From Parcubacteria group bacterium (GTDB lineage: Bacteria > Patescibacteriota > Minisyncoccia > Phycocordibacterales > DATDWN01): DNA of 52,162 nucleotides. Shown here in pieces: positions 1 to 52,162 of the stretch. The notes below the pieces were generated by a model, which saw only the letters and a program-made list of their open reading frames with translations, ran no database searches and had not been told where the DNA came from. The translations under genes were made by a program, and so were the position numbers. The stretch is taken from NCBI GenBank assembly GCA_040079825.1, contig JBEBJP010000001.1, forward strand, positions 1 through 52,162, read 5' to 3'. Numbering within the stretch: position 1 is the stretch's first letter; each line of letters opens with the position of its first letter.

Positions 1-1085
<1,085 letters not shown>

Positions 1086-1212
1086 TTAAAATCTTGTTGA
1101 CTCATAAGTTTTTTGGAGACTTCACAGGCAGGTAGCCGAGACTGAGGAAAATCGTACCAACGATTTATCCATGCTCCAAAAAACTTATGAGAAAAAAGAG
1201 ATTTTGATCATG

Positions 1213-1605
1213 TTATTGAATAATCGCTAAGATATTTTCTTCTTTAATAAGAAAGAAATCTTGTCCGTCGACTTTTATATCCTCGTACCCGTATTTTGAA
1301 AAAGCCACCTTATCTCCAACTTTTACACCAATAGCCACCAACTTACCCTCTCTATATTCACCTGGACCAACAGCCACGACCACTCCTTGGTCGGATTTCT
1401 CTTTTGAATCACTGTTAGGAAGTATGAGGCCAAAGCTGTTTTTAGGCTCAAGTTCTTCTTTTGTATATGGTTTTATTAGCACTCTACTACCCAAAGGCCT
1501 AACACCTGTTTCGTTACCAAAGGACTTAACCAATGATTTTAATGTCTTGGACTTGTTTATATTTTTAATGACTTTTTTGGCTGGATTTTTTTTAGTTTTT
1601 TTCAT
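1213..1605 (-). CDS. groES: Co-chaperonin GroES with ~30-aa Lys-rich N-terminal extension
   Basis: 130 aa. The C-terminal ~95 aa are GroES-like (VRPLGSRVLIKP...GVVVAVGPG...VGDKVAFSKYG). A TTGACT-17-TATAAT promoter-like box lies upstream on the minus strand (~1640-1680). Confidence 0.9.
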   Translation of the reverse strand: MKKTKKNPAKKVIKNINKSKTLKSLVKSFGNETGVRPLGSRVLIKPYTKEELEPKNSFGLILPNSDSKEKSDQGVVVAVGPGEYREGKLVAIGVKVGDKVAFSKYGYEDIKVDGQDFFLIKEENILAIIQ

Positions 1606-1729
1606 ATGGATATACTACATTATAGTTACTAAACAATCCTCTTTGACCGGCATTATAATGACCAATACAAGGAGAGTCAAATATGAAGATATTTGCATCT
1701 TTCTGTAATTCTGGTACCATAAAACCATT

Positions 1730-1960
1730 ATGAGTATTACTGAAATTATTCCGTATGCTCAGATTGTACTATCTGTACTTCTTATTATAGGAGTACTTCT
1801 ACAACAGTCTGACGCTGGTCTAGGTAGTGGTTTTGGCGGAGGAGACGGGTTCTCATCTGGCCACCACACAAAACGAGGTGCAGAGAAGACAATATTTATC
1901 GCAACTATCGTTGTGGCTATTGTTCTTGTCTCTACTACTTTCAGCCTACTACTCATCTAA
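1730..1960 (+). CDS. secG: Preprotein translocase subunit SecG
   Basis: 76 aa with two hydrophobic helices flanking a Gly-rich loop (GLGSGFGGGDGFSSG), which is the typical SecG architecture. Confidence 0.75.
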   Translation: MSITEIIPYAQIVLSVLLIIGVLLQQSDAGLGSGFGGGDGFSSGHHTKRGAEKTIFIATIVVAIVLVSTTFSLLLI

Positions 1961-2118
1961 GACTTTCTAATTTAGCGTATTTCTTTGTCGCTTCAATTTT
2001 TTGGTTCCACCCGCAGTAGTTTTCTACAGCTTGGTAACCAAAAGATCTCGCTTCGCGAACTGCATCTAAATTAATAAGTTTAGAAAATTTAAAATTAAAT
2101 ATCATTTAAACCTCTATC

Positions 2119-3867
2119 GTGAACAGAGAAACTCTGAAAAATCTCGTCAAAAAAGAATGGCGACTACCATACTCGGATAAAGTAATGAGAATCATTAATG
2201 ATTTTTCTATTACTGAAAAAGTATTCTTTTTTACATTTGTGGCCATCTTTGTTGTAAGTGGTCTGTCTCTTTTATATAGAGTAAACAAACTTTTCCAAAT
2301 AGAAGTACCAGACTACGGAGGAAGTTTGACTGAGGGTGTAATAGGTTCACCACGTTTTATAAATCCTCTTTTAGCTACTAGTGATGTAGACAAAGATTTA
2401 TCTTCTTTGATCTACTCAGGATTACTTAGAACAACAGCGACAGGCGAGTTGGTTCCTGACTTGGCAGAAAGTTATGAAGTATCAGAAGATGCTACGACTT
2501 ACACAGTAAAACTAAAAGATAATGCTTATTTCCACGACGGCACAAGACTAACTGTTGATGATGTTATATTCACTATCGAAAAAGCTCAAGACAGAAATCT
2601 AAAAAGCCCACGTGGAGCCAACTGGGACGGAGTAAAGATAGAAAAAATCAGTGAAAATGAAATAGCTTTTATTTTAAAGCAACCATACTCACCTTTTATA
2701 CAAAACCTAACATTAGGAATATTACCTAAGCATATTTGGAAATCTGCTTCAGTAGAAGAATTCCCATTTAGTCAGTTCAACACAAAACCAATTGGTTCTG
2801 GACCTTACAAAATAGATACGATTTCTTATAATTCGAGCGGACTACCGACAGAATACCACCTAAAGTCTTTCGGAGAATATACTCAAGGAAAACCTTTTAT
2901 CACGAATATAATAATTAAATCCTACCAAAACGAAAAGGCAGTTACTGATGCATACAAAAACGGAGATATACAAGGTCTACACAGTATTTCACCAAAACAA
3001 CTCTCAAGTTTAAAAATCCCAGCAGGAGACTTGGTTCTTACTCCACTATCCAGAATATTTGGTGTGTTCTTTAACCAAAATGTAGCAACTGTTTTTGTTA
3101 ACAAAGAAGTTAGACTGGCTTTGGAAACAGCAACAGACAAACAAGCTATAATCGACCAAATACTTCAGGGTTACGGTGAACCTATAGATAGCCCTATTCC
3201 AATAACCCAAAAGAGTTCTAACACATCCAACGCAACCAACACAGAAGATAGAATAGAAAAAGCAAAAAGTATTTTAACAAAAAGTGGTTGGGTTCAAAAT
3301 GAAGACGGTGTATTCCAAAAGAAAGACAGGAAAGGCACAGTGACGCTATCCTTCTCTATCTCAACAGGAGACGCCCCAGAATTAAAAGAAACTGCCTATC
3401 TACTTCAGAAACAATGGCAAAAACTTGGAGCAGTAGTGGAAGTAAAGATATTTGAGATCGGGGACTTGAATCAAGACATTATCAAAACTAGAAAATACGA
3501 TTCTCTACTTTTCGGAGAAATCATTGGTAGGGATTTGGATCTGTATCCATTCTGGCATTCATCAGCAAGAAACTCCCCTGGTCTAAATATCGCAATGTAT
3601 ACAAATTTGAAAGCAGACAAGATTCTAGAAAATATCAGAAAAACAACAGACGAAGAAACTCAAAAAGAACAATTTCAGAAATTCGACAGTGAAATAAAAA
3701 ATGACATTCCAGCAATACTGACATACTCACCTTACTTTATATATATAGTTCCACATAAAGTTAAAAATATTTCTTTGGAGACACTCACCAACTCTTCTGA
3801 AAGATTCAATGACGTTTTCAAGTGGTATATAGAAACAAATAACGTTTGGAAAATATTTGCAAAATAA
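2119..3867 (+). CDS. ABC transporter substrate-binding protein, family 5 (peptide/oligosaccharide OppA/DppA-like), membrane anchored
   Basis: 582 aa, GTG start, N-terminal TM helix. Length and motifs fit the SBP_bac_5 family (GSPRFINPLLA, YTVKLKDNAYFHDG). Confidence 0.7.
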   Translation: MNRETLKNLVKKEWRLPYSDKVMRIINDFSITEKVFFFTFVAIFVVSGLSLLYRVNKLFQIEVPDYGGSLTEGVIGSPRFINPLLATSDVDKDLSSLIYSGLLRTTATGELVPDLAESYEVSEDATTYTVKLKDNAYFHDGTRLTVDDVIFTIEKAQDRNLKSPRGANWDGVKIEKISENEIAFILKQPYSPFIQNLTLGILPKHIWKSASVEEFPFSQFNTKPIGSGPYKIDTISYNSSGLPTEYHLKSFGEYTQGKPFITNIIIKSYQNEKAVTDAYKNGDIQGLHSISPKQLSSLKIPAGDLVLTPLSRIFGVFFNQNVATVFVNKEVRLALETATDKQAIIDQILQGYGEPIDSPIPITQKSSNTSNATNTEDRIEKAKSILTKSGWVQNEDGVFQKKDRKGTVTLSFSISTGDAPELKETAYLLQKQWQKLGAVVEVKIFEIGDLNQDIIKTRKYDSLLFGEIIGRDLDLYPFWHSSARNSPGLNIAMYTNLKADKILENIRKTTDEETQKEQFQKFDSEIKNDIPAILTYSPYFIYIVPHKVKNISLETLTNSSERFNDVFKWYIETNNVWKIFAK

Positions 3868-3896
3868 TTATAAATTAAAAAATTAATAAAAATAAA

Positions 3897-5753
3897 ATGG
3901 AAAATCAAACAGAAAATCAAAATGATAGTCAGAGCACAACAGCAACTCCAGTTACAGGAGCACCGAGATCTCATGCTTCTCGAGGACCAAGATCTTTTCA
4001 AAAGAGATCTTATTCTCCTAGAAGTACTCCTATGAGAAGTGCAAAGAAAGTGGACGATGTTATACCACCTATAGGAGATAATATTCGTATTATTCCGCTT
4101 GGAGGTGTAGAAGAGATCGGAAGAAACATGACAATGGTTGAATACAAGAACGACATTATAGTTGTCGACATGGGTTTTCAGTTCAAAGACGATGACACCC
4201 CAGGCGTAGACTATATTTTGCCAAACATAAAATACCTTGAAGACAGAAAAGATAAGATTCGCGCAGTTTTCATAACTCACGGACACTTGGACCACATCGG
4301 CGGTATTCCATACATCATGGACCGAATAGGAAATCCACCTCTATATACTAGAGCGCTAACTTCTATAATGGTAAAGAAGCGACAAGAAGAGTTTCCACAT
4401 CTTCCAAGTCTAGACATAAAAGTAGTTGAAAAAGCAGATACAGTAGTATTCAACGACTTAAAAGTTAGATTTTTTGCTGTAACTCATACAATTCCAGACT
4501 CTATGGGTCTTATTATTGATACACCTTACGGTTGTGTAGTAACTCCTGGAGATATAAAACTTGACCATGTTGACGGTGTTCCAACAGAAGCAGAAGACAA
4601 AGAGTTTGGAAGATTCAAAGATGAAAATGTTCTTTTGCTTATGATGGATTCTACAAACGTAGACAATCCAGGATTTTCTACACCAGAAAGAATCGTGCAT
4701 GAAAACCTAGATAACATTATAAAAAATACAAAAGGAAGACTTGTTATTGGTACTTTCGCTTCACAACTAGAGCGCGTGATGAAAATCATCATGATCGCTG
4801 AAAAATACGGAAAGAAAGTTGTGGTAGAAGGTAGAAGTATGAAAAACAACATCGAGATTGTTCTTCATGTTGGAATGCTTAAAGTAAAACCAGAAACAAT
4901 AATCACTAATGCCGAAATGGACAACTACCCTCCAGATAGAGTGATAGTTCTAGCTACTGGAGCACAAGGAGATGAATTCGCTGCATTGATGAGAATGTCT
5001 AACAAGACTCACAAATACTTTAAACTAACTCCTAGAGACACAGTTCTACTTTCTTCTTCTATTATTCCAGGAAACGAAAAGGCAGTACAGAAACTTAAAG
5101 ACAACCTAGCTCGCCAAGGTGCAAAAATAATTCACTACCGAACTTCTGACGTATATATCCACTCAACAGGACACGGAAACAGAGGAGAGCTCGAGTGGCT
5201 ACACAAGAAAATCGGTGCAAAGTTCTTTATGCCTATGCACGGAACACACTACATGCTTAGAGTTCACGAGGATTTAGCAACTTCCGTAATAGGTATGCCG
5301 AAAGAAAATATCATAGTTCCAGATAACGGATGTATTCTAGAAATCCAAAATGAAGGCAAAAACTTTGTTCGCCTAAAAGAACAAGCTCCGGACGTTATTA
5401 TGACCGTAGACGGATTCTCTGTTGGAAACGTTCAGGAAATGGTTATGAGAGACAGAAAAATGCTAGCGCAAGACGGAATATTCGTGATTGTAGTTAGTAT
5501 AAATACCAGAACAGGTAAACTAAAGAAATCTCCAGATATCATCGCCAGAGGTTTCGTATATCTAAGAGAATCCCAAGACTTGCTTTCAGCAACTAGAATG
5601 ATCATAAAGAAAACTGTAGAAGACACAACTCGAGGTATGAACCCAATAAACTTTGATTTTGTTAAATCAAATCTAGCGGACGACGTTGGAAGATACCTGT
5701 TCCAGAAAACAGCAAAGAAACCTATCGTGATCCCAGTAATACTCGGTGTCTAA
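3897..5753 (+). CDS. rnj: Ribonuclease J (metallo-beta-lactamase/beta-CASP)
   Basis: 618 aa with the HxHxDH motif ITHGHLDHIGG, a beta-CASP region and a C-terminal domain. There is a Ser/Arg-rich N-terminal extension of ~55 aa. Confidence 0.9.
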   Translation: MENQTENQNDSQSTTATPVTGAPRSHASRGPRSFQKRSYSPRSTPMRSAKKVDDVIPPIGDNIRIIPLGGVEEIGRNMTMVEYKNDIIVVDMGFQFKDDDTPGVDYILPNIKYLEDRKDKIRAVFITHGHLDHIGGIPYIMDRIGNPPLYTRALTSIMVKKRQEEFPHLPSLDIKVVEKADTVVFNDLKVRFFAVTHTIPDSMGLIIDTPYGCVVTPGDIKLDHVDGVPTEAEDKEFGRFKDENVLLLMMDSTNVDNPGFSTPERIVHENLDNIIKNTKGRLVIGTFASQLERVMKIIMIAEKYGKKVVVEGRSMKNNIEIVLHVGMLKVKPETIITNAEMDNYPPDRVIVLATGAQGDEFAALMRMSNKTHKYFKLTPRDTVLLSSSIIPGNEKAVQKLKDNLARQGAKIIHYRTSDVYIHSTGHGNRGELEWLHKKIGAKFFMPMHGTHYMLRVHEDLATSVIGMPKENIIVPDNGCILEIQNEGKNFVRLKEQAPDVIMTVDGFSVGNVQEMVMRDRKMLAQDGIFVIVVSINTRTGKLKKSPDIIARGFVYLRESQDLLSATRMIIKKTVEDTTRGMNPINFDFVKSNLADDVGRYLFQKTAKKPIVIPVILGV

Positions 5754-5780
5754 AAATAATAAACTTCGAAAAAATAAAAT

Positions 5781-5807
5781 AACCCCTAAACTAGGGGTTA
5801 TTTTATT
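5781..5807 (+). terminator. Rho-independent terminator after rnj
   Basis: 8-bp stem AACCCCTA/TAGGGGTT with a 3-nt loop, followed by a T-rich run. Confidence 0.75.
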
Positions 5808-5809
5808 AC

Positions 5810-5839
5810 TTGACAAAATGGCATTAAACATGATATAAT
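5810..5839 (+). promoter_or_regulatory. Consensus sigma70-type promoter of GC-rich cassette 1
   Basis: TTGACA (5810-5815), 18-nt spacer, TATAAT (5834-5839). The GC-rich sequence starts right after the -10 box. Confidence 0.65.
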
Positions 5840-5902
5840 GCGCGTAGAAGCTAAGAGATGGACTCTTGGCACACAATCCGCGCGATGCCTATAAGGAGGC
5901 AC

Positions 5903-6244
5903 ATGATGGAAAGGAAGCTCTCTCACGTTCTGCTCGACCTCGGACTCTTCTGTGCGCTCGGTACAACCGAGCGCAGTGGTGTGGAACTGAAGTTGGTGAA
6001 GAAGGGTATGCCCTACACCACAGACACCAACAACGGTGTCTCAGTGGTGTACGACGAGGCCGGAAGGCCCTGGGTCATGAGACTCCAGGAAGCAGGCTCG
6101 CTCGGCTACCCCGGCAAGGAGATCCAGGCCTGCCTGGACGAGAACGGAAAAGAGCTCAAGCGGGGGGCTTACGTCCCCCACTCAAACGACGGCGGACACT
6201 TCATGCGAGAGGTCCTCCCGATGATCCTCCGCAGTGTGGGGTGA
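5903..6244 (+). CDS. Hypothetical protein (113 aa), GC-rich foreign-looking cassette
   Basis: SD AAGGAGG at 5893-5899 precedes ATGATG. There is a strong G/C third-position bias in this frame. Its own promoter and a terminator-like hairpin plus T-run (~6281-6316) flank it. I recognised no family. Confidence 0.55.
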   Translation: MMERKLSHVLLDLGLFCALGTTERSGVELKLVKKGMPYTTDTNNGVSVVYDEAGRPWVMRLQEAGSLGYPGKEIQACLDENGKELKRGAYVPHSNDGGHFMREVLPMILRSVG

Positions 6245-6343
6245 ACAATTAAGAGTTTATCGTTCTGTATACTGAACGGTCCGCCCCTAGCTCGAAGAGT
6301 TGAGGGCGTTTTCTTTTTAACAAACTTTTTTTAAGATATAATA

Positions 6344-7525
6344 TTGTACATGGATAAACTATTAGTACCTTTTAGACAAGGTAAATTATTGAATACTCTT
6401 TTTTTAGCAAATATTTTTATATCTCTTCATTACGCACTTATTGTTTATGTGAACTCTTCTTTTCTAAGTAACTTTTTCTCTGAAACCCAAGTATCCGCTC
6501 TTTATATAATGGGAGCAGTTATGGAAATAATCCTCCTTATCAACGCTTCAAAGATTCTCCAAAAACTAGGAAGTTATAAATTTATAACCCTAACCATAAT
6601 ACTCGAACTTCTCTCCCTGGTAGGAATACTTTCAACAACTAGCAGTTTTTTTGTTAGTTTTTATTTTTTGATACATATTTTTTCAGTCTCACTCATTGCA
6701 TTTAACATGGATGTTTTTATTGAAGCTATTTCTCAAAATGAAGAAAGTACAGGAGGCATAAGAGGTTCGTATCTAACTCTAAGCAACATAGCTTTTGTTC
6801 TGTCGCCACTTATAGTTGCGTTTATCGTCACAGATAGCGACTATACTTTTGTTTACTTGTTGTCTGCAACACTACTTATTCCCCTATTCTCTCTAATGAA
6901 AAAACTAAAAAAAGTTTCTCCTCCAAATATAAAACACATAGATGTGAGACAAACCATATCAGAATATACAAAGGACAAGGACCTGTACAACATATTCTTT
7001 TGTCAGTTCACTCTGCAGATGTTTTATTCCTACATGATTATCTATGTTCCAATATATCTCAAAAACAATATCGGTTTCTCGTGGGAAGAAATAGGTATTA
7101 TGTTTACCATAATGTTACTACCTTTTGTTTTATTTGAACTACCTGTTGGAGAGCTAGAAGATATGAAATATGGTGAAAAGGAATTCCTAACAGGTGGATT
7201 TGCAATAATGAGTATGGCAACTGTTTTTATAAGTTTTGTAACAGTCAAAGTATTTTGGATCTGGGCTTTTATTTTGTTCGTATCCAGAATCGGGGCAAGT
7301 TTGGTAGAAATAAGTACCGAAAGTTATTTCTTTAAACATGTTGATAAAGATAAAACGGATATTATCAGCTTCTTTCGCATTACGCGCCCTCTTTCCTATA
7401 TTGTAACTCCAGTACTCGCAACTATAGCCTTACAGTTTATGCCCTTCCAATATATTTTTATAGTTATTGGAGGAATAGTTATTATTGGAGCACACTACTC
7501 TATGGACCTCAGGGATACGAAGTAG
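6344..7525 (+). CDS. MFS-type transporter (about 12 TM helices)
   Basis: 393 aa and hydrophobic throughout, with a central loop. The start is TTG at 6344 or ATG at 6350. Confidence 0.65.
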   Translation: MYMDKLLVPFRQGKLLNTLFLANIFISLHYALIVYVNSSFLSNFFSETQVSALYIMGAVMEIILLINASKILQKLGSYKFITLTIILELLSLVGILSTTSSFFVSFYFLIHIFSVSLIAFNMDVFIEAISQNEESTGGIRGSYLTLSNIAFVLSPLIVAFIVTDSDYTFVYLLSATLLIPLFSLMKKLKKVSPPNIKHIDVRQTISEYTKDKDLYNIFFCQFTLQMFYSYMIIYVPIYLKNNIGFSWEEIGIMFTIMLLPFVLFELPVGELEDMKYGEKEFLTGGFAIMSMATVFISFVTVKVFWIWAFILFVSRIGASLVEISTESYFFKHVDKDKTDIISFFRITRPLSYIVTPVLATIALQFMPFQYIFIVIGGIVIIGAHYSMDLRDTK

Positions 7526-9430
7526 CTATTTTGTAAAGATATCTAAGATATCTTTTATCTTCATAGAAGCAACATCAACAACAGTATCTGCTCCTCCATA
7601 ATACATATAAATATATCCATTTCTGACCACTGCACCGCAAGGAAATACCACATAGTTTACTTGACCGTCTATCTCATAAGCCTCTCTTGGTTCAAAAATA
7701 GGATCTGTCGTCCTAAATAAAACCTTTGTTGGATCTTTCAAGTCTAACAAAACTGCACCAACTCTATATCTAGATCTTCCAGAAACACCATGATAAAGAA
7801 GTAACCAACCTTTTTCTGTTTTTATAGGAGGCACGGATATTCCAACTTTAACTGAATCCCACATACCAGCACGAGCTTTTATTATTGGAATATTTTTGAA
7901 ACTATTTCTTTCTGGAAATGCAGGTGAAGAACCAAAATCCCCACAAATATAGTTGTTAACTCTGTGGAATAAAAAGTATTTGCCATCTACCTTTTCTGGG
8001 TGTAAACACCCGTCTTTGTCGTCTACTCCATCCGCTGTCACTACTACAGGTTTCGTCCAGTTCCACTTTCTCTTTTTGAAATCACCCACAGAGATTGAGC
8101 TCATAGCGACAGCAGGAGGAGTGATGCCGTTATACGCAGTGTAGTAAAGATATATAGTATTTCCGATTTGTGTCAGTCTCGGATCTTCACAACCAGAATT
8201 TCCGTTTGGAACACCTTTGCTTTCAAAAGACTCTTTAGGAACGTACACTGGCTTGTCACCTATGTAAGAAATGTCTGTTCCGTTTATACTCTCTGCCAAT
8301 CCAATAACCGAAGTATTATCGTTGCCCATCGCCCTATATAAAATCCTTACAACACCACCCACATCTATTGCAGCTGGATTGAAAATAGCTTTTTCTTCCC
8401 AAGGTATGTTTTTTCTAGGCTTCATCAAAGCTCCCTCGCCTATTCTATGAAAACCTATTTCTCTGTATGGATATTCCATTACATCCAAAAGTTCGTCTAG
8501 ACCGACCGTAGCCAAAGCAACTGTCGTATCTGTTGCTCCATAATAAATATAAAGTTTATTATTTTTTATTAGAGCACCACTTGGAAATATTGTGTTGCCA
8601 ATTATTCCATTTTTCTCATATGGTTCTTCTGGAACAAGCAGTGCACCTCTCGTCTTGCCTATTATTTTTCTAGGATCATTTAGATCTAGTAGATATGCTT
8701 CTATAGCAAAAACTCTATTTGAAGAAGCATGGTTTTGTATTCTACAACAAACAAGTAACCAGCCTCTGTCTGTTTTTATAGGACAACTACCTATTTCTAT
8801 TCTGTCATGATCATCACCTTTTATAAAAATATGCTTGTCGAGTTTGTCATACCATTTCTTCCAATACTTCTGGTCAAACATGTCATCTAGTTTGTTAAAC
8901 TCTGCTATAGCCATGTGTGTTGGCAGACGATCTGGATTAACAGTCAAAAGTGCCATGTACTTACCACCTATTTTTTCAGGAAACAGACACATTGCTTTTG
9001 CGTTAAATGGAGTTATGAGATGTTTTGACTCAATCTTCTTCATGTCCTTGCTTATAGCGAGACCAACTTTTATCCCTTCTGGGATATTCAGTGGAAAAGC
9101 AGAAAGAGCTGTATAAAAAATATAATACTTACCATCTACTTTTGTAACACGAGGGTCTTCACATCCATATCTCTCCCAAGAATGTTCTGGCTCAATAAAA
9201 ACTTCTCGATTTTTAAATTTAACACCATCCTTACTCACCGCTTTTCCTATAACAGACATAGAGAAGGTTTTATCATCTATTCTTTCAGGACAACACTGTG
9301 CCCTGTATACCATATGAATATCTTTTTTTATTTCTATTGGATTTCCATTGAATACAGCATAATTCTCGAAAGAGTTTTCTGATTGAGGTTCTAGTATTGG
9401 ATTATTTTTACTTCTTTTTACAACTAACAT
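7526..9430 (-). CDS. Tandem GH130/DUF377-type glycoside phosphorylase/hydrolase (two beta-propeller modules)
   Basis: 634 aa. Two repeats of the COG2152/GH130 pattern are present (VFNGNPI...YRA...GCEDPRVTKVDGKYYIFYTA and IFNPAAI...LYRAMG...GCEDPRLTQIGNTIYLYYTAY). Confidence 0.75.
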   Translation of the reverse strand: MLVVKRSKNNPILEPQSENSFENYAVFNGNPIEIKKDIHMVYRAQCCPERIDDKTFSMSVIGKAVSKDGVKFKNREVFIEPEHSWERYGCEDPRVTKVDGKYYIFYTALSAFPLNIPEGIKVGLAISKDMKKIESKHLITPFNAKAMCLFPEKIGGKYMALLTVNPDRLPTHMAIAEFNKLDDMFDQKYWKKWYDKLDKHIFIKGDDHDRIEIGSCPIKTDRGWLLVCCRIQNHASSNRVFAIEAYLLDLNDPRKIIGKTRGALLVPEEPYEKNGIIGNTIFPSGALIKNNKLYIYYGATDTTVALATVGLDELLDVMEYPYREIGFHRIGEGALMKPRKNIPWEEKAIFNPAAIDVGGVVRILYRAMGNDNTSVIGLAESINGTDISYIGDKPVYVPKESFESKGVPNGNSGCEDPRLTQIGNTIYLYYTAYNGITPPAVAMSSISVGDFKKRKWNWTKPVVVTADGVDDKDGCLHPEKVDGKYFLFHRVNNYICGDFGSSPAFPERNSFKNIPIIKARAGMWDSVKVGISVPPIKTEKGWLLLYHGVSGRSRYRVGAVLLDLKDPTKVLFRTTDPIFEPREAYEIDGQVNYVVFPCGAVVRNGYIYMYYGGADTVVDVASMKIKDILDIFTK

Positions 9431-9435
9431 AGTTT

Positions 9436-10809
9436 TTATAAACTTTCTCTAAGTATATCAGGATATTTATTAAAAATCATAACAACTAATTCCCCAAATA
9501 AAGAATTTGCCCAACCAAACCATGGCCTAGTATAGTCTTTCGGATTATCGACACTGATACTCTCATGCATAAAATAAGTTCCAGCATGAGTATTTTTCAA
9601 AGTCTTAAGACAATATACAATCTCTTCTTTATTTTCTGATGTTAAGGCTTGTATGATAGTTGCTAATGGCCAAAAATGAGTGAGGACTCCAGTATGTGGA
9701 CTTGTTAAACCTTGAGCTATTTTCCCTTCCGCATAATAGGGATTACTTCTGCCTAATATTAATTTTCTTGTTGAAAGATAAACTGGATCATCAAAAGAAC
9801 AATACCCAAGATAAGGTAGACTTAACAAACTTGGAACATTTGGATCATCCATGATGTAATGTGAACCAAATCCATCTACCTCGTAGGCAAAAACCTTTCC
9901 AAAATCTGGATGATTCACTATGCCAAATTGATTTATACCTCTATCTATTTTATCTGATAATTCGTTAAGCTGATTCGCTAGATCGTTTTTATTTAGTTTT
10001 TCAAATATTCTTGAAACTTTCCTTAGATTAACCACAGCCATAGCATTTGCTGGTATAAGATACGGAAATACAGACTCATCATCTGATGGCCTAAAAACAT
10101 TTCTAACTAATCCACAACTTTTTCCTGGATAACCAAAACCCCTCATTCTTATAGCGGGGTGAAGTTTTTTGTCGGGACCATAAAACTGATACATCTTTTT
10201 CATGGTACCTCTATGAAGAGTCTCTTGTTCTAAGGTCATTACTTCATTTATTTTTATAACAGCTTTTACCCAATCTTTATTAAAAACACTAAGATCGTTT
10301 GTTGATTCTAAATAACCTGATGATAACCTCAAAAAAGCGCATAGACTATCTAGCTCATATTTTCTTTCCCAAACACCTTTTTTCCAAGCATTTCCTTTTG
10401 GTAACCATGGATTTTTTGTTTTTGAATCCTTAACGAAACCGTTAGCATAAGGGTCAAGTAATATATTTTTTACTTGCCTATTAATTAATCCCTGAAAAAG
10501 TTTCTTAATTTTTTCGTATTTATTGACGAATTTTAGATATGGCCAAACTTGATTTGTTGAATCCCTAAGCCACATTGCCGGAATATCACCAGTAGAAACA
10601 AAAGTATCTGGATTACCTTTTTTATCTTCCGAATAATAAACGGTGGTATCTAAAGTATTTGGAAAACATTGCATAAATATCCTTTTTAAGTTTTCATCTA
10701 CAATATTTTCCGAAATTTTTAGAATTTCCTCATCAACAATACCGCTCACAAAAAGTCTGTCCTTTTGTTTTGGACGAGATTTTAGATTCTCAAACTTACT
10801 TTTTTTCAT
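9436..10809 (-). CDS. GH125 (DUF1237) exo-alpha-1,6-mannosidase-like protein
   Basis: 457 aa. It carries the hallmark [15 protein letters not shown] motif, and its size fits family GH125. Confidence 0.7.
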
Positions 10810-10861
10810 ATATAAAGTTTATCATATCTCATCCACAAGTGCCCAATTTACTCTCTTTAAT

Positions 10862-11740
10862 ATGCTATCATATTTTAATATGTGGATATTATTTTCACTT
10901 TTAGCAGCATTCTTTGCAGCAACTGCAGGTGCGATTAGCAAACTAACTCTACAAAAAGTTGATGAGTATTTAGTGACCTGGGCATCTTTTGCTTTTAGTA
11001 TTCCGATACTCTTTGTTGTACTATTTTTCATCAAAATTCCTATATTAAATAACTTATTTTGGTTGGGAATACTAGGAAGTAGTGTATGTAATGCAATTGC
11101 TTTTATTGCTTTTTTTAGTAGCTTAAAACGACTCCCTATATCATTAGTTAAACCATTTCTAGCTTTTTCACCTCTACTTCTCACTGTTTTATCATTCATT
11201 ATTCTCAAAGAATTGCCGAGTGGATATGGTTTAACTGGAATAATAATGATTGTAATTGGCGCATATGTTTTAAATCTTAAAGAAATATCTTGGAATATTT
11301 TTTCTCCATTTAAGGAACTTTTCGGTCAAACAAAAAACTTAATATTATTTATACCTATAATTTTCTGGACGCTATCAGCAATCTTTGACAAAATTGCTGT
11401 TCAAAACTCTTCCCCTCTTTTTTATCTAACAACTCTTCCAATCTTTATCACAATTATCACTTCTATTATTATGAAGCAAAAATCAAACAACATCATAATA
11501 AAAATAAAAAGTAATTATTTTGCTTTAATTATAATTTCATTTCTCGGATTAGTTATGCAGATTTTTTACCTTACTTCAATCAAAAATACTCCGATCTCTT
11601 ATGTCTCTGCGGTAAGAAGCCTTGATTTTCTATTTTCTGTAGGATATGGATTTATTTTGTTTAAGGAGAGTATGATAAAGCAAAGATTTATAGGGGCTGG
11701 ATTTATGGTTTTGGGAGTTTCACTACTAGCCTTTGCTTGA
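10862..11740 (+). CDS. EamA/DMT-family transporter
   Basis: About 10 TM helices in two halves. I trimmed the track ORF (10643) to the ATG at 10862, because the upstream part is antisense to the GH125 gene. Confidence 0.65.
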   Translation: MLSYFNMWILFSLLAAFFAATAGAISKLTLQKVDEYLVTWASFAFSIPILFVVLFFIKIPILNNLFWLGILGSSVCNAIAFIAFFSSLKRLPISLVKPFLAFSPLLLTVLSFIILKELPSGYGLTGIIMIVIGAYVLNLKEISWNIFSPFKELFGQTKNLILFIPIIFWTLSAIFDKIAVQNSSPLFYLTTLPIFITIITSIIMKQKSNNIIIKIKSNYFALIIISFLGLVMQIFYLTSIKNTPISYVSAVRSLDFLFSVGYGFILFKESMIKQRFIGAGFMVLGVSLLAFA

Positions 11741-11797
11741 AATCCTATATACTTTCCCTGGTAATTTGAGTGTTAACCATGAACATAATTTATTTTA

Positions 11798-12829
11798 TCA
11801 CAAAGGAAGTAAAGATTTTATATCTTCTGCTTTTAATGTGTAAGCTCTAACAAAAGAATCATCCACGTGAGCATACAAAATCCCTTGACCAGTTCCAGTT
11901 TCAATAAACTGACTAGCAAATGTTATGGCGCGTCCACCATCTTTTCCAGCCTCGCTGTCTTGTATAAAAGGTTCAGGAGAAACCCAGTCTATTTTCCCGT
12001 TTTCATAATCATAAATAAAAAGACCAATTGAGAAATCCCCATATTTAGTTTTATCTCCAATCATTTGGTCTGCCTGACATCCATTTATTATTCCAACTAA
12101 TTTCCCCTCCCCTATATCAATAAAACTCTTAGGAAAAAGCGGTCCGGGAGATGCATGCCCTGCTATCCAATCTATATTATGTTCTGCTGGATGAAAAGCT
12201 GTATCTCCATATTCCCAAGGCTTGCCCATATCATGCACCAAGGCAGTCACAATAACAGCATGGGAAGTACTCAAACTTCTATCTTTTGACTCAACAAGAT
12301 TATATCTAAAACCTCTTTTGTTAACTGGCGCTATTGAAACCTCCTTTGCCCTGCTTGTATTAATATCCACAAGAACAGGCTCAGTCATTTCTAGAGAACC
12401 TAAATCTTTACCAACAGCGTGGCCTAAATGTATTTTCATTTTTTCCTTTTCATCCAGCGGTTTAATTGGAATTGTGAAATACACATGCATTAAATTGGTC
12501 TCTTTATCTATCCAAATATCAGGGTCTTCAAGACCAATAAAATTATCCATCTCATCAGAAAGATTTTTGACTACCTCTTCCTCCCCTTTAATTATAAGAG
12601 GTTCCACAATATTAAATTTAAACAATGAATCACCCTTAATCTTATACAACTTACTCTTACTGGTATATCCTTTGAACTGAATATCGCCATCACGATCCAT
12701 AACACACCTAACTATCCCTTCTTTATAGTTTGTCCGAGGATCAAGCGTTATCGCCATTACATACTTAAAAACTCCCGTAGCTTCTATAACTTTTTCTGGA
12801 TTTTCTGAATAATATTTTCTGTCAACCAT
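11798..12829 (-). CDS. Hypothetical protein within the mannoside cluster (possible beta-propeller glycosidase)
   Basis: 343 aa. It overlaps the upstream GH130-like gene by 1 nt, which suggests an operon. No confident family. Confidence 0.45.
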   Translation of the reverse strand: MVDRKYYSENPEKVIEATGVFKYVMAITLDPRTNYKEGIVRCVMDRDGDIQFKGYTSKSKLYKIKGDSLFKFNIVEPLIIKGEEEVVKNLSDEMDNFIGLEDPDIWIDKETNLMHVYFTIPIKPLDEKEKMKIHLGHAVGKDLGSLEMTEPVLVDINTSRAKEVSIAPVNKRGFRYNLVESKDRSLSTSHAVIVTALVHDMGKPWEYGDTAFHPAEHNIDWIAGHASPGPLFPKSFIDIGEGKLVGIINGCQADQMIGDKTKYGDFSIGLFIYDYENGKIDWVSPEPFIQDSEAGKDGGRAITFASQFIETGTGQGILYAHVDDSFVRAYTLKAEDIKSLLPL

Positions 12830-14814
12830 TATTTTTTCTTACTTTTAACCTTAGCTTTTGTTTTCTTAACTTTAGATTTAACCTTTTTCTTTTCAGCCAC
12901 TTTAGATTTTTTCTTAACTTCTTTCTTCGCCTTCACTTCTTCCAAGTGGTATGGTTTAACATCACCAGTTTGCAAATATTTCAAAAGTTTTGAAAGTGGT
13001 GTTTTTGCAACACAACAGTATTTATCTCCACCACCATAGTAAACATACAAATCATCTCCTCGAATCAAAGCTCCGGAAGCGTAAACCACTCCAGGCTTAC
13101 TGTCGTTTTCATAATGCATATCAGGAGAAAGAAGGGGGTGATCACTTCTATACAAAATCTTTGTTGGATCGTTCTTATCCAAAATCATTGCTCCTAGTCT
13201 GTATTTGTCTTCACTATGTTTTTCCAAAGCGTGATAAAGAAGAAGCCATCCAAGCGAAGTCTTTAGAGGTGGTGGTCCAGAACCTTTTAACAAGTGGTCC
13301 CAAGAATCTTTTCTTCCGTGTTGTGGACCCTCAGGTCTGGGACTATAGATAATATCATCAAAAGTATCTAGATCATCAACATAATCCACCAAAACTCTTG
13401 GGCTAATACTATGCAACACAGCAAACTTTCCATTTATTTTTTCTGGAAAGATAAGCCAGTTTTTACTTCTGTTTTTCGGTGAAGAGATAAGTTTTGGTTT
13501 TTTCCATGTCCACCTACCAGCCTTAAAATCCTCCAAACTTATCGAGGTCAAAGCCATTCTCATAGAATTCCATCCTTCGAAAGCTGTGTAGACCATATAA
13601 ACCCTATCACCTATCACAACAGCCCTAGGGTCTTCTGCTCCACCCCAACTACCACCAGAAACATACATGTAGGGGTTATAAGATAAAGGTCCAGGAATAG
13701 TATCTGGATTTGGCATACCATAGTTCCTAGAAGCCTCGTAAACAGGATACGGGAGTCTACCAGATATATTTACACCATCCTTGCTCTTTGCGTAACCAAC
13801 TCTAGATATTCCATCTCCACCAACAGCACGATACAGAACATGAATATCTCCCTCGTCGTCCTCAACAACAGCTGGATTAAATGTTCCTTCATTTTCCCAA
13901 ACACTACCTCTTATAGGTTCAATTATTGGATTACTTTCATGTCTCTCCATAATTTTCGGATGTCTTCTAAAATCCTCTGCTTCTTTATAAAGTGAAGGAA
14001 TCTTGATAACTATCAGATCATTTTCATGAGTCACCCAATACAACATCAAGTGGTTATGCATATTTGCAAAACCTAGCGGTTTTATTGGCCTTGTTTCATC
14101 TTTTGAATCAACTACTCCTTGCCATATAGGCAAGTTACTTCTCCAAATTACTCTTCGAGGGTCATTCATACCAAACACAACTCCACCCATCTGAATTAAA
14201 GTTTTGGAACCCTGCTCAGAAGACGCGTCGTATAAAATAAGTATTCCATCGTTAGTTATTGTTCCACCAATAATAGTTATATTTTCAGAATCAAAATATC
14301 CTACTCTAGAAGTAAAAGTTAGAGATTGTTTTTCCTTCCATACAGAAAGAGAAATAGACGCTTGGTTTCTTATAAACAAACCGTCACGATACATTTCAAA
14401 CCTGTCTTTTGCTTTATCGTATACAACCGTTGCATGTTTAGAATCATTTGCAGGAAGTTCGGATTTGATTTCCCAATCATACAAATCTTTGGACCTTGCA
14501 ACGATAAGTTTTTCCTTTGTTCTTAGTCCGGCTTTTCTAAAATAAGTCATCACAAAACCATTTGGTGTTTTAGAGATAGAAAAGTTATAACAATCTTTTA
14601 TGTTTTCTGTTTTTCTGCTTATAGTTTTTATACCAACCTTTCCTGGATCAACTATAAAATCTACCCCGTTTGTACTCCAAGAAAGGAAAAGTGTGCTTGT
14701 TGATTTGTTCTCTATTTTTTGTAACAAAATTACTCCTGGAGGAACAGAAACCACAGCGAGAGGTATCCCATCTGCTTTGTTTATTTTTTGTGTTTTTGAG
14801 GTACTTTTTTTCAT
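12829..14814 (-). CDS. GH130/DUF377-domain protein with N-terminal extra domain and ~40-aa Lys-rich C-terminal tail
   Basis: 661 aa. The C-terminal half has a GH130 pattern (TFNPAVV...LYRAVGGDGISRVGYA...GAEDPRAVVIGDRVYMVYTAF). The tail reads EVKAKKEVKKKSKVAEKKKVKSKVKKTKAKVKSKKK. Confidence 0.7.
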   Translation of the reverse strand: MKKSTSKTQKINKADGIPLAVVSVPPGVILLQKIENKSTSTLFLSWSTNGVDFIVDPGKVGIKTISRKTENIKDCYNFSISKTPNGFVMTYFRKAGLRTKEKLIVARSKDLYDWEIKSELPANDSKHATVVYDKAKDRFEMYRDGLFIRNQASISLSVWKEKQSLTFTSRVGYFDSENITIIGGTITNDGILILYDASSEQGSKTLIQMGGVVFGMNDPRRVIWRSNLPIWQGVVDSKDETRPIKPLGFANMHNHLMLYWVTHENDLIVIKIPSLYKEAEDFRRHPKIMERHESNPIIEPIRGSVWENEGTFNPAVVEDDEGDIHVLYRAVGGDGISRVGYAKSKDGVNISGRLPYPVYEASRNYGMPNPDTIPGPLSYNPYMYVSGGSWGGAEDPRAVVIGDRVYMVYTAFEGWNSMRMALTSISLEDFKAGRWTWKKPKLISSPKNRSKNWLIFPEKINGKFAVLHSISPRVLVDYVDDLDTFDDIIYSPRPEGPQHGRKDSWDHLLKGSGPPPLKTSLGWLLLYHALEKHSEDKYRLGAMILDKNDPTKILYRSDHPLLSPDMHYENDSKPGVVYASGALIRGDDLYVYYGGGDKYCCVAKTPLSKLLKYLQTGDVKPYHLEEVKAKKEVKKKSKVAEKKKVKSKVKKTKAKVKSKKK

Positions 14815-14829
14815 TCTGAAACAAACTTA

Positions 14830-15168
14830 TTACCTGTTGTACTTGTCTTCCAACCTAACTATATCTTCTTCATCAAACTCACCCTTTGCTATTTCAAGAA
14901 TAACCACTTCATCTACTGGTGCACCTATTCTGTGTTTTACAGTTACACCTACAAAAAATTCATCTCCTTCTTTGGCTATGTGAGTTTCTTCCCCTATTAC
15001 TATCTCTGGATTACCTTTAATAACCTTCCAAAACTCTTCTCTATTATTGTGAAATTGTAAACTCAACTGTTCGCCTTGTTTTACATTTATTAATTTTACT
15101 GTCGAAGATTCATTCAGCGTATAACGAGTAAATGACCCCCAAGGTCTTGTTGTGGTAATCGGATTCAT
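14830..15168 (-). CDS. Cupin-type mannose-6-phosphate isomerase (ManC C-terminal-like)
   Basis: 112 aa: RPWGSF...LSLQFHNNREEFWKVIKG...VKHRIGAP...EDIVRLEDKYNR, matching the type II PMI cupin pattern. Confidence 0.7.
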   Translation of the reverse strand: MNPITTTRPWGSFTRYTLNESSTVKLINVKQGEQLSLQFHNNREEFWKVIKGNPEIVIGEETHIAKEGDEFFVGVTVKHRIGAPVDEVVILEIAKGEFDEEDIVRLEDKYNR

Positions 15169-15250
15169 AGATAAATTTTAACATAGAAAAAAGCCATTAA
15201 ACACAATAGTTATCACCAGTTTTTGACACTAAAAACACTATTTACCAGAT

Positions 15251-16000
15251 TTACATGTAGCGACTTAATAGTTCCAATGTTTCATTAGGCCCATCTTGTT
15301 GGATAAAATCCACGCCTGTATTCTTTACGGAAGCGTCGTTACCTCCCTTATACAAAGCATCTCCAATAAAGATAATGTCATCGTCTTTTACTCCCAAAAG
15401 TTGCTTTATTTTACCGATAGCATAGGCCTTATCAATTCCTTTTTTTGTAATGTCTATAGAAGTTGCGCCACCAATCTTTATTTCAAATCCTGAAATTTTT
15501 TTGTTAAGTTTATCAATAATCTTTCTTCTTTTTTCTTGATTTGGATCCCAAACTTCCTTCAAAGATATCGGAGCGATTTGTCCTTGTCCGGAAAACGTAA
15601 TCTGACTCTTTCTGTCTTCAATTATAGGACCTCGAGCTCCGGTAACATCTACGCCAGATTCTTCAAGTGCTTCTTCGAGTGCTTTTATTATTTTCTTTCT
15701 ATCTGATTCCGGAATTTGCTCATCGTAGATCTGATTCCAGACATTCTTTTCTTTATCATATGTGTAACAAGTACTGCCCATGGTTGGAAACAAGGATAAG
15801 TTCTGAAGTAGTTGTGGATCACAATGGAATTCTGATAAAAATTGCTTTTGAAATTGTGAGTAAGTTCCACCGGAAACAATAGCGATGTAATGACGTTTCA
15901 ACAGGTGACCCAAAACCTCTGCCATATCTTTAGATAGTGGTGATTTACTGACAGCTAGTGTCCCGTCCAAGTCGCAAACGATAACTTTTTTACTGTTCAT
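15251..16000 (-). CDS. HAD-IIB hydrolase, phosphomannomutase-like
   Basis: 249 aa with HAD motif I (VCDLDGTL), a cap domain and motif IV (FIGDALYKGGNDAS). Confidence 0.65.
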   Translation of the reverse strand: MNSKKVIVCDLDGTLAVSKSPLSKDMAEVLGHLLKRHYIAIVSGGTYSQFQKQFLSEFHCDPQLLQNLSLFPTMGSTCYTYDKEKNVWNQIYDEQIPESDRKKIIKALEEALEESGVDVTGARGPIIEDRKSQITFSGQGQIAPISLKEVWDPNQEKRRKIIDKLNKKISGFEIKIGGATSIDITKKGIDKAYAIGKIKQLLGVKDDDIIFIGDALYKGGNDASVKNTGVDFIQQDGPNETLELLSRYM

Positions 16001-16053
16001 AATTGTAGTATTATTATAACACTAGGAAGACTTAACCAAAAATATTACTAAAC

Positions 16054-16494
16054 ATGACAACTAGAAATATAATCCATTTTTTTGACAAACTAGAAGACAA
16101 AACGAGAGCCAAACTTAGTCGAATGCCAATATTATATGCTCTTTTAGGAGGTATCGGTGTCGTGCTCTTTTGGAGAGGTGTTTGGCACACAACCGACTTT
16201 ATAAGTATTCTTTTATTGCAAAATAAACAACCAAGTATAGCTGAAATGATAGATGGACCAATGTCTTTTGTGGTTGGAACAAGCGTACTTCTTATAACTG
16301 GAGTATACGTTTCAGCCTTTATAGGAAATAGACTTTTGATGACCGGACTTTCTGGAGAAAAGAAACTCGCCGAAAAAACAGGAGAAGAGATTATGGCCGA
16401 GGAAGACCAATTAAAGAAAATGCAGGGTACATTAAACAAAGTTGAAGAAAAAATATCAGAAATAGAATCAGAAATAAAAAAACATCACGGTTAG
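16054..16494 (+). CDS. Small membrane protein with C-terminal coiled coil
   Basis: 146 aa with two TM helices, then a charged helical tail. Confidence 0.45.
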   Translation: MTTRNIIHFFDKLEDKTRAKLSRMPILYALLGGIGVVLFWRGVWHTTDFISILLLQNKQPSIAEMIDGPMSFVVGTSVLLITGVYVSAFIGNRLLMTGLSGEKKLAEKTGEEIMAEEDQLKKMQGTLNKVEEKISEIESEIKKHHG

Positions 16495-16946
16495 ACTTTT
16501 CTTTCTGAAATCTTATTCACAATCTCACCCAAAACTTCATTTTGGTTCTCTAAGTGAGCAATAATAGTTTCTATTTCTCTTTCGGCTTTAACATTAAGAT
16601 CAAAATCTGCTTCGGCTCTAGCTTCTGAATGTTTACCTTGTAAGTTCTGACCTATCATAAGGAGTGGCATAAGAAATATCTGTATCATATTGGAAATAAA
16701 AAGCCACAATACAAAAGCTGGATAGGGATCAAAATGATAATCTGTTGGACCAAGCACATTCCAACCAAACCATGTTACTGTCCAAAAGAATACCAAAAGA
16801 AAGAAACCCATACTTCCTATATTTTTGGTTATCCAAACAGCAAACTCTTCTAACGAAGACAAATTTTCTCTATGAACGACATTTATATTTCTTAGAGGTT
16901 TTCTAAATTTCTTAATCTCTTCAAGTGATATAGTAGATTTTTTCAT
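16491..16946 (-). CDS. DUF1003-type membrane protein
   Basis: 151 aa. FDPYPAFVLWLFISNMIQIFLMPLLMIGQN...EARAEADFDLNVKAE matches the DUF1003 pattern as I recall it. Confidence 0.55.
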   Translation of the reverse strand: MKKSTISLEEIKKFRKPLRNINVVHRENLSSLEEFAVWITKNIGSMGFFLLVFFWTVTWFGWNVLGPTDYHFDPYPAFVLWLFISNMIQIFLMPLLMIGQNLQGKHSEARAEADFDLNVKAEREIETIIAHLENQNEVLGEIVNKISERKV

Positions 16947-16980
16947 AACAAAATTATATCATAAAAATTTTCTAATTCTA

Positions 16981-17547
16981 TTATAAAGATGTTGCTATCG
17001 AACCAATAATAAGTATTCCAATAAAATTAAAAATAAAAGAAATAATAACAAACAAAGAAGTCTTCATTTTAGAAAAACCCAAAAGACTTATACCAAGCTC
17101 GTCTGGAAATGGTGAAGCGATTATAATTCCTCCAATAAGAAAAGTTAACCATCTGAAATATTTTAGCCTAAACAAAGCCTTTAACCTCTTAAACGAACCC
17201 TTATGTTGCACCAGCTCCATAAAATGATCTGCTAGTTTGTCTCTAATGAACTTGAATATAATAATATCTCCAGTAACAGAACCTAATGCACCGAAAAATG
17301 CCACTGCCAAAACTGAACTTGATTGAGATATCTCTCCTAAAGTAACTATTGCTGGTGCTGTTGTAAAAATAGACGTAAAAAACATTCCTGCAACAAAACT
17401 TCCAAGGAATTGAAAACCTGTTGCGGAGGAAAGGAGTCCAGACAATAGATCCGTCTTTGTTATAAACAGAGCAATAAATATACTCAAAACTACAATTGAA
17501 ACATCCTGCAATAAATAAGATTCTTTTGAATGCATTATTTTAGTCAC
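16981..17547 (-). CDS. Integral membrane protein, unknown function
   Basis: 188 aa with about 5-6 TM helices. Confidence 0.45.
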   Translation of the reverse strand: MTKIMHSKESYLLQDVSIVVLSIFIALFITKTDLLSGLLSSATGFQFLGSFVAGMFFTSIFTTAPAIVTLGEISQSSSVLAVAFFGALGSVTGDIIIFKFIRDKLADHFMELVQHKGSFKRLKALFRLKYFRWLTFLIGGIIIASPFPDELGISLLGFSKMKTSLFVIISFIFNFIGILIIGSIATSL

Positions 17548-17556
17548 TCAAATAAT

Positions 17557-18033
17557 TTATATTATTTTTATAAATTCGTTAGAAATCGTATGAGGATGCT
17601 TTGTGCTATCTAGATTCATATAAAAAAGTTCTTCTGGAATTATTTTGAAGACCACTTTTTGACCGTATCGAAGATCTCGGAGCTCATCTATTGGCCAGAT
17701 TTTTGTACCTCTCAGATTTTGACTACCCACAAGAATCTCTGTCAGTCTTTGCCTTTCAACGTCATTTACAATCAACTCTATTTGTCCATAGAACTGAACT
17801 GAGATATGCTCTGGTCCAGATCCAACTACAACAGCAGCGTTAGGGTTTAACTCAGCATTTATATACTTACTAGTTTTTCGCTTTGTAGCAAAATAAAAAT
17901 TAAAATCATCATCCACAAAATAATAAACTGTAGATGCTCGAGGTTGATCCTTAAAAGATGTGGCCACTACCGCAGTCGCATTTTCTTTCAAAAACCTAAG
18001 TGCATCTTCTCTGTTTTTTAAAGATTCGTCCAT
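17557..18033 (-). CDS. Pyridoxamine 5'-phosphate oxidase-like FMN-binding protein
   Basis: 158 aa. Size and pattern fit the split-barrel family (AVVATSFKDQPRASTVYYFVDDDFNFYFATK). Confidence 0.6.
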   Translation of the reverse strand: MDESLKNREDALRFLKENATAVVATSFKDQPRASTVYYFVDDDFNFYFATKRKTSKYINAELNPNAAVVVGSGPEHISVQFYGQIELIVNDVERQRLTEILVGSQNLRGTKIWPIDELRDLRYGQKVVFKIIPEELFYMNLDSTKHPHTISNEFIKII

Positions 18034-18084
18034 ACACTAATTATACACCCTATATATTTTTTTACACCACAGGCAAAACCCTAC

Positions 18085-19203
18085 TTAATCTTCCTTTATT
18101 TTTACACTAGCCTCAAATGAAGTGTCTGCTTCTTTTGCGGATCTTCTAGAGTTCGTTAAATCTATAAGAGCTTCACCTCTGTTACCATTTTTCTCATTTT
18201 CCTCGGCATTTATTAGATGCTGTTCTGCTTCATGCAGAGCTTCTTTTGAATATTCCAGGATATCTTTTCTTGTATTTTTTGAATTGTTGGTTTTATTTAT
18301 AACTTTCTTCAAATTTTCTATCATTTTCTCTGTTGTTTTTTTCTTTATCTCAAATACATCATTTTGTGTTGGAGTCGAGGAAGAAACTACTACATTTTCT
18401 GAATTTACGTCCATAATTACGACATCCTCTTTAGTGTTGACCTTAGAAGCCTTCATTACCATAAAAGTAGCAGGTTCTGGAGTTTTAGTACTAGAAGATA
18501 CGTCCTCTGCCTCAGTAGTTGCAAACATTGCACTAGCTACCTGTACAGGCTCTTTTGCAATAACTTTTTTAATTTTATTTATATTTTCTTTGCTTGATTC
18601 ACTTTTTGAGTTATTTTCAAGTATCTCTAGAATTCTTGTGTGAGCGTTTATTTTTGCTTCAAAATCAACTTTTGTGTCTTCTACTACGATTGCATTTGTA
18701 TTTGTTTCTTTTGAAACTATAGTATTGAAGGAATCAGTGTGCTTTTTTATTAAATCCCCAACGATAACCTGAGATTCATTTGTTAAACGACCTTCTGACT
18801 CCAACTTTTCAACTTCCAAAAGTCTCTGATTTAAATTTTCAGATTGTAATTGTGCTCTAGATACATCACCAACCGCGAGTGTATATTGTAAGGGTTCAAT
18901 AAAATCAACTTTAAGTGAGTAAAGTTTGTCCCCAGGTAAAGAATTTGCAGCTCCGCTAAAGATATTAACGCTAGATATTCCCAAAACCAAAACAGCTACG
19001 ATTGCGTACGAAGCACGTGAGAATAAAAAGTTAGTCCAAGGAGAAACAATTTTTTCTTTGTTTACTATCAAAGATTTCTCATTTATATGTACGTTCAAGT
19101 TAGCCAAAATTCTTTCCTTTTCATCCAAGGTAAGTCCTATTTGTTTTATATCTTTTATTCCTTTTTTAAATTCATTCATCTCCATATAACTATTTATCTT
19201 CAA
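18085..19203 (-). CDS. Putative anti-sigma factor / DUF5667-like membrane protein
   Basis: 372 aa with a single TM helix after ~65 aa. It overlaps the 3' end of the upstream ECF sigma gene by 14 nt. Confidence 0.5.
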   Translation of the reverse strand: MKINSYMEMNEFKKGIKDIKQIGLTLDEKERILANLNVHINEKSLIVNKEKIVSPWTNFLFSRASYAIVAVLVLGISSVNIFSGAANSLPGDKLYSLKVDFIEPLQYTLAVGDVSRAQLQSENLNQRLLEVEKLESEGRLTNESQVIVGDLIKKHTDSFNTIVSKETNTNAIVVEDTKVDFEAKINAHTRILEILENNSKSESSKENINKIKKVIAKEPVQVASAMFATTEAEDVSSSTKTPEPATFMVMKASKVNTKEDVVIMDVNSENVVVSSSTPTQNDVFEIKKKTTEKMIENLKKVINKTNNSKNTRKDILEYSKEALHEAEQHLINAEENEKNGNRGEALIDLTNSRRSAKEADTSFEASVKIKED

Positions 19204-19756
19204 TATTATACCCAGTTAACTCCCGTAACTTATCCAACGCCCTTATAACCCTTACAGAAACAGCGTTTGACGTGACTCCTAGCACGTCCCCAATCTCTTT
19301 TGGATTCAAGCCCTCCACAAACCGAAGGTAGATAATTTGTTGTGCATTGGCAGGCAGGAGAGATATCTTATCCATTACAAACCTAGCCTCTACAGACATA
19401 TCAGCATCTTCTTTTGTTTTGTTTTCATCTGACATAAACATTTTATCTTCATCTTCTTCCAATATAGCATCAAGTGAAAGGGATTTTTTCTTTCTGTAAT
19501 AATCGATTATCAAATTCCTGGCTATCATAAAAATAAAAGCTCGATCATTGTTTATTTCTTTGCCACTTGCCAAATAATCCCATAACTTCGTAAAAGTTTC
19601 TTGGGTAAGATCGGTAGCAACTTCTCGATCAGAAATTCTGAAAAAACAGTACCTAAAAATAGCGTCGGATTGAACATCGTATATACCAATGAACCTGTTT
19701 TTTAATGTTTCTTTATCCATCGGTTTAGACGTTTGGAGATATGAAAACTTACTCAA
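19190..19756 (-). CDS. ECF-type RNA polymerase sigma-70 family factor
   Basis: 188 aa with region 2 (DLTQETFTKLWDY...RAFIFMIARNLIIDYYRKKK) and a region 4 HTH (IGDVLGVTSNAVSVRVIRALDKLR). Confidence 0.85.
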   Translation of the reverse strand: MSKFSYLQTSKPMDKETLKNRFIGIYDVQSDAIFRYCFFRISDREVATDLTQETFTKLWDYLASGKEINNDRAFIFMIARNLIIDYYRKKKSLSLDAILEEDEDKMFMSDENKTKEDADMSVEARFVMDKISLLPANAQQIIYLRFVEGLNPKEIGDVLGVTSNAVSVRVIRALDKLRELTGYNIEDK

Positions 19757-19911
19757 TATAATCCTATCATTATTTCAATTTTTTTGGTAAAAAAATGGCC
19801 ACCCGCACGACGAGGCGTAGGTGACCATTCTCCAATTTGGAGCAAATTTTGTCTTGCAAATTAAGAAGAACTTGCCGTGGCTGGGACCACGGCCGAAGAG
19901 GAGGGGTAGAG

Positions 19912-20208
19912 CTAGACGAACGCGACCTTGGCTTTCTCGAGCTCCTGCTTCACCTGTCGCATCTTTACAGAAGCGCACAGTGAGCAGTCGGGGGTCCACG
20001 GGAATTCGTAGAGCCTGCCTGGCGAGATTCGATTCGTACACTCGCCGTTCTGGCACTCTCCGTAAGTGCCGTTAGAAATGCGACCCAAAGCTTCGTTGAC
20101 TGCCCGAAGCTTCTTGCGATCGGCATCCGAAAGCGACATCTGTGCCGCCTTCGCATCAAGATCCGTCTTGATCCCTCTCAAGACGGTAGCCCGGTGGTGA
20201 AGTGTCAT
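19912..20208 (-). CDS. TraR/DksA-family C4 zinc-finger protein (GC-rich cassette 2)
   Basis: 98 aa: GECQNGEC-x-RISPGRL-x9-CSLC matches the TraR/DksA C4 finger pattern. GC-rich third positions. A hairpin plus T-run lies downstream on the minus strand (~19785-19830). Confidence 0.7.
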   Translation of the reverse strand: MTLHHRATVLRGIKTDLDAKAAQMSLSDADRKKLRAVNEALGRISNGTYGECQNGECTNRISPGRLYEFPWTPDCSLCASVKMRQVKQELEKAKVAFV

Positions 20209-20304
20209 ACGACTACCCCTACGAGACTCTTTCGTTGAACAAACGAACCAATATTTAGTGTTACATCTGTATAAATAAATGTCAAGTAAATAGACTAAAA
20301 ATAA

Positions 20305-20344
20305 AACAAAAAACCACTATTTTGGATTAGTGGTTTTTTGTTTT
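20305..20344. terminator. Bidirectional terminator-like hairpin
   Basis: Stem AACCACTA (20312-20319) / TAGTGGTT (20328-20335), flanked by an A-run and a T-run. Confidence 0.6.
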
Positions 20345-20426
20345 AAACAATCCTTTTATTTTCATGCCTATATTCTTCAATTGCTCGAGTCCAAGCCATA
20401 CGCAAAAATATTTACAATATTTTTTT

Positions 20427-20642
20427 GCTGTGTTTCTTGAATGAAGTTAGAACTTTTTTCCAAAATAATTCTAACTCTGACTAATGAATTCCGTCACGGC
20501 TCGGCATCCGTTCCAGAACACGCTGGGAGCGTGTTCCTCCACTTCTGCCGACCCGCTCCGCCCTCGCCTCGCCACCGTATTCATTCTAGGTTTTTTGGCG
20601 CGACTTCCTTTTTGATTTGGTATGTCGGTGGCGGTCTCGGGC
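20427..20642 (+). repeat. Inverted repeat IR-A, left copy (216 bp)
   Basis: Exact reverse complement of 30057-30272 wherever I compared. Spurious ORFs 20441..20707 and 30031..30258 translate identically for 67 aa. Confidence 0.9.
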
Positions 20643-21175
20643 GGGTTTCTCTTGAAAGAGAAACTGACGGAATTCACTCGGTGACGGACGTTTGCTGTGC
20701 TTCCTAGATTTTATCATAACGGCTCATATCGTGGTATGTGAGCCGTTCACTTGTTGTCTCGTGCTTATTTCTCGCTAGTGGCAGTCCGTGGGTGCAACCC
20801 TCGGCATCCGCCTCGGGCATTTCCGCTAGGGCTACGAGCGCCTAGATTGCTAGGAGTTCTGCTTATTCCTCGCTTCGCTCGGAATGCAGAACATCTGTTT
20901 GGGGGAAGGAAGGAATCCTTCCCCCAGCTTCGCCTCGGTTCGTGCGTCCGCTTCGCGGCGCATTCCGCAGAGCGGAACAGGGCTCACCCCACCCGGCTCG
21001 CACAACCCCCTTTCTCGTTTTCATATTCATGTTCGTAGTGTCGCTTCCGATTTGACTGGAAAAGACTTTGAAAACGGCGGCGCTCGTCAGATACCGGACG
21101 CCCTAGCGGAAATGCCCGAGGCTGCATCTTGTGTGTTTGACCCACCCTCCCAGTTCGCACACACATTTTGCTCCC
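20485..21175 (+). ncRNA. Candidate large structured RNA (unclassified), GC-rich and ORF-poor
   Basis: Nested perfect helices: 20811-20832/21100-21121 (22 bp), 20485-20496/20665-20676 (12 bp). Hairpins at 20516-20536, 20718-20747, 20856-20892 and 20901-20925. Only R/P/A-rich shadow ORFs are present. The strand call is based on a single T-G wobble, so it is tentative. Confidence 0.45.
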
Positions 21176-21625
21176 TTAGATTTTTGAATACGAAACTCCT
21201 TTTCCAGTTTTACCACTTTGCTTTATTTTATTTTCTTTCTCCAGTATTTCTAGGTATCGTGTTGCTGTTGCGTCAGATACACGCAAAAACTTTTCTACTT
21301 CATCGTTGGTTATATTTGTTCGCTTCGCGAACAAAGTCATGATGTGATCGAGTTTCTTTCTTTTTCGAGTTTGGATTGCAAATCGTGCTTTGTTCAGCAA
21401 ATCTCTTGCGAGATTTGGTTTAGGAGACACAGGCTCCGCCTGTGTAGGAGAAGATGCAGGAGCAGAATCGGTTTCGACCGATTCGGGTTCGGGTTCAACT
21501 TGTTTCGTTTCCGAAACAGATTCAGAAACTAACGGCTCACTTGGTGGTACTTGAGCCGTTTGAGGTTGTGGTTCGATTGGAGCTTCTGATGAGATGTCTA
21601 TATTTGGAGCTATTTCGTCACTCAT
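21176..21625 (-). CDS. Acidic/Pro-rich protein with C-terminal winged-helix DNA-binding domain (candidate regulator)
   Basis: 149 aa. The C-terminus ITNDEVEKFLRVSDATATRYLEILEKENKIKQSGKTGKGVSY is wHTH-like. The ATG lies 6 nt after a TATAAT box, so the mRNA is probably leaderless. Confidence 0.6.
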   Translation of the reverse strand: MSDEIAPNIDISSEAPIEPQPQTAQVPPSEPLVSESVSETKQVEPEPESVETDSAPASSPTQAEPVSPKPNLARDLLNKARFAIQTRKRKKLDHIMTLFAKRTNITNDEVEKFLRVSDATATRYLEILEKENKIKQSGKTGKGVSYSKI

Positions 21626-21629
21626 CTAA

Positions 21630-21716
21630 ATATTATATACCAAACGGCTCATTTGGTAAGCCGTATTTTCAGCGTTTTTGACTTGACAAAGAGAGTGAAG
21701 TGTGCTAAGATAGATA
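21630..21716. promoter_or_regulatory. Divergent promoter/operator module, copy 1
   Basis: Rightward: TTGACA 21683-21688, 17 nt, TAAGAT 21706-21711. Leftward: TTACCA (21655-21660 rc), 16 nt, TATAAT (21632-21637 rc). The palindrome ACCAAA-N7-TTTGGT lies at 21639-21657. The module is near-identical to 24087-24170. Confidence 0.7.
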
Positions 21717-21769
21717 ACAGAGGGGAGGCGTTACGCCAAACCCAACAGTTTCGCCCATAGGAGGGCACC

Positions 21770-22423
21770 ATGCAGAACATTCTGATCATTGAAGACACCC
21801 TGAAGCACCAAGCGGCGGCGCGAGCACAGTTTCCGGAGGCAGTTGTCGTCAACTACGACGAAGCCTACGAGCTCCTGCGCGACGCACGTCACGGCGACTA
21901 CTCGGCGATCCTCACGGACCTCCACTTCAAGACGGAGAGGAACAGGATCATCCCGGCCATGCCCTTCGGCCCGCAATTCGAGCGGAACGACGGGGCGATC
22001 GGCAAGGAGTTCCCGTTCGGCCTCTGCTTCGCGCTGAAAGGCGTCGAGCTCGGGATTCCGGTCGTGATCGTCAGCGACGCCGACCATCACTCCGACATGG
22101 TCACCGCCATGCTGGATATGATGGGTTTCCTCGTTCAACCACGCGGTGGCAAGGACGAGAAGCGACACTTCATCAAAGGTGGAGGACGTGGTCCCGAGTC
22201 GTTCAGCTGGGAGAATCGGGTTCAGAATCCCCGGTTGATCAGCAAGATGTCCAACTGTCCGAAGGCGGAGGACATGCACTGGAACGGCGACGAGATCGTG
22301 TCCGCACCCCCGGTGAAGCCGGAACCGTACACCGAGCAGGGTTGGAAAACCTACGCGAACAGTCAGGTGAAAGACTGGCGCGAGGCACACCGGCTTCTCT
22401 CTGCTGTCATGGCCGAGTCGTAG
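21770..22423 (+). CDS. Receiver (REC)-like domain protein with unknown C-terminal half (GC-rich cassette 3)
   Basis: 217 aa. SD AGGAGGG. NILIIEDT...AILTDLHF...VVIVSD resembles a CheY-like fold. Strong G/C third-position bias. The antisense ORF 21731..22390 is a shadow. Confidence 0.6.
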   Translation: MQNILIIEDTLKHQAAARAQFPEAVVVNYDEAYELLRDARHGDYSAILTDLHFKTERNRIIPAMPFGPQFERNDGAIGKEFPFGLCFALKGVELGIPVVIVSDADHHSDMVTAMLDMMGFLVQPRGGKDEKRHFIKGGGRGPESFSWENRVQNPRLISKMSNCPKAEDMHWNGDEIVSAPPVKPEPYTEQGWKTYANSQVKDWREAHRLLSAVMAES

Positions 22424-22488
22424 TACAAAAGGATTCGTGCTCTTCTCCTTAAAAGAGAGCTCCTAGCAGTGGTGGTCAACTGTAGTGG

Positions 22489-22516
22489 CGTCACGATATT
22501 ATCGTGGCGTTTTTTG
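22489..22516 (+). terminator. Terminator of cassette 3
   Basis: Stem CGTCACGA/TCGTGGCG (8 bp, one G-U), loop TATTA, then TTTTTT. Confidence 0.7.
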
Positions 22517-22521
22517 TTTAT

Positions 22522-23553
22522 TTATTTTTGATTTCCCAAGATATAACCCTCAAACTTTTTTGCCAAATCATACACAGTATTTTTTGCTGGTGAATCAGGA
22601 CAGTTTTCTAGAAAACTAAGAATGTTGTCTGTGTATTCCGTGTGTGTAAATTTAGGTAAGTTGTTTTCTCCTGTAAAAGCTCCAATGAATTTAACTAAAT
22701 GAGATTTAAAATCAGCTAATTTAATCATTTTTCCTCCATCGGAAATATGTTTCAGTTTCTCATAGTATTCTTTTACCTGTTCTCCTTTGTAATCTTTTGG
22801 ATGAGATACTTCATCTACCATATCTGCCACTCTTTTTCCAAAAATTCTTTCTATTTGCTCATATGTAGCAGAAGTATCTTCAAGAGTGTCGTGAAGAAGT
22901 CCGGCAATTAAAACTTCTTCATCCTCTATTCCAAACTCTTCTTTAAGAATCTGGCATACTTCCAGAAAATGATTTCCAGTTTCTATTTCAGCAAATTTTT
23001 TACTTGCGAATTTCTTTGCTAGTTCAATTGGATTTTCTACTGTCTCCTTAGTAACATCCTCAAAGTTATACTCTTTCATTTCTAAAGCTCTTTTCATGAG
23101 ATGATCGCCAATCTCACCCCATTTGATATATTCTTTATAATCTTTTGGATCAATTAGTTTTATTTCTAAAATATCTCCATCTGGATCTTTCTCAAATTCT
23201 CCATATGGTTTAACAATACAAAACATCCTAAATTGTCTTGCTATCCCATTTCCATATGACACTTCTACATCTTGATATCCAATACATTCAATATGAAGAA
23301 CTTTCATGTTCGATTCTTCTTTTATTTCCCGTATAGCGGCTTCAGTATATGTTTCTCCTTTCTCAATAGCTCCACCTGGGGGAGTCCAGTTGTTATCTGC
23401 TCCGTGACCGACAATGACTAGTTTGTCTCCATAGAAACAATACGAATGAACACCATCCTTTGTCTCATCAGGAGTTTCTAATTCGGGAACTCCGTCAGTA
23501 TAAGTGACTTTATAAGTTTTTCCTCTATGATCAAATTGAGTTTTTATTTGCAT
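22522..23553 (-). CDS. Nudix hydrolase fused to SpoT/RelA-type HD phosphohydrolase domain
   Basis: 343 aa. Nudix box [23 protein letters not shown]. The HD motif LLHDTLEDT lies in the C-terminal half. The gene overlaps the upstream rdgB-like gene by 23 nt. Confidence 0.8.
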
Positions 23554-24082
23554 TTAAGTATTCTTTAAGTTTTTCAACTGCTATTTTTCTCATGCTGAAA
23601 GAATTTTTCTCTTCAGCAGTCAATTCTCCAAAAGTTTTATCGTATCCTTCAGGCTGAAAGATTGGGTCCCAACCAAATCCGCCCTCACCTCGTGGAGAAA
23701 CTATTGTGCCTTTGGTATTACCTTCAAAGAACTCAACATTCCCAGATGAATCGGAGTAGCCAATTACAACTTTTGCTTCTGCGTTGTAGTTTCCAAATGT
23801 CTCTGCCAATTTATATAAACCTTCTTTTTGGATAGTCTTTAAGAACCACTTTATGAAAGGTCCAGGAAGTCCATTCATAGCTTCGAGATACAGCGAATTA
23901 TCCTCAACAATAAATTCTCCTTTCTGGTGCTTCTGTGCTTCTTCTAGCTTAGCCTTGATTATTTTGTGTGCATCCATTTCTTGGATTTCGGGCAAATCAA
24001 TATCAAGAGCCTCAACATCTCCTAAAATACTTTGAACTTCAGCTAGCTTACCTTTGTTACCTGTAATGAAATATAGTGACAT
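23531..24082 (-). CDS. rdgB: Non-canonical purine NTP pyrophosphatase (RdgB/HAM1 ITPase)
   Basis: [16 protein letters not shown]...[19 protein letters not shown] is the typical HAM1 family pattern. The start was set at the ATG at 24082, about 7 nt after the leftward TATAAT, so the mRNA is probably leaderless. The track ORF extends to 24121. Confidence 0.85.
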
Positions 24083-24086
24083 ATCC

Positions 24087-24170
24087 ATATTATATACCAA
24101 ACGGCTCATTTGGTAAGCCATATTTTCCGCGTTTTTGACTTGACAAAGAGATTGAGAAGGTGTATAATAG
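24087..24170. promoter_or_regulatory. Divergent promoter/operator module, copy 2
   Basis: Rightward: TTGACA 24140-24145, 17 nt, TATAAT 24163-24168. The palindrome ACCAAA-N7-TTTGGT lies at 24096-24114. The ~65-bp core is almost identical to copy 1. Confidence 0.7.
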
Positions 24171-24271
24171 TACTAGAATTCCTATTCGTTATGGATAGGT
24201 GGCTCCTAGGAGCAACGGGGTTATTTTTCCTACCTCGACCAAAGGAAATCGTTCGTTTACAGGAGGTCGTT

Positions 24272-24604
24272 ATGACCAATACAGCACAGAGAGAACTCGT
24301 TGCGGGTCCATCACGTGAAGAACTCTTCGACGCACTTCGGCTTCGGCACGAAGGACGCAAGGTCACCTTCACAGTGGCTCCGTCACACATCACTGGCCGA
24401 GTACTTGCTGGAGGACGAAGGTTCGTTCCCGGCAACCTGGCCTTCCATGTTCACGTGATCGAACTCGGCAACGAGAACGATGGCAACGGTACCAACTGGC
24501 TGTTCAAACTCTACGACGAGCACGCTGTTCTCGGCTCGATGTACCTCGAAGGATACATCAATCTCACGACTCGCAAGGGTTACGTGAGACCCGCCACGAA
24601 CTAG
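24272..24604 (+). CDS. Hypothetical protein (110 aa), GC-rich cassette 4
   Basis: SD AGGAGG lies 6 nt upstream of the ATG. It has a coding-like G/C third-position bias, its own promoter and a strong terminator. No family recognised. Confidence 0.55.
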   Translation: MTNTAQRELVAGPSREELFDALRLRHEGRKVTFTVAPSHITGRVLAGGRRFVPGNLAFHVHVIELGNENDGNGTNWLFKLYDEHAVLGSMYLEGYINLTTRKGYVRPATN

Positions 24605-24616
24605 GCGATCGCAAAC

Positions 24617-24664
24617 GCTCCACACTGAAAAGCTTCACAGCTTTCACAGTGTGGAGCTTTTCTT
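24617..24664 (+). terminator. Terminator of cassette 4
   Basis: 11-bp stem GCTCCACACTG/CAGTGTGGAGC with an inner AAAGCT/AGCTTT hairpin, then a T-run. Confidence 0.75.
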
Positions 24665-24693
24665 GTATAAAAAATGATATACTTTTAGTTAAT

Positions 24694-24900
24694 ATGGCAC
24701 AGAAAATTATTTTAAAATGTGATAAATGCGGAAAAGAATTTGAACTTATGGTTGGTCATCTAAAAAGTACAGCGGGTAAAGTTCCTGACGAAGAAATAGA
24801 ACAGAAAGATGGCAAGAAAGCTAAAGTTTTCGTCTCAGAAATATTTAATCATAAGTGTGATGGAAAAATATCTCTAGAAACTGGAGCATTCGTGGATTAA
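24694..24900 (+). CDS. Small zinc-ribbon-like protein (68 aa)
   Basis: MAQKIILKCDKCGKEF...HKCDGKI has CxxC and a distal HxC. It is AT-rich. Its stop codon overlaps the stop of the DUF3800-like gene on the opposite strand. Confidence 0.45.
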   Translation: MAQKIILKCDKCGKEFELMVGHLKSTAGKVPDEEIEQKDGKKAKVFVSEIFNHKCDGKISLETGAFVD

Positions 24901-25838
24901 AATAATTTCGATTGATTTGGATTATGCTCAAAAGCTAGATCGATTTTAGATATATCATAATAATTATCCATTGATCTGATAATTGATCCGGGAACAGAGT
25001 TTATTTTAGGGAAAAATGATAAATGAAATCTATTACTATGCCCGTATTTACTATTTGTGTTTCTAGATTGTCGAATAATTCTCTTAATTAATAATTCTTG
25101 AACTATATTTGAGTTTAAAATCTCCCTTTTATTCTCATTTTTCTTGCTTTCAAAGATACCGCAATGAATATCTTTGTATATACCCGCAAGAATATCGCAC
25201 AATTCTAGTATATTGGATAAAGGATTATCCCTATGGCTTTTTGGTAAAAATTCTATTCTTTCGCATTTAAAATTTAAATGTTCGTCTTGGTCTAATTTAA
25301 AAATAGTATGCCAATCAAAATAATCATGTTCTTGTTGCGAGCCTTCTTCGTGGTAGATATTCTCAACAACCACTCCTGATCCAAAGAATTTTTTAAGAGA
25401 ATACTGAAGCATCGATCTGAAAAATCTATTGTAAATAGAGTTTAACTTTTGTTTGTCACTAAACTCCTCAATGTTAAGATTTGTAAGGTTTATAGCCGTG
25501 AGAGAAAAGTAAAATTTTCTGTCTGAAAAACAATCATCCTGTATAAATTTTAACCATCTTTCTATAATAAATTTCTTGTTAGCATCTTTACCAAAATCTA
25601 CCCAATGTATATCAGTATCATTCTCCTCCTTGCGGGACTCCCAATCTTCTTTATCTTTTAAATAACGTAGATTTATTAGATCTTCGAGAATTGGCTTATC
25701 GAGTCTTTCGTAAATAGCCACAGAGTATATCCACACTTCACTCGTTATTTTATTTTTTGTCTGCCATATCTCATCAGAATAGATATTTACATGAATCGCT
25801 TTTTTTGGATCAATTGAATCCCCGAATAAATCAATCAT
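24897..25838 (-). CDS. DUF3800-like protein, last gene of the R-M operon
   Basis: 313 aa. The N-terminal VNIYSDE and C-terminal LELCDILAGIY resemble the DUF3800 DES...ADxxAG pattern as I remember it. The gene starts 6 nt after the res stop. Confidence 0.5.
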   Translation of the reverse strand: MIDLFGDSIDPKKAIHVNIYSDEIWQTKNKITSEVWIYSVAIYERLDKPILEDLINLRYLKDKEDWESRKEENDTDIHWVDFGKDANKKFIIERWLKFIQDDCFSDRKFYFSLTAINLTNLNIEEFSDKQKLNSIYNRFFRSMLQYSLKKFFGSGVVVENIYHEEGSQQEHDYFDWHTIFKLDQDEHLNFKCERIEFLPKSHRDNPLSNILELCDILAGIYKDIHCGIFESKKNENKREILNSNIVQELLIKRIIRQSRNTNSKYGHSNRFHLSFFPKINSVPGSIIRSMDNYYDISKIDLAFEHNPNQSKLF

Positions 25839-25844
25839 AGATTA

Positions 25845-28076
25845 TTATCTCAAATCTAAAAATTTCCAATCTTTAAGATTATTCGGGTTGTATTCGTATT
25901 TCAACTTATCATGATAACGCCAACTATTTTTTTCTTTCAGTACAATCCCACCATATAATTTTTTACCTTTCTTGTTTTGCTCTGTAATATATTTTGCTAG
26001 TCCTTCGGCTCGTGATTTTGCTGTTTCAGCAGTAAGTCCTCCTTTCGTATCAAACAAACCAACATGACCTCCTTTTTGCATTACAACAAAATCAACATAA
26101 AACGGCTTCTCAACTCCATGCTCAATATGAGGTACAGCAAAATAAGAACCGTCTTTTGTCCCATTTTTAAACCACCATTCAACTGATTTTGATTTTTCTA
26201 AAAATTCTATGAAATCAACTTCAAGTTGACTATCCTCAAACAAATCTTCTGTTGCTGTTCCAGATTTTCTTGTGTAATAAGGTTGTATTATTGATTTTTT
26301 GTAATCTTTCTTTGCAAAAGATAAGGTATAGTTTATTACTTTCGGTACGTTCCATGGCTCTTCATTTTTTAGTAACTCATTTTTACCTTTTCCAACTTCT
26401 TCTTGGTACATCTCTTTTGCAAGATTGATAGTGTTAGTCATTATTTGTTGATTTTCTTCTGCAAGAACAGCGGCTTGAATCTTCGGCCATTCATCTTCGT
26501 TTCGTGATGCTTCGAAAAATGAATATATTGAGCTTTTTATACGACCGATTGAGCGTTGTTCTGGTGCGAATGGCGCAAGATTATTTCGAGCAAACATATC
26601 AAATGCGTTCTGCAATTCAACTTCGTTTTTAGGAATATCGAGTGTTCCTTTTTTCTCAATATTTTTTGATTCCTTGTCAGCGTCAGTGATCCGACCACTT
26701 GCGATTAAACTTGTTTTCAGAATGCTGTGTTTAAACGAAAATTTTTCCTTTAATTTCAATTTTTTACCAGCTTCAATAAAAAGAGGGGTGAAATCAGATG
26801 AAAGTCGTGTCTCCTCACGGAAGCGTTTTGAGTGGTAAGATAACAAATCAAGATTTTTATAATTCTTTATCCTAAGTCCTGTAAAAGTCGTAATGTAATC
26901 ACGCGACAAATCCTCTGCGACATTTATATCCTGCAAACTCGTAAATACATAGCCAACATTCAAGTCTTGATCGGCGTAATGTTTCTGTTCGGGCATACGC
27001 ATTATGCGCCCAAGTGTTTGGATAGAGAAAGTGATATTTTCTTCACGCCATTGTCTAAACAAAACCAAAATTGTCGCACGAGGACAATCCCAGCCAAGCG
27101 AAATTGCTTGCTTAAATATCATCACATCAACTTCGTTTTCGTTTTTCTCAATATTTGCTAGATTTATTTTATTATCCTTATCAGAGAGATATATCGCGAG
27201 TCGTCCATTTTCTGTTGTGTAACCAAATTTCTTGAGCAAAGCGATAATCTCATCCTTTTTATCGGATACTCCCTGCATGGCATCCGGTAATTGAATAAGT
27301 AAAAGAGGATTTACACTCGAGCCTTCGGCTTCGAGTTTTTTATGTAATTCAATTCGCTTTTTTAACGCACTTTCAAGCACGAGTTCGTCTGCCGATTTAT
27401 CGCTTTTCTTTTTATCAATAATGTAATGCTCAAAGCCCGGATTTATAATAATCTCTTTCTTGATCATCTCCTCATCCTTTACATCTTTGAGTTCCACCTC
27501 CACGATTCTATTTGCTCCAAGTTGTGGAGTTGCTGAAACTTCAATCGTAATTTTTGGTCCAATATCCTGTATTAGTTCCTTTGATTTTTCACTATTTGCT
27601 GTGTGATGACTTTCATCAATAATAAGAAAAATCATTCTGCCCTCATCTTTTGTGCGAGCAATAACACTCGTCAAATTATTATCTCGTTCGTTTGCGCGCA
27701 CATAAAGATTGTCTTTTTTATTGATACTTGCCCAGTTCAAGAATAAAATCTCATTTTCGCTAATCTTGCGGTCATCTAAATCTTCAAAATACGAACATTT
27801 TATCCCTACGCCGTTTTGGTCATAGTATTTTCTTAAATTGTTCCTGCTCTGGTCGTGTAATTTATTTACAGCAATCCATATAAACGAAAATTTTTTACTA
27901 TCTATACGAGAATCAATTAAACGCTTCAAAAACTCTGCCATCATCAGAGTTTTACCAGAACCAGTGGGTGCTTTAAAAATACAAACTTTACTTCCGTCTG
28001 TATCTAATAGTTCGTTGATTTCTCGTTTCAACTTTACGACTGCATTTTCTTGATAATTTTTGAATTCAAATATCAT
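25845..28076 (-). CDS. res: Type III restriction enzyme Res subunit (SF2 helicase-nuclease)
   Basis: 743 aa with helicase motif I KAPTGSGKT and motif II IIDESHH. It lies immediately downstream of mod. Confidence 0.85.
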   Translation of the reverse strand: MIFEFKNYQENAVVKLKREINELLDTDGSKVCIFKAPTGSGKTLMMAEFLKRLIDSRIDSKKFSFIWIAVNKLHDQSRNNLRKYYDQNGVGIKCSYFEDLDDRKISENEILFLNWASINKKDNLYVRANERDNNLTSVIARTKDEGRMIFLIIDESHHTANSEKSKELIQDIGPKITIEVSATPQLGANRIVEVELKDVKDEEMIKKEIIINPGFEHYIIDKKKSDKSADELVLESALKKRIELHKKLEAEGSSVNPLLLIQLPDAMQGVSDKKDEIIALLKKFGYTTENGRLAIYLSDKDNKINLANIEKNENEVDVMIFKQAISLGWDCPRATILVLFRQWREENITFSIQTLGRIMRMPEQKHYADQDLNVGYVFTSLQDINVAEDLSRDYITTFTGLRIKNYKNLDLLSYHSKRFREETRLSSDFTPLFIEAGKKLKLKEKFSFKHSILKTSLIASGRITDADKESKNIEKKGTLDIPKNEVELQNAFDMFARNNLAPFAPEQRSIGRIKSSIYSFFEASRNEDEWPKIQAAVLAEENQQIMTNTINLAKEMYQEEVGKGKNELLKNEEPWNVPKVINYTLSFAKKDYKKSIIQPYYTRKSGTATEDLFEDSQLEVDFIEFLEKSKSVEWWFKNGTKDGSYFAVPHIEHGVEKPFYVDFVVMQKGGHVGLFDTKGGLTAETAKSRAEGLAKYITEQNKKGKKLYGGIVLKEKNSWRYHDKLKYEYNPNNLKDWKFLDLR

Positions 28077-28077
28077 A

Positions 28078-29790
28078 TTATTTAAAAATTTCCCGATACA
28101 CTTTCAATATTACCTCTGGTATTGCACAAAGCGTTACCTTATCCTTAACATCAACAAATTTCTTTGCGTGCGGGTCATCACCCATAGAAAAAACATAAGT
28201 GTTGAAATGCCCATTAATTTTTTTAATTGCTTTTTTATAGTCCTCTATTGATTCCTCATAGAAAATGACTCCGACATATTTATCAGTATTTTTGAAAATC
28301 TTGAATTCGTCTGTTTCTTGTATAAGCTCAAAAGCATTTTCCAAAATACAAAGCATATCAGCCGATTCTTTAACTAATTTTCTTTTATTTTTATCTGTCG
28401 GCTCAGCCTCGACAAAATCAGTAGTGTAATATTTCAGATTTCCACCAAGTCCCTCTTCCATATCTCCCTTAGTTTTCTTGTATCCCTTAATTGATTTTTT
28501 AATTCTTGGGTAGCAAATATCAGAAGCAATTTTGTGTTCAGATTTTTCGTCACCATTATTTGTACATAATATAAAAGACCTTTTTCCTCCATCTTCTTTA
28601 TTTAAAGCAAGCACAGCTTGTCCAGTTGTTCCTGAGCCAGCCATAAAGTCTAAGACAACAGCATTTTTATCTCCAATTAACTGAAGTATCTGTTTAATTA
28701 AACGAGTCGGTTTTGGTGTAGAAAAAAGTTCATCAGACTGCTCGAAAAAGTCCTTTAATTCTTTTTTTGCCTCATCGGTGTGTCCTGCTTGTTCATGTAG
28801 AAATATAGTAGACGCCTTTCGTCCTTGTTGCACTTCATCTAAAAATTGCTTGAGGGACGGGAAGGCATTTCCATTTTTACCAAAATAAAGTCTATTATCT
28901 TTTTGTAATTCAAGCATGTTGTCTTGTGCGTAAGACCAATGTTTACCACTAGGAGCATTAAATTTATCTCCCTTTGGTCCCGTTATAATGTAATGTCCAT
29001 TTTTTCGCTCCTCATTTGCGACTATATCACCTGGCTTCCAGACTCCGCGTGGGTCATTATCAGGATTTTTATAACGAGCGTTCATTTTATCTGTTCTAGG
29101 TAAGAGTTGAACATTAAGATGTTCTATATTTTTTGCATAGACCAAAATGTATTCGTGATCAACAGAAATGTGGCGTGATTGATTCTTTGGACTATATGCT
29201 CTTTGCCAAATTATTGTAGATACAAAATTTTGTTCTCCAAAAATTTCATCACAAAGCATTTTTAATGGTGCTTGTTCGTTATCATCAATACTTATAAAAA
29301 TTGCGCCCATTTCTTTTAAAATAAATCGGGAAAGTTTTAATCGCTTCTCCATAAAAGAAAGCCATTTACTGTGTCTGAAACTATCCTCTTTGTCTACAAA
29401 CTTATCATTATAGATAAAATCGTTATTACCTGTATTATAAGGCGGATCAATGTATATCAAATCTACAGCTTCGCGGTGTGTGAAATTAAGAACAGCAAGA
29501 GAATGATAATTGTCACCTTCAATCAAAAGATTAACGAGTTTTGATTTATCAGATTCAATGGCTTTCCCTTTAACTTCTTTTAAAACAGGAAATGGCTTAC
29601 CCGCCATTTCGTTGGGGAATAGTTCATTTGGAGTTCGTGCGTCAGGATTAACGAGAATATCAATTTTTTCTTCAGGTAAATCACGATGCCAAACAAGCCC
29701 ATATGTCGTGCTTTTAATTTTTACAATCTCCTTGATCAATTCCTCCTTTGACCAAGCATCATATTCTTTTCCGTTTATCTTTTTTGACAT
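28078..29790 (-). CDS. mod: Type III R-M Mod DNA methyltransferase (N6-A/N4-C class)
   Basis: 570 aa with catalytic motif IYIDPPYNTGN and the AdoMet motif LDFMAGSGTTGQA in beta-class order. Confidence 0.9.
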   Translation of the reverse strand: MSKKINGKEYDAWSKEELIKEIVKIKSTTYGLVWHRDLPEEKIDILVNPDARTPNELFPNEMAGKPFPVLKEVKGKAIESDKSKLVNLLIEGDNYHSLAVLNFTHREAVDLIYIDPPYNTGNNDFIYNDKFVDKEDSFRHSKWLSFMEKRLKLSRFILKEMGAIFISIDDNEQAPLKMLCDEIFGEQNFVSTIIWQRAYSPKNQSRHISVDHEYILVYAKNIEHLNVQLLPRTDKMNARYKNPDNDPRGVWKPGDIVANEERKNGHYIITGPKGDKFNAPSGKHWSYAQDNMLELQKDNRLYFGKNGNAFPSLKQFLDEVQQGRKASTIFLHEQAGHTDEAKKELKDFFEQSDELFSTPKPTRLIKQILQLIGDKNAVVLDFMAGSGTTGQAVLALNKEDGGKRSFILCTNNGDEKSEHKIASDICYPRIKKSIKGYKKTKGDMEEGLGGNLKYYTTDFVEAEPTDKNKRKLVKESADMLCILENAFELIQETDEFKIFKNTDKYVGVIFYEESIEDYKKAIKKINGHFNTYVFSMGDDPHAKKFVDVKDKVTLCAIPEVILKVYREIFK

Positions 29791-29792
29791 AA

Positions 29793-29999
29793 TTATTTCA
29801 AAAGTTCGTCAGTTGAAACTCCTAGAGATTTTGCAATTTTGGAGATAGTTGAGAGTGTTGGGTTTGTTTTTCCGTTTTCAATAGTACTGATAAAACCGCG
29901 ACTAAGTCCTAACTCCCGAGCAATATCGCCCTGCGATATTGCCTTTTTTGTCCTAATTCTTTTCAGATTTAGCCCTAACTTTGCCGACTCATTTTTCAT
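29793..29999 (-). CDS. XRE-family HTH protein (controller C-protein-like)
   Basis: 68 aa: LKRIRTKKAISQGDIARELGLSRGFISTIENGKTNPTLSTISKIAKSLG. It is the first gene of the mod-res operon. Confidence 0.85.
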   Translation of the reverse strand: MKNESAKLGLNLKRIRTKKAISQGDIARELGLSRGFISTIENGKTNPTLSTISKIAKSLGVSTDELLK

Positions 30000-30008
30000 T
30001 ATCCACAG

Positions 30009-30053
30009 TATATCGTATTGTTATAGTCTATCACAATGTTATGATATATCGTA
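30009..30053. promoter_or_regulatory. Candidate operator: two TATATCGTA direct repeats upstream of the C-protein gene
   Basis: The 9-mers at 30009-30017 and 30045-30053 lie between the C-protein ATG (29999) and IR-A. Confidence 0.35.
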
Positions 30054-30056
30054 ACA

Positions 30057-30272
30057 GCCCGAGACCGCCACCGACATACCAAATCAAAAAGGAAGTCGCG
30101 CCAAAAAACCTAGAATGAATACGGTGGCGAGGCGAGGGCGGAGCGGGTCGGCAGAAGTGGAGGAACACGCTCCCAGCGTGTTCTGGAACGGATGCCGAGC
30201 CGTGACGGAATTCATTAGTCAGAGTTAGAATTATTTTGGAAAAAAGTTCTAACTTCATTCAAGAAACACAGC
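30057..30272 (-). repeat. Inverted repeat IR-A, right copy (216 bp)
   Basis: Reverse complement of 20427-20642. Its outer end overlaps IR-B by 2 nt. Confidence 0.9.
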
Positions 30273-30401
30273 CCTGAGTGCAATTTAGAAAAGTGAGTAA
30301 AATCCGGAGCGTCACGCAGTGACGCAAATCGGCAATCCGCCGGAATCCGCCAAGGCATTTTGAAATCTGAAACCAGAATTCGATTCGCCACGATGGGGTT
30401 C
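30271..30401 (+). repeat. Inverted repeat IR-B, left copy (131 bp)
   Basis: Reverse complement of 31841-31971 with one mismatch (30393). After a 34-nt insert (30402-30435, two 6-bp hairpins), a further 11 bp (30436-30446) match 31830-31840. Confidence 0.9.
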
Positions 30402-30485
30402 CTGCTTATTAAAGCAGTATGAGTAGTAACTCATTGAGCCAATCTTGAAGCAATAATTACAAGCGATACTTAACATAAACTTTCT

Positions 30486-32030
30486 ATGTCTAACAACAAA
30501 TTCTTTCTCTATGCTCGTAAATCTACGGACGAACCTGATCGTCAGATATTAAGTATTGAGTCGCAGATTGATGAGCTGAAAGAATTTGCTGTGCGAGAGC
30601 AATTGGAAATTGTTGAAACTTTTATTGAGTCACAAACCGCCAAAGAACCTGGTCGTCCCATTTTCAACAATATGCTCTCGCTCATGGAAAAAGGTAAGGC
30701 TTCGGGAATTTTGGCGTGGCATCCCGATCGTTTGGCGAGAAATAGTGTTGATGGTGGAAAAATTATTTATTTATGTGATATCGGTAAAATTTTGGAGCTA
30801 AAATTCCCGACGTTTTGGTTTGATTCCACTCCTCAAGGTAAGTTTATGTTAAATATCGCTTTTGGGCAGAGCAAATACTATGTGGACAATCTTTCAGAGA
30901 ATGTAAAACGTGGCTTGAGAACAAAAGTGAGGCGAGGCGAACAGTCCGGTCAAGCTCCGACAGGATATTTGAACGATATGATAAACAAAAAGATGCTTCC
31001 CGATCCGGAACGGTTTCGCCTCGTCAGACGGATGTTTGAACTCTACGCCACAGGGAATTATTCTCTGAAAGCTGTCCGTGATTTGCTCGCCCAAAAAGGC
31101 TTGGTATCTAAAAGTGGTAAAGTTCTCTCTATTTCAAACACACAAATGATATTGAGTAATCCGTTTTATTATGGAATGTTTGTATTTAACAAGGAACTTT
31201 ACCAAGGAAAGCACGAGCCAGCGATTTCAAAGAAACTTTTTGATGCGTGTCACGAGATAATGCTACGAAACGCTCATCCGATGAAGCGAGGAATTAACCA
31301 GCATGTCTTTCGCGGACTTTTGAAATGTGCAGAATGTGGTTGTGGTATTACAAGCGAAGTGAAGAAAGGTCATATCTACTATCGCTGTACTAAAAAGAGA
31401 GATGTCTGCACACAACCGTATGTCCGCGAAGAATCCCTCGCAACACAGATGAGTGACACAATCAAAAAAGTTTCTTTGTCGTCAGAGTGGAAGGATTGGT
31501 TGCTCGCTGAACTAGACAAGGAACAAGCGAGCACCTTCCACTCAGACGCCCTTTTCGTTCAAAATCTGAAAAATCAGATAATTAAGGTTGAGGAGTTGTT
31601 AGAGAAGCTTTTAGACGCTCATTTGGACAGTACAATATCGAGTGGGGAATACGTCGCGAAAAAGCAAAAGCTCCTCAACCAAAAAGTTGATTTTTCAGAG
31701 AAACTTAAGGATTTTGAACGAAAAGGCAATCGTTGGCTCGAACTTTCTAAACAATTTATTTTAGACTGTAACCAAGCCGTAATTATTGCTTCCGGAGAAA
31801 ATCTCGAAGAGAAAAGAGATTTTCTCAAAAAGATTGGCTCGAACCCCACCGTGGCGAATCGAATTCTGGTTTCAGATTTCAAAATGCCTTGGCGGATTCC
31901 GGCGGATTGCCGATTTGCGTCACTGCGTGACGCTCCGGATTTTACTCACTTTTCTAAATTGCACTCAGGGCTGCCAGACTTGGACTCGAACCAAGATACA
32001 CGCCTCCAGAGGGCGCGGTCCTACCATTAG
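30486..32030 (+). CDS. Large serine recombinase (resolvase domain + recombinase domain + zinc ribbon + coiled coil); true 3' end uncertain
   Basis: FLYARKSTDEPDRQILSIESQ carries the catalytic Ser region. A zinc ribbon is present (CAECGCGITSE...YYRC). From about aa 452 the frame runs through IR-B and stops inside tRNA-Gln. Confidence 0.85.
   Translation: MSNNKFFLYARKSTDEPDRQILSIESQIDELKEFAVREQLEIVETFIESQTAKEPGRPIFNNMLSLMEKGKASGILAWHPDRLARNSVDGGKIIYLCDIGKILELKFPTFWFDSTPQGKFMLNIAFGQSKYYVDNLSENVKRGLRTKVRRGEQSGQAPTGYLNDMINKKMLPDPERFRLVRRMFELYATGNYSLKAVRDLLAQKGLVSKSGKVLSISNTQMILSNPFYYGMFVFNKELYQGKHEPAISKKLFDACHEIMLRNAHPMKRGINQHVFRGLLKCAECGCGITSEVKKGHIYYRCTKKRDVCTQPYVREESLATQMSDTIKKVSLSSEWKDWLLAELDKEQASTFHSDALFVQNLKNQIIKVEELLEKLLDAHLDSTISSGEYVAKKQKLLNQKVDFSEKLKDFERKGNRWLELSKQFILDCNQAVIIASGENLEEKRDFLKKIGSNPTVANRILVSDFKMPWRIPADCRFASLRDAPDFTHFSKLHSGLPDLDSNQDTRLQRARSYH
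31841..31971 (-). repeat. Inverted repeat IR-B, right copy
   Basis: See the left copy. Its outer end is the discriminator base of tRNA-Gln. Confidence 0.9.
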
Positions 32031-32041
32031 ACGATCTGGCA
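31971..32041 (-). tRNA. tRNA-Gln (anticodon CTG)
   Basis: Hand-folded cloverleaf: TGCCAGA TC GTCT AATGGTA GGAC C GCGCC CTCTGGA GGCGT GTAT CTTGG TTCGAGT CCAAG TCTGGCA G. It has U1-A72 and G73, as in Gln tRNAs. Confidence 0.85.
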
Positions 32042-32180
32042 ATGAGTAAAAGATACTCTAAAATAGAGCTTTTTACAAGAAGAATATTGGGTGAAAACCA
32101 AGACTACTTATTCTTCTTTGGCTTCTTCTTTTCTTTTCTATGTGTTTCACCTTTTGACATAACTTTATTATAATACAAAA

Positions 32181-32675
32181 TTATTTTACTTGGAATTGAA
32201 ATCTGTAGTCCGATTTTTTTATCTTTTCCTTGGAATTCAAATCAGGAGTACTCCCTATCAATGTAACCGTCTTGCCATTAAAATTATACGCAGTACCCAT
32301 CGTCAACTCTACTCTTTTTTGTGTAGGATTTACAACACCACTGCTTTTTAATACAACACTAACCTTTAACTCCCCTGCCCAGACACATTGAACATCTTTT
32401 GGACATCTAGAATCAGAAACTACATCTTCAGGTGTGATATAAACTCCTCCAGTAAAAATCATTTCGCCTAGTTTTGCCTCAGTTGATTCTTTTACAGTAG
32501 GACACTCATCAAAGTCGCATTGTGGCCCGGTCCGAGATACAGAACTTCCGTCAGGACAGATCTTTGAATCCAAAGTACATGTAACAAATACAACTCCTCT
32601 TTTAGAATTTTTATAAAATACAAACGCAAACATACCGAGAATCATTAAAATAACTAGAGCTATTTTTGTTTTCAT
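32181..32675 (-). CDS. Secreted/membrane-anchored Cys-containing protein, unknown function
   Basis: 164 aa with an N-terminal hydrophobic signal/anchor. Confidence 0.45.
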   Translation of the reverse strand: MKTKIALVILMILGMFAFVFYKNSKRGVVFVTCTLDSKICPDGSSVSRTGPQCDFDECPTVKESTEAKLGEMIFTGGVYITPEDVVSDSRCPKDVQCVWAGELKVSVVLKSSGVVNPTQKRVELTMGTAYNFNGKTVTLIGSTPDLNSKEKIKKSDYRFQFQVK

Positions 32676-32676
32676 G

Positions 32677-34335
32677 TTATTTATCTTTATTTTTTAAACA
32701 AGCCTCAACAAAAGCTGTAAACAAAGGATGTGGGTTCATCGGTCTAGCTTTTAATTCTGGATGAAACTGAGTTCCCAAGAAAAAAGGATGCACTGATTTT
32801 GGTAGCTCAGCTATTTCCATAAGCTTTTCGTCTGGGGATGTGCCAGAGAAAATCAACCCCGCCTTTTTTATTTCTTCAACATACTCAGGATTAACTTCAT
32901 ATCTATGACGATGTCTTTCGGAAATGCTTGATGCTTTATATGAATTTTTTGCAATAGTTCCGTCTTTTAGCTTCGCGGTGTATGCACCAAGTCTCATAGT
33001 AGCTCCGTAGTTTCCGTTCTCCAAGTTTTGCTTCTGGTCTGGCATTATATCTATAACAACGTGAGATGACTTAGGATTTATTTCTGCTGTATGTGCATCC
33101 TTCCAACCAATAACATTTCTGCAATACTCTATAACTGCAAGTTGCATTCCATAACAAAGTCCTAGATAAGGTATCTTGTTCCGACGAGCGTATTCGATTG
33201 TCATTATTACTCCTTCTATCCCACTCTCACCGAACCCACCAGGGACAATTATCCCATCAAACTTAGAAAGCTCGCTAATCTTCTCTGGATTTTTTTCATA
33301 ATCTTTTGAATTTATCCAAGTTAGGTTTGTGGTCGAATCCTTCCAGTATGAAGAAAACTTTACCGCTTCAATCACAGAAACGTACGCGTCCGAAAGTGTG
33401 TACTCGCCAGTATCAAAATATTTTCCTACAACAGCAATGTCTAGAACTTTCTTAGCATTTCTTCTTTTATCTACAAATTTTTTCCAGTCTTCTATTTCAC
33501 TGTTGTTAGATTTTTTTCTCATGTGAAGAGTTTTCAATATAACAGAGCTTATCTTGTCTCTTTCAAAGTTTAATGGAACATCGTATATACTCTTTATATC
33601 TGGAGCAGATATCACATTTTCTGGTTTTATAGCACAAGACACAGCTATCTTCTCTTTTCTTTTTTGATCTAGTGGTTCTGGACCACGAGCTATTATTATA
33701 TCTGGCTGAACTCCATATGAGTTAAGTTGTCTAACAGCATTTTGGGTTGGTCTGGTTTTCATCTCACCCAAAGACCCTGGAACAGGAAGGTAGGACACCA
33801 TCACAAACATCACATCATTTGGATGTTTTATCTTTAGAACTCTAGCAGCTTCGATAAAAAGTATATTCTGATAATCTCCTATAGTTCCACCTATTTCTAT
33901 AAGCGAGATGTCCGACTCGTGATGATCTGCGCATTTCTTCCACCTACGAACAATCTCGTCTGTTATATGGGGTATGGCCTCTACACACTTACCACGATAA
34001 CCCAGATTACGCTCCTTCTCTATAACATGTTTGTAGACCATACCTGAGGTCATATAGTTTTCAGAAATCAAATCCATCTCAAGAAATCTCTCATAGTTAC
34101 CCATATCCTGATCGGTTTCAAGTCCAGAATCCAAAACAAACACTTCTCCATGTTCTGTGGGATTCATAGTACCAGCATCAACATTTAAATAAGGGTCAAC
34201 CTTTATTGGATTGACCTTGAAACCTTTGCTTTGAAGAATCTTACCTATTGAAGACGACGCAATCCCCTTACCAACTCCTGACATTACCCCTCCTAAAACG
34301 AATATATATTTCTGATTTTTATTTTTCATAATCAA
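32677..34335 (-). CDS. pyrG: CTP synthase
   Basis: 552 aa. N-terminal GGVMSGVGKGI synthetase domain and a C-terminal GATase domain (GLCYGMQ, HRHRYEVN). Confidence 0.95.
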   Translation of the reverse strand: MIMKNKNQKYIFVLGGVMSGVGKGIASSSIGKILQSKGFKVNPIKVDPYLNVDAGTMNPTEHGEVFVLDSGLETDQDMGNYERFLEMDLISENYMTSGMVYKHVIEKERNLGYRGKCVEAIPHITDEIVRRWKKCADHHESDISLIEIGGTIGDYQNILFIEAARVLKIKHPNDVMFVMVSYLPVPGSLGEMKTRPTQNAVRQLNSYGVQPDIIIARGPEPLDQKRKEKIAVSCAIKPENVISAPDIKSIYDVPLNFERDKISSVILKTLHMRKKSNNSEIEDWKKFVDKRRNAKKVLDIAVVGKYFDTGEYTLSDAYVSVIEAVKFSSYWKDSTTNLTWINSKDYEKNPEKISELSKFDGIIVPGGFGESGIEGVIMTIEYARRNKIPYLGLCYGMQLAVIEYCRNVIGWKDAHTAEINPKSSHVVIDIMPDQKQNLENGNYGATMRLGAYTAKLKDGTIAKNSYKASSISERHRHRYEVNPEYVEEIKKAGLIFSGTSPDEKLMEIAELPKSVHPFFLGTQFHPELKARPMNPHPLFTAFVEACLKNKDK

Positions 34336-35258
34336 ACCTTAAGGTATTTTCTGACAGCCAAGTAACTTGAGAATGAACCGATGATTACACCAGAACCCAC
34401 TATTATTAAGAAAATTTGTCCAAAGTGACTTGTGTAGTAGTTAAATATATTTAAACCTACAAAGAAACCTTGTGTTGTTTTACCAAGCCAGAGAGTAATA
34501 GGATAAAACAAAACCAGAGTAATAACTGCAGAAACAAAACCATATATTGCACCCGCAATAAAGAATGGCCCTCTTATATAAGAAGTAGATGCTCCTACAA
34601 GTCGCATAACCTGTATTTCATCTCTAGACATATATATAACTAGACGAAGAGTATTGAAAGTAATCAAAACAGAAATAACGATAAGAAGTATTGTGATTAT
34701 TAAACCAAGTCTGTTTGCAGAGTTTATAATAGAAGACAGTCGCTCTATCGTCTCTCGATTCTGATAATAGTTAACTTTGTCTATTAGTCCACCATTTTCG
34801 GTAGAAAGTGCACTTTTTGCATTCAAAAATTTAGCAATACTCTCGTATTGAGAAGGATCCTTTGCTTTAATATTTAAAGTTGCTCCAAGTGGATTTTCAC
34901 CTAATTCATCGAGAGCCTGCAAAGTATACTCATCATTCTCGTGTCTCTTTTTAAAATCATTTAGAGCATCTTCCCTTGAAACATAGACTACTGGAGAAAG
35001 AACTTCTGGAAGATTCTCCAAACTTTTCTTCATAGCCAAAATATCTGACTCATCTGCATTGGTTACAAAATATACGTTTATATCTACCTTATCTTTTATT
35101 TGATCCAAAGTTGATCCCAATATAACACCAGAAAAAATAGTTGAACCAATAACAAAGAGAGTTACAGTCATAACCAAGATAGAAGAAAGAGAAACGAATC
35201 CATTTCGCCAAAAACTAAAGAAACCTGATCTTATTACTCTTTTTATCGTGGTCCACAT
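34332..35258 (-). CDS. ftsX: Cell division permease-like protein FtsX
   Basis: 308 aa with four TM helices and a large periplasmic loop. It lies downstream of ftsE. Confidence 0.8.
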   Translation of the reverse strand: MWTTIKRVIRSGFFSFWRNGFVSLSSILVMTVTLFVIGSTIFSGVILGSTLDQIKDKVDINVYFVTNADESDILAMKKSLENLPEVLSPVVYVSREDALNDFKKRHENDEYTLQALDELGENPLGATLNIKAKDPSQYESIAKFLNAKSALSTENGGLIDKVNYYQNRETIERLSSIINSANRLGLIITILLIVISVLITFNTLRLVIYMSRDEIQVMRLVGASTSYIRGPFFIAGAIYGFVSAVITLVLFYPITLWLGKTTQGFFVGLNIFNYYTSHFGQIFLIIVGSGVIIGSFSSYLAVRKYLKV

Positions 35259-35266
35259 GGCAGTTA

Positions 35267-35947
35267 TTATATCACGTACTTACCCTCTTTATCATCCCGT
35301 ATTATTTTACCCCCTTCCATCGTCAAAACTCTCTTTTTTAAAGAGTCTATAACCCCCTTGTTATGAGTAGTTAATATAACCGTAGTACCAAGGTCATTTA
35401 TCTTTTTCAAGATCTGCACAATATCGTATGTGTTCAGTGGATCCAAGTTTCCTGTCGGTTCGTCGGCCACAATAACGTCGGGCTGGTTTACTATCGCTCT
35501 TGCGATAGATACTCTTTGCTTTTCTCCACCAGAGAGCTCTCCAGGAAAGTTCCAGATCTTTTTGCTAAGATCCACAAGATCCAACACGTGCGGAACATCT
35601 GCTTCTATCTCTTCGTCTGTTCTGCCTGCTGCCTCCATAGCAAAAGCAATGTTTTCATAAACGTTTTTATCTGGGAGAAGTCTGAAATCTTGAAAGACAA
35701 CACCAACTTTTCTACGAAAGTCGTTAATTTGTTCCTTTCTTAAAGTAGCGATATCTGTAGACTCAAAATATATTTTTCCTTGTGTTGGTTTTTCTTCTGC
35801 AAGAAGCATCTTAATCAGTGTGGTTTTACCAGCCCCACTATGACCAACAATAGAGACAAATTCTTTTGGTTCTATAGAGAAAGATATATCCTCTAAAGCA
35901 ACGGAATTATCTGTATATACTTTTGATACATTATCAAAGTGAATCAT
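35267..35947 (-). CDS. ftsE: Cell division ATP-binding protein FtsE
   Basis: 226 aa with Walker A GHSGAGKTT, signature LSGGEKQR and Walker B VIVADEPTGNLD. Confidence 0.9.
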   Translation of the reverse strand: MIHFDNVSKVYTDNSVALEDISFSIEPKEFVSIVGHSGAGKTTLIKMLLAEEKPTQGKIYFESTDIATLRKEQINDFRRKVGVVFQDFRLLPDKNVYENIAFAMEAAGRTDEEIEADVPHVLDLVDLSKKIWNFPGELSGGEKQRVSIARAIVNQPDVIVADEPTGNLDPLNTYDIVQILKKINDLGTTVILTTHNKGVIDSLKKRVLTMEGGKIIRDDKEGKYVI

Positions 35948-35961
35948 ATTCCTAGTATAAC

Positions 35962-36846
35962 CTAAAGTTCCTGCTCGGCCAAGATAAACTCGTCCAAATC
36001 CCCGTCTAAAACAGCCTCCACATTGGAAGTTTCCACGTTTGTACGGTGATCTTTAACCATTTTATAGGGATGTAGCACATAAGAACGGATCTGGTTTCCC
36101 CACTCTATTTGAGTCGTTTTGGAAATATACATACCTTTTTCTTTGGAAATTCTCTCTTCCTCTAGTGCCTTATATATCTTTCCATACAGAATTTGGAGAG
36201 CCTTTTCCTTATTTTGACCCTGCGATCTTTCATTATCACTTTGAGCAGAAAGGTTGGTCGGGATATGCACGACCCGGACTGCCGTCTCACGTTTATTAAC
36301 ATTTTGCCCTCCTGGACCAGAAGACCTTGAAAGTTCTACACGAATATCTGATTCTGGAATATCCAACTCACCTTTACCAATTTTTTCAAACTTTGGAATA
36401 ACTTCAACCATTGAAAAAGATGTATGGCGAAGAGACTTTGCATTAAAAGGTGAGATCCTAACGAGACGATGAACTCCCGACTCATTTTTTAAAGTTTTAT
36501 ATGCACCTTTTCCAGACACCTCGATGGTTATGTTTCTAAAGCCTCCATGATCATTTTCATTTTTGTGTAGAATAGCCACATTGAAATTTCTTTTGTCACA
36601 AAATTTCAAATACATATCCATGAGAATACTAGAGAAATCTTCCGCATCGTCACCTCCTGCTCCAGAAAATATAGTCACAACAGCATCTCCCGAATCATAT
36701 TTACCCTCACCAGCTATTTCAGACTTTATCTCCTGTATTCTACGAATTACGGCTTGAGCCCTGTCTTTATCAGACCAAAAATCAGCCATCTGCATGGAGT
36801 CCTCTAATTTATTGAGTTCGTTTTTTAGAATATTCTTATCATCCAT
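35962..36846 (-). CDS. prfB: Peptide chain release factor 2, short form without programmed frameshift
   Basis: 294 aa with the SPF motif (RISPFNA) and GGQ (SGPGGQNVN). Only 12 nt separate it from the upstream mscL stop. Confidence 0.85.
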   Translation of the reverse strand: MDDKNILKNELNKLEDSMQMADFWSDKDRAQAVIRRIQEIKSEIAGEGKYDSGDAVVTIFSGAGGDDAEDFSSILMDMYLKFCDKRNFNVAILHKNENDHGGFRNITIEVSGKGAYKTLKNESGVHRLVRISPFNAKSLRHTSFSMVEVIPKFEKIGKGELDIPESDIRVELSRSSGPGGQNVNKRETAVRVVHIPTNLSAQSDNERSQGQNKEKALQILYGKIYKALEEERISKEKGMYISKTTQIEWGNQIRSYVLHPYKMVKDHRTNVETSNVEAVLDGDLDEFILAEQEL

Positions 36847-36858
36847 AAAAACACGATT

Positions 36859-37158
36859 TTATGACTTAGGCTTGTCCAAATGGTTCAATTTTAAAATCTT
36901 CACCCCCAAATATACAACAGCAGCAATTATTACAAAATCAACAACTGTAGATATAAATGCTCCATATTTTAGAGCTACCCCACCCATCGAAAAGACCTTA
37001 TCAGATAAATCCACCCTACCCAAAATCGCACCTATTATTGGGTTAATAATATTTTCCACCAATGAAGAAACTGTTTTAGAAACTGCACCTCCCAAAATAA
37101 AACCAACTGTCAGACCAACCACACCCTGCTCTCTAATAAAATCCAAGAATCCTTTCAT
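36859..37158 (-). CDS. mscL: Large-conductance mechanosensitive channel MscL (short)
   Basis: 99 aa: MKGFLDFIREQGVVGLTVGFILGGA... is the typical MscL N-terminus, with two TM helices. Confidence 0.75.
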   Translation of the reverse strand: MKGFLDFIREQGVVGLTVGFILGGAVSKTVSSLVENIINPIIGAILGRVDLSDKVFSMGGVALKYGAFISTVVDFVIIAAVVYLGVKILKLNHLDKPKS

Positions 37159-37198
37159 TTATTTTTAATAATTTATAATATTCAAATAATATCACATT

Positions 37199-37358
37199 AA
37201 ACATGTTTTTCTTGAGCTACCGACAAGAGAATCTCCTTTGACTAAAACATTCGCCGTCGCTCATGTTTTGTCTAGGCACCGACTCGCGTCCTGCTTTTGC
37301 TAAAGCAGGAATCGCTCCGTCGTCCGATTCCCCCACGAAAAACATGTTTTTCTTGAGC
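37199..37358. repeat. 19-bp direct repeat (37199-37217 and 37340-37358) bracketing a GC-rich ~122-bp insert next to the tRNA-Thr 3' end
   Basis: AAACATGTTTTTCTTGAGC occurs twice. A third degenerate copy (CATGTTTTGTCTAGGC) lies at ~37262. The insert contains an 8-bp hairpin at 37289-37310. Confidence 0.7.
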
Positions 37359-37427
37359 CGCTGGCGGGAATCGGACCCGCGATCTCCGTCTTACCAAGAC
37401 GGTGCTTTACCACTAAGCCACAACGGC
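37356..37427 (-). tRNA. tRNA-Thr (anticodon GGT)
   Basis: GCCGTTG TG GCTT AGTGGTA AAGC A CCGTC TTGGTAA GACGG AGATC GCGGG TCCGATT CCCGC CAGCGGC T. No CCA is encoded. Confidence 0.85.
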
Positions 37428-37450
37428 ACCAACTCTCCAACCGACGTATA

Positions 37451-37918
37451 TTACTTCAATTTTTTGATATCTTCCAGTATTTCATTTGCATGAACTTCTG
37501 GTTTCACTTTCTCATAGATCTTTGCTATTTTACCGCTCGGGTCTATCAAAAAAGAAGTTCTAAACACACCCATATATTTTCTACCGTACATACTTTTTTC
37601 ACCCCAAACATTGTATTTTCTAACTATTTCCTTTTCTTCATCAGTTAGAAGTGTAAAAGGTAAATCATATTTATCTGCAAACTTCTTATGACTTTTTACC
37701 CCATCAATACTAATACCAAAAACCTGCAATTTTAATTTTTTAAATTCTGGCCATGCATCTCTTATAGAACAAGCTTCTTTTGTACAACCAGGAGTGTCGT
37801 CTTTTGGATAAAAATACAAAAGAATCCACTTTCCAAAATAGTTGGACAGTTTTTGAGTTTTCCCGTCTTGATCAAAAGTTTGAAAATCTGGGGCTTTTTT
37901 TCCTTCCTTCAGTTGCAT
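37451..37918 (-). CDS. bcp: Peroxiredoxin (Bcp/PrxQ type)
   Basis: 155 aa with the active site YPKDDTPGCTKEAC. Confidence 0.85.
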   Translation of the reverse strand: MQLKEGKKAPDFQTFDQDGKTQKLSNYFGKWILLYFYPKDDTPGCTKEACSIRDAWPEFKKLKLQVFGISIDGVKSHKKFADKYDLPFTLLTDEEKEIVRKYNVWGEKSMYGRKYMGVFRTSFLIDPSGKIAKIYEKVKPEVHANEILEDIKKLK

Positions 37919-37940
37919 ATAAACAGTATAGCAAAAATAT

Positions 37941-38564
37941 CTACTTGTTATATTCCACTATCTTCCCCGCCTTTATCTCAACGTCGTCGGCATTTCTGAG
38001 GTTTTTTATCTGTTTTTTAGTGAGAATAGAAAAGTGCTTTATATCATCCAAATATTCTGTTATTTGAGAAATATCCTCTTCGGTTGTTCTCCAATTTATT
38101 TTATTAAACTTATTCAAATCAAGTAATATGGAGTACTCTCTCAGAGTTTTATACCCACTATTATTTAAAAAATACTCATGAAAAAAGGACATGACGAGCT
38201 CTCTTAGATTTTTGTAAACAGGTTCTCTATATCTCAAAACCGCATGGTTAGTTTTTGTAATAGCACCAAAAAAACCGTCTGCTTTAAAAACAGCGATAAC
38301 GTGATCATAATCAAAAGGTTTTTCCGTAGACCTCAAGTCCAAAATGAAAGGTTTGAAGCCGTGAAATTCCAAAACTGCTGCAGCAAAAACTGCACCCTCC
38401 ATACAGTGGGCTTTTTTTGTCTTTATAACCATTCTTGGAGACATACACACACCCTCATCTTCAAAATTAAACTTTATAGAGTTTAAATAATTTTGAATTT
38501 TTGCAGGAGAGTTTAGTTTTCGAAACAAAAGACTCTCTTCCTTTGAGTATTCAAACATACTCAT
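37941..38564 (-). CDS. Hypothetical protein, possible transglutaminase-like cysteine peptidase fold
   Basis: 207 aa. AHCMEGAVFAAA...DHVIAV suggests a Cys-His pair. Weak. Confidence 0.35.
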   Translation of the reverse strand: MSMFEYSKEESLLFRKLNSPAKIQNYLNSIKFNFEDEGVCMSPRMVIKTKKAHCMEGAVFAAAVLEFHGFKPFILDLRSTEKPFDYDHVIAVFKADGFFGAITKTNHAVLRYREPVYKNLRELVMSFFHEYFLNNSGYKTLREYSILLDLNKFNKINWRTTEEDISQITEYLDDIKHFSILTKKQIKNLRNADDVEIKAGKIVEYNK

Positions 38565-38739
38565 AAAAACTACTTGGAATTATTTTCATGACTTATTATA
38601 TAATCCACCACTTTTGGAACCCACTTTTTCTGAGTAAATAGCAAACCAACACCTATAATTATTAAAACCAAAAGGAATATTCTTATAAATTTCATGACAT
38701 AACTATACCATAACAAATGATCGATATAGTAGCCTATAT

Positions 38740-39102
38740 TTATTTTTCAGGACTGCTTTTCTTTTTTACTTTTGAAATCTTGGTCTGTGCAGTCTTTTTT
38801 GATTCTTTTAACTCCTCCATGACTCTTGACCAATTATCTTTTAATTCCTTCACCACCATACCCACATCCTCCTTAGTTACATTTTTGGCCATATAGTAGT
38901 TTTTAGCAACTTCATCTATAACACCCATAAGTGACTCCTTGTTGAGACCCTCCTTTAAATCATTTGCCTTGTCCATAATCTCATCTTTCATACTTGTGGC
39001 CCAACTAGCCACCATTTTTCTATTTTTTTTGGCATTATCACTTACGTAAAAATAGTATCCGGCAGCTAGAGCGGCTCCAACAGCTACCAATCCAATTCCC
39101 AT
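38740..39102 (-). CDS. YtxH-like small membrane-anchored protein
   Basis: 120 aa with an N-terminal Gly/Ala-rich TM helix, then a charged helical region. Confidence 0.4.
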   Translation of the reverse strand: MGIGLVAVGAALAAGYYFYVSDNAKKNRKMVASWATSMKDEIMDKANDLKEGLNKESLMGVIDEVAKNYYMAKNVTKEDVGMVVKELKDNWSRVMEELKESKKTAQTKISKVKKKSSPEK

Positions 39103-39182
39103 CTCACTTCCTACACCTGTGGAAGTTCCCTTCTGACCGTTTTCGCCTGATTTTTTATTGTTTTTATTTGGTATAATTTTAT

Positions 39183-39431
39183 TTATTTTTTATTAATATT
39201 AAATCTATCTTTTAGTTTATCTGTAAATGATTTTATACTTCGTTGCGCTTCTTCGACCTTACCCAAAAGTCTTAAAGCTTTCCAAAGAATCAAACTAATA
39301 AATGTTCCTATAATTACAGTAAAAACGGATGCAATAACAAAAAATACATCCATTTTGAAAAAGTCTTGTATCATAATATGGGTATGATCTAAGACTATCA
39401 GATGAACAATGAAGCACTCATGAAAGTGCAA
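39183..39431 (-). CDS. Small membrane protein (the start may be an internal ATG)
   Basis: 82-aa ORF with one TM helix and a basic C-terminus. Confidence 0.3.
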   Translation of the reverse strand: MHFHECFIVHLIVLDHTHIMIQDFFKMDVFFVIASVFTVIIGTFISLILWKALRLLGKVEEAQRSIKSFTDKLKDRFNINKK

Positions 39432-39529
39432 AAAAAAGGAGGTTTACGCTACTGGGTGACCCGATACATTAAATACTTGATTGAAGTCTACAACTAGATT
39501 GCCATCATTTTTAGATCTAGTGGACTATG

Positions 39530-39937
39530 TTAAGACTGAAATGGTGAAATGCCTTGCTCAATATAATTTTTAAGTGGATAAAAAAGAGGCTCAGGTAATT
39601 TGTCCCATTCAAACCATTCCCATGATTCACATTTATCCGGTTCTCTTAGTTCTGCTTCACCTCCATCATAATCACCTATAAAAAATAAGGTTATAAAGTG
39701 CTTTCCCTCTTCTCTAAATAAATCGTTAGTATAAATACTTTTGGTAATATTTTTTATTTTTAAGCCTGTTTCTTCTTCAACCTCACGAACTGCGCATTCT
39801 TCTGGTGTTTCCCACAAATCCAATTTTCCACCAGGAAAACTCCAAGTTCCATCTCCATGTGAATTCTTTCTTTTACCGAGTAATACTCTATTTTCTCTTC
39901 GAATAATTACTCCCACTCCAACTCCAGGTTTATCCAT
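39530..39937 (-). CDS. Nudix hydrolase (MutT-like)
   Basis: 135 aa with the Nudix box GGKLDLWETPEECAVREVEEETG. Confidence 0.8.
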   Translation of the reverse strand: MDKPGVGVGVIIRRENRVLLGKRKNSHGDGTWSFPGGKLDLWETPEECAVREVEEETGLKIKNITKSIYTNDLFREEGKHFITLFFIGDYDGGEAELREPDKCESWEWFEWDKLPEPLFYPLKNYIEQGISPFQS

Positions 39938-39998
39938 ATTTATATATTAACATAATCCAGAACGGCCTAGTGGACGATGTTAGAACTCAAATTACTTA

Positions 39999-40361
39999 TT
40001 ATTCTAAATAAACATTTCCTGCTCTCTCGTATGCTTCTTTCTCATATTTATTATTCTTATACCCATATTTTAAACTTTGCAAAAAATACAAAAATGGATG
40101 GATTAGAGGTTCTCTTTGATATTGCTCGATATGAATGAGCTCGTGCTCAAAATCTTTTTCTAAGATTTTTGGACTTAGAAGAACTATATTTCCAATCACA
40201 ATTGCTCTTACTCCTCGTAACAAGAAAAACCACCGAAAACTTTTCACATTAATTACAAAACAAAAAGGTTTGCTACTTATTTTGAATTTAAGAGGGATAG
40301 AAAGTATCGCAAAAATAAGACCTAATATTGTCCAAGGCAGATTAAGGATAAAAGAAATCAT
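39999..40361 (-). CDS. Small membrane protein with HExxH metallopeptidase-like motif
   Basis: 120 aa with two TM helices, then HELIHIEQ. Confidence 0.4.
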   Translation of the reverse strand: MISFILNLPWTILGLIFAILSIPLKFKISSKPFCFVINVKSFRWFFLLRGVRAIVIGNIVLLSPKILEKDFEHELIHIEQYQREPLIHPFLYFLQSLKYGYKNNKYEKEAYERAGNVYLE

Positions 40362-40571
40362 TATGAAAATTCTACCATAGTTTTAATCCACTACGCCCGT
40401 GAACTTTTTGTGACTTAAAACAAGACTAAAAATTCTGCGCGGCCGACCGGAATCTTTCCCATTACATGGGCAGTGCACCTGTTCTGTTTTTTGTATCGTT
40501 AACTCACAAAAAACTATCACAGGTTTTCAAGTCCGGACAAAAGCTCTCCCAGAGCTTTTTCCGAGTCACGC

Positions 40572-40596
40572 AAAAACCCCCTTTCGGGGATTTTTT
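40572..40596 (-). terminator. Terminator directly after tRNA-Asp
   Basis: On the minus strand: AAAAATCCCC GAAA GGGGGTTTTT, immediately 3' of the encoded CCA. Confidence 0.7.
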
Positions 40597-40891
40597 GGCG
40601 CGGCCGGCCGGACTTGAACCGGTAACCTCTCCCGTGCACTTATCCAATATTTTCATAAAGGCGTGGACTATATCTTCACCATTGATCCGATTTGCTCGTA
40701 TCATTAGGTGCTTCGGTATCTAGTCTCTACGGCGCCCCCTCAAATGAGGGGTTCCCTCGGTATTCGCATATGGTTCGAAAATCTTACCACTTAGCCTTCA
40801 CCGATATCCCAAAGAGTTTCAATCTACCATTTCGATAGAAAGCTGCAGTATCCTACAGGGGAGTGCTCTAACCAAATTGAGCTACGGCCGC
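40596..40891 (-). tRNA. tRNA-Asp (anticodon GTC), interrupted in the anticodon loop by a group I intron
   Basis: 5' exon 40891-40855: GCGGCCG TA GCTC AATTTGGTTA GAGC A CTCCC CTGT. 3' exon 40636-40596: CAC GGGAG AGGTT ACCGG TTCAAGT CCGGC CGGCCGC G CCA. The spliced loop is CTGTCAC. Confidence 0.75.
40637..40854 (-). ncRNA. Group I intron (218 nt, bacterial tRNA IC3-like), no internal ORF
   Basis: The 5' exon ends in U and can pair CUGU with the intron GCAG (U-G at the splice site). The intron ends in G. The core GTAGAGACTAGA (rc of 40719-40730) matches my memory of the Azoarcus/Anabaena tRNA intron core. Confidence 0.7.
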
Positions 40892-41547
40892 ATTTTTATA
40901 AACTTTTCAAATACATCTTTTTTCCTCTTTAGAAAGAGTTTTGATGTACCTAGGTTATTATACATAAAATCGTATAATTTCAAAGAGTTGATTATGCTGT
41001 AGGTCAGCCGGTAGTAGTTACCCTCACCCTTACGGACAACCCCATTTTGTATACCAAATTCCAGCAATTTATTACCCAAAGATGACAGAAAATCTTTTGA
41101 ACACGAAGTTAAAACCAAACGCACAGCCAACATGCTCTTTTTCCTATCTTTATGTATGTATCCAACCCAAACATTTCCATCTCCATCAAAATAACCCCTA
41201 ACAAAATCTTTTATATATTCGCTCGGTACTTTGGGGAGAGATAAGTTTTTAGTTTTTCTTTCTTTTATACCCAAAATTCTTAAATCATTACACATTTCAA
41301 TACTTCCAATTTGCAACCTGTAAGTTATTTTATCAAATTTTTTTCTGACACTAATTTTGTGCTCAGATTTTAAAACCGTCTTTATTGTATTTATAAGTTT
41401 TTTATCAGATATCTCCAAACACAAAAACTCTGCTCCTCTGTTATTTTTTGTTACATAGCCATCCGCGGAGAAAAAACCAAGAACATAAGCCATCTCTGGA
41501 CTCCATTTTTTAAAAAAATCTTTATTTACTTTTTTATATACTGGCAC
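40882..41547 (-). CDS. Double-motif LAGLIDADG homing endonuclease, free-standing
   Basis: 221 aa with the two motifs LGFFSADGYV and RGYFDGDGNV. The stop codon lies 10 nt inside the 5' end of tRNA-Asp. Confidence 0.85.
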   Translation of the reverse strand: MPVYKKVNKDFFKKWSPEMAYVLGFFSADGYVTKNNRGAEFLCLEISDKKLINTIKTVLKSEHKISVRKKFDKITYRLQIGSIEMCNDLRILGIKERKTKNLSLPKVPSEYIKDFVRGYFDGDGNVWVGYIHKDRKKSMLAVRLVLTSCSKDFLSSLGNKLLEFGIQNGVVRKGEGNYYRLTYSIINSLKLYDFMYNNLGTSKLFLKRKKDVFEKFIKMRP

Positions 41548-41610
41548 GACTATATTTTACATCGTGACAGGGTGTTTACCTAACCAAATAAAACTAGATA
41601 AAATAAGATT

Positions 41611-41826
41611 TTATCTTTTTTCAATATTATCTCTAATTTCCAATATTATAGTTACAATCCAAGAAAGGAAAGATCCAAAACCTAAAATAAACGCTGTGAA
41701 AGCAAGTTGATTAGCCACACCAAAATTATCTGGTCCCCCTCTCCAAATAATGTACAACATGAAGGATGCACAGGTCACCATACAGACCAAAAACACCCTC
41801 AAGGTTACGTATTGTAGTTTTTTCAT
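41611..41826 (-). CDS. Small two-TM membrane protein
   Basis: 71 aa, hydrophobic. Confidence 0.4.
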   Translation of the reverse strand: MKKLQYVTLRVFLVCMVTCASFMLYIIWRGGPDNFGVANQLAFTAFILGFGSFLSWIVTIILEIRDNIEKR

Positions 41827-41827
41827 G

Positions 41828-41901
41828 TGTCGGCGGAAGGACTTGCACCTTCGACCTTGGGCTTATGAGTCCCACGCTCTAACTACCTGAGCTACGCCGA
41901 C
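41828..41901 (-). tRNA. tRNA with CAT anticodon (Met or Ile2)
   Basis: GTCGGCG TA GCTC AGGTAGTTA GAGC G TGGGA CTCATAA GCCCA AGGTC GAAGG TGCAAGT CCTTC CGCCGAC A. Confidence 0.8.
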
Positions 41902-41987
41902 AATATGAGAAATATAACAGAAAAAATCATAAAAACAAAGGGTTGTACTTGCATATAACAGTAAAAGCTTGTAGTATGAATCACGAT

Positions 41988-42058
41988 AGCGGGATAGAGA
42001 AGCAGTATCTCGGTAGGCTCATAACCTGCAGACCCAGGTGCAAGTCCTGGTCCCGCAA
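41988..42058 (+). tRNA. tRNA with CAT anticodon, atypical (possible initiator-like 1-72 mismatch)
   Basis: AGCGGGA TA GAGA AGCAGTA TCTC G GTAGG CTCATAA CCTGC AGAC CCAGG TGCAAGT CCTGG TCCCGCA A. It has an A1xA72 mismatch and a D-loop without GG. Confidence 0.55.
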
Positions 42059-42067
42059 CAAGTAATA

Positions 42068-42094
42068 TAAAACCCCTAGCATGCTAGGGGTTTT
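42068..42094. terminator. Bidirectional terminator hairpin
   Basis: AAAACCCCTAGC AT GCTAGGGGTTTT, between the plus-strand tRNA and the 3' end of the 42093..43052 gene. Confidence 0.7.
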
Positions 42095-43052
42095 ATATTA
42101 CTTTAAACTCTTCAAAAACCGTCCGGTACAACTCGATTATTCTCCTCGCTTCATGCTGAGTCAAGACAAAACTCTGACCTTCGTGAGCTACCTGGTTTCT
42201 AACCCTATGCGCCTCCCATGCATTATCTAAAGTTAGAAAATCACTCTTTTCTACAGACTTTAGCTTATCCCCCACTGTATCGCCCGGAAGATTCATTATT
42301 TCTAATAAATCATAAAGAATAATATCTGCCTCTAAAATAGCCAATCGCCAGTCACTCTCCGTCAAAGAATCAACATATTTTAGTATACGTTCCCAATTTG
42401 GATTTTTTGCAATCTCGACTTGCGGAGTACCTGTCATAAATCCACCTGGATACAAACGCAATCGCTCTTCGTTTCTAATTTTTGCTAGTTTTCTTGAAAC
42501 ATAGACAATGAAAATAAAAAGTATAATGCAAAGAATTATGGATATTACTTTTACATACGAGGTTAACTTCCAAAACAAAAGAAAAATCTTGGCAAAGAAT
42601 CCTGGTTCTTCATCTTTCATATAAGCTATATCTTTTTCAGAAACCCAGCCCGTGGATCCATCTTCAAATGTAACTTCCCAATACTTTTCTCCATATATAG
42701 TCACTGGACCCCCAATAATAGTTCCCTTACTACCAACCTTAAAGCTAGATATCTGTTTGCCTCCAGGACTATCATATAAAGGTGCAGTCTTGCTTGTTAC
42801 AACAAACTTACCTCCAATAGGATTTAGAACAGAAGAAATAGGCTTGGATAAAGACAACCAAATGTTCCTTTCTGTTGGAGCTTTCCAGTTAAAAGAAAAC
42901 AATTTGCCACCATTTACATAGTTGAACAAACCATTCAAAAAAGAAAGGATAAGAAAAATAACTATGAAAAAAGCAATCATCTCTGTAAGAGGATCCGTTG
43001 TTACACCAGCCGGCTTAGAATCTTTTGCTTCTGGTTTTTTCTCATCTGCCAT
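42093..43052 (-). CDS. Membrane protein with SH3b-like domain and C-terminal helical (DUF4145-like) domain
   Basis: 319 aa with two TM helices. YDSPGGKQISSFKVGSKGTIIGG...YWEVTFEDGSTGWVSEKDI is SH3_3-like. Confidence 0.45.
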   Translation of the reverse strand: MADEKKPEAKDSKPAGVTTDPLTEMIAFFIVIFLILSFLNGLFNYVNGGKLFSFNWKAPTERNIWLSLSKPISSVLNPIGGKFVVTSKTAPLYDSPGGKQISSFKVGSKGTIIGGPVTIYGEKYWEVTFEDGSTGWVSEKDIAYMKDEEPGFFAKIFLLFWKLTSYVKVISIILCIILFIFIVYVSRKLAKIRNEERLRLYPGGFMTGTPQVEIAKNPNWERILKYVDSLTESDWRLAILEADIILYDLLEIMNLPGDTVGDKLKSVEKSDFLTLDNAWEAHRVRNQVAHEGQSFVLTQHEARRIIELYRTVFEEFKVI

Positions 43053-43070
43053 AAAATATATTATACAATA

Positions 43071-44480
43071 CTATTCGTTCAAGAACTTCTTTCCAACAGA
43101 AAACAATAAGTCTTCTCTTCCGTGATTTGCCATTATTTGTAAACCTAATGGCAATGAAGCTCCTTCTTTTTCCATAAATCCGGATGGAACAGATATAGCA
43201 GGAATTCCCACAATGTTTGCTGTAACAGTAAAAATATCTTCTAGGTACATTGAAAGCGGATCACTCTTTTCCCCTATCTTCCAAGCTGGTACAGGAGAAG
43301 TCGGTGTTAAAATCAAATCCACTTCAGAAAATACTTCTTTGAACTCTTTACGAACTTGCTCCCTTGCCTTCTGTGCTTTTCCATAATAAGCATCGTAATA
43401 ACCAGCTGAAAGCACATATGTTCCAAGCAATATTCTTCTTCGCGCCTCTTTACCAAAACCCTGACCACGAGAAAGCAAATAGTCTTGTAGTAAATCTTTT
43501 CCGTCTACATGCAGACCATATTTAACACCATCAAAACGAGAAAGGTTTGAGGAAACCTCCGCAAAGTTGATTATGTAATACAAAGCAAGACAGTTCGGTA
43601 GTTTTACATCTTTTATTTTGTAGCCCAAGTTTTCAAGAGTCTTAACTGATTCACTAAAATTCTCCTTCACACCTTGATCAATACCTTCACTGTTAACAAG
43701 ATCCCAAGGCACACCTATTGTTTTAGCCTCTTTAGAATCCTTTGGATATGTTTCCTCACTTATAGTAGTACTATCCAATGGATCCTTTCCTTTTATTACA
43801 TTAAATAAAATCTCTGAATCAGTTACTGTTTTAGTTATTGGACCTATAACATCAAAAGAAGATGTAGCTGCTATTAGACCAGATCTAGATACAGATCCGT
43901 AAGTAGGTTTTAACCCAACTACCCCACAAAAAGAAGACGGCTGTCGCACAGATCCGCCAGTATCTGAACCTAATGCACAAAGTGATGTAGAACTACCCAC
44001 AGAAGCTGCAGAACCACCAGAAGTACCACCAGAGACCCTTTTCTTATCATACGGATTTCTAGTTACACCAAATGCAGAATTCTCTGTAGAACCACCAAGT
44101 GCAAACTCATCCATGTTTGTTCTGCCAATCAAAACAGCCCCAGCTTCTTTAAGTTTAGAAATAGCAGTCGCATCATATGTTGCAACATAATTTTCAAGAA
44201 TTTTAGACGACGCAGAAACATTCTTTCCTTTGATTAAAATATTATCTTTTATCGCAATAGGTACACCCAAAAGTGGAAGACTCTGACCCATGGATATTTT
44301 TTCATCAGCTTTTTTTGCTTGATCCAGAACATCATCATATATTTCCAAATATGCGTTTAGTTCAGGATTTTTATTTTTTATTTCTTCCAAATAAGCAGTA
44401 GCCAGATCAACAGCAGAAAATTCTTTGCTGGCCATTTTCTTACGAGCAGTAGAAATATCGAGAGATTTTAAATCAATCAT
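43071..44480 (-). CDS. gatA: Glutamyl-tRNA(Gln)/Asp-tRNA(Asn) amidotransferase subunit A
   Basis: 469 aa with the amidase signature GGSSGGSAASV-like GGTSGGSAASVG and the Ser-cisSer-Lys family pattern. Confidence 0.9.
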   Translation of the reverse strand: MIDLKSLDISTARKKMASKEFSAVDLATAYLEEIKNKNPELNAYLEIYDDVLDQAKKADEKISMGQSLPLLGVPIAIKDNILIKGKNVSASSKILENYVATYDATAISKLKEAGAVLIGRTNMDEFALGGSTENSAFGVTRNPYDKKRVSGGTSGGSAASVGSSTSLCALGSDTGGSVRQPSSFCGVVGLKPTYGSVSRSGLIAATSSFDVIGPITKTVTDSEILFNVIKGKDPLDSTTISEETYPKDSKEAKTIGVPWDLVNSEGIDQGVKENFSESVKTLENLGYKIKDVKLPNCLALYYIINFAEVSSNLSRFDGVKYGLHVDGKDLLQDYLLSRGQGFGKEARRRILLGTYVLSAGYYDAYYGKAQKAREQVRKEFKEVFSEVDLILTPTSPVPAWKIGEKSDPLSMYLEDIFTVTANIVGIPAISVPSGFMEKEGASLPLGLQIMANHGREDLLFSVGKKFLNE

Positions 44481-44758
44481 TGTAGTATCTTTTTAACTTT
44501 AAGATATTGACCTTCTCTAGATGGAGCATTGTTCAAGATCTCTTCTGTAAACTCCCCTGGCTTATTGGTCACCTCGTCTTTACGCAAGACATTTTTAACA
44601 GGATACGAAGGTGTAAAATCTTCAGCTTTCATATTCTCTATCTGACCAATATACCCCAATATATTATCTATTTCACCAGTTAAACTCTCTGCCTCAGATG
44701 GTTCAATCTGTATACGGGCAAGATTTGCCAAGTTTTGTATATCTTCCTTTGTTATCAT
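44477..44758 (-). CDS. gatC: Amidotransferase subunit C
   Basis: MITKEDIQNLANLARIQIEPSEAESL... is a typical GatC. It overlaps the gatA start by 4 nt. The start was trimmed to the ATG at 44758. Confidence 0.8.
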   Translation of the reverse strand: MITKEDIQNLANLARIQIEPSEAESLTGEIDNILGYIGQIENMKAEDFTPSYPVKNVLRKDEVTNKPGEFTEEILNNAPSREGQYLKVKKILQ

Positions 44759-44776
44759 GAGACCATAATAACACAA

Positions 44777-46813
<2,037 letters not shown>

Positions 46814-47266
46814 CTAATCATAAGAAATAGTAACGGCTCTCTCATATTTTCTAGATGCTCCAACATCACATGTATTGTAACCCCGAGAATCTATCTTTGT
46901 GGTAGTAGCAACACCCATTCTTTTTACAACATCCACCACCACACACCCCTTTGTTAAATTAAATGTAATTGTACTGGTGGCATAAGTAGCTCCAATAACT
47001 CTAGTTTGAGGAACGGATTGGCCATTACAAGTGACATCGGAAGCAGTCCGATATGGATCAAATGCACTGTATAAATTCTTTAGGTCCCAATATATAGCAC
47101 ATTCTGTTCCACTGTCAGCATTATAAAAAGAAAACTGAGACTCTTGAGCAGCGTGTGCAAGAACCAACTGTTTCAAAGCTATATTTGAAACTGCAAAACT
47201 AACTATCAAAAGTAGTGATGTTGTTGTTATAGCTATTATCAATGTAAAGCCCTTGTTATTTTTCAT
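46814..47266 (-). CDS. Pilin-like protein (prepilin-type N-terminus)
   Basis: 150 aa. NKGFTLIIAITTTSLLLIV resembles a class III signal followed by a hydrophobic helix. Confidence 0.5.
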   Translation of the reverse strand: MKNNKGFTLIIAITTTSLLLIVSFAVSNIALKQLVLAHAAQESQFSFYNADSGTECAIYWDLKNLYSAFDPYRTASDVTCNGQSVPQTRVIGATYATSTITFNLTKGCVVVDVVKRMGVATTTKIDSRGYNTCDVGASRKYERAVTISYD

Positions 47267-47267
47267 A

Positions 47268-47864
47268 TTATTGACGATTCATTAAAAGCTGGGTAACCTG
47301 GAACGTCTTGGGTACACCCCTACTAGTCCAACTCATCCTGATAGTAACCAACACATCATCAAACGAATTTTGAGTAAACCAAATTTCTCTCTTAAAGTTT
47401 GTAGCGGTCCAATCTGAGTCATAACCAACCAGTCCAAATGTGGGACTTTCAGAATCCATATCTCTTCGTAAATTTTGACACACATTTCCAGTATCGTTTT
47501 GGCAATCCACAACTGCGGAAGGTCCTGTACCAACATATGAATCTATCCTACATATTTTACCAAAGTAGCATGGATCAGAAGGGTCAGCTGCCAAACCTGA
47601 AAGCCATGCAGTTGAAATACCACTTACAGCATTAAGTGCGTTTTCGTCTCTTTTATTTTTTATATATTCCATTGAATCTTGAATAAAATAAAAAGCAGTC
47701 ACCTGATCCTTTGCGGTCGTTGAATTTTGGAGACCACTTTGAACCGTAGTAAACGTAGAAAGAATAGACAAAGAGAGTATTCCTACAGCAACAAGAGTCT
47801 CAACCAGAGTAAATCCTGATTCTTTTGTTTTTTTCCTATTATTTTTATAAATGTCTAATCTCAT
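47268..47864 (-). CDS. Minor pilin / pseudopilin
   Basis: 198 aa with the cleavage/methylation motif SGFTLVETLVAVGIL. Confidence 0.65.
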   Translation of the reverse strand: MRLDIYKNNRKKTKESGFTLVETLVAVGILSLSILSTFTTVQSGLQNSTTAKDQVTAFYFIQDSMEYIKNKRDENALNAVSGISTAWLSGLAADPSDPCYFGKICRIDSYVGTGPSAVVDCQNDTGNVCQNLRRDMDSESPTFGLVGYDSDWTATNFKREIWFTQNSFDDVLVTIRMSWTSRGVPKTFQVTQLLMNRQ

Positions 47865-47869
47865 GTTAT

Positions 47870-48430
47870 TTATTGAAAATCAAACCTTCTTTGGGAAATA
47901 CTAGTGTGAAGTGTGAAGGTTGAATTTGTAAAAGCTTTTGTACCGACGTGACCACTTATAACTATTATAACTTGAGGTTGAAACAAATCGGGATAAATAG
48001 CTGAACCATATACCCTGAAGGTTAACTTATCTATTGTGATATCACTAGATGTTAGTGCATAGTCTGAAGATCCATTGATAGATCTATAAATTGTTCCTGA
48101 ATTAAGAGTGTATCTTACTTGGTTTCCAGCATCGTCCAAAAAATAGAAAGTACTAGAGCCTGCTTGGTTATCGTCGCAGTCTCTAGGGCTAGAAGTCGGA
48201 GGATTACTTGAACTACAATGATAGCTACTACCAAAACGTATAGCTCTAGTCATACTTTCTAGAGTAAAGTTTAGATTGTCCATAGAAGATCTCAGATTTT
48301 TTGATTTTTGGTTGGCATCAAATATCGTAAGTATAGACCCAGAACTTAACATAATGATTATTACAAAAATAGATGAGGCTACCATTATCTCTATTAAAGT
48401 AAAACCTCTTTTTAGATTTGTTTTTTGCAT
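47870..48430 (-). CDS. Minor pilin / pseudopilin
   Basis: Motif KRGFTLIEIMVASSIF. The start was trimmed to the ATG at 48430. Confidence 0.65.
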   Translation of the reverse strand: MQKTNLKRGFTLIEIMVASSIFVIIIMLSSGSILTIFDANQKSKNLRSSMDNLNFTLESMTRAIRFGSSYHCSSSNPPTSSPRDCDDNQAGSSTFYFLDDAGNQVRYTLNSGTIYRSINGSSDYALTSSDITIDKLTFRVYGSAIYPDLFQPQVIIVISGHVGTKAFTNSTFTLHTSISQRRFDFQ

Positions 48431-48431
48431 A

Positions 48432-49049
48432 CTAGTTTTGAGTTGTAACTTGACCAACACTATCAACATTAACATAAGTGACCTTACCGTCTTTTGATTT
48501 TAGTTGAACCTTTCCGATTTTTTGAATAGAAGTTTTATTATTACCTCTCTTATCAGTGAAATATATAACTGCATCAGTCACAGGTCTTTTGAATGTAAAG
48601 TGTGCTGCATCAAGAGTTGAACAACTATCGTCAACACCAACTACCGTACAGACATTGCCAACTGTTACACCATCTTTCAAAACGACCTCCTCAAGACATT
48701 CTGTTGTGCCACTTCCACACCCATTACCCACATCATATAAATCATTACTGTTACTATCTGAGAATATGAAATAACTTGATGGGTTATATGTTGGATTAAA
48801 ATATACACCATATGCATAACCAAATTGACCTGACCCCACTGCAGTTTCTCTTGTATTTAAGCCGTATATCTGTGCCTCTCTTATAGAAATAGTTACATCT
48901 TGAGACGACGACGACAGACTTGCTCTATCTACAAACGAATTATGCGCCAAAAGCACCACCGACATAATAACAGTCACGATACTAATAGATACCATGAGTT
49001 CTACCAAACTAAACCCTAATTTATTTATTTTAAATTTATAGTAAGTCAT
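48432..49049 (-). CDS. Minor pilin / pseudopilin (paralog A, 205 aa)
   Basis: Motif LGFSLVELMVSISIV. Clear paralog of 49049..49666. Confidence 0.65.
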   Translation of the reverse strand: MTYYKFKINKLGFSLVELMVSISIVTVIMSVVLLAHNSFVDRASLSSSSQDVTISIREAQIYGLNTRETAVGSGQFGYAYGVYFNPTYNPSSYFIFSDSNSNDLYDVGNGCGSGTTECLEEVVLKDGVTVGNVCTVVGVDDSCSTLDAAHFTFKRPVTDAVIYFTDKRGNNKTSIQKIGKVQLKSKDGKVTYVNVDSVGQVTTQN

Positions 49050-49666
49050 TATTTAGCCATTATTTGACCAGTTTTTCTTACAAATACATAAGCAGTGTTA
49101 CCACTTTGAGACCTCAGGTAGATCTTTCCAACTAACTGAGATGATGAAGTAATTATACCACCACCGTTTGCGAAACTTATAGATGCATCTGGTTCAGGTC
49201 TCTTAAAAACGATATGCATGGAATGTAAAGATGGATTCAAAGAACAATTAGACTCAGAAACGTCATCATTACAGACACCTGAGATAGTGACTCCATCTCT
49301 TAAATTTACCCTCTCAACACATTCAGTACTTGATGATCCACAACCATTGCCAGCATCGTATCTACCAGCTCGATCACCAGGATTTGTATTAGAATCAACA
49401 AAAATAATATAGTCACTAGGATTAGATCCTGGATTAAAATACACTCCATATGCAGAATCAAACCTGCCCGCACTTGTTTGTTTAACATTTAAACCATAGA
49501 ACTGAGCTTCTCTTATACTTATAGCCAATTCCTGAGCAGCAGATGAAACAGACAGGCTACCGTTTACAGAAAAATAGTTAAAAAGAACCACAGACATCAA
49601 AAGTATAACAATACTGATGGCTACCATAAGTTCTACAAGCGTGAAGCCTCTGTTTTTTTTAAACAT
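49049..49666 (-). CDS. Minor pilin / pseudopilin (paralog B, 205 aa)
   Basis: Motif RGFTLVELMVAISIV. It shares ...IREAQ.YGLN...AYGVYFNP...GNGCGS...TEC... with paralog A. Confidence 0.65.
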   Translation of the reverse strand: MFKKNRGFTLVELMVAISIVILLMSVVLFNYFSVNGSLSVSSAAQELAISIREAQFYGLNVKQTSAGRFDSAYGVYFNPGSNPSDYIIFVDSNTNPGDRAGRYDAGNGCGSSSTECVERVNLRDGVTISGVCNDDVSESNCSLNPSLHSMHIVFKRPEPDASISFANGGGIITSSSQLVGKIYLRSQSGNTAYVFVRKTGQIMAK

Positions 49667-49685
49667 TAATTCAAATTAAGTTGAT

Positions 49686-50540
49686 CTAATAAACCAGATT
49701 TAGAAAATCCCCTATATTCAATAAATCGAATCTGGTAAAGAATATGATGATAGCGCCAGCTATGAGAAACGGAGCAAAAGGTATTTCAGAACGAAAACTG
49801 AGTGATTGACCTGTATTTTTTTGTAATTTTTGAATTAAAAACATAACAATCACCCATAGAGTACCCAACCAAAAACCAAGTATCACTGCGGAAATACCCG
49901 AAACAAAGCCAAGCAATGCTCCGATACCAAAAACAAGTTTTGCATCCCCAAAACCCATCCAAGTGCCTTTTGAGAAGAGCCACATAGAAGCAAAGAAAAC
50001 AAATAGAACAAAAGGAGCTGAAAGATCAAAGAGATCTTTTGTAGATAAAATAAAATTATTACAATAGAAAAATAACGCTAATTTACCAAGACTCAAAATA
50101 ATAAAAGTGTAAACGAAGCCATCCGGGATTATTTTATGTTTGATATCGTACAATCCAATAGCAAGAAGCAAACTAAATACAAACGAGTAGAAAAGGAAAA
50201 ACAATAATGAATACATTAAGCCGTCTGAAAATCCTGAGTACAATGGCCAAAGTCTGTATTGTCGTAAAGCAACAAGAACAAAAACTATTCCTGTTAAAAA
50301 CTCTACGATAGGATACTGTTTAGATATGGAACTTTGGCATGTTCGACACTTTCCCCTGAGATAAAAGAAACTTATGATTGGAAATAGCTCAAACCACTTG
50401 AGCGGAGTATTGCAGTTAAAACACTTGGAACCACCGGAGACTATTGACTGACCTGTATTGTAACGCAAAGCAACTACGTTTATAAAACTTCCAATCAGTG
50501 TGCCGAATATAAAAATAAAAAGAATTGATATTAAATCCAT
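49686..50540 (-). CDS. pilD: Prepilin peptidase (A24 family, PilD-like)
   Basis: 284 aa with N-terminal CxxC...CxxC (KCFNC, KCRTC), multiple TM helices and the GFGDAKL active-site Asp motif. Confidence 0.85.
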   Translation of the reverse strand: MDLISILFIFIFGTLIGSFINVVALRYNTGQSIVSGGSKCFNCNTPLKWFELFPIISFFYLRGKCRTCQSSISKQYPIVEFLTGIVFVLVALRQYRLWPLYSGFSDGLMYSLLFFLFYSFVFSLLLAIGLYDIKHKIIPDGFVYTFIILSLGKLALFFYCNNFILSTKDLFDLSAPFVLFVFFASMWLFSKGTWMGFGDAKLVFGIGALLGFVSGISAVILGFWLGTLWVIVMFLIQKLQKNTGQSLSFRSEIPFAPFLIAGAIIIFFTRFDLLNIGDFLNLVY

Positions 50541-50602
50541 AGGTTAATTGTACAATATAATATGATTTGAAACTTAAAAATAATGTTGATAACTCAGACA
50601 AC

Positions 50603-50628
50603 AAAAAACCGCCAGTCGGCGGTTTTTT
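50603..50628. terminator. Terminator after the major pilin gene
   Basis: AAAAAACCGCC AGTC GGCGGTTTTTT. Confidence 0.75.
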
Positions 50629-50646
50629 GTTAAGATACAAAAGATA

Positions 50647-51108
50647 TTACGGACAAACAGTTGCATTGGCTCCTAGAAAAGAAGCTGTAAGCAGTTTAGA
50701 TGTTCCAGTACTGTCTACACACCAACTGTTAGCACTTGATGTTTTAAGAGGAACACCTGCAGCCCAAGCTCCTGCTGAGTCGTGACAAACTGATTGAGTC
50801 GCAGTTCCTGCAGTAGTCAAAGTGTTAGATACATTAGTGCCTGTTCCAGCAGCGGAGTTTGCAGAGTTCATTTGAGCTACAACGTTCGCGTTTGAACAAG
50901 TTCCAGTGTAACTGTTCGGATTGTTATTGTCATAAATTATCTCAGCCTGTGCTCTTATGTTAGCTAAGTTTGACTTAATAGCAGCATCTGAACCCTTACC
51001 TCTAGCTGTGTTAAGTGAAGCAAGAACTACTGATGAAAGAATACCGATAATTGCGATAACTACTAGCAATTCAATAAGTGTAAAACCTCGATTAAACTTT
51101 GTTGTCAT
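50647..51108 (-). CDS. Type IV major pilin-like protein
   Basis: 153 aa. NRGFTLIELLVVIAIIGILSSVVLASL is the canonical type IVa prepilin N-terminus. Confidence 0.8.
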   Translation of the reverse strand: MTTKFNRGFTLIELLVVIAIIGILSSVVLASLNTARGKGSDAAIKSNLANIRAQAEIIYDNNNPNSYTGTCSNANVVAQMNSANSAAGTGTNVSNTLTTAGTATQSVCHDSAGAWAAGVPLKTSSANSWCVDSTGTSKLLTASFLGANATVCP

Positions 51109-51444
51109 AATTGTTAAATTATTTTAAATTATTTACTAAATTCTTATAAACTATATTATTTATCGTTATTCGACCTGTTCTCTCTTTTCAGAGCATCCCG
51201 TTTTACTAAACGAATATTTATATTATACGGCTATATGTGTCGAGTGAAAAGACCACCTGTGGATATCTGACTTTTTCTAAACCTAAAATATATATATTGA
51301 GTGTCCCAAATTAAGCCTGGAATGTAGGATACGTAAAGATGAAATACGTATGAATCTTGGCCACAGTTATCCCTATTCTTCATGAATTAGTTTTAATATA
51401 AATTTCATACTGTTCATATAATATGGTAAAATATTGAAGTTCAT

Positions 51445-52162
51445 GTCACATCTACATATACATAAATTTATCTTACCGATTATATTGATATTTTTCGGAG
51501 TGTACTTTTACAGCGTGTACAGTCTACTCATTATACATGCAGCAGTTGGCGATATAGTTATTAGCGCTTCGGATATTATAGACAGTAATATACACGGGCA
51601 ATGGACCAAGATCCAAGATAACACCACATCAGGAGGTGTGAAAATAAAAAATACTAACAACAGAATTCCCAAATTAACTGAAGCGAGTGCTAATCCATCA
51701 AACTACTTTGAAGCAACATTCTATGCTGAAGCAGGAAAAAGGTACCAAATTTGGTTTCGAATGGAAGCAGAAAATAATGATTTCCAAAATGATTCTATAT
51801 TTGTTCAGTTTTCAGACTCTCTCGACACTGTAGGTAGTCCTCATTACCGAATCGGTACAGTCGACAGCCTTATAGGCTTTCTGGAAGAAAATTCAACTGG
51901 TATATCTGGTTGGGGCTGGAATGACAATAACTATAACGGCATAGGTCCTACTATACAGTTTGAATCTACAGGCAATCACACAATTAGAGTTCAACAAAGA
52001 GAAGATGGTGTAGCTATAGACGAAATAGTTTTGAGTTCGAGTACTTATCTGACCCAAAGTCCAGGTTTGACCCAAAATGACGCGACGTTTGTACAAAAAG
52101 ATACGACACCTTCTGTTTCCATTACTCCAACACCAACTACACCTCTCGCGACAACCCCAACT
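51445..52162 (+). CDS. Secreted/anchored protein with carbohydrate-binding-module-like domain, 3' partial (runs off the window)
   Basis: The frame is open from the ATG at 51445 to the window end. It has an N-terminal TM/signal helix, a beta-sandwich-like region (YFEATFYAEAGKRYQIWFRMEAENN...GNHTIRVQQREDGVAIDEIVL), then a Thr/Pro linker. Confidence 0.55.

Follow-up and report, generated by a model that had tools for sequence, protein, structure and literature searches.

A candidate two-domain structured RNA of about 700 nt, conserved in Patescibacteria, at one end of a recombinase-associated island

The window analysed here is a stretch of 52,162 nucleotides from a Parcubacteria group bacterium (contig JBEBJP010000001.1). 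In most of this DNA the GC content, measured in 100-nt windows, is about 0.29-0.38, whereas it rises to 0.48-0.68 across 20500-21199, in agreement with the original prediction, which had singled out a GC-rich stretch in AT-rich surroundings as a candidate unclassified large structured RNA. The three open reading frames named at that time do exist (20751..21038, 20884..21342, 20984..21166), and Pfam yields no credible match for any of the eight internal ORFs. On one side, a strong bidirectional terminator (20302-20345) lies beyond the element. On the other side, a minus-strand gene for a winged-helix (wHTH) protein of 149 aa (21176..21625) is convergent with the RNA and is the last gene of a cargo array. 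Taking together the data set out below, it is likely that the region ~20473-21170, read on the plus strand, is one member of a conserved family of two-domain structured RNAs of about 700 nt.

A promoter-like region (20437..20466, plus strand) precedes the element. It comprises a -35-like TTGAAT (20437-42) and a -10-like CAAAAT (20461-66), and its spacer contains a near-palindromic block, GTTAGAAC (20446-53), with the family consensus G[CT]T[CA]GAAC. In 50 homologs, the conserved block is preceded at constant spacing by TTGnAC, and nAnAAT follows some 17-18 nt downstream. The start of the RNA, at about 20473, is inferred and has not been mapped. Downstream, the fold of the window, the folds of homologs and compensatory variants point to a 5' domain (20485..20676, plus strand) organised as a four-way junction. 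Its closing helix is a perfect pairing of 12 nt (20485-96 with 20665-76), and its three branches are S2 (~20498-20555), the long S3 (20558-20644), which carries a conserved apical loop, and S4 (20645-64). The 12-nt pairing, the hairpin 20516-20536, now seen as the tip of S2, and the bipartite helix 20558-20577/20625-20644 had all been predicted and are all present. When nine diverse homologs were folded independently, the closing helix and the three branches were recovered in eight (z -3.9 to -7.7). Compensatory variants occur in every helix of the domain, and the apical loops of the 5' module are strongly conserved. It should, however, be noted that this evidence consists of per-sequence folds and a poor MAFFT alignment, without a formal covariation test. 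Moreover, the 5' domain comes in at least two architectural classes; regex anchoring caught a single one (18 of 58 sequences), and the analysis covered that class only.

A conserved linker (20677..20789, plus strand) connects the two domains. It holds GTGACGG (20681-87), which had been proposed as a second partner for CCGTCAC (20491-97). Both motifs are present in the window, and the pair was seen again only in one close relative. The linker also holds a hairpin of the form AACGGCTCA-N12-TGAGCCGTT (20718-47). This hairpin, predicted earlier as part of the structure, is indeed there, but it proved to be a recurring motif in its own right and not a constant component of the fold. A degenerate copy of the 5' arm of the long helix H1 (~20758-85, a "pseudo-arm") has weak support: an arm-like copy within 7 edits was found in 6 of 58 sequences, compared with none in shuffles, which is marginal.

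The 3' domain (20790..21170, plus strand) is conserved in about 80 loci. It begins with a conserved lead-in, CCCTCGGCATCCG (20797-809), and is closed by H1, which had been described as a perfect pairing of 22 nt; the pairing is perfect but extends over 23 nt (20810-20832 with 21100-21122), and no such pairing is expected in shuffles. Inside H1 are found H2 (20838-42/21079-83), where CG changes to UA in 13-15 sequences, the previously predicted hairpins P3 (20856-92) and P4 (20901-25), both of which covary, a variable P5 region (20927-96) and the conserved blocks CTCGCACAACCCCC (20997-21010) and GTGTCGCTTCCG (21038-49). The predicted helix 20937-46/20999-21007 could plausibly form in the window and in closely related sequences; at this position, the stem of other lineages is constructed differently. 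H1 itself is near-invariant, with one compensatory change of G-C to A-U, in locus L109. Several strongly conserved sequence blocks fall outside the tested helices. The domain ends with a hairpin (21131-64) followed by UUUU (21166-69), which resembles a terminator, and the RNA is inferred to end with this hairpin and U-run, directly before the stop codon of the wHTH gene.

The distribution of the element was explored with an 18-mer taken from H1, which retrieved 100 genome loci, 98 of them in Patescibacteria MAGs. About 17 matches would be expected by chance in the 596 Gb searched, assuming uniform composition. Since the H1 arm sequence served as bait for most loci, the sample is biased for the H1 helix; L109 was fetched through its protein and not through the 18-mer. 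The element is absent at the two non-CPR matches (Mycobacterium and Bradyrhizobium). A covariance model of the two inner stems, R1, finds a single full-length copy in each of 85 loci, and matches the window at 20827-20927 with 79.8 bits. With blastn, about 80 loci are seen to retain the segment 20790-21165 next to the wHTH gene. Upstream of the 3' domain, conservation continues for some 360 nt up to the promoter block, which marks the left limit. A few MAGs have the element on 2-3 contigs; copy number in whole genomes was outside the scope of the analysis. No IMG/VR viral contig matched the wHTH protein, a 217-aa GC-rich protein or the 18-mer, and we conclude from this lack of IMG/VR matches that the element is not phage-borne. 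A blastn search with "distant" settings in phage and plasmid collections gave no match either. Contigs often end at the element. Metagenome assemblies probably break at the locus because the nucleotide sequence of the element is so extremely conserved, and such breakage may be a reason why the element went unannotated. Literature searches yielded no description of such an RNA or of the island layout discussed below; coverage was incomplete and this is absence of evidence only. The best explanation of these data is a previously uncatalogued RNA family specific to Patescibacteria, mainly Parcubacteria/Paceibacteria.

The 691 nt of the element fold far below their dinucleotide shuffles, with z = -7.7 for the plus strand and -8.2 for the minus strand. 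Because both strands fold well, folding energy alone cannot separate an RNA from DNA palindromy, and comparative evidence is needed. Global alignments (MAFFT/L-INS-i followed by RNAalifold) recovered invariant helices only, since the stem tips vary in length, and were replaced by anchor-segmented folding and the covariance model. In the R1 alignment, 96.1% of the cells are paired, compared with 74.4% in shuffles, and 372 double changes are counted (103.5±7.8 in shuffles, none of 500 shuffles reaching 372). When the partners are slid, only 50-63% of the cells are paired. Double changes affect 22 of the 29 pairs of the P3/P4 model, and in the P3, P4 and P5 stems the sequence differs among lineages while pairing is always kept. 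The covariation that had been asked of the element by the original prediction is thereby found: structure is kept by compensatory changes across diverged homologs, as is generally required of a structured RNA. It must be kept in mind that the formal test was restricted to P3 and P4, that the alignment behind the counts was itself fitted to the model, and that the shuffle control ignores phylogeny, no phylogeny-aware statistics having been used. Within these limits, comparison of sequences supports most of the predicted helices of the element.

Searches against known RNA families were negative. At gathering threshold, Rfam 15 matches only four tRNAs in the whole window and nothing on the element in 19 homologous loci. 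The families covered include GOLLD, ROOL, OLE, HEARO, raiA, RNase P, tmRNA, 6S, SRP and group I/II introns. At E<=10, the overlapping matches in 19800-22800 are eukaryotic lncRNA noise (E>=2). The failure to recognise a known class, noted in the original prediction, is thus borne out. RNase P RNA was also considered as a candidate and rejected: RF00010 does not match, and one locus has a class A RNase P (772-1087) in addition to the element (6246-6587). We are confident that the element belongs to a conserved structured RNA family that is absent from Rfam.

Two further readings are that a GC-rich protein gene has decayed here, or that the 23-bp arms delimit a MITE. In their favour, the region is overlapped by ORFs of 95-152 aa that are rich in GC, genuine genes are found in other GC-rich cassettes of the window, and the two arms do make up a perfect inverted repeat. 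Both ideas are nevertheless contradicted already, and we give them practically no credence. Pfam searches at E up to 10 return a single noise match, the longest open frame switches frames and strands among 52 homologs, and neither indels nor stem lengths are multiples of three, so that a protein-coding gene can be rejected. The arm pair occurs once in the 52-kb window, without extra copies, and each locus has one copy, whose interior is conserved and covaries and whose position next to the wHTH gene is fixed, at odds with arms serving as MITE ends. Two outcomes that would have refuted a structured RNA, a protein-family match and a multi-copy MITE, were therefore not observed in the window or these loci. 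With conservation across about 100 Patescibacteria loci, compensatory changes, unconserved frames and no Rfam 15 family, the description as a candidate unclassified large structured RNA stands.

A feature absent from the original prediction is that the beginning of the element is duplicated. Arm A (20427..20642, plus strand), which contains the promoter and the first ~170 nt of the RNA, that is, the 5' strand of the closing helix, S2 and the long S3, is one arm of an inverted repeat of 216 nt whose arms are 100% identical. The other, arm A' (30057..30272, minus strand), is a second copy of the promoter and 5' module and points into the cargo array, a minus-strand series starting with XRE-HTH (29793-29999), Mod and Res and ending with the wHTH gene. 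This array is highly variable and changes rapidly. Equivalent inverted repeats were found in L103 (213 nt, 100%) and L108 (218 nt, 97%), copies of the promoter block in nine loci, and, in relatives, an equivalent copy beside the recombinase gene described next, ahead of an XRE-HTH-led array. The copy of the 5' module in L103 (1120-1332) lies ahead of an XRE + helicase array, and L108 has a third copy (14698-14898) ahead of a 119aa/HAD/MFS operon.

On the far side of arm A', a large serine recombinase (LSR) ORF (30486..32030, plus strand; Pfam Resolvase, Recombinase and Zn_ribbon_recom) is bracketed by a second inverted repeat of 133 nt (99%; 30269-30401/31841-31973), the right arm of which is the 3' end of the LSR gene. 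The ORF abuts a tRNA-Gln (31968-32042, minus strand). The same nested repeat occurs in L108. The window combines inverted repeats flanking a segment with an adjacent serine recombinase gene, as expected for an invertible segment, and the layout recurs in L103 and L108 and in L102, L080 and L095. Two near-identical contigs from other samples end inside the element and are uninformative on orientation. The pyrG gene is on the RNA side in L107 and L005 and on the LSR side in the window, which is compatible with rearrangement and proves nothing. A tRNA-Gln fragment at the left border was considered; the match is 11 nt only, too weak for an att site.

The recurrence of the 5' module raises the possibility that two elements are juxtaposed: a portable cis-regulatory leader (20427-20676), riboswitch-like or protein-responsive, and a 3' domain (20790-21170) that would be the non-coding unit under its control. 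The module precedes operons without the 3' domain in the window (30272->30057), L103 and L108, and its strongly conserved apical loops would suit a leader. However, the copies are truncated at 20642; without S4 and the closing helix's 3' strand, they cannot assemble the complete four-way junction. Neither a ligand nor an expression platform is evident, and every locus joins a complete 5' domain to the 3' domain through the conserved linker. We regard this arrangement as possible, if doubtful; it overlaps with the best explanation, a single RNA, and does not exclude it.

For that single RNA, transcription of the plus strand had been guessed from a T-G wobble. The guess is backed on other grounds, namely the promoter-like motif and the 5' modules facing operons, and both the strand and the extent ~20473-21170 are inferred with good, though not full, confidence. 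Strand, ends and the single-transcript model all remain inferences in the absence of expression data. Alternatively, the minus strand would be transcribed, as a long 3' UTR of the wHTH gene or a co-transcribed downstream RNA. The wHTH gene is always directly upstream on that strand, at a gap of a few to a few hundred nt, the bidirectional terminator 20302-20345 is situated past the element, and the minimum free energy averages a few kcal/mol less for the minus strand, a slight preference. Against this, the conserved -35/-10-like motif at the far end faces the plus direction, the duplicated 5' modules of the window, L103 and L108 are co-directional with the following operons only in the plus sense, and the hairpin and U-run 21131-69 resemble a terminator on the plus strand only. 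In addition, 28 sequences have a U·G pair at the base of P4, which on the minus strand would become C·A; the excess of G·U over A·C disappears, however, when this one pair is omitted (19 vs 15). A minus-strand RNA appears improbable to us.

It may also be asked whether the conserved palindromes and repeats act as DNA, as recombination or replication/transfer sites of the island (inversion sites, att-like sites, single-strand hairpins), covariation then arising from DNA hairpins. Consistent with this idea, folding is equally good on both strands, many helices consist of Watson-Crick pairs throughout, and the 23-bp arms are conserved in sequence beyond what pairing alone would require. Within any one genome the long inverted repeats are identical, whereas they have diverged between genomes, which suggests ongoing recombination, the LSR is adjacent in six loci, and assemblies frequently break at the element. 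On the other hand, a build of about 700 nt with many helices, variable stem tips, UNCG-type loops on the plus strand and conserved blocks outside the tested helices is typical of RNA and untypical of the known serine-recombinase sites, which measure ~40-50 bp. A promoter-like motif also marks the 5' edge, and the element and the wHTH gene are found together in loci without an LSR within 10 kb (L107, L109). We therefore hold a purely DNA-level role to be unlikely and retain a structured RNA as the preferred reading.

The wHTH gene, always tail-to-tail with the RNA, is its sole conserved neighbour (syntenic in 39 of 100 loci) and belongs to a family of 1710 clusters at 90% identity. The protein has a disordered N-terminal half, a long helix and the winged helix; its Pfam matches (FaeA/HTH_11/MarR) are weak, and a Foldseek search with its AF2 model returns MarR/ArsR repressors, eS25 and Zalpha at E ~1e-3. 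The palindrome of the linker hairpin recurs within or close to the RNA gene, in the wHTH coding sequence and in cassette promoters. The wHTH protein probably binds this palindrome, an inference without direct support. In the mechanism we propose, the RNA would be made from its own sigma70-like promoter, whose spacer would contain a GTTCGAAC-like, near-palindromic, operator-like block. RNA and island operon may be co-regulated because the same promoter and leader would drive both, and the RNA would serve the island as a regulatory or scaffold RNA (RNP), with no messenger function; direct support is lacking for both steps. Our best guess is an RNA with a regulatory or RNP role whose control is shared with the island, and the role assigned to it is tentative.

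The element resembles OLE, GOLLD and ROOL in its size class (~600-800 nt), many helices, variable tips and strongly conserved loops, and in forming a GC-rich island in an AT-rich genome; with GOLLD and ROOL it shares a tie to variable or mobile regions. Cryo-EM structures are available for all three (PMC12286853). As the wHTH gene here, dedicated partner-protein genes, oapA and oapB, lie next to OLE (PMC7936274). Unlike these RNAs, the present one has no Rfam 15 covariance-model match, is hosted by Patescibacteria, was not found on viral contigs and has a winged-helix protein as its partner. Its promoter and 5' domain are, moreover, duplicated as a long inverted repeat that brackets the cargo island. 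To our knowledge, no duplicated-promoter inverted-repeat bracket is known for the OLE, GOLLD and ROOL classes.

Other systems offer partial parallels for the island. As in Hin/Gin/Cin, a serine recombinase gene is beside or partly inside inverted-repeat segments, the LSR being flanked by repeats as hin is. However, the enzyme is a large serine recombinase of ~500 aa and no small invertase, the repeats measure 133-218 nt instead of ~26 bp, no alternative orientation was observed for them, and inversion at the A arms would not alter the promoter-to-gene junctions and hence produce no switch. Integrons likewise have a recombinase at one end, a promoter module aimed into an array of unrelated, fast-exchanged cargo genes and a short palindromic motif recurring between cassettes. 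They differ in using the tyrosine recombinase IntI; here, an attI/attC organisation is not demonstrated, many of the cargo genes carry promoters of their own or run in the opposite direction, and a large RNA gene and the wHTH gene cap the far end. Finally, islands anchored at tRNA or tmRNA genes also have a conserved RNA gene at one border, a recombinase at the other and part of the RNA gene duplicated on the far side. In those cases the duplicate is a direct repeat of the 3' end, whereas here it is the inverted 5' end with its promoter, and in the window the recombinase end of the island also abuts a true tRNA-Gln.

A more far-reaching reading is that the RNA is a working part of a new recombinase-associated platform for gene capture or island maintenance in CPR bacteria. 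The RNA and the wHTH gene would cap one end, the copy of the promoter and 5' domain together with the LSR would cap the other, and the RNA or its DNA would take part directly in recombination, cassette turnover or the silencing or activation of cargo. As a joint claim this is speculative and, in our judgement, rather unlikely. Large, intricately folded bacterial RNAs of unknown function are rare; the main examples are OLE, GOLLD, ROOL, HEARO and raiA, each of which opened new biology. The family described here would add a large RNA class widespread in Patescibacteria, for whose tiny genomes a conserved non-coding sequence of 700 nt is a costly burden. A fixed protein partner, an identical promoter and leader at both ends of a variable defence/cargo island and an LSR bracketed by repeats provide a testable context, and the layout bears on the acquisition and control of accessory genes in CPR bacteria.

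The data demonstrate an RNA-like element of ~700 nt that has two domains, is conserved and covaries. The GC-richness noted in the original prediction holds (0.48-0.68 per 100 nt across 20485-21175, against ~0.3-0.38 in the surroundings), and every pairing that it listed is present in the window sequence. The longest, described as a perfect 22-nt pairing, is indeed perfect but measures 23 bp (helix H1, 20810-20832 with 21100-21122); a chance equivalent is not expected. The region folds far better than shuffled sequences, on both strands alike (z -7.7 and -8.2). Thus, folding energy alone cannot tell an RNA from DNA palindromy.

An 18-mer from H1 was searched for in a set holding a single genome for each GTDB species. 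This yielded 100 loci, 98 of them in CPR/Patescibacteria MAGs (Nomura-, Kaiser-, Taylor-, Zambryski-, Yonath- and Vogelbacteria, Paceibacterota/Minisyncoccia and Saccharibacteria-labelled MAGs). The two non-CPR matches were rejected as family members, the element being absent from both. In many loci, the 18-mer is found on both strands with a spacing of 280-400 nt. Using blastn, 20790-21165 is conserved in ~80 loci, with 90-100% identity at the left end and ~70-78% in the interior. Conservation extends ~360 nt farther upstream of 20790 and ends at ~20430. Therefore, the originally predicted 5' domain is part of the same conserved unit. The 3' domain varies from 280 to 500 nt among homologs because the stem tips bear differing insertions. 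Many MAG contigs end within ~50 nt of its conserved left end (L004, L010, L018, L029, L034, L054, L058, L061, L066, L100 and others), and most homologs of the adjacent winged-helix (wHTH) gene lie on ~1-kb contigs. The element probably breaks metagenome assemblies, presumably because ~60 nt are near-identical across co-occurring species.

A covariance search against Rfam 15 gave no family match in the window or in 19 homologous loci, in keeping with the proposal of an unclassified RNA. RNase P was rejected as an identity; the homologous locus L003 contains an RNase P gene apart from the element. A protein gene was rejected as well, the longest open frame shifting among frames and strands across homologs. 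Two findings that would have refuted the prediction did not materialize: no protein-family match was found for the internal ORFs, and a multi-copy MITE is ruled out by the single copy per locus in fixed synteny. The element was not found in IMG/VR viral contigs, a phage collection or a plasmid collection. Other Rfam matches near homologous loci are a LOOT RNA (L007, 4625-4757), a SAM riboswitch (L005, 11-117) and a group I intron directly after a large serine recombinase (LSR) gene (L060, 5712-5941).

The structure of the 3' domain is maintained by compensatory change. When 52 homologs were split at conserved anchors and each variable segment was folded separately, the base of stem P3 (20856-20892) was found to differ in sequence in nearly every lineage with pairing always kept (GTTCTGC/GCAGAAC, GCGGGCAA/TTGCCCGC, ATCCTGC/GCAGGAT, GCGCTGC/GCAGCGC, ATGCCGC/GCGGCAT). 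The P4 (20901-20925) and P5 hairpins follow the same pattern. R1, a covariance model of P3 and P4 (115 positions, 29 pairs), has exactly one full-length match per locus in 85 loci, that of the window being 20827-20927 (79.8 bits). In the R1 alignment, 96.1% of cells are paired, against 74.4±0.7% in shuffles, and 372 cells show changes on both sides (103.5±7.8 in shuffles; observed value reached by 0 of 500). Double changes affect 22 of the 29 pairs. Sliding the partners by 1-3 columns lowers the covariation score, originally 0.344, to 0.03-0.08 and leaves only 50-63% pairing. It should, however, be noted that the alignment was itself obtained by fitting to R1 and that the shuffle control ignores relatedness. 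In helix H2 (20838-20842 with 21079-21083), CG changes to UA in 13-15 sequences. H1 is almost invariant, including in seven loci fetched via the protein rather than the 18-mer; a compensatory G-C to A-U change occurs in L109. The rival reading of a DNA-level recombination element can point to this near-invariance and to the equal folding of both strands.

Further contacts are possible in the 3' domain. Three tracts, namely the Gs on the 5' strand of P4, the Cs on its 3' strand and the Cs in the pyrimidine block 21006-21016, agree in length (4/4/4, 5/5/5 or 6/6/6) in 25 of the 33 distinct combinations; a scorable block was missing from two of the 33. Since the third strand is parallel to the P4 purine strand, a base triple, or else another tertiary contact, is suggested. 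In some lineages, sequence upstream of H1 resembles the H1 5' arm, which suggests a putative alternative pairing.

In the 5' domain (20485-20676), a closing helix and three stems were recovered in eight of nine diverse homologs folded independently (z -3.9 to -7.7); a second class of 5' domain was left out. Helix sequences differ from lineage to lineage, as in the closing helix (window, TGAATTCCGTCA/TGACGGAATTCA; L015, ATTCCGCCA/TGGCGGAAT; L036, GAATTCCGCTT/AAGCGGAATTC; L068, CGCCGCCC/GGGCGGCG) and the long stem (L102, CCGCTCCCATTCCTGCCGT/ACGGCAGGAATGGGAGCGG vs. window, CCGCCCTCGCCTCGCCACCG/CGGTGGCGGTCTCGGGCGG).

Where conservation stops on the left, 50 homologs carry a -35-like TTGnAC, a near-palindromic G[CT]T[CA]GAAC and, ~17-18 nt downstream of the -35, a -10-like nAnAAT. 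The plus-strand counterparts in the window, TTGAAT (20437-20442) and CAAAAT (20461-20466), place an inferred start near 20473, ~12 nt ahead of the closing helix. The hairpin at 21131-21164 and the UUUU behind it resemble a terminator only when read on the plus strand, and the duplicated 5' modules are co-directional with the operons that follow them only in the plus sense. Alternatively, the structured region could be a minus-strand 3' UTR: the wHTH gene (149 aa, 21176-21625, minus strand), the only conserved neighbor, lies in every case immediately 3' of the RNA in convergent orientation, and neither MFE asymmetry nor G·U vs. A·C counts decide. Plus-strand transcription is nevertheless quite likely, strand and ends being inferred. 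Between the RNA promoter and a GC-rich ORF lies a perfect 18-bp stem (20302-20345) with A/T runs on both sides, resembling a bidirectional terminator. By eye, the C4 zinc-finger pattern of this ORF (98 aa, 19912-20208, minus strand) is DksA/TraR-like, and there is no Pfam match at E<=0.01; the ORF sits in a further GC-rich island (19800-20210, 0.52-0.59 GC) just outside the inverted-repeat-bounded segment.

The analysis also establishes wHTH as a fixed partner gene. In the protein, the N-terminal half is disordered, and a long helix and a winged helix are also present; its structural neighbors are weak (E ~1e-3: MarR/ArsR repressors, eS25, Zalpha). Of the 1710 clusters in the family, almost none has a name, and most are on very short contigs. 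On long contigs, wHTH closes a highly variable gene array that usually runs in its direction; housekeeping genes lie beyond the RNA. Cargo includes Type III R-M, NUDIX-HD and Ham1 (window); helicase, DUF2130 and methyltransferase (L103); XRE-HTH and 15 genes (L107); HEPN, RNase III and sigma factor (L108); and metal-resistance genes (L109).

A hairpin motif, AACGGCTCA-N12-TGAGCCGTT, recurs at several positions in varying orientations: in the linker of the window RNA (20718-20747), inside the P3 tip in many homologs and in the linker of others (P3 or linker in, e.g., L003, L005, L013, L036, L099), and within the wHTH coding sequence (21531-21560), where it encodes a conserved TAQ..EPL. A shortened form (the ACGGCTCA hairpin) is found in two direct, 92% identical 76-nt repeats (21623-21698 and 24080-24155) with a TTGACA-17-TAAGAT promoter. 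Each repeat starts where a divergent gene has its start codon and is followed by a GC-rich ORF without Pfam match (21770-22423, 217 aa; 24272-24604, 110 aa); these units have the look of cassettes that were inserted together with a promoter and terminator of their own. The motif's two half-sites, of 8-9 bp each and separated by about two helical turns, fit a dimeric winged-helix DNA binder. By inference from what is established about such regulators, the motif is a candidate site for binding by the wHTH protein.

The promoter/5' module is demonstrably duplicated at the far end of the variable island, beside an LSR gene (30486-32030). The promoter and first ~170 nt of the RNA (20427-20642) match 30057-30272 inverted at 100% over 216 nt, bracketing 9.4 kb of cargo. 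The distal copy points into the array ending with wHTH and lies directly upstream of a complete-looking Type III R-M unit (25845-29999, minus strand: Res 25845-28076, N6/N4 methylase 28078-29790, 68-aa XRE-type HTH 29793-29999). Such a partial copy could fit a separate leader and RNA, i.e., two elements, a rival reading to be set against the continuous conservation up to ~20430. A second inverted repeat (30269-30401/31841-31973, 133 nt, 99%), adjacent to and nested with the first, brackets the LSR gene; its right arm is supplied by the 3' end of the gene itself, and the ORF reads through this arm into the adjoining tRNA-Gln (31968-32042, opposite strand). L103 has an equivalent repeat (213 nt, 100%) around other cargo. 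L108 has a 218-nt repeat (97%; 4653-4870/10936-11152), a nested recombinase repeat (2671-2828/4491-4657) and a third, direct copy before another operon. With a promoter-block HMM, distal copies were found beside LSR genes in L102, L080 and L095, and inward-facing copies in L038 and L068. The layout is real biology, not an assembly artefact. Arms are identical within a genome, yet those of the window and L103 share only 87.5% identity, which indicates that copies evolve in concert. Any inversion between arms would leave the promoter-to-target reading unchanged, so no switch is obvious. An 11-nt inverted match to the tRNA-Gln T-arm (TCGAGTCCAAG, 20385-20395) near the left border was rejected as an att remnant, being too short. 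pyrG (CTP synthase) lies a few kb from the RNA 5' side in L107 (14368-16014) and L005 (5807-7417), and beyond the recombinase end in the window (32677-34335), compatible with island inversion or rearrangement in the window's lineage.

In size and ornateness, and in being linked to partner proteins or variable regions, the element is like OLE, GOLLD and ROOL; it belongs to none of these classes, since their covariance models did not match. The island layout shares single features with Hin-type inversion systems, integrons and tRNA-anchored islands without matching any, and no description of it was found in the searchable literature. A functional explanation can be offered only as a tentative and rather doubtful proposal; binding, co-control and the role of the RNA are all inferred. 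The RNA, quite likely made from the plus strand, would have an operator-bearing promoter, and the identical second promoter/leader would subject the island operon to shared control. The palindromic motif may be bound by the wHTH protein, tying together the RNA, the cassettes and its own gene. The near-invariant 23-bp helix might be a recognition site for a protein or RNase III, and the RNA would serve as a regulatory or scaffold RNA of the island.

Follow-up and report, generated by a model that had tools for sequence, protein, structure and literature searches.

An inverted duplicate of the attachment region in a probable tRNA-Gln-targeted integrative element of a Parcubacteria genome

In the C-segment of phage P1 (cin), the G-segment of phage Mu (gin) and the hin system of Salmonella, a serine recombinase gene lies beside or inside a segment bounded by inverted repeats, the crossover site lies at the ends of the repeats, and both orientations of the segment occur in nature. 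The enzymes involved are about 190 amino acids long (roughly 180-200) and carry only a C-terminal HTH besides the catalytic domain, and a Fis-dependent recombinational enhancer is a further mark of these systems. The large serine recombinases are represented by phiC31, Bxb1, SprA of SPbeta, CcrAB of SCCmec, TnpX of Tn4451 and XisF of Anabaena. Their elements use one specific site with which they share few bases, have no long direct repeats at their ends, carry the recombinase gene at one end, and possess a single attP each. A further set of related elements comprises the tRNA genomic islands and tycheposons, small cargo-carrying islands that insert site-specifically at tRNA 3' ends, with the tRNA end regenerated from a direct repeat. 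For a minority of tycheposons the recombinase is a large serine enzyme (10.1101/2020.12.28.424599).

Here, we analyze a locus from a Parcubacteria group bacterium, contained in a 52,162-nt stretch of DNA (the window), that has something in common with each of these systems. Positions 20427-31973 probably constitute an 11.5-kb integrative element that was inserted at the 3' end of a tRNA-Gln gene by its own large serine recombinase and that carries an inverted duplicate of its attachment region. Like cin, gin and hin, the locus has a serine recombinase gene adjacent to one inverted-repeat-bounded segment (here the one between A repeats) and within another (between B repeats). It differs from them in that the enzyme has 514 amino acids with Recombinase, zinc-ribbon and coiled-coil regions, the repeat ends are insertion junctions at a tRNA gene, and no common pair of switched genes is found. 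It resembles the large-serine-recombinase elements in domain architecture and in the traits listed above other than the single attP, but it targets tRNA 3' ends, which is a habit of tyrosine integrases, its crossover lies inside the recombinase ORF, and it and some 20 relatives keep a second, intact, inverted copy of the attachment region. No inverted attachment-region duplications have been described for tRNA islands or tycheposons, and no description of this layout was found in the literature searched.

The first-pass annotation of the window had noted a perfect 216-nt inverted repeat and compared its setting with the cin and gin systems. Both a repeat search and self-BLAST recover this repeat: the arms at 20427-20642 (A, forward strand) and 30057-30272 (A', reverse strand) are 100% complementary over 216 nt and are spaced 9414 nt apart, and a chance origin is ruled out by such perfection at this length within 52 kb. 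The two shadow ORFs with identical translations that had been remarked on are likewise present (20441-20707, forward; 30031-30258, reverse), as a trivial result of the repeat itself. Overlooked at that stage was a second inverted repeat of 133 nt and 99% identity, with arms at 30269-30401 (B, upstream of the recombinase gene, forward strand) and 31841-31973 (B', forward strand), which shares 4 nt with A', brackets the recombinase gene and reaches the 3' end of tRNA-Gln. This second repeat alters how the 216-nt repeat is to be read, namely as one half of an inverted duplication that is 345 nt long and split.

The reverse complement of 30057-30401 consists of B' followed by A, with a 4-nt core common to both. 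The intact 345-nt unit (A' plus B) sits between an Xre-type regulator gene and the recombinase gene, and its mirror copy is split at GCTG, with A as the left end of the element and B' as the right end. The core thus reads GCTG at 20427-20430, the left junction (attL, flank/A), and again at 31970-31973, the right junction (attR, B'/tRNA), and CAGC at 30269-30272, where A' and B overlap. The B arm is the reverse complement of part of the recombinase gene's own 3' coding region; a tblastn search finds recombinase residues 450-496 encoded antisense at 30409-30269. Within B is a perfect hairpin (GCGTCAC-TGC-GTGACGC). In A, the first 59 nt or so, which are conserved in related elements, are followed by a G+C-rich hairpin domain, and the inner edge of the arm cuts through a predicted stem.

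The recombinase gene (30486-32030, forward strand) lies just outside the right A-type arm, as had been reported. Its 514-aa product contains the Pfam domains Resolvase, Recombinase and Zn_ribbon_recom, a size and composition that rule out an invertase of the Cin/Gin/Hin type; the coiled coil, at residues of about 330-450, is judged only from heptad-like sequence. The ORF passes through B', over the crossover and into the antisense strand of the tRNA gene. The nearest named families in NCBIfam are CcrB, XisF, CcrC and CcrA, all far under their cut-offs, and at least 7910 homologues are found at E <= 1e-50, none of them functionally named. A search of viral contigs yielded no relatives, and those in annotated phages and plasmids are at most 33% identical. 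The two best matches in the phage collection do adjoin tRNA genes, and neither has the repeats.

The target, tRNA-Gln(CTG), is called by ARAGORN at 31968-32042 on the reverse strand, with an Rfam tRNA match of 54.7 bits at 31971-32041. Junction alignment places the crossover within the last acceptor-stem bases and the discriminator. A free-standing pair of inversion sites is not supported, since the duplication breaks just where an element inserted at a tRNA 3' end has its termini. The element is flanked by sigma-70/DUF5667 genes on one side and by tRNA-Gln and CTP synthase on the other. In the left chromosomal flank, 82 nt past the junction, a terminator scan finds a terminator-like hairpin (20302-20345, reverse strand; an 18-pair stem followed by a T run). 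This is probably the native terminator of tRNA-Gln, which the insertion would have moved about 11.5 kb away from the gene.

What of the site before insertion? The predicted empty target has no exact match in metagenome contigs, and among 80 loci around relatives of the CTP synthase the closest candidate is 76% identical and lacks flank synteny, so that none was usable. The same searches of metagenome contigs and CTP-synthase loci recovered no circular junction, and exact-protein look-ups of the left-flank ORFs and the recombinase returned either no record or contigs that were too short. One unitig, however, is identical to window positions 33370-31970 and ends exactly at the first base of the core. 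If k = 31, which we take to be the value used for Logan unitigs, this end falls 26 nt short of the break that the repeat would force. Such an end is in keeping with a second allele whose sequence departs from that of the window at the crossover.

Next to the intact unit, and divergent from the recombinase gene, is a gene for a 68-aa Xre/HTH_3 regulator (29793-29999, reverse strand; Pfam HTH_3, E = 3.8e-17). The 57-nt gap described earlier is correct, the arm ending at 30057 and the start codon of the ORF at 29999, and a promoter-like site of the regulator gene sits in these unique 57 nt, outside the repeat. The gene had been taken for the controller (C) protein of a restriction-modification (R-M) operon. 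It is instead a conserved core gene of the element: more than 20 related loci have a homologue that adjoins A' on the upstream side of the recombinase gene, some of them in elements that carry no R-M genes (for example, L009 and L044), and a controller role with a specific tie to R-M genes is therefore rejected.

The variable cargo spans 21176-29792 by Pfam and PADLOC scans. From the left it consists of a 149-aa ORF (21176-21625, reverse), a high-GC ORF (21770-22423, forward), NUDIX-HD (22522-23553, reverse), Ham1 (23531-24121, reverse), a further high-GC ORF (24272-24604, forward), a 313-aa ORF (24897-25838, reverse), and Type III res (25845-28076, reverse) and mod (28078-29790, reverse), the last two matching in both Pfam and PADLOC the R-M pair that had been proposed. 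The cargo of related elements is quite different, with ABC transporter, LysE and carbamoyltransferase genes among others, and no replication genes were found in the cargo of the window or in minimal relatives. Between the left arm and the cargo lies a conserved, G+C-rich non-coding module (20643-21175), homologous to blocks that adjoin the A arm in four relatives (L006, L023, L002 and L172) and that are also present in L086. Its fold z-scores on the two strands are -8.0 and -12.6, yet consensus folding of five sequences, some with clipped blocks, gives a few compensatory changes and limited covariation, for which reason an RNA reading of the module is withheld. At a permissive threshold, Rfam matched nothing but the tRNA in a search that took in the two arms, the G+C-rich region and the region of the recombinase.

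How general is this arrangement? The family survey covered the window and 80 genome loci. A B repeat surrounds the recombinase gene in 50 of the surveyed loci, most of the other 31 being cut by contig ends, and in 35 of these 50 a tRNA gene lies no more than 12 nt from the outer end. Ten tRNA species are adjoined (Gln, Ala, Asn, Ser, Gly, Glu, Asp, Val, Ile and Arg). An A repeat abuts B in 16 of the 50, and four more loci have an A pair together with a truncated recombinase gene. Dozens of Patescibacteria genomes share the layout [A]-cargo-[A'][B]-recombinase-[B']-tRNA, and its double repeat is seen in about 20 independent assemblies that come from separate studies and lineages. Sequences with this architecture include one complete genome (L056, CP055308.1), an assembly at chromosome level (L064, OZ244939.1) and a contig of 634 kb (L039). 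Many other members of the family lie on contigs of 1.7-2.4 kb that are broken at the repeats.

Within a genome the repeat copies are closely matched, identity reaching at least 98% for the B pair in 37 of 50 cases and for the A pair in 13 of 16; between genomes, A can be aligned only over the core-proximal 59 nt or so. Alignments of 14 loci reveal that the flank/A junction, the B'/A junction of the intact copy and the B'/tRNA junction share a core of 3-14 nt. The arms differ in length among elements, A measuring about 150-330 nt and B about 70-150 nt, and there are elements of only about 4 kb. In three outgroups with 26-36% identity (L079, L173 and L174), the 3' end of the recombinase gene lies against a tRNA gene and there are no repeats, which shows that the duplication is dispensable for tRNA-targeted integration. 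It is likewise missing from L078 and L080, whose identity is also 36% or less.

Closer relatives of the window element bear on its mobility. One locus (L165) shares with the window the A arm (216/216), the spacer of 57 nt, the regulator gene and mod (99.9%); its junction falls exactly at GCTG, and the 1275-nt flank beyond it is unrelated. In L169-L171, a recombinase with 99% amino acid identity is found at tRNA-Gln, and the far flank is unlike that of the window; L169 is a derivative without cargo, where A(1-26) doubles back through an 8-nt stem. Other relatives differ in orientation. The cargo is inverted in L005 relative to L007, and also in L030, which contains the chain B..B' / A..A' / B..B'. 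In L021, the cargo and recombinase segments alike stand in reverse with respect to the tRNA. In L172 it is the recombinase that faces the other way relative to the regulator gene, and the tail of its protein is the one predicted for a B'/A junction. Since relatives carry the cargo or the recombinase segment in opposite orientations, flipping has occurred. Short-read assemblers cannot orient a segment between perfect repeats longer than k, and loci with perfect repeats, as well as L165, are weak evidence for orientation. About 23 loci have the standard orientation and about five do not, and the securely assembled flipped loci have decayed repeats (87% in L005, 92% in L030, 91% in L021). This bias and this decay suggest that flipping may be rare rather than the output of a working switch.

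The most probable explanation of the layout is that the mirror copy was the route by which the element integrated, and hence is now split at the core into A and B'. Excision would join B' to A and release a circle made up of a recombinase segment (1.4 kb) and a cargo segment (9.4 kb), kept apart by two 345-nt inverted repeats. For integration the element could use either copy of its attachment region, and exchange between the copies would flip a segment while leaving the junction sequences unchanged. The flipping agent may be the recombinase, acting at the core, or RecA, acting along the 133-216 nt of homology, and gene conversion would maintain the identity of the copies. The selected feature is probably the duplicated core site, with the long perfect arms representing homology that has spread from it. 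This fits the variation in arm length among elements and the position of the inner ends, which lie within a hairpin stem and within the coding sequence of the recombinase and not at module borders. Among the possible roles of the spare copy are autoregulation of the two divergent genes, orientation of the recombinase gene with respect to the tRNA promoter, and service as a template for the split ends.

Several known systems offer partial parallels to such a circle or to the integrated layout. The yeast 2-micron plasmid, with FLP and its FRT sites inside 599-bp inverted repeats, and the flip-flop of plastid genomes also have two segments divided by long identical repeats; the repeats would likewise hold the site of the recombinase, isomers occur across genomes, and the identity of the copies is maintained. 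Compared with the 2-micron plasmid, the window element has no replication genes and a serine rather than a tyrosine recombinase, and its circle is deduced from an integrated sequence. An amplification role is unlikely given the lack of replication genes and the small size of the 4-kb elements. The chain in L030, with two adjacent segments, inverted sites and a common junction, recalls R64-type shufflons, but these use the tyrosine recombinase Rci, short sfx sites and pilV C-termini, whereas here the repeated units are attachment-site halves of a mobile element. In Tn3 and gamma-delta, the res site between divergent tnpA and tnpR is again a serine recombinase site between divergent genes; res, however, serves cointegrate resolution between direct repeats, and autoregulation in the window element is hypothetical.

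Could the recombinase itself use the spare copy? The large serine integrases of phages recombine attP with attB alone unless helped by a directionality factor, and by this rule it would be unorthodox for the recombinase to catalyse an exchange between the intact copy and attL or attR. A four-state device, in which the enzyme integrates the element and also flips both cassettes through such exchanges, or acts on a folded single strand, is considered unlikely.

The Cin/Gin analogy makes a different proposal, namely that the recombinase mainly flips the 9.4-kb segment at high frequency as a dedicated switch, with phase variation of the R-M operon or the G+C-rich region. Part of the analogy holds: a serine recombinase gene does lie beside a perfect inverted repeat, the same crossover core at both arm ends makes inversion chemically feasible, and the comparison of synteny in relatives that had been suggested does find inverted cargo (L005 against L007, and L030). 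The same comparison reveals cargo that is unrelated among elements, and thus no common genes to be switched. Moreover, the promoter-like site of the regulator gene travels with the segment, the orientations stand at about 23:5 with the flips in decayed copies, the enzyme is of the integrase type and not an invertase of about 190 aa, and the outer repeat ends coincide with insertion junctions at the tRNA. We regard a dedicated switch as decidedly improbable. At the other extreme, the pattern might be a mis-join at a repeat, or a one-off accident in which two elements landed head to head. Mis-joins typically arise at repeats that exceed the k-mer of the assembly, and the breaks of so many 1.7-2.4-kb contigs at the repeats are in keeping with this, but the recurrence of the double-repeat layout in some 20 independent assemblies, a complete genome among them, and the reproduction of the window's junction sequences by independent contigs effectively refute an artefact and leave it with a negligible chance of being correct.

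Two further ideas concern the arms themselves. They might be symmetric RNA or transcription modules, either a shared leader or promoter or, more plausibly, bidirectional terminator or insulator hairpins that act against read-through, with the identity of the arms as a by-product of gene conversion; the tRNA promoter, which reads antisense into the recombinase gene, provides an example of read-through to be shielded. The shared 5' leader, already raised in the first-pass annotation, fits poorly, the protein genes nearest the left arm reading towards it. For terminators the fit is better, in that cargo genes mostly read towards the left arm and so place it at the 3' end of transcription. Although the genomes are AT-rich, long G+C-rich hairpins are found in many A arms, their stems kept while the sequence differs between elements, the region folds far better than shuffles, and B holds its perfect hairpin. 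Yet the arm hairpins lack clear T runs after them, a predicted stem is split by the arm's inner edge, the conservation of A between elements lies in the core-proximal 59 nt or so and not in the hairpins, and the exact ending of the arms at the crossover is left unexplained. As a full account this is unlikely, but it is compatible with the integrative-element explanation and not exclusive of it. A single strand might instead fold so that A pairs with A' and B with B', rebuilding a duplex att site and joining the flanks, for recombination or for precise loss. Analogues would be the folded attP of CTX-phi, integron attC sites and the repeat-stimulated precise excision of Tn10. The topology flank/A-cargo-A'B-rec-B'/flank, with the same 4-nt core at three junctions, fits such folding exactly, but any circle with an inverted repeat that integrates through one copy yields the same topology. 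Similarly, the turn-back of A(1-26) in L169 would be expected from template switching on a folded strand, but L169 may be a chimera of library or assembly origin. Serine recombinases act on duplex sites by concerted double-strand breakage, and no single-strand pathway is known for them, a chemistry with which the folding proposal conflicts; it appears very unlikely.

Under the preferred reading, an integrative element with a duplicated attachment region, the ends, target and core genes are now defined for a very abundant and previously undescribed family of small cargo-carrying islands in CPR/Patescibacteria. The family shows that serine integrases can target tRNA 3' ends with the crossover inside their own ORF, and the serine integrases studied so far offer no counterpart to its conserved inverted attachment-region duplicate. 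Should the enzyme make use of the duplicate, the accepted rule of attP x attB pairing would need to be extended, and each tRNA would provide a new orthogonal integrase/site pair; were the four-state device or action on a folded strand to prove true, serine recombinases would have a new mode of site choice. The repeats also explain why short-read assemblies of CPR genomes break at these loci. R-M systems and other cargo are moved from one host to another by these elements.

The 216-nt inverted repeat claimed by the first-pass annotation is exact: 20427-20642 (arm A) is the perfect reverse complement of 30057-30272 (arm A'), with 100% identity and a spacing of 9414 nt. The neighborhood described for it also proved correct. 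A distance of 57 nt separates the end of the right arm from a 68-aa HTH open reading frame (29793-29999, minus strand), which heads a mod/res pair properly classed as Type III, and a recombinase gene (30486-32030) lies directly past that arm. The two "shadow ORFs" found to be identical in translation are a trivial consequence of the perfect repeat. What had been overlooked is a second inverted repeat, B/B' (30269-30401 and 31841-31973; 133 nt, 99% identity), which begins 4 nt before the end of the first and brackets the recombinase gene. B' is contained in the 3'-terminal part of the recombinase reading frame and stops at the 3' end of a tRNA-Gln(CTG) gene (31968-32042, minus strand).

The stretch 30057-30401 is a single uninterrupted 345-nt unit, A'B, whose reverse complement B'A is present only as separated halves, with B' far to the right against the tRNA and A far to the left. 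The split point is the tetranucleotide GCTG, found at 20427-20430 and 31970-31973 and, as CAGC, at 30269-30272. A circle with two inverted copies of the region would give this split layout if a crossover within one of the copies opened it for insertion into the chromosome. The crossover falls in the last acceptor-stem bases and the discriminator of tRNA-Gln, and therefore the tRNA stays intact. A strong terminator-like hairpin, 82 nt left of the left junction and on the strand of the tRNA, is presumably the original terminator of that gene, displaced by 11.5 kb. To the left of the element lie genes for sigma-70, DUF5667 and PNPOx, to its right those for CTP synthase, FtsX/FtsE and RF, all of them ordinary chromosomal genes.

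At 514 aa, the enzyme is a large serine recombinase, and its domains are Resolvase, Recombinase and Zn_ribbon_recom. It is remote from CcrB, XisF, CcrC and CcrA (scores of about 100 bits or less, where the cut-offs are 375-900) and weakly similar to solved structures (SPbeta/YokA, E ~1e-5), and annotated phages and plasmids contain nothing closer than 33% identity. With at least 7910 homologues at E <= 1e-50, and relatives almost all in Patescibacteria MAGs, the element belongs to a large uncharacterised family. The recombinase reading frame runs across the core, such that in the integrated state its last 18 residues are encoded by the tRNA antisense; the tail predicted for B' joined to A is CFLNEVRTFFQNNSNSD.

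A survey of 81 loci (the window plus 80 genome loci encoding recombinase relatives) found a B-type repeat around the recombinase gene in 50, and most of the other 31 are interrupted by contig ends. A tRNA gene lies within 12 nt of the outer end of the B repeat in 35 of the 50, and an A-type repeat abuts B in 16, a figure to be read with the fact that many loci without an A repeat start at most 250 nt from B and hence are not assessable for A. Four further loci have an A pair with a cut-off recombinase gene. An assembly artefact is ruled out by the occurrence of the double-repeat layout in L056, which is a complete genome, in the chromosome-level assembly L064 and on L039, a contig of 634 kb. 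The adjoining tRNA species (Gln, Ala, Asn, Ser, Gly, Glu, Asp, Val, Ile and Arg) follow clade. In 14 loci, the core common to the three junctions (flank to A, B' to A in the intact copy, and B' to tRNA) measures 3-14 nt; in tRNA-Ala elements, B' contributes TGGTGG, the complement of the tRNA end CCACCA. One locus (L060:11371-11560) shares its TGGTGG core with the tRNA-Ala clade and has both repeats, yet no tRNA gene adjoins its right junction; it may be a secondary-site insertion. Separately, for very many family members (L003, L004, L008, L013, L017-L019 and others) the contig is 1.7-2.4 kb long, or the locus lies at a contig end starting within the repeats; the A and B repeats systematically fragment short-read assemblies of Patescibacteria genomes.

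Within a genome, the paired copies are near-perfect (at least 98% identical for 37 of 50 B pairs and 13 of 16 A pairs), and between genomes they have diverged to the point that only about 59 nt of A, beside the core, can be aligned. This pattern of identity is concerted evolution. More distant relatives have no repeats, and the 3' end of the recombinase gene still lies against a tRNA gene, as seen in the locus L079 (34% identity) and in two human-gut contigs (26-28%). The duplication is thus a derived feature of the Patescibacteria subfamily and is dispensable for tRNA targeting. The gut contigs (L173:844-2389 and L174:7589-9156) are unannotated "Bacteriophage sp." sequences from human faeces, in which recombinase genes devoid of inverted repeats end against tRNA-Leu and tRNA-Glu, respectively, on the opposite strand; tRNA-end targeting therefore reaches beyond Patescibacteria.

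Do the segments between the repeats invert, as the first-pass annotation proposed by likening the A arms to the Cin and Gin systems? Most loci (about 23) share the order regulator (-), A'B, recombinase (+), B', tRNA (-). In L005, however, the entire cargo is inverted relative to its close relative L007: a regulator-like ORF lies beside the left arm, and the homologue of the L007 left-end gene is inverted at the right end. The regulator gene of L030 adjoins the distal copy, and this locus also contains an additional, partial recombinase gene. In L021, the tRNA lies 5' of the recombinase gene and the regulator gene is at the far end, as expected from integration through the other copy; L014 and L062 also have the tRNA on the 5' side. 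In L172, the recombinase gene is followed by an intact B'A and then the regulator gene, and its protein P0008 carries the tail predicted for the B'-A junction. Where perfect repeats exceed k in length, short-read assemblers are unable to tell which way the enclosed segment points; orientation is therefore secure only at loci whose repeats have diverged, namely the decayed copies L005 (87% repeat identity), L030 (92%) and L021 (91%). Inversion has certainly happened in this family, though it may be rare, and the suggested synteny comparison did reveal opposite cargo orientations (L005 versus L007). To that extent the proposal is supported, but the enzyme is a 514-aa large serine recombinase and not a small invertase.

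No empty site or circular junction was found among metagenome contigs, viral contigs or CTP-synthase-relative loci. Evidence bearing on movement comes from alternative flanks. In contig L165, the A arm of the window (216/216), the 57-nt spacer, the regulator gene and mod (99.9%) are joined precisely at GCTG to an unrelated 1275-nt flank. Contigs L169-L171 carry the recombinase (99% at the amino acid level) and B' against tRNA-Gln, with a far flank that departs from the window beyond 32087, and the other side of L169 bears 101 nt of the L165 flank. In addition, a Logan unitig is identical to window positions 33370-31970 and ends at the exact first base of the core. At k = 31, which we take to be the k-mer length used, a break forced by the repeat alone would have come 26 nt later. 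Hence the graph forks at the crossover itself, which is what a second allele in the sample would produce. Alternatively, coverage may have dropped out at exactly that base. Taken together, these contigs and the unitig indirectly support recent movement of the element.

Several neighboring structures deserve mention. L169 holds a near-identical cargo-less element (102-169), ordered flank, A(1-26), the next 15 nt inverted, the reverse complement A(27-1), B, recombinase, B', tRNA-Gln. This order has the look of a snap-back deletion, with an 8-nt stem within A as the pivot, but the contig could also be chimeric. In the foreign flank of L165 (500-1275), the tRNA-Gln 3' end recurs in several degenerate copies (CTGCCAGACTTGGA...), some paired in inverted orientation around G+C-rich hairpins; these copies may have been left behind by earlier insertions. 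Additional, diverged large-serine-recombinase genes are found left of the element at L030:3-928, L007:1043-2020 (just left) and L001:4112-5140, with one cargo between two recombinase genes in L030, and suggest tandem accretion at the tRNA.

How might the observed features, from the conserved structure and its junction cores to the alternative flanks and the isomers, come about? We propose that a circular form would be inserted into the tRNA 3' end by the recombinase, with crossover at the core, and that excision would re-form B'A. Because the circle would hold two equivalent inverted copies, either could be used. Exchange between the copies would turn around either the cargo segment or the 1.4-kb recombinase segment, with no change in any junction sequence, and ordinary gene conversion over 130-330 nt of homology would suffice to keep the copies identical. 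Arm lengths differ between elements, and the inner arm ends fall inside a predicted stem and at varying points of the recombinase coding region; we therefore think that the selected feature is the duplicated core site, the long perfect arms being homology spread from it. What, then, might the spare intact site do? Our first choice is an operator for autoregulation, by analogy with res between tnpA and tnpR. Next would come a means of turning the recombinase gene around with respect to transcripts reading through from the tRNA promoter, which in the standard state run antisense to it, and then a conversion template by which the split ends are preserved. Insulation may be a further role of the hairpin-rich arms.

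The HTH gene had been taken for the C protein of the restriction-modification system. In more than 20 loci, including elements without restriction-modification genes, a small Xre/HTH_3 gene lies beside A' and is oriented divergently to the recombinase gene; it is the element's own regulator and not a restriction-modification C protein. All other gene content differs among elements (restriction-modification systems, methyltransferases, an ABC transporter, LysE, a carbamoyltransferase, a reverse transcriptase). In the Gln clade, a G+C-rich non-coding module (20643-21175; about 55-60% G+C in a 35% G+C genome) adjoins the distal A arm, with long perfect helices predicted, such as 20810-20832 with 21100-21122. 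Blocks of it are conserved beside the A arm in four loci (L006, L023, L002 and L172) and also occur in L086; a few of the sequence changes are compensatory, and Rfam gave no match. The cargo also contains a 76-nt direct repeat (21623-21698 and 24080-24155; 92%). The start codon of a minus-strand gene marks the beginning of each copy, which includes a hairpin and a near-consensus promoter (TTGACA-17-TATAAT / TAAGAT) facing a high-GC ORF (21770-22423, 217 aa; 24272-24604, 110 aa) with no Pfam, NCBIfam or PADLOC match.

Compared with Cin, Gin and Hin, the element is partly similar in working, but its enzyme is not a small invertase, the defining character of those systems. The class that fits it best is that of the large-serine-recombinase integrative elements, from which it differs in its tRNA 3'-end target, the crossover within the recombinase ORF, and the second, inverted attachment region. 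The geometry of the inferred circle resembles that of the 2-micron plasmid, although the element has no replication genes, and chains such as L030 recall shufflons. The nearest conceptual relatives are the tycheposons, which mostly use tyrosine integrases (10.1101/2020.12.28.424599). No published description of this layout was found in the full-text literature searched. The original observation of the repeat is confirmed and its interpretation partly supported; the architecture is unexpected for serine integrases and is directly testable.

Follow-up and report, generated by a model that had tools for sequence, protein, structure and literature searches.

How many transcription units are tied together when a control region is duplicated is the question raised by this locus of a Parcubacteria group bacterium. 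By the window we mean the whole stretch of DNA analyzed, 52,162 nucleotides in length. Within it, positions 21623–21698 (copy 1) and 24080–24155 (copy 2) form a direct repeat of 76 nt with 92% identity, aligned by BLAST at 95.7% across 69 nt. An earlier note on this DNA had described a ∼65-bp core (21630–21694 and 24087–24151), which is accurate: the core holds two substitutions (21663 and 21671), and a third falls just outside it (21695). The duplication is no assembly chimera, because independent metagenome contigs cover each copy together with both of its flanks (L017 for copy 1, L001 and L002 for copy 2). A duplicated promoter as such is an ordinary kind of feature; literature searches found no description of this module. 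Our preferred reading, to which we give a probability of roughly 0.6, is that the repeat is the wHTH (winged-helix) control region in copied form, its operator joining two leftward units and the two rightward units being joined through the −35 and upstream sequence only.

The module is specific to the wHTH gene. In the 52-kb window, the 24-nt core of the repeat, with up to three mismatches, matches twice against 0 expected, and the right part matches twice against 0.03 expected. The repeat core is present in five other CPR genomes, each time where a gene orthologous to wHTH begins, and orthologous modules occupy this position in L015, L016, L018, and L019. Searches with the 24-mer core among 185,579 species-representative genomes returned two matches, and a 21-mer was found in three metagenome contigs, all of them at the 5′ end of a wHTH ortholog. 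The earlier note had asked whether the repeat is a generic one and whether it co-occurs with its four neighboring gene families across CPR genomes. It is not generic, with two copies in 52 kb and those of the relatives all at the wHTH 5′ end; of the co-occurrence, the wHTH link stands, and a fixed rightward cargo does not, since the cargo varies.

A scan of 19000–25500 (6.5 kb) for sigma-70-like consensus sequences, accepting matches of at least 10 of 12, places all four promoters that had been proposed among the six best. Each intergenic region thus contains two back-to-back promoters, and their positions are conserved in relatives. The leftward promoters (minus strand) are identical, TTACCA-16-TATAAT, and match at 10 of 12 positions (21632–21659 and 24089–24116). 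The ATG of the wHTH gene (21625) and that of rdgB (24082) lie exactly 6 nt downstream, within the 6–7 nt claimed previously. This layout of −10, six nucleotides, and ATG is kept in eight instances, L020 and L023 included, and the six nucleotides themselves vary; the hexamer is TATAAT in seven of the eight (both copies and five relatives) and TAATAT in L023. A 32-nt block of the left half is invariant in six instances although the flanking coding sequence differs, and no other non-coding stretch of the locus is as well conserved between genomes as the copied left half. The leftward transcript is predicted to begin at or beside the ATG, and the kept layout fits the proposal that the wHTH and rdgB/Nudix-HD mRNAs would be leaderless. 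Starts of this leaderless, SD-free kind are the default of the genome rather than a peculiarity of these genes: of 41 native genes, 19 have a −10-like hexamer 5–8 nt upstream, and 2 have a weak SD. For part of the Parcubacteria, the anti-SD motif is reported to have been lost (PMC9297842). An ECF-sigma promoter was also considered for the leftward region and rejected, as its −35 match was not found.

The core of the invariant block is the 9-mer AACGGCTCA. We call this site O1; it lies in the spacer of leftward promoter 1 (21643–21651, plus strand) and within leftward promoter 2 (24100–24108, plus strand). Attention had previously been drawn to a palindrome, ACCAAA-N7-TTTGGT, thought to lie between the divergent promoters. 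Its coordinates are right and its placement is wrong, for it sits inside the leftward promoter and overlaps the −35 and the spacer. Nor is it the conserved element, being degraded in L020, which keeps AAACGGCTCATTT amid changed surroundings; the conserved element is the 9-mer. With six occurrences against 0.18 expected, the 9-mer is over-represented, and in seven wHTH loci it is limited to O1 and two further sites. O2 is a perfect palindrome, AACGGCTCA-N12-TGAGCCGTT, inside the wHTH ORF (21530–21560; +66 to +96), and O3 is a second perfect 9+9 palindrome downstream of the gene (20717–20747). Seven cargo-only loci yielded a single stray match. The O3 pair is intact in L016, L019, and L020, and one arm is left in L015. 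L023, the most distant ortholog locus, lacks O1 and has intact 9-mer palindromes inside the wHTH gene and downstream of it, the downstream pair not aligning with O3. A candidate group II intron domain V for the 31-nt palindromes was rejected by eye, since the order of the arms is reversed relative to domain V.

Site O2 shows conservation of its own. Its codons are identical in six of seven columns, as against 22 of 63 elsewhere (Fisher p = 0.014), so that synonymous sites are conserved. The peptide it encodes, TAQ-x4-EPL, recurs as TAQ-x4-EP[LF] at fixed spacing in 15 of 16 sampled distant homologs; protein-level constraint may therefore contribute. In five loci the distance between O1 and O2, computed center to center from the site positions, is 101.5 bp. 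The 9-nt half-sites are separated by a 12-nt gap, which places their centers 21 bp apart, wide for one winged-helix dimer.

The wHTH gene (21176–21625, minus strand) encodes a protein of 149 aa with a disordered N-terminal part and a C-terminal winged helix. Its sole Pfam match above cutoff is FaeA(-like), at 22.1 bits (cutoff 20.7); HTH_11 falls below its cutoff, and MarR (PF01047), at 16.3 bits, falls under its cutoff of 24.6, which does not make it a MarR member. We found 1,718 homologs, with named sources in the Minisyncoccia and Paceibacterota, and no match in a phage collection. Neither the recognition helix nor the motif varies among the compared loci. The wHTH protein is a reasonable candidate binder of the AACGGCTCA sites because the embedded motif is tied to wHTH loci. 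Conserved, repeated as palindromes, and tied to a regulator gene whose core promoter it overlaps, AACGGCTCA has the makeup of an operator and is the likely one here. The mechanism would most likely be autorepression, in which the protein binds O1 and so occludes RNA polymerase; O2 would probably act together with O1, by looping or as a roadblock.

Copy 2 brings the same arrangement to a bicistronic operon of native AT-rich composition (22522–24082, minus strand), in which rdgB (23531–24082) overlaps a gene for a Nudix and SpoT-type HD protein (22522–23553). Read from 24082 (MSLYF...), the XTP/dITP diphosphatase profile is matched from its position 1, which settles the rdgB start at 24082 and rejects the in-frame ATG at 24088. 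The protein scores 150.7 bits against TIGR00042 (cutoff 145.35), qualifying over its full length as an RdgB/Ham1 equivalog, and matches Pfam Ham1p_like with E = 1.4e−46. An exact-protein look-up of the Nudix-HD protein gave a match in the same strain only. In copy 2 the promoter with its operator appears to have been joined, with the junction precisely at the start codon, to the operon of rdgB and the Nudix/HD gene; this nucleotide-sanitation operon would then be transcribed without a leader and co-regulated with the wHTH gene. The invariant promoter with its embedded motif is common to both leftward units, whose co-regulation is plausible on these grounds. The duplication probably places two units, not four, under one repressor.

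We take copy 1 to be the ancestral, wHTH-linked module and copy 2 to be derived. Both are mosaic: copy 1 has a −10 side of the L015 type, and copy 2 has a −35 to −10 spacer of the type found at the wHTH gene of L016, L018, and L019. Window-specific states are common to both copies over exactly the repeated tract. Two of these, TTTTTGAC and AAGAGA, occur in none of the relatives, a sign that the copies have exchanged sequence by gene conversion. A second site in the genome has probably received the wHTH intergenic control region, by copying or in part by gene conversion.

Downstream of the wHTH gene lies a conserved GC-rich region (20427–21175) that includes O3. By consensus folding it forms a large conserved structure, with nearly equal energies on the two strands (−129.9 versus −126.4 kcal/mol), and it contains an invariant long-range helix of 23 bp (20810–20832 with 21100–21122). 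Its first part, 20427–20642, is one of two 216-nt inverted repeats that bound an island and is 100% identical to the reverse complement of the other (30057–30272); L019 and L023 are built in the same way. Outside the right repeat, a gene for a large serine recombinase of 514 aa (30486–32030, plus strand) adjoins tRNA-Gln and is associated with 133-nt inverted repeats outside and inside its ends (30269–30401 and 31841–31973). This is the sole recombinase found. The regulator, its candidate operators, and its promoter lie at the edge of this inverted-repeat-bounded, recombinase-associated segment. A plasmid collection gave no match for 20427–24700.

On the other side, the right half of the repeat comprises a T-rich stretch and a TTGACA −35. 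The rightward promoters are near-consensus: promoter 1 is TTGACA-17-TAAGAT (21683–21711, plus strand, 10 of 12) and promoter 2 is TTGACA-17-TATAAT (24140–24168, plus strand, 12 of 12). At the position of promoter 1, promoters are conserved in the REC-like loci L004 and L007. The repeat stops between their −35 and −10, and the −10 regions and leaders differ. Behind promoter 1 stands the REC-like cassette (21712–22515, plus strand), with a leader of ∼52 nt, an AGGAGG SD, an ORF at 21770–22423 (60% GC, GC3 0.80), a conserved 3′ UTR, and a terminator at 22487–22511. Behind promoter 2 stands the 110-aa cassette (24169–24661, plus strand), with a structured leader of ∼97 nt, an AGGAGG SD, an ORF at 24272–24604 (55% GC), and a terminator hairpin at 24613–24661. 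In other genomes the same platform precedes different, unrelated GC-rich cargo genes, and the cargo families are found elsewhere with their own promoter and without the left, operator half. The junctions with cargo fall at about the transcription start. Every family comes with a Shine-Dalgarno site, a terminator, and a conserved, structured leader of its own; the leader of the 110-aa family is conserved with compensatory changes, and that of the REC type has invariant stems. Neither the cargo leaders nor the GC-rich region matched an Rfam 15 family at gathering score; a permissive search across 19600–24800 gave nothing at E ≤ 1, and the corresponding places in L004, L010, L012, L013, and L016 gave nothing at E ≤ 0.5. 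We read the right half as the upstream portion of a promoter that looks strong and constitutive and would serve as an expression platform. Cargo expression would depend on the conserved 5′ leader of each family more probably than on a shared operator.

The REC-like, 110-aa, DksA-like, and 5810–6310 units have a GC3 of 0.60–0.80, versus 0.22–0.30 in neighboring genes, and units of this type are scattered among housekeeping genes in cellular CPR genomes. The REC-like protein (217 aa) gave no Pfam or NCBIfam match, Response_reg included, and a profile search of PDB sequences returned nothing at E ≤ 1. Its AF2 model has a mean pLDDT of 70, and the best Foldseek matches are REC domains, at weak scores (E 0.01–0.1, TM 0.3–0.5). 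E8, D9, and D50 are invariant, and a conserved Lys could not be placed. Its membership in the REC family is accordingly unsupported by sequence profiles and weakly supported by fold comparison. The 110-aa protein has a confident model (pLDDT 82) that matches no PDB fold better than E 0.015 and TM 0.4. Exact-protein look-ups returned no record for either protein.

The earlier note went further than two units, proposing that a wHTH-bound operator controls all four and that together they form a defense or counter-defense regulon, a model we regard as improbable. Retention of the whole divergent region in both copies speaks for it, as does the position of the 9-mer: it overlaps the leftward promoter only and is centered ∼71 bp ahead of the point where rightward transcription is predicted to begin, a distance suited to activators, which makes coupling to the rightward units possible. 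The regulon nonetheless finds support for half of its units, the two leftward ones with their shared promoter and motif. It is not borne out for the rightward two, because their cassettes are self-contained and occur elsewhere with promoters of their own and no operator half, other genomes have unrelated cargo behind the same platform, and the repeat ends before the rightward −10. The adjacent R-M system that the proposal had mentioned is of type III and genuine, and its proximity speaks for the model, but it is a separate operon. The defense role itself found no support: PADLOC matched neither the REC-like nor the 110-aa protein and gave the Nudix domain a weak generic match only; viral contigs contained no copy of the operator core and no relatives of those two proteins; the phage search with the wHTH protein and the plasmid search with the module were likewise empty; and fold searches gave no defense-related match of any weight.

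If copy 2 is discounted as regulation altogether, it becomes a passive recombination scar that gives rdgB a promoter and carries no further regulatory meaning. The mosaic copies with their window-specific states, the cargo junctions at the transcription start, and the setting within a recombinase-associated island would all suit such a scar. Yet conservation among the non-coding parts of the locus is highest in the copied stretch, rdgB is joined to it in the exact leaderless register, which is rare by chance, and a functional promoter bearing the motif implies shared control wherever the binder is present; we judge a scar of this kind to be quite doubtful. The AACGGCTCA palindromes could instead be RNA hairpins or recombination sites, with the promoter-spacer copy a half-site relic. 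O2 and O3 do make perfect stems of 9 bp with loops of 12 nt, both lie in DNA that is or may be transcribed, O3 was caught by a terminator scan, and the adjoining GC-rich region folds; O1 holds just one 9-mer, and L023 dispenses with O1 while keeping two palindromes. Against hairpins, O1 is upstream of both predicted starts and invariant in six instances nevertheless, L020 preserves its site in an altered setting, and the stem sequence is invariant beyond what pairing needs, as is typical of protein recognition; against recombination sites, the variable cargo makes no contact with the palindromes. We consider this reading very unlikely. A dispersed intergenic repeat of the REP/MITE type, with no link to genes, would account for short palindromes in the region and for the shortness of many related contigs, as happens at repeats. 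It is largely refuted, and next to no weight remains on it: there are just two copies in the window and a single one per related genome stretch, always at the wHTH start, and no terminal repeats or target duplications surround the 76 bp.

To our knowledge, almost nothing is known about transcriptional regulation in the CPR/Patescibacteria. Under our preferred reading of a copied wHTH control region, the locus offers a candidate pair of regulator and operator, a wHTH family of >1,700 proteins and the motif AACGGCTCA, with one candidate operator site written into the regulator's own coding sequence. It also presents a case of promoter capture, the RdgB and Nudix/SpoT-type HD operon being joined in exact leaderless register to the regulator's promoter. 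The context points to self-contained, GC-rich, SD-bearing, leader-conserved units moving between CPR genomes. One may go a step further and see the wHTH control region as the fixed arm of an integron-like gene-exchange platform, into which cargo units are swapped at the transcription start. On this view, GC3-rich cargo bearing a Shine-Dalgarno site would stand in genomes whose other messages are leaderless or SD-free, and it would bring with it two or more classes of conserved 5′ leader, so far undescribed and possibly riboswitch-like. This extension is tentative, and we think it rather unlikely. If true, it would describe a system that expresses its cargo in the manner of integrons but recombines by another logic, and the exchange mechanism would matter more broadly for understanding how accessory genes enter reduced genomes and come to be expressed.

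Several known systems share parts of this architecture. Like the Pc/attI region of integrons, the locus has a conserved promoter platform near a regulator and recombination-associated region with different cargo in each genome. Integrons are defined by IntI, attI, and attC, and here there is no IntI tyrosine recombinase, no attC-like repeat flanks the cargo, and the exchange junction lies at the transcription start; the cargo units, unlike integron cassettes, have their own leader and terminator, and their own promoter when found elsewhere. In their order of promoter, leader, ORF, and terminator, the REC-like, 110-aa, DksA-like, and 5810–6310 units resemble phage morons, but our search for phage context found none, and the units stand among CPR housekeeping genes. 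The island recalls Mu G/Gin and P1 C/Cin, where an inverted-repeat-bounded segment has a serine recombinase gene directly outside one repeat. The recombinase here is a large one of 514 aa rather than a small invertase, and the repeats are 216 nt long around a segment of ∼9.8 kb, whose inversion would be hypothetical.

The regulator side has closer counterparts. A small wHTH protein with palindromic sites overlapping its own −35 and −10 is reminiscent of MarR-type autoregulated repressors; it differs from them in its sub-threshold Pfam match, its long disordered N-terminal part with a single C-terminal wHTH, and the unusual 12-nt spacing of its half-sites. The lambda cI PRM/PR region and Tn1721 tetR/tetA combine divergent promoters, shared operators, and a leaderless repressor mRNA. 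As in these systems, the promoters here stand back to back within ∼60 bp, the regulator mRNA is predicted to be leaderless, its promoter is overlapped by the presumed operator, and extra operator copies lie at a distance. In place of a lambda- or TetR-type HTH, the putative binder belongs to an uncharacterized CPR winged-helix family, and the motif overlaps the regulator-side promoter only, the opposite promoter driving exchangeable cargo. Auxiliary operators within genes are familiar from lac O2 in lacZ and gal OI in galE. O2 of this locus likewise lies in coding sequence, ∼100 bp from the promoter-proximal site and compatible with looping or a roadblock; unlike those operators, it is placed in the regulator's own ORF, where it shapes the family-conserved TAQ-x4-EPL.

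Across 20500-25500 the repeat search returns a single strong direct repeat, 21623-21698 and 24080-24155 (76 nt, 92% identity), with copy 1 at the start of the wHTH gene and copy 2 before rdgB. Self-BLAST of the whole window aligns 69 nt of the two copies at 95.7% identity. The 65-bp core differs at two positions (21663 and 21671), with a third substitution at 21695, confirming the duplication with two or three substitutions described in the earlier note. Even with up to three mismatches allowed, the 52 kb contain exactly two occurrences of the repeat's 24-nt centre and exactly two of its 20-nt right part (∼0 expected). Because independent contigs from other samples, 99.7-100% identical to the window, cross copy 2 with both flanks (L001 and L002) and copy 1 (L017), the duplication is not an assembly artefact. 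When the 24-mer ACCAAACGGCTCATTTGGTAAGCC was scanned against 185,579 species, one genome per species, two contigs matched, L015 (a MAG labelled Saccharibacteria) and L016 (a Minisyncoccia MAG). A 21-mer scan of metagenome contigs gave three matches, L017, which is the window's own strain, L018 and L019, and the repeat core had no match in viral contigs. Every core match in L015-L019 lies directly upstream of a wHTH ortholog. This placement marks the repeat as the regulatory region of a conserved wHTH gene; with only two copies in the 52 kb, it speaks against the generic repeat scattered through the genome that the earlier note had set against its own proposal.

The wHTH gene (21176-21625, reverse strand) encodes 149 aa, of which the N-terminal half is of low complexity and the C-terminal part contains a winged helix. 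The Pfam FaeA-like profile is barely over threshold, and MarR and HTH_11 fall under it. The family comprises 1,718 proteins at E ≤ 0.001, and homologues with source names come from Minisyncoccia and Paceibacterota, both CPR lineages.

A scan for sigma-70-like consensus matches over 19000-25500, scored out of 12, places all four promoters proposed earlier within the top six. The rightward pair are TTGACA-17-TAAGAT at 21683-21711 (10/12) and TTGACA-17-TATAAT at 24140-24168 (12/12), both on the forward strand; the leftward pair, each TTACCA-16-TATAAT and scoring 10/12, lie on the reverse strand at 21659-21632 and 24116-24089. In both copies the leftward −10 ends 6 nt ahead of an ATG. Exactly the same spacing is found at the wHTH genes of two distant orthologous loci, L020 (TATAAT; 74% protein identity to the window) and L023 (TAATAT; 56%), neither of which has an SD before the gene. 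This geometry agrees with the leaderless mRNAs suggested for the wHTH gene and for rdgB-Nudix/HD, but such predicted starts are not peculiar to these genes: a TAnnnT hexamer stands 5-8 nt ahead of the start codon in 19 of the 41 native genes of the window, several as a perfect TATAAT at 6-7 nt. SD-like motifs, weak ones, precede only 2 of the 41; the 3′ end of the 16S rRNA lies outside the window. In part of Parcubacteria the anti-SD motif is absent from 16S rRNA (published survey, PMC9297842). Four GC-rich genes were set against the native ones (5903-6245, 19912-20208, 21770-22423 and 24272-24604); three of them, the DksA-like gene at 19912-20208 being the exception, have a long leader and an exact, canonically spaced AGGAGG or AAGGAGG.

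Alignment of six repeat instances reveals an invariant 32-nt block, TATTATATACCAAACGGCTCATTTGGTAAGCC, and an equally invariant rightward −35, CTTGACA; the opening codons of the wHTH gene vary, as does the stretch past the rightward −35. The palindrome ACCAAA-N7-TTTGGT, previously put forward as the operator, does not survive comparison with L020, where it is replaced by TTCAAA...TTTAGT while AAACGGCTCATTT is retained. The conserved unit is therefore not this palindrome but the 9-mer AACGGCTCA, of which the window has six occurrences where 0.18 would be expected. One 9-mer lies in the leftward promoter spacer of each repeat copy (O1), and perfect palindromes of the form AACGGCTCA-N12-TGAGCCGTT are located inside the wHTH ORF (O2, 21530-21560) and downstream of the gene (O3, 20717-20747). 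In all seven wHTH loci fetched, the 9-mer is confined to sites of these three types; in seven cargo loci that have no wHTH gene it is absent, save for one stray match. Conservation of O2 extends to synonymous sites: among columns with the same residue in all seven wHTH genes, 6 of 7 within O2 have identical codons, compared with 22 of 63 in the remainder (Fisher p = 0.014). Translated, O2 reads TAQ-x4-EP[LF], with fixed spacing and variable middle residues in an otherwise hypervariable N-terminal region, and 15 of the 16 distant homologues sampled show this pattern; a nucleic-acid palindrome would be expected to leave just such a pattern. In five loci the centre-to-centre distance of O1 and O2, computed from the site positions, is 101.5 bp. 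We conclude that the putative operator is the AACGGCTCA motif. In the model that we favor from these sequence features, wHTH transcription would be leaderless, from the promoter that holds O1 in its spacer, and the linked DNA-binding wHTH protein would most plausibly repress its own promoter by binding O1, with O2, and perhaps O3, assisting.

The second copy carries the same arrangement to a different gene. The rdgB gene (RdgB/Ham1; 23531-24082, reverse strand) scores above the TIGR00042 cutoff, and, when 24082 is taken as the start, its product aligns from the first profile position. It is overlapped by 23 nt by a gene encoding Nudix and RelA/SpoT-type HD_4 domains (22522-23553, reverse strand). 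In copy 2 the leftward promoter and O1 stand in the same register as in copy 1, with the ATG that of rdgB, so that rdgB and the Nudix/HD gene would share a promoter and putative operator with the wHTH gene. Between −35 and −10, copy 2 (AAGAGATTGAGAAGGTG-TATAAT) has the spacer type of the wHTH genes in L016, L018 and L019, and copy 1 has a −10 side of L015 type. Both window copies have TTTTTGAC and AAGAGA, states seen in no relative and limited to the repeated tract, which argues that the two copies exchanged sequence within the lineage. L015 has a Nudix gene that shares, over its 3′ part, 77% identity with the Nudix-encoding 5′ part of its window counterpart; neither rdgB nor a second module accompanies it, which points to the rdgB-linked copy as derived.

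The rightward promoters lead into the GC-rich cargo, a REC-like gene (217 aa) after copy 1 and a 110-aa gene after copy 2. Their ORFs reach 60% and 55% GC in a window of 36.6%, with GC3 of 0.80 and 0.60 against 0.22-0.30 in neighbouring genes, and neither has a Pfam, NCBIfam or PADLOC match. The REC-like protein has just ten homologues in a large protein collection. These are single genes at unrelated spots of CPR-like contigs (the uvrB/uvrA gap, the mreB/tgt gap and others), always GC-richer than their surroundings, and in three of four loci examined, L006 being the exception, they have their own TTGACA/TTGACT-17-TAnnnT promoter. The genes in L004 and L007 have in common a conserved leader, an AGGAGG SD, a conserved 3′UTR and a terminator. 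REC-like loci resemble the window from the −35 onward; the left half of the repeat is not part of the similarity. The 110-aa family, with 52 homologues, behaves in the same way.

The wHTH-linked platform drives differing GC-rich ORFs between genomes: the REC-like gene in the window and L015, an unrelated 120-aa ORF in L016, another ORF in L018, and another, with a long leader, in L019. The platform/cargo junction lies a few bases past the −10. As cargo has its own promoters elsewhere and varied cargo stands behind the platform, the rightward promoters are cassette promoters, to which the duplicated stretch gives no more than the −35 and the T-rich sequence before it. The 9-mer precedes the predicted rightward start by ∼71 bp, and control from that distance is possible but unsupported. 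Of the four-unit regulon originally envisaged, half holds up: control shared by the wHTH and rdgB-Nudix/HD units through leaderless promoters is plausible, but the two GC-rich units appear to be exchangeable cassettes with their own leaders.

A short conserved leader precedes REC-like genes (window 21712-21769; L004 7941-8000; L007 7495-7554; L016 1834-1900, reverse strand), comprising a GGGnAGGCnnAACGCCAAnCCC hairpin and then a GCCC...GGGC stem round the SD. Its occurrence before the unrelated ORF of L016 indicates that it travels independently of the ORF; its stems are invariant, so covariation gives no evidence. The leader of the 110-aa family is ∼100 nt long with several helices, ends in an AGGAGG SD, and is kept in four distinct loci (window 24169-24271; L010 5895-6000; L012 5897-6000; L013 3693-3800). 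Of its 24 predicted pairs, 5 show compensatory changes across these four sequences; no Rfam family matches it, and we regard it as a candidate new cis-regulatory RNA.

A further self-contained, GC-rich cassette lies outside the island at 5810-6310, with TTGACA-18-TATAAT, a ∼60-nt leader, AAGGAGG, an ORF of ∼113 aa (5903/5906-6245, GC3 ∼0.77) and a terminator; no operator half is found beside it. Just outside the left inverted repeat, a DksA/YteA-like zinc-finger gene (19912-20208, within 19775-20300, reverse strand; 98 aa, 56% GC) is followed by a GC-rich 3′ region, and a strong, bidirectional-looking hairpin (20302-20345) separates it from the repeat. A zf-dskA_traR gene is also near the REC-like gene in L006. 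L015 1-1300, beyond the left-repeat equivalent, holds several additional ORFs, small (80-120 aa), GC-rich and unmatched in Pfam, which may be further cassettes. Many wHTH and 110-aa homologues are on contigs <2 kb, suggesting that contigs are prone to end near such loci because of repeats, strain variation or composition shifts.

The predicted model of the 217-aa protein (mean pLDDT 70) has receiver domains as its best fold matches, weakly (E 0.01-0.1), and profile searches found no REC relative; E8, D9 and D50 are invariant. "REC-like" is a fair description of the predicted fold, not of membership. The 110-aa protein gives a confident model (pLDDT 82) with no meaningful fold match. The defence or counter-defence role once suggested for the module is unsupported: the type III R-M system (Res, 25845-28076; Mod, 28078-29790) is genuine, but nothing connects the module to it, and the cargo proteins have neither the PADLOC match nor, in viral contigs, any relatives. 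Between the 110-aa cassette and the R-M genes sit an 83-aa protein gene (24649-24900, forward strand), with CxxC...CxxC-like spacing and a weak zinc-ribbon match, and a 313-aa protein gene (24897-25838, reverse strand) with no family match.

Perfect 216-nt inverted repeats (20427-20642 and 30057-30272) bound a 9.8-kb segment that holds the module: the wHTH gene, the cassettes, rdgB-Nudix/HD, the type III R-M genes and an XRE-type HTH gene. Just outside it, ORF 30486-32030 encodes a large serine recombinase with Resolvase, Recombinase and Zn_ribbon_recom domains. A separate pair of inverted repeats, 133 nt long and 99% identical (30269-30401 and 31841-31973), flanks this gene, and one of the pair abuts the 3′ end of tRNA-Gln (31968-32042, reverse strand). 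The recombinase ORF as listed extends into this tRNA. The segment layout, recombinase-flanking repeats included, recurs in L019 (segment repeats at 1-79/6311-6389) and L023 (three copies, 4653-4870/10936-11152/14698-14898). In L020 an XRE-type gene ∼10 kb from the wHTH gene is 85% identical to sequence just inside the window's right repeat, and the locus ends where the inverted repeat would begin. The segment may be invertible or mobile, and the 100% identity of its 216-nt arms suggests ongoing exchange between them.

All wHTH loci also contain a highly conserved, GC-rich, non-coding region of ∼730 nt downstream of the gene (window 20427-21175; L015 1481-2227; L016 2425-3172; L019 1-656; L020 10436-11160; L023 10478-11200). 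Both arms of a 23-bp long-range helix (20810-20832/21100-21122) are invariant, even in the locus of the 56%-identity ortholog, and a few hairpins show compensatory changes. No Rfam family matches the region, and neither strand folds better than the other; a large ncRNA, the wHTH 3′UTR and a DNA-level site are all possible readings. The regulatory feature itself is of a familiar kind; more unusual are the still hypothetical cassette platform and its leaders.

Follow-up and report, generated by a model that had tools for sequence, protein, structure and literature searches.

Why would a large serine recombinase gene lie between two copies of an inverted repeat, one of them ending at the 3' end of a tRNA gene? 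The gene occurs in a 52,162-nt stretch of Parcubacteria DNA (the whole of which we call the window), where an earlier note on the sequence had likened the arrangement to the invertible H segment of Salmonella hin. Our best reading, which we hold at slightly better than even, is that of a "suicidal" serine integrase that regains its full-length gene through inversion.

The enzyme itself is a large serine recombinase (LSR), and not a Hin-type invertase. The open reading frame (ORF; 30486 to 32030, plus strand, 514 aa) matches the Pfam families Resolvase, Recombinase, and Zn_ribbon_recom, with the catalytic domain (PF00239, E = 5e-22) at residues 7 to 152, matches to PF07508 and PF13408, and no match to HTH_7. 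Across 23 homologs, R11, S13, and T14 of the YARKSTDE motif are invariant, as are the zinc-ribbon cysteines C281, C284, C301, and C308 in the homolog alignment. An AlphaFold model built on 23 sequences places long helices with an embedded coiled coil at residues 333 to 436. Domains, alignment, and helices thus bear out the class assigned by the earlier note. The same model has pLDDT below 50 for residues 451 to 514, the C-terminal segment, and similarity to solved LSRs in a PDB sequence search is restricted to residues 8 to 235. Exact-protein look-ups returned no match for the recombinase or for a DksA-like ORF in the left flank.

The repeats that enclose the gene (here IR-B) are real. An inverted-repeat search of the window returned arms of 133 nt at 30269 to 30401 and 31841 to 31973 (99% complementary), and base-by-base pairing showed 30270 to 30401 and 31841 to 31972 to be perfectly complementary save for one mismatch at 30393, in agreement with the earlier coordinates. 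A 132-nt repeat with a single mismatch in 52 kb is not a chance occurrence, and L001 and L003, assembled independently from the same element, carry it too. The right arm, on the plus strand, is the expressed copy of codons 452 to 495 and starts with an invariant GGC TCG AAC (GSN) motif; the left arm is a silent copy of these codons on the minus strand, with one difference (T455I). As had been claimed, codon 452 is where the ORF crosses into the right arm, and its stop codon falls within the antisense of the tRNA. The further claim that its last ~60 codons derive from repeat and tRNA is not supported: only the last 19 (codons 496 to 514) are antisense tRNA-Gln. In homologs with as little as 47% identity, codons 452 to ~478 are still conserved as recombinase sequence, which shows that the upstream arm copies the 3' end of the gene and not the reverse. 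The counter-scenario set out in that note, of 60 conserved C-terminal residues unrelated to any repeat, stands in its first half only: the residues are conserved coding sequence, and the homologs carry the repeat too.

Between the left arm and the gene lies a spacer (30402 to 30485, plus strand). It opens with the 34-nt insert reported previously (30402 to 30435), two 6-bp hairpins (CTGCTT-ATTA-AAGCAG and ATGAGT-AGTA-ACTCAT) placed at the dyad of a GTTC^GAAC motif, and continues with short patches complementary to the gene itself. The first patch (30436 to 30446, the reverse complement of 31830 to 31840) is the 11-nt match already noticed; two more follow, at 30447 to 30460 (complementary to 31779 to 31792) and 30461 to 30482 (complementary to 30840 to 30861). 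The patch pattern recurs in diverged loci, where it covaries with each locus's own gene.

We identified ~160 related loci from CPR/Patescibacteria (hosts assigned by metagenome-assembled genomes) with a common layout: tRNA 3' end, B', recombinase, B, A, 0 to 9 kb of cargo, A'. Inverted repeats surround the gene in ~100 of them, with arms of 75 to 226 nt that are mostly 97 to 100% identical and vary in sequence by locus. The right arm always finishes at the 3' end of a tRNA gene, which may be that for Gln, Asn, Ser, Trp, Leu, Gly, or Asp. The inner arm boundary carries an invariant GG(C/T)TCGAAC, and this boundary, like the insertion point of the hairpins, is set with single-nucleotide precision. 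In L001, a cargo-free element with identical arms and a recombinase that is 99% identical adjoins another tRNA-Gln and another flank. Tandem arrays occur as well, and an element is found inserted in another's attL (L076 and L071). Judged by these sequence contexts, the element is mobile. Some loci have a tRNA on both sides (L053 and L155). An all-against-all comparison of genome loci yielded no close pairs with common cargo, and the informative pairs come from the metagenome scan only.

One possibility is that the repeats are chimeric joins made during assembly, such as could result from fold-back chimeras or from a mixture of integrated and excised forms. Many of the related contigs do end within or beside the repeats, and some are plain assembler palindromes (L155, with a 1492-nt inverted repeat, and L146, with one of 1812 nt). 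However, the structure was recovered by MEGAHIT, SPAdes, and IDBA as well as in a complete genome (L036), the left arm runs on into unique hairpins and patches that occur nowhere else, and in many loci the arms differ by few to many substitutions, which is impossible for collapsed repeats. We consider an artefact extremely improbable.

The tRNA-Gln(CTG) gene lies on the minus strand at 31968 to 32042 (ARAGORN; 31971 to 32041 by Rfam), and the right arm does end at its 3' end as claimed, at the discriminator or position 74. A second inverted repeat, IR-A, abuts the first. Its right arm (A, 30057 to 30272) is the 100% reverse complement of a 216-nt left arm (A', 20427 to 20642), which would form the element's left end. 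As proposed, the two systems are coupled physically, through an overlap of 4 nt (CAGC, 30269 to 30272) rather than 2, and IR-A and IR-B represent, as A and B, the two halves of a single attP region that was duplicated, with this common core as the dividing point. On the tRNA strand, the window contains three junctions that share CAGC: tRNA/B, A/B, and A/flank, the outer 4 nt of A' (GCTG) supplying the last. We read these as attL, an internal inverted attP with A as its P-arm, and attR, respectively; the tRNA 3' end (..TCTGGCAGC) would be the B-type half-site plus core of attL. Across 25 loci whose flank is long enough, a second repeat adjoins the first, and the three junctions share a core of 4 to 8 nt at tRNA positions ~71 to 74.

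The half-sites differ in a manner consistent with this assignment. In the window, a motif (GTTCTAAC) in the right arm of IR-A lies 27 nt from the core, versus 22 nt for the GTTCGAG of the tRNA T-loop, and the GTTCGA-type motif shows the same 27-nt and 22-nt spacings on the A and tRNA sides in 18 of 20 scored loci. This is the 5-bp offset known for LSRs, whose DBD2 motif is ~5 bp closer to the center in attB than in attP (PMC11722253). An empty site would be expected to read ..CTGGCAGC joined to AAAAAAATATTG. An empty attB was not recovered; one Logan contig (L106) is 100% identical to the window from 33370 to 31970 and terminates exactly at ..CTGGCAGC.

Taken as part of the whole model, and with the same slight lean in its favor, the region from 20427 to 31972 would be an 11.5-kb integrative element, a defense-gene island inserted at the tRNA-Gln 3' end by its own LSR. 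Its 9.4 kb of cargo (20643 to 30056, minus strand) contains ORFs with Pfam and PADLOC matches to the mod (28078 to 29790) and res (25845 to 28076) genes of a type III restriction-modification (RM) system, both on the minus strand, an XRE regulator (29793 to 29999, minus strand), Nudix/HD and ITPase-like genes, and GC-rich foreign ORFs. In 24 other loci the cargo spans 1 to 8.5 kb, consists mostly of RM or defense genes, and is almost always codirectional with the tRNA. Pfam and PADLOC searches of the cargo revealed no conserved gene for replication, for transfer, or for a recombination directionality factor (RDF), the last of these judged over 25 loci. Viral contigs yielded only two members of the family, both at contig ends, and we rejected the idea that the element is a phage.

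The core also falls within the recombinase gene. In the window, the attP core lies inside the ORF, 17 codons before the native stop, so that insertion would replace the native tail with antisense-tRNA codons. The severed tail and its stop codon (CFLNEVRTFFQNNSNSD and stop) can be read on the plus strand of A', and the minus strand of A encodes the same tail and stop as a silent copy. Together, the left arm of IR-B and the right arm of IR-A form an inverted, in-frame copy of the gene's 3' end, and rejoining it to the gene body would give a protein of 513 aa ending in ..HSGLCFLNEVRTFFQNNSNSD. Across the family, genes in the state seen in the window (the N state) finish in antisense tRNA or at the core, and in nearly all such loci the silent copy encodes an in-frame, conserved tail after the core, W[LR][CS]xL[NDE][EK][IV]RT[FY]Fx[EQ]NP..stop. 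The native tail and stop beyond the core (17 to 20 aa, LNK[IV]RTFF.ENP) are found in the silent copy and in the genes of a second, flipped state (F). Entropy in the silent tail is 0.95, 0.55, and 1.21 at the three codon positions. The tail-coding DNA doubles as the P-arm of attP, so part of its conservation is a constraint on the DNA site; the tail arginine is almost always CGA, within GTTCGAAC or ATCCGAAC.

Could the upstream copy be a functionless relic, left by an old inverted duplication of the attP region and kept alike only by gene conversion, with occasional inversion by homologous recombination as a neutral by-product? The substitutions between arms look neutral and show no G-U strand bias (93 G-U on the plus strand and 79 on the minus strand, with 204 other), which fits repeated homogenization of the arms without identifying the process. 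The arms of some loci have decayed to 88 to 92% identity, and one homolog beside a tRNA-Gln (L009) has no inverted repeat at all. Against this, a neutral relic should not last with the layout kept across recombinases only 47% identical and seven tRNA targets, the silent tail in frame with coding-type periodicity and a stop at a conserved distance, and the inner boundary and hairpin insertion point fixed as described above. We regard a relic as unlikely.

A role at the RNA level is another possibility, in which the upstream arm and patches of a read-through transcript would base-pair with the recombinase mRNA in its 3' part, or with antisense-tRNA read-through, for RNase III-type silencing or processing, inversion being secondary. 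Four parts of the coding sequence have complements in the 5' region, in nested order and covarying per locus, and 30057 to 30500 folds better than shuffled sequences (z = -4.4). This explanation would nonetheless leave the end of the repeat at the recombination core, the intact attP, and the coding tail unaccounted for, and G-U pairs are not enriched in arms or hairpin stems, nor do these favor one strand. The tally of arm mismatches given above rules out RNA pairing as what keeps the arms alike, and the folded spacer is more stable on the plus strand in 26 loci and on the minus strand in 33. Rfam searches (gathering and E-value thresholds) matched only tRNAs, with no known RNA family in IR-A, IR-B, or the GC-rich stretches, and a promoter and terminator scan upstream of the gene gave nothing decisive. 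Control by RNA is, in our estimate, quite unlikely.

Both orientations of the recombinase segment occur among related elements, with ~10% flipped; the native tail is present in ~12 of 120 homolog cluster representatives. N and F states are interleaved among elements that are 94 to 96% identical, and one pair (L136 in N, L137 in F) has 100% identical genes with inverted flanks. Most F contigs have identical arms, and for these the orientation could reflect a path chosen by the assembler. The one robust case is L117, a single contig reading tRNA(+), B.i.R.B', A', whose arms share an identical run of only 26 nt and which is therefore no repeat-induced misjoin. This evidence for inversion comes from contigs of related loci. 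The analogy to Hin is apt in that a recombinase-bearing segment, enclosed by inverted repeats of its own, inverts in relatives, and misses the main point, which is that the repeat also holds the attP core and a silent, stop-proximal native tail.

The orientation of the cargo bears on how the flipped state arises. In all five F loci with flank, the cargo is codirectional with the gene, as expected if the recombinase segment alone inverts; we accordingly rejected the idea that flipped loci come from integration by way of the upstream attP. Free flip-flop at equilibrium was likewise rejected, given the ~90:10 ratio and the fixed orientation of the cargo. These observations also weigh on a model in which the excised element is a circle whose recombinase lies between the halves of a long inverted repeat (A.B / B'.A'), comparable to the yeast 2-micron plasmid, the two orientations being due to reinsertion by one attP copy or the other. 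Excision between attL and attR would give such a circle, and the internal attP appears active, with tRNA-Ser joined to both arms in L053. Equal use of the two copies, however, predicts each orientation in about half of the loci, with the cargo inverted relative to the tRNA in one, and the cargo is codirectional with the tRNA in both states. Its lack of a replication gene and the near absence of the family from viral contigs also speak against a circle of this kind, and we think it very unlikely.

We therefore return to the suicidal integrase. In this model, the LSR would insert the element at the tRNA-Gln 3' end, and insertion would swap the native tail (...CFLNEVRTFFQNNSNSD) for antisense-tRNA codons, producing the N state of the window. 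An inverted duplication of the native 3' end upstream of the gene would have generated both inverted repeats, and inversion between the IR-B arms would rejoin the gene body to the silent copy, giving the F state, a full-length gene while integrated that is codirectional with the tRNA and cargo. The two protein forms would differ in activity: N would be a shut-off set by insertion, and F would rearm the integrase for excision or further moves. The flip may be carried out by the recombinase acting on attP and attL or by homologous recombination between the 132-bp arms. Inversion would thereby solve the catch-22 of an integrase that truncates its own gene. The model does not account for the hairpins and gene-complementary patches upstream of the ATG, for the invariant GG(C/T)TCGAAC at the inner arm boundary, or for the loci with a tRNA on both sides.

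In the library of literature that we searched, we found no account of this architecture. Large serine integrases such as phiC31, Bxb1, A118/LI, and SPbeta SprA have the same domains (catalytic, recombinase, zinc ribbon, and coiled coil) and the same att logic, a short common core with a DBD2 motif 5 bp further out in the attP half-site. Unlike those systems, which integrate by attP x attB recombination and depend on an RDF to excise, the present one targets a tRNA 3' end with only the tRNA half-site conserved, has its attP core inside the integrase ORF and a second, inverted copy of attP and the gene's 3' end upstream, and carries no conserved RDF gene that we could find in the cargo. Hin and Gin are small (~190-aa) serine invertases with a C-terminal helix-turn-helix that act at 26-bp sites, with a Fis enhancer, to switch genes for flagellin or tail fibers. 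As here, the recombinase gene lies in (Hin) or beside (Gin/Cin/Pin) a segment bounded by inverted repeats, and Gin/Cin inversion exchanges the C-terminal coding ends of a gene; here, by contrast, the enzyme is an LSR, the repeats are att copies of 132 and 216 nt, and the gene with swapped ends is that of the recombinase itself. The suicidal tyrosine integrases of archaeal SSV-type viruses and plasmids also have the att site within the integrase gene, which integration partitions. Their excision needs an intact copy, and such integrases have been called exclusive to archaea (PMC8371274). In contrast, the recombinase described here is a serine recombinase of bacterial hosts, loses only its last 17 to 20 codons, and has an inverted spare copy that can be reattached by inversion. 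tRNA-targeting islands and tycheposons resemble the family in their small cargo at tRNA 3' ends, tandem accretion, and defense genes, and differ in that most use tyrosine integrases and att sites that are direct repeats duplicating the 3' end of the tRNA. Neither an inverted attP within the element nor an integrase gene that can invert is known from such islands (bioRxiv 10.1101/2020.12.28.424599).

If the model is correct, it would add a third form of directionality control for serine integrases, besides RDF proteins and hyperactive mutants, in which the gene is edited by integration and repaired by inversion, and it would bring bacteria and serine recombinases within the range of suicidal integration. 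In practical terms, the family is a source of many natural pairs of LSRs and att sites aimed at conserved tRNA ends, and its double inverted repeat systematically breaks short-read assemblies beside tRNA genes in these genomes. CPR/Patescibacteria have tiny genomes and few recognized mobile elements. We suggest, tentatively and at somewhat less than even confidence, that suicidal serine integrases are widespread in CPR, with the orientation of the gene acting as an RDF-free heritable switch between locked and mobilizable defense islands. If the model holds, this family, with its thousands of homologs, would appear to be one of the main carriers of RM and other defense genes in CPR/Patescibacteria.

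The recombinase gene in the window is enclosed by its own near-perfect inverted repeat (here IR-B, with left arm B and right arm B'), as an earlier note on this DNA had proposed. A repeat search placed the arms at 30269-30401 and 31841-31973 (133 nt, 99%), and base-by-base pairing of 30270-30401 with 31841-31972 left a single mismatch, at 30393. The 34-nt insert with two 6-bp hairpins on the left arm side and a further 11 nt of complementarity (30436-30446 with 31830-31840), both described in that note, were also found. The open reading frame (30486-32030, 514 aa) does enter the right arm at codon 452 and end within the antisense of tRNA-Gln(CTG), a minus-strand gene at 31968-32042. The other repeat, IR-A (20427-20642 and 30057-30272, 216 nt, 100%, with arms A and A'), encloses 9.4 kb of cargo and overlaps the left arm of IR-B, by four bases (CAGC) rather than the two first reported.

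The encoded protein has Resolvase, Recombinase and Zn_ribbon_recom domains, its catalytic and Cys residues are invariant among homologs, and its predicted model contains a long helical coiled-coil region. By these features it is classed as a large serine recombinase, in agreement with the original assignment. Likened earlier to the hin H-segment of Salmonella, the system has an enzyme that is not a Hin-type invertase, although its mode of action is partly similar.

Homologs of the recombinase number in the thousands, nearly all of them from CPR/Patescibacteria. We fetched approximately 160 related loci and surveyed them by script. In every locus that includes flanks, the gene lies between the arms of its own inverted repeat; these arms measure 75-226 nt (commonly 132-134 nt), are mostly 97-100% identical within a locus and differ in sequence from locus to locus. 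The downstream arm reaches just into an opposite-strand tRNA gene, ending a few bases within its 3' terminus, the targets being tRNAs for Gln, Asn, Ser, Trp, Leu, Gly and Asp. In the 25 loci with a long upstream flank, a second repeat of 91-434 nt abuts the first and surrounds 1-9.4 kb of cargo. Misassembly as the source of the repeats was ruled out because the same structure comes from different assembly programs and from a complete genome (L036), the left arm continues into unique sequence, and the arms differ by several substitutions in many loci. Judged across these sequences, the repeat is a family trait, neither chance nor artefact.

Read on the tRNA strand, the window contains three related junctions: tRNA to B (..GTCTGGCAGC followed by CCTGAGTGC), A to B (..AAGAAACACAGC followed by CCTGAGTGC) and A to flank (..AAGAAACACAGC followed by AAAAAAATATTG). 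This triad is present in 25 of 25 loci around a common core of 4-8 nt, which is CAGC at tRNA-Gln, GGAGC at Asn, CCGC(CA) at Ser and GCACCA at Leu, and it carries the signature of attL, attP and attR. We interpret IR-A as one half, A, of an attP region that was duplicated, and we do not read it as a free switch because cargo orientation is fixed across loci. In 18 of the 20 loci scored, the core lies 27 nt from GTTCGAAC/GTTCGGA on the A side and 22 nt from the tRNA T-loop GGTTCGA, which equals the 5-bp offset of the DBD2 motif between attP and attB in serine integrases (PMC11722253). Conservation does not extend to the trailer side of the target.

The last ~60 codons of the gene had been considered repeat- and tRNA-derived. 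However, homologs conserve the coding sequence (..KKxGSNPxLAxRxLxxxxKxxWxILAE) to approximately residue 478, so the arm codons appear native, the right arm being genuine coding sequence and the left arm its copy. Past the core, N-state genes (those convergent with the tRNA, as in the window) have either antisense tRNA (..LDSNQD..SYH) or an immediate stop. Upstream of the gene lies an inverted, unexpressed duplicate of its 3' end, made of the IR-B left arm and the IR-A right arm (here the silent copy), whose reverse complement we translated, keeping the frame that the duplicated segment has in the gene. The translation continues after the core, in nearly all loci, as W[LR][CS]xL[NDE][EK][IV]RT[FY]Fx[EQ]NP.. 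and stops after 17-20 codons; in the window it reads CFLNEVRTFFQNNSNSD followed by a stop. The tail motif is seen in every tRNA-target lineage and has coding-type periodicity (entropy 0.95, 0.55 and 1.21 at codon positions 1, 2 and 3). The native frame therefore spans the attP core, insertion swaps the last ~17 residues, and the upstream A.B block preserves the native 3' end whole, as a silent duplicate in inverted orientation. One duplication yields both IR-A and IR-B, with their 4-nt overlap, because insertion split one copy at the core.

In the silent copy, the two hairpins interrupt an invariant GG(C/T)TCGAAC precisely at its dyad. This sequence encodes Gly-Ser-Asn at the arm's inner boundary, with TCG as the Ser codon in 74 of 74 loci. 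At window 31840/31841 and in all related loci, the motif is a near-palindrome identical to the attP P-arm/T-loop motif. The hairpins have GAA/AAA loops and stems of perfect Watson-Crick pairs; the stems co-vary from lineage to lineage and favour neither strand. Short patches 3' of the hairpins are complementary to gene positions ~1342-1355, 1294-1310 and 355-389 and are 95-100% identical to the gene of the locus in question. Upstream of the ATG (window 30436-30482; spacers of L004-L063), the DNA is thus a patchwork that pairs, in collinear order, with three parts of its own recombinase gene and co-varies with that gene; in some lineages it may hold a promoter, TTGAAG-N17-TAACAT.

In the majority of loci, approximately 95, the gene and the tRNA are convergent (N state). 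A flipped arrangement (F state) is represented by tRNA(+) followed by B, hairpins and gene in L010 (= L135), L018, L031, L117, L127 and L145, and by the gene with native tail followed by B' and A' in L125, L134, L137, L148, L160 and L178. L117 is a complete flipped isomer in a single contig, where a repeat-induced misjoin is excluded because the arms are 87.5% identical with a longest common run of 26 nt. L136 (N) and L137 (F), from different samples, share a gene that is 100% identical over 1411 nt and a flank that is 99.3% identical, in inverted arrangement. N and F are interleaved among elements 94-96% identical, and the native tail occurs in ~12 of 120 homolog cluster representatives. These comparisons show that two orientation states occur in nature. 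The cargo is co-directional with the gene in 5/5 flipped loci with flank and runs opposite to it in the N state, which fits an inversion of the recombinase segment alone rather than insertion through the other attP copy.

Three loci argue that the element moves. L001 has a 99%-identical recombinase and identical arms, without cargo, at a tRNA-Gln with another anticodon stem and other flanks; in L076 one element interrupts another at its attL; and three family elements lie in tandem in L071. Arrays of two or three elements at one tRNA are seen in L071 (1-11500), L076 (1-7800) and L028, those in L071 being separated by a repeated ~200-nt unit with a tRNA 3' fragment at its end. L001 also has a 68-nt palindrome (102-169) alone in place of IR-A and cargo, equal to the window structure minus everything between two GTTAGAA copies. 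In the window, GGCTTGGACTCGAGC, 33-47 nt past the attR core (20378-20392, minus strand), is an inverted copy of the tRNA-Gln T-arm, and a comparable inverted piece of a tRNA 3' end, GTCCAAGTCTG, is present beside the L001 element. Such sequences may be left over from previous events at the site or may form the second half of attB.

A Logan contig (L106, SRR29156676; k=31) is 100% identical to window 33370..31970 and terminates exactly at the attL core ..CTGGCAGC. As weak evidence for mobility, this suggests a branch at the core in that sample, where the tRNA would be followed by more than one sequence, the alternative being an unoccupied site or a different element. In L053, tRNA-Ser is joined to both arms, suggesting that recombination between the internal attP and a second tRNA is possible. 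Identical inverted tRNA-Ser genes lie on both sides of the recombinase segment in L053 (9646-9870 and 11356-11581) and L155, where the two arms have different outer (P'-arm) variants; similar hybrid arms are seen in L076 and L117.

Across loci, the cargo is mainly type I, II and III restriction-modification, GmrSD, Schlafen/AlbA, RadC and HTH genes, and the cargo surveyed yielded no excisionase, replication or transfer gene that is conserved. In the window, a 76-nt direct repeat (92%; 21623-21698 and 24080-24155) that includes a TTGACTTGACA-like stretch immediately precedes two GC-rich ORFs (21770-22423 and 24110-24604; 55-64% GC, the rest of the cargo being 30-38%) and may serve foreign genes as a common promoter or leader. 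GC-rich stretches (49-58%) flank the left end of the element (19800-20300 and 20640-21150), one containing a DksA/TraR-like zinc-finger ORF (19912-20208, minus strand); an Rfam search of these stretches gave no match. Elsewhere, two divergent tRNA-Met(CAT) genes (41827-41901 and 41988-42059), 86 nt apart, form a 30-nt imperfect inverted repeat.

In the full-text literature searched, an incomplete collection that may lack an earlier description, we found no account of serine integrases that target tRNAs and have either an inverted attP inside the element or an integrase gene able to invert. The enzyme is not an SSV-type (tyrosine) integrase, though partly similar in mode of action. The archaeal suicidal integrases of SSV type nevertheless offer a parallel: once their gene has been split, excision may depend on an intact copy (PMC8371274). 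Here the spare copy is built in. The flip could be either site-specific, with the recombinase acting on the cores (attP x attL), or the result of homologous recombination; repeated homogenisation fits the arms, since their differences look neutral and they are decayed in some loci. The comparisons establish the limits of the element and the relations among its att sites, the position of the attP core within the ORF, a conserved spare 3' end that is silent, and the two orientations; the mechanism built on them is a proposal. In it, insertion would leave a tail-less or tail-swapped enzyme, probably disabled. Inversion between the 132-bp arms would rebuild the full-length gene without moving it from the locus, and would also align it with the cargo and set it downstream of the tRNA promoter; this full-length state would permit excision or further recombination.
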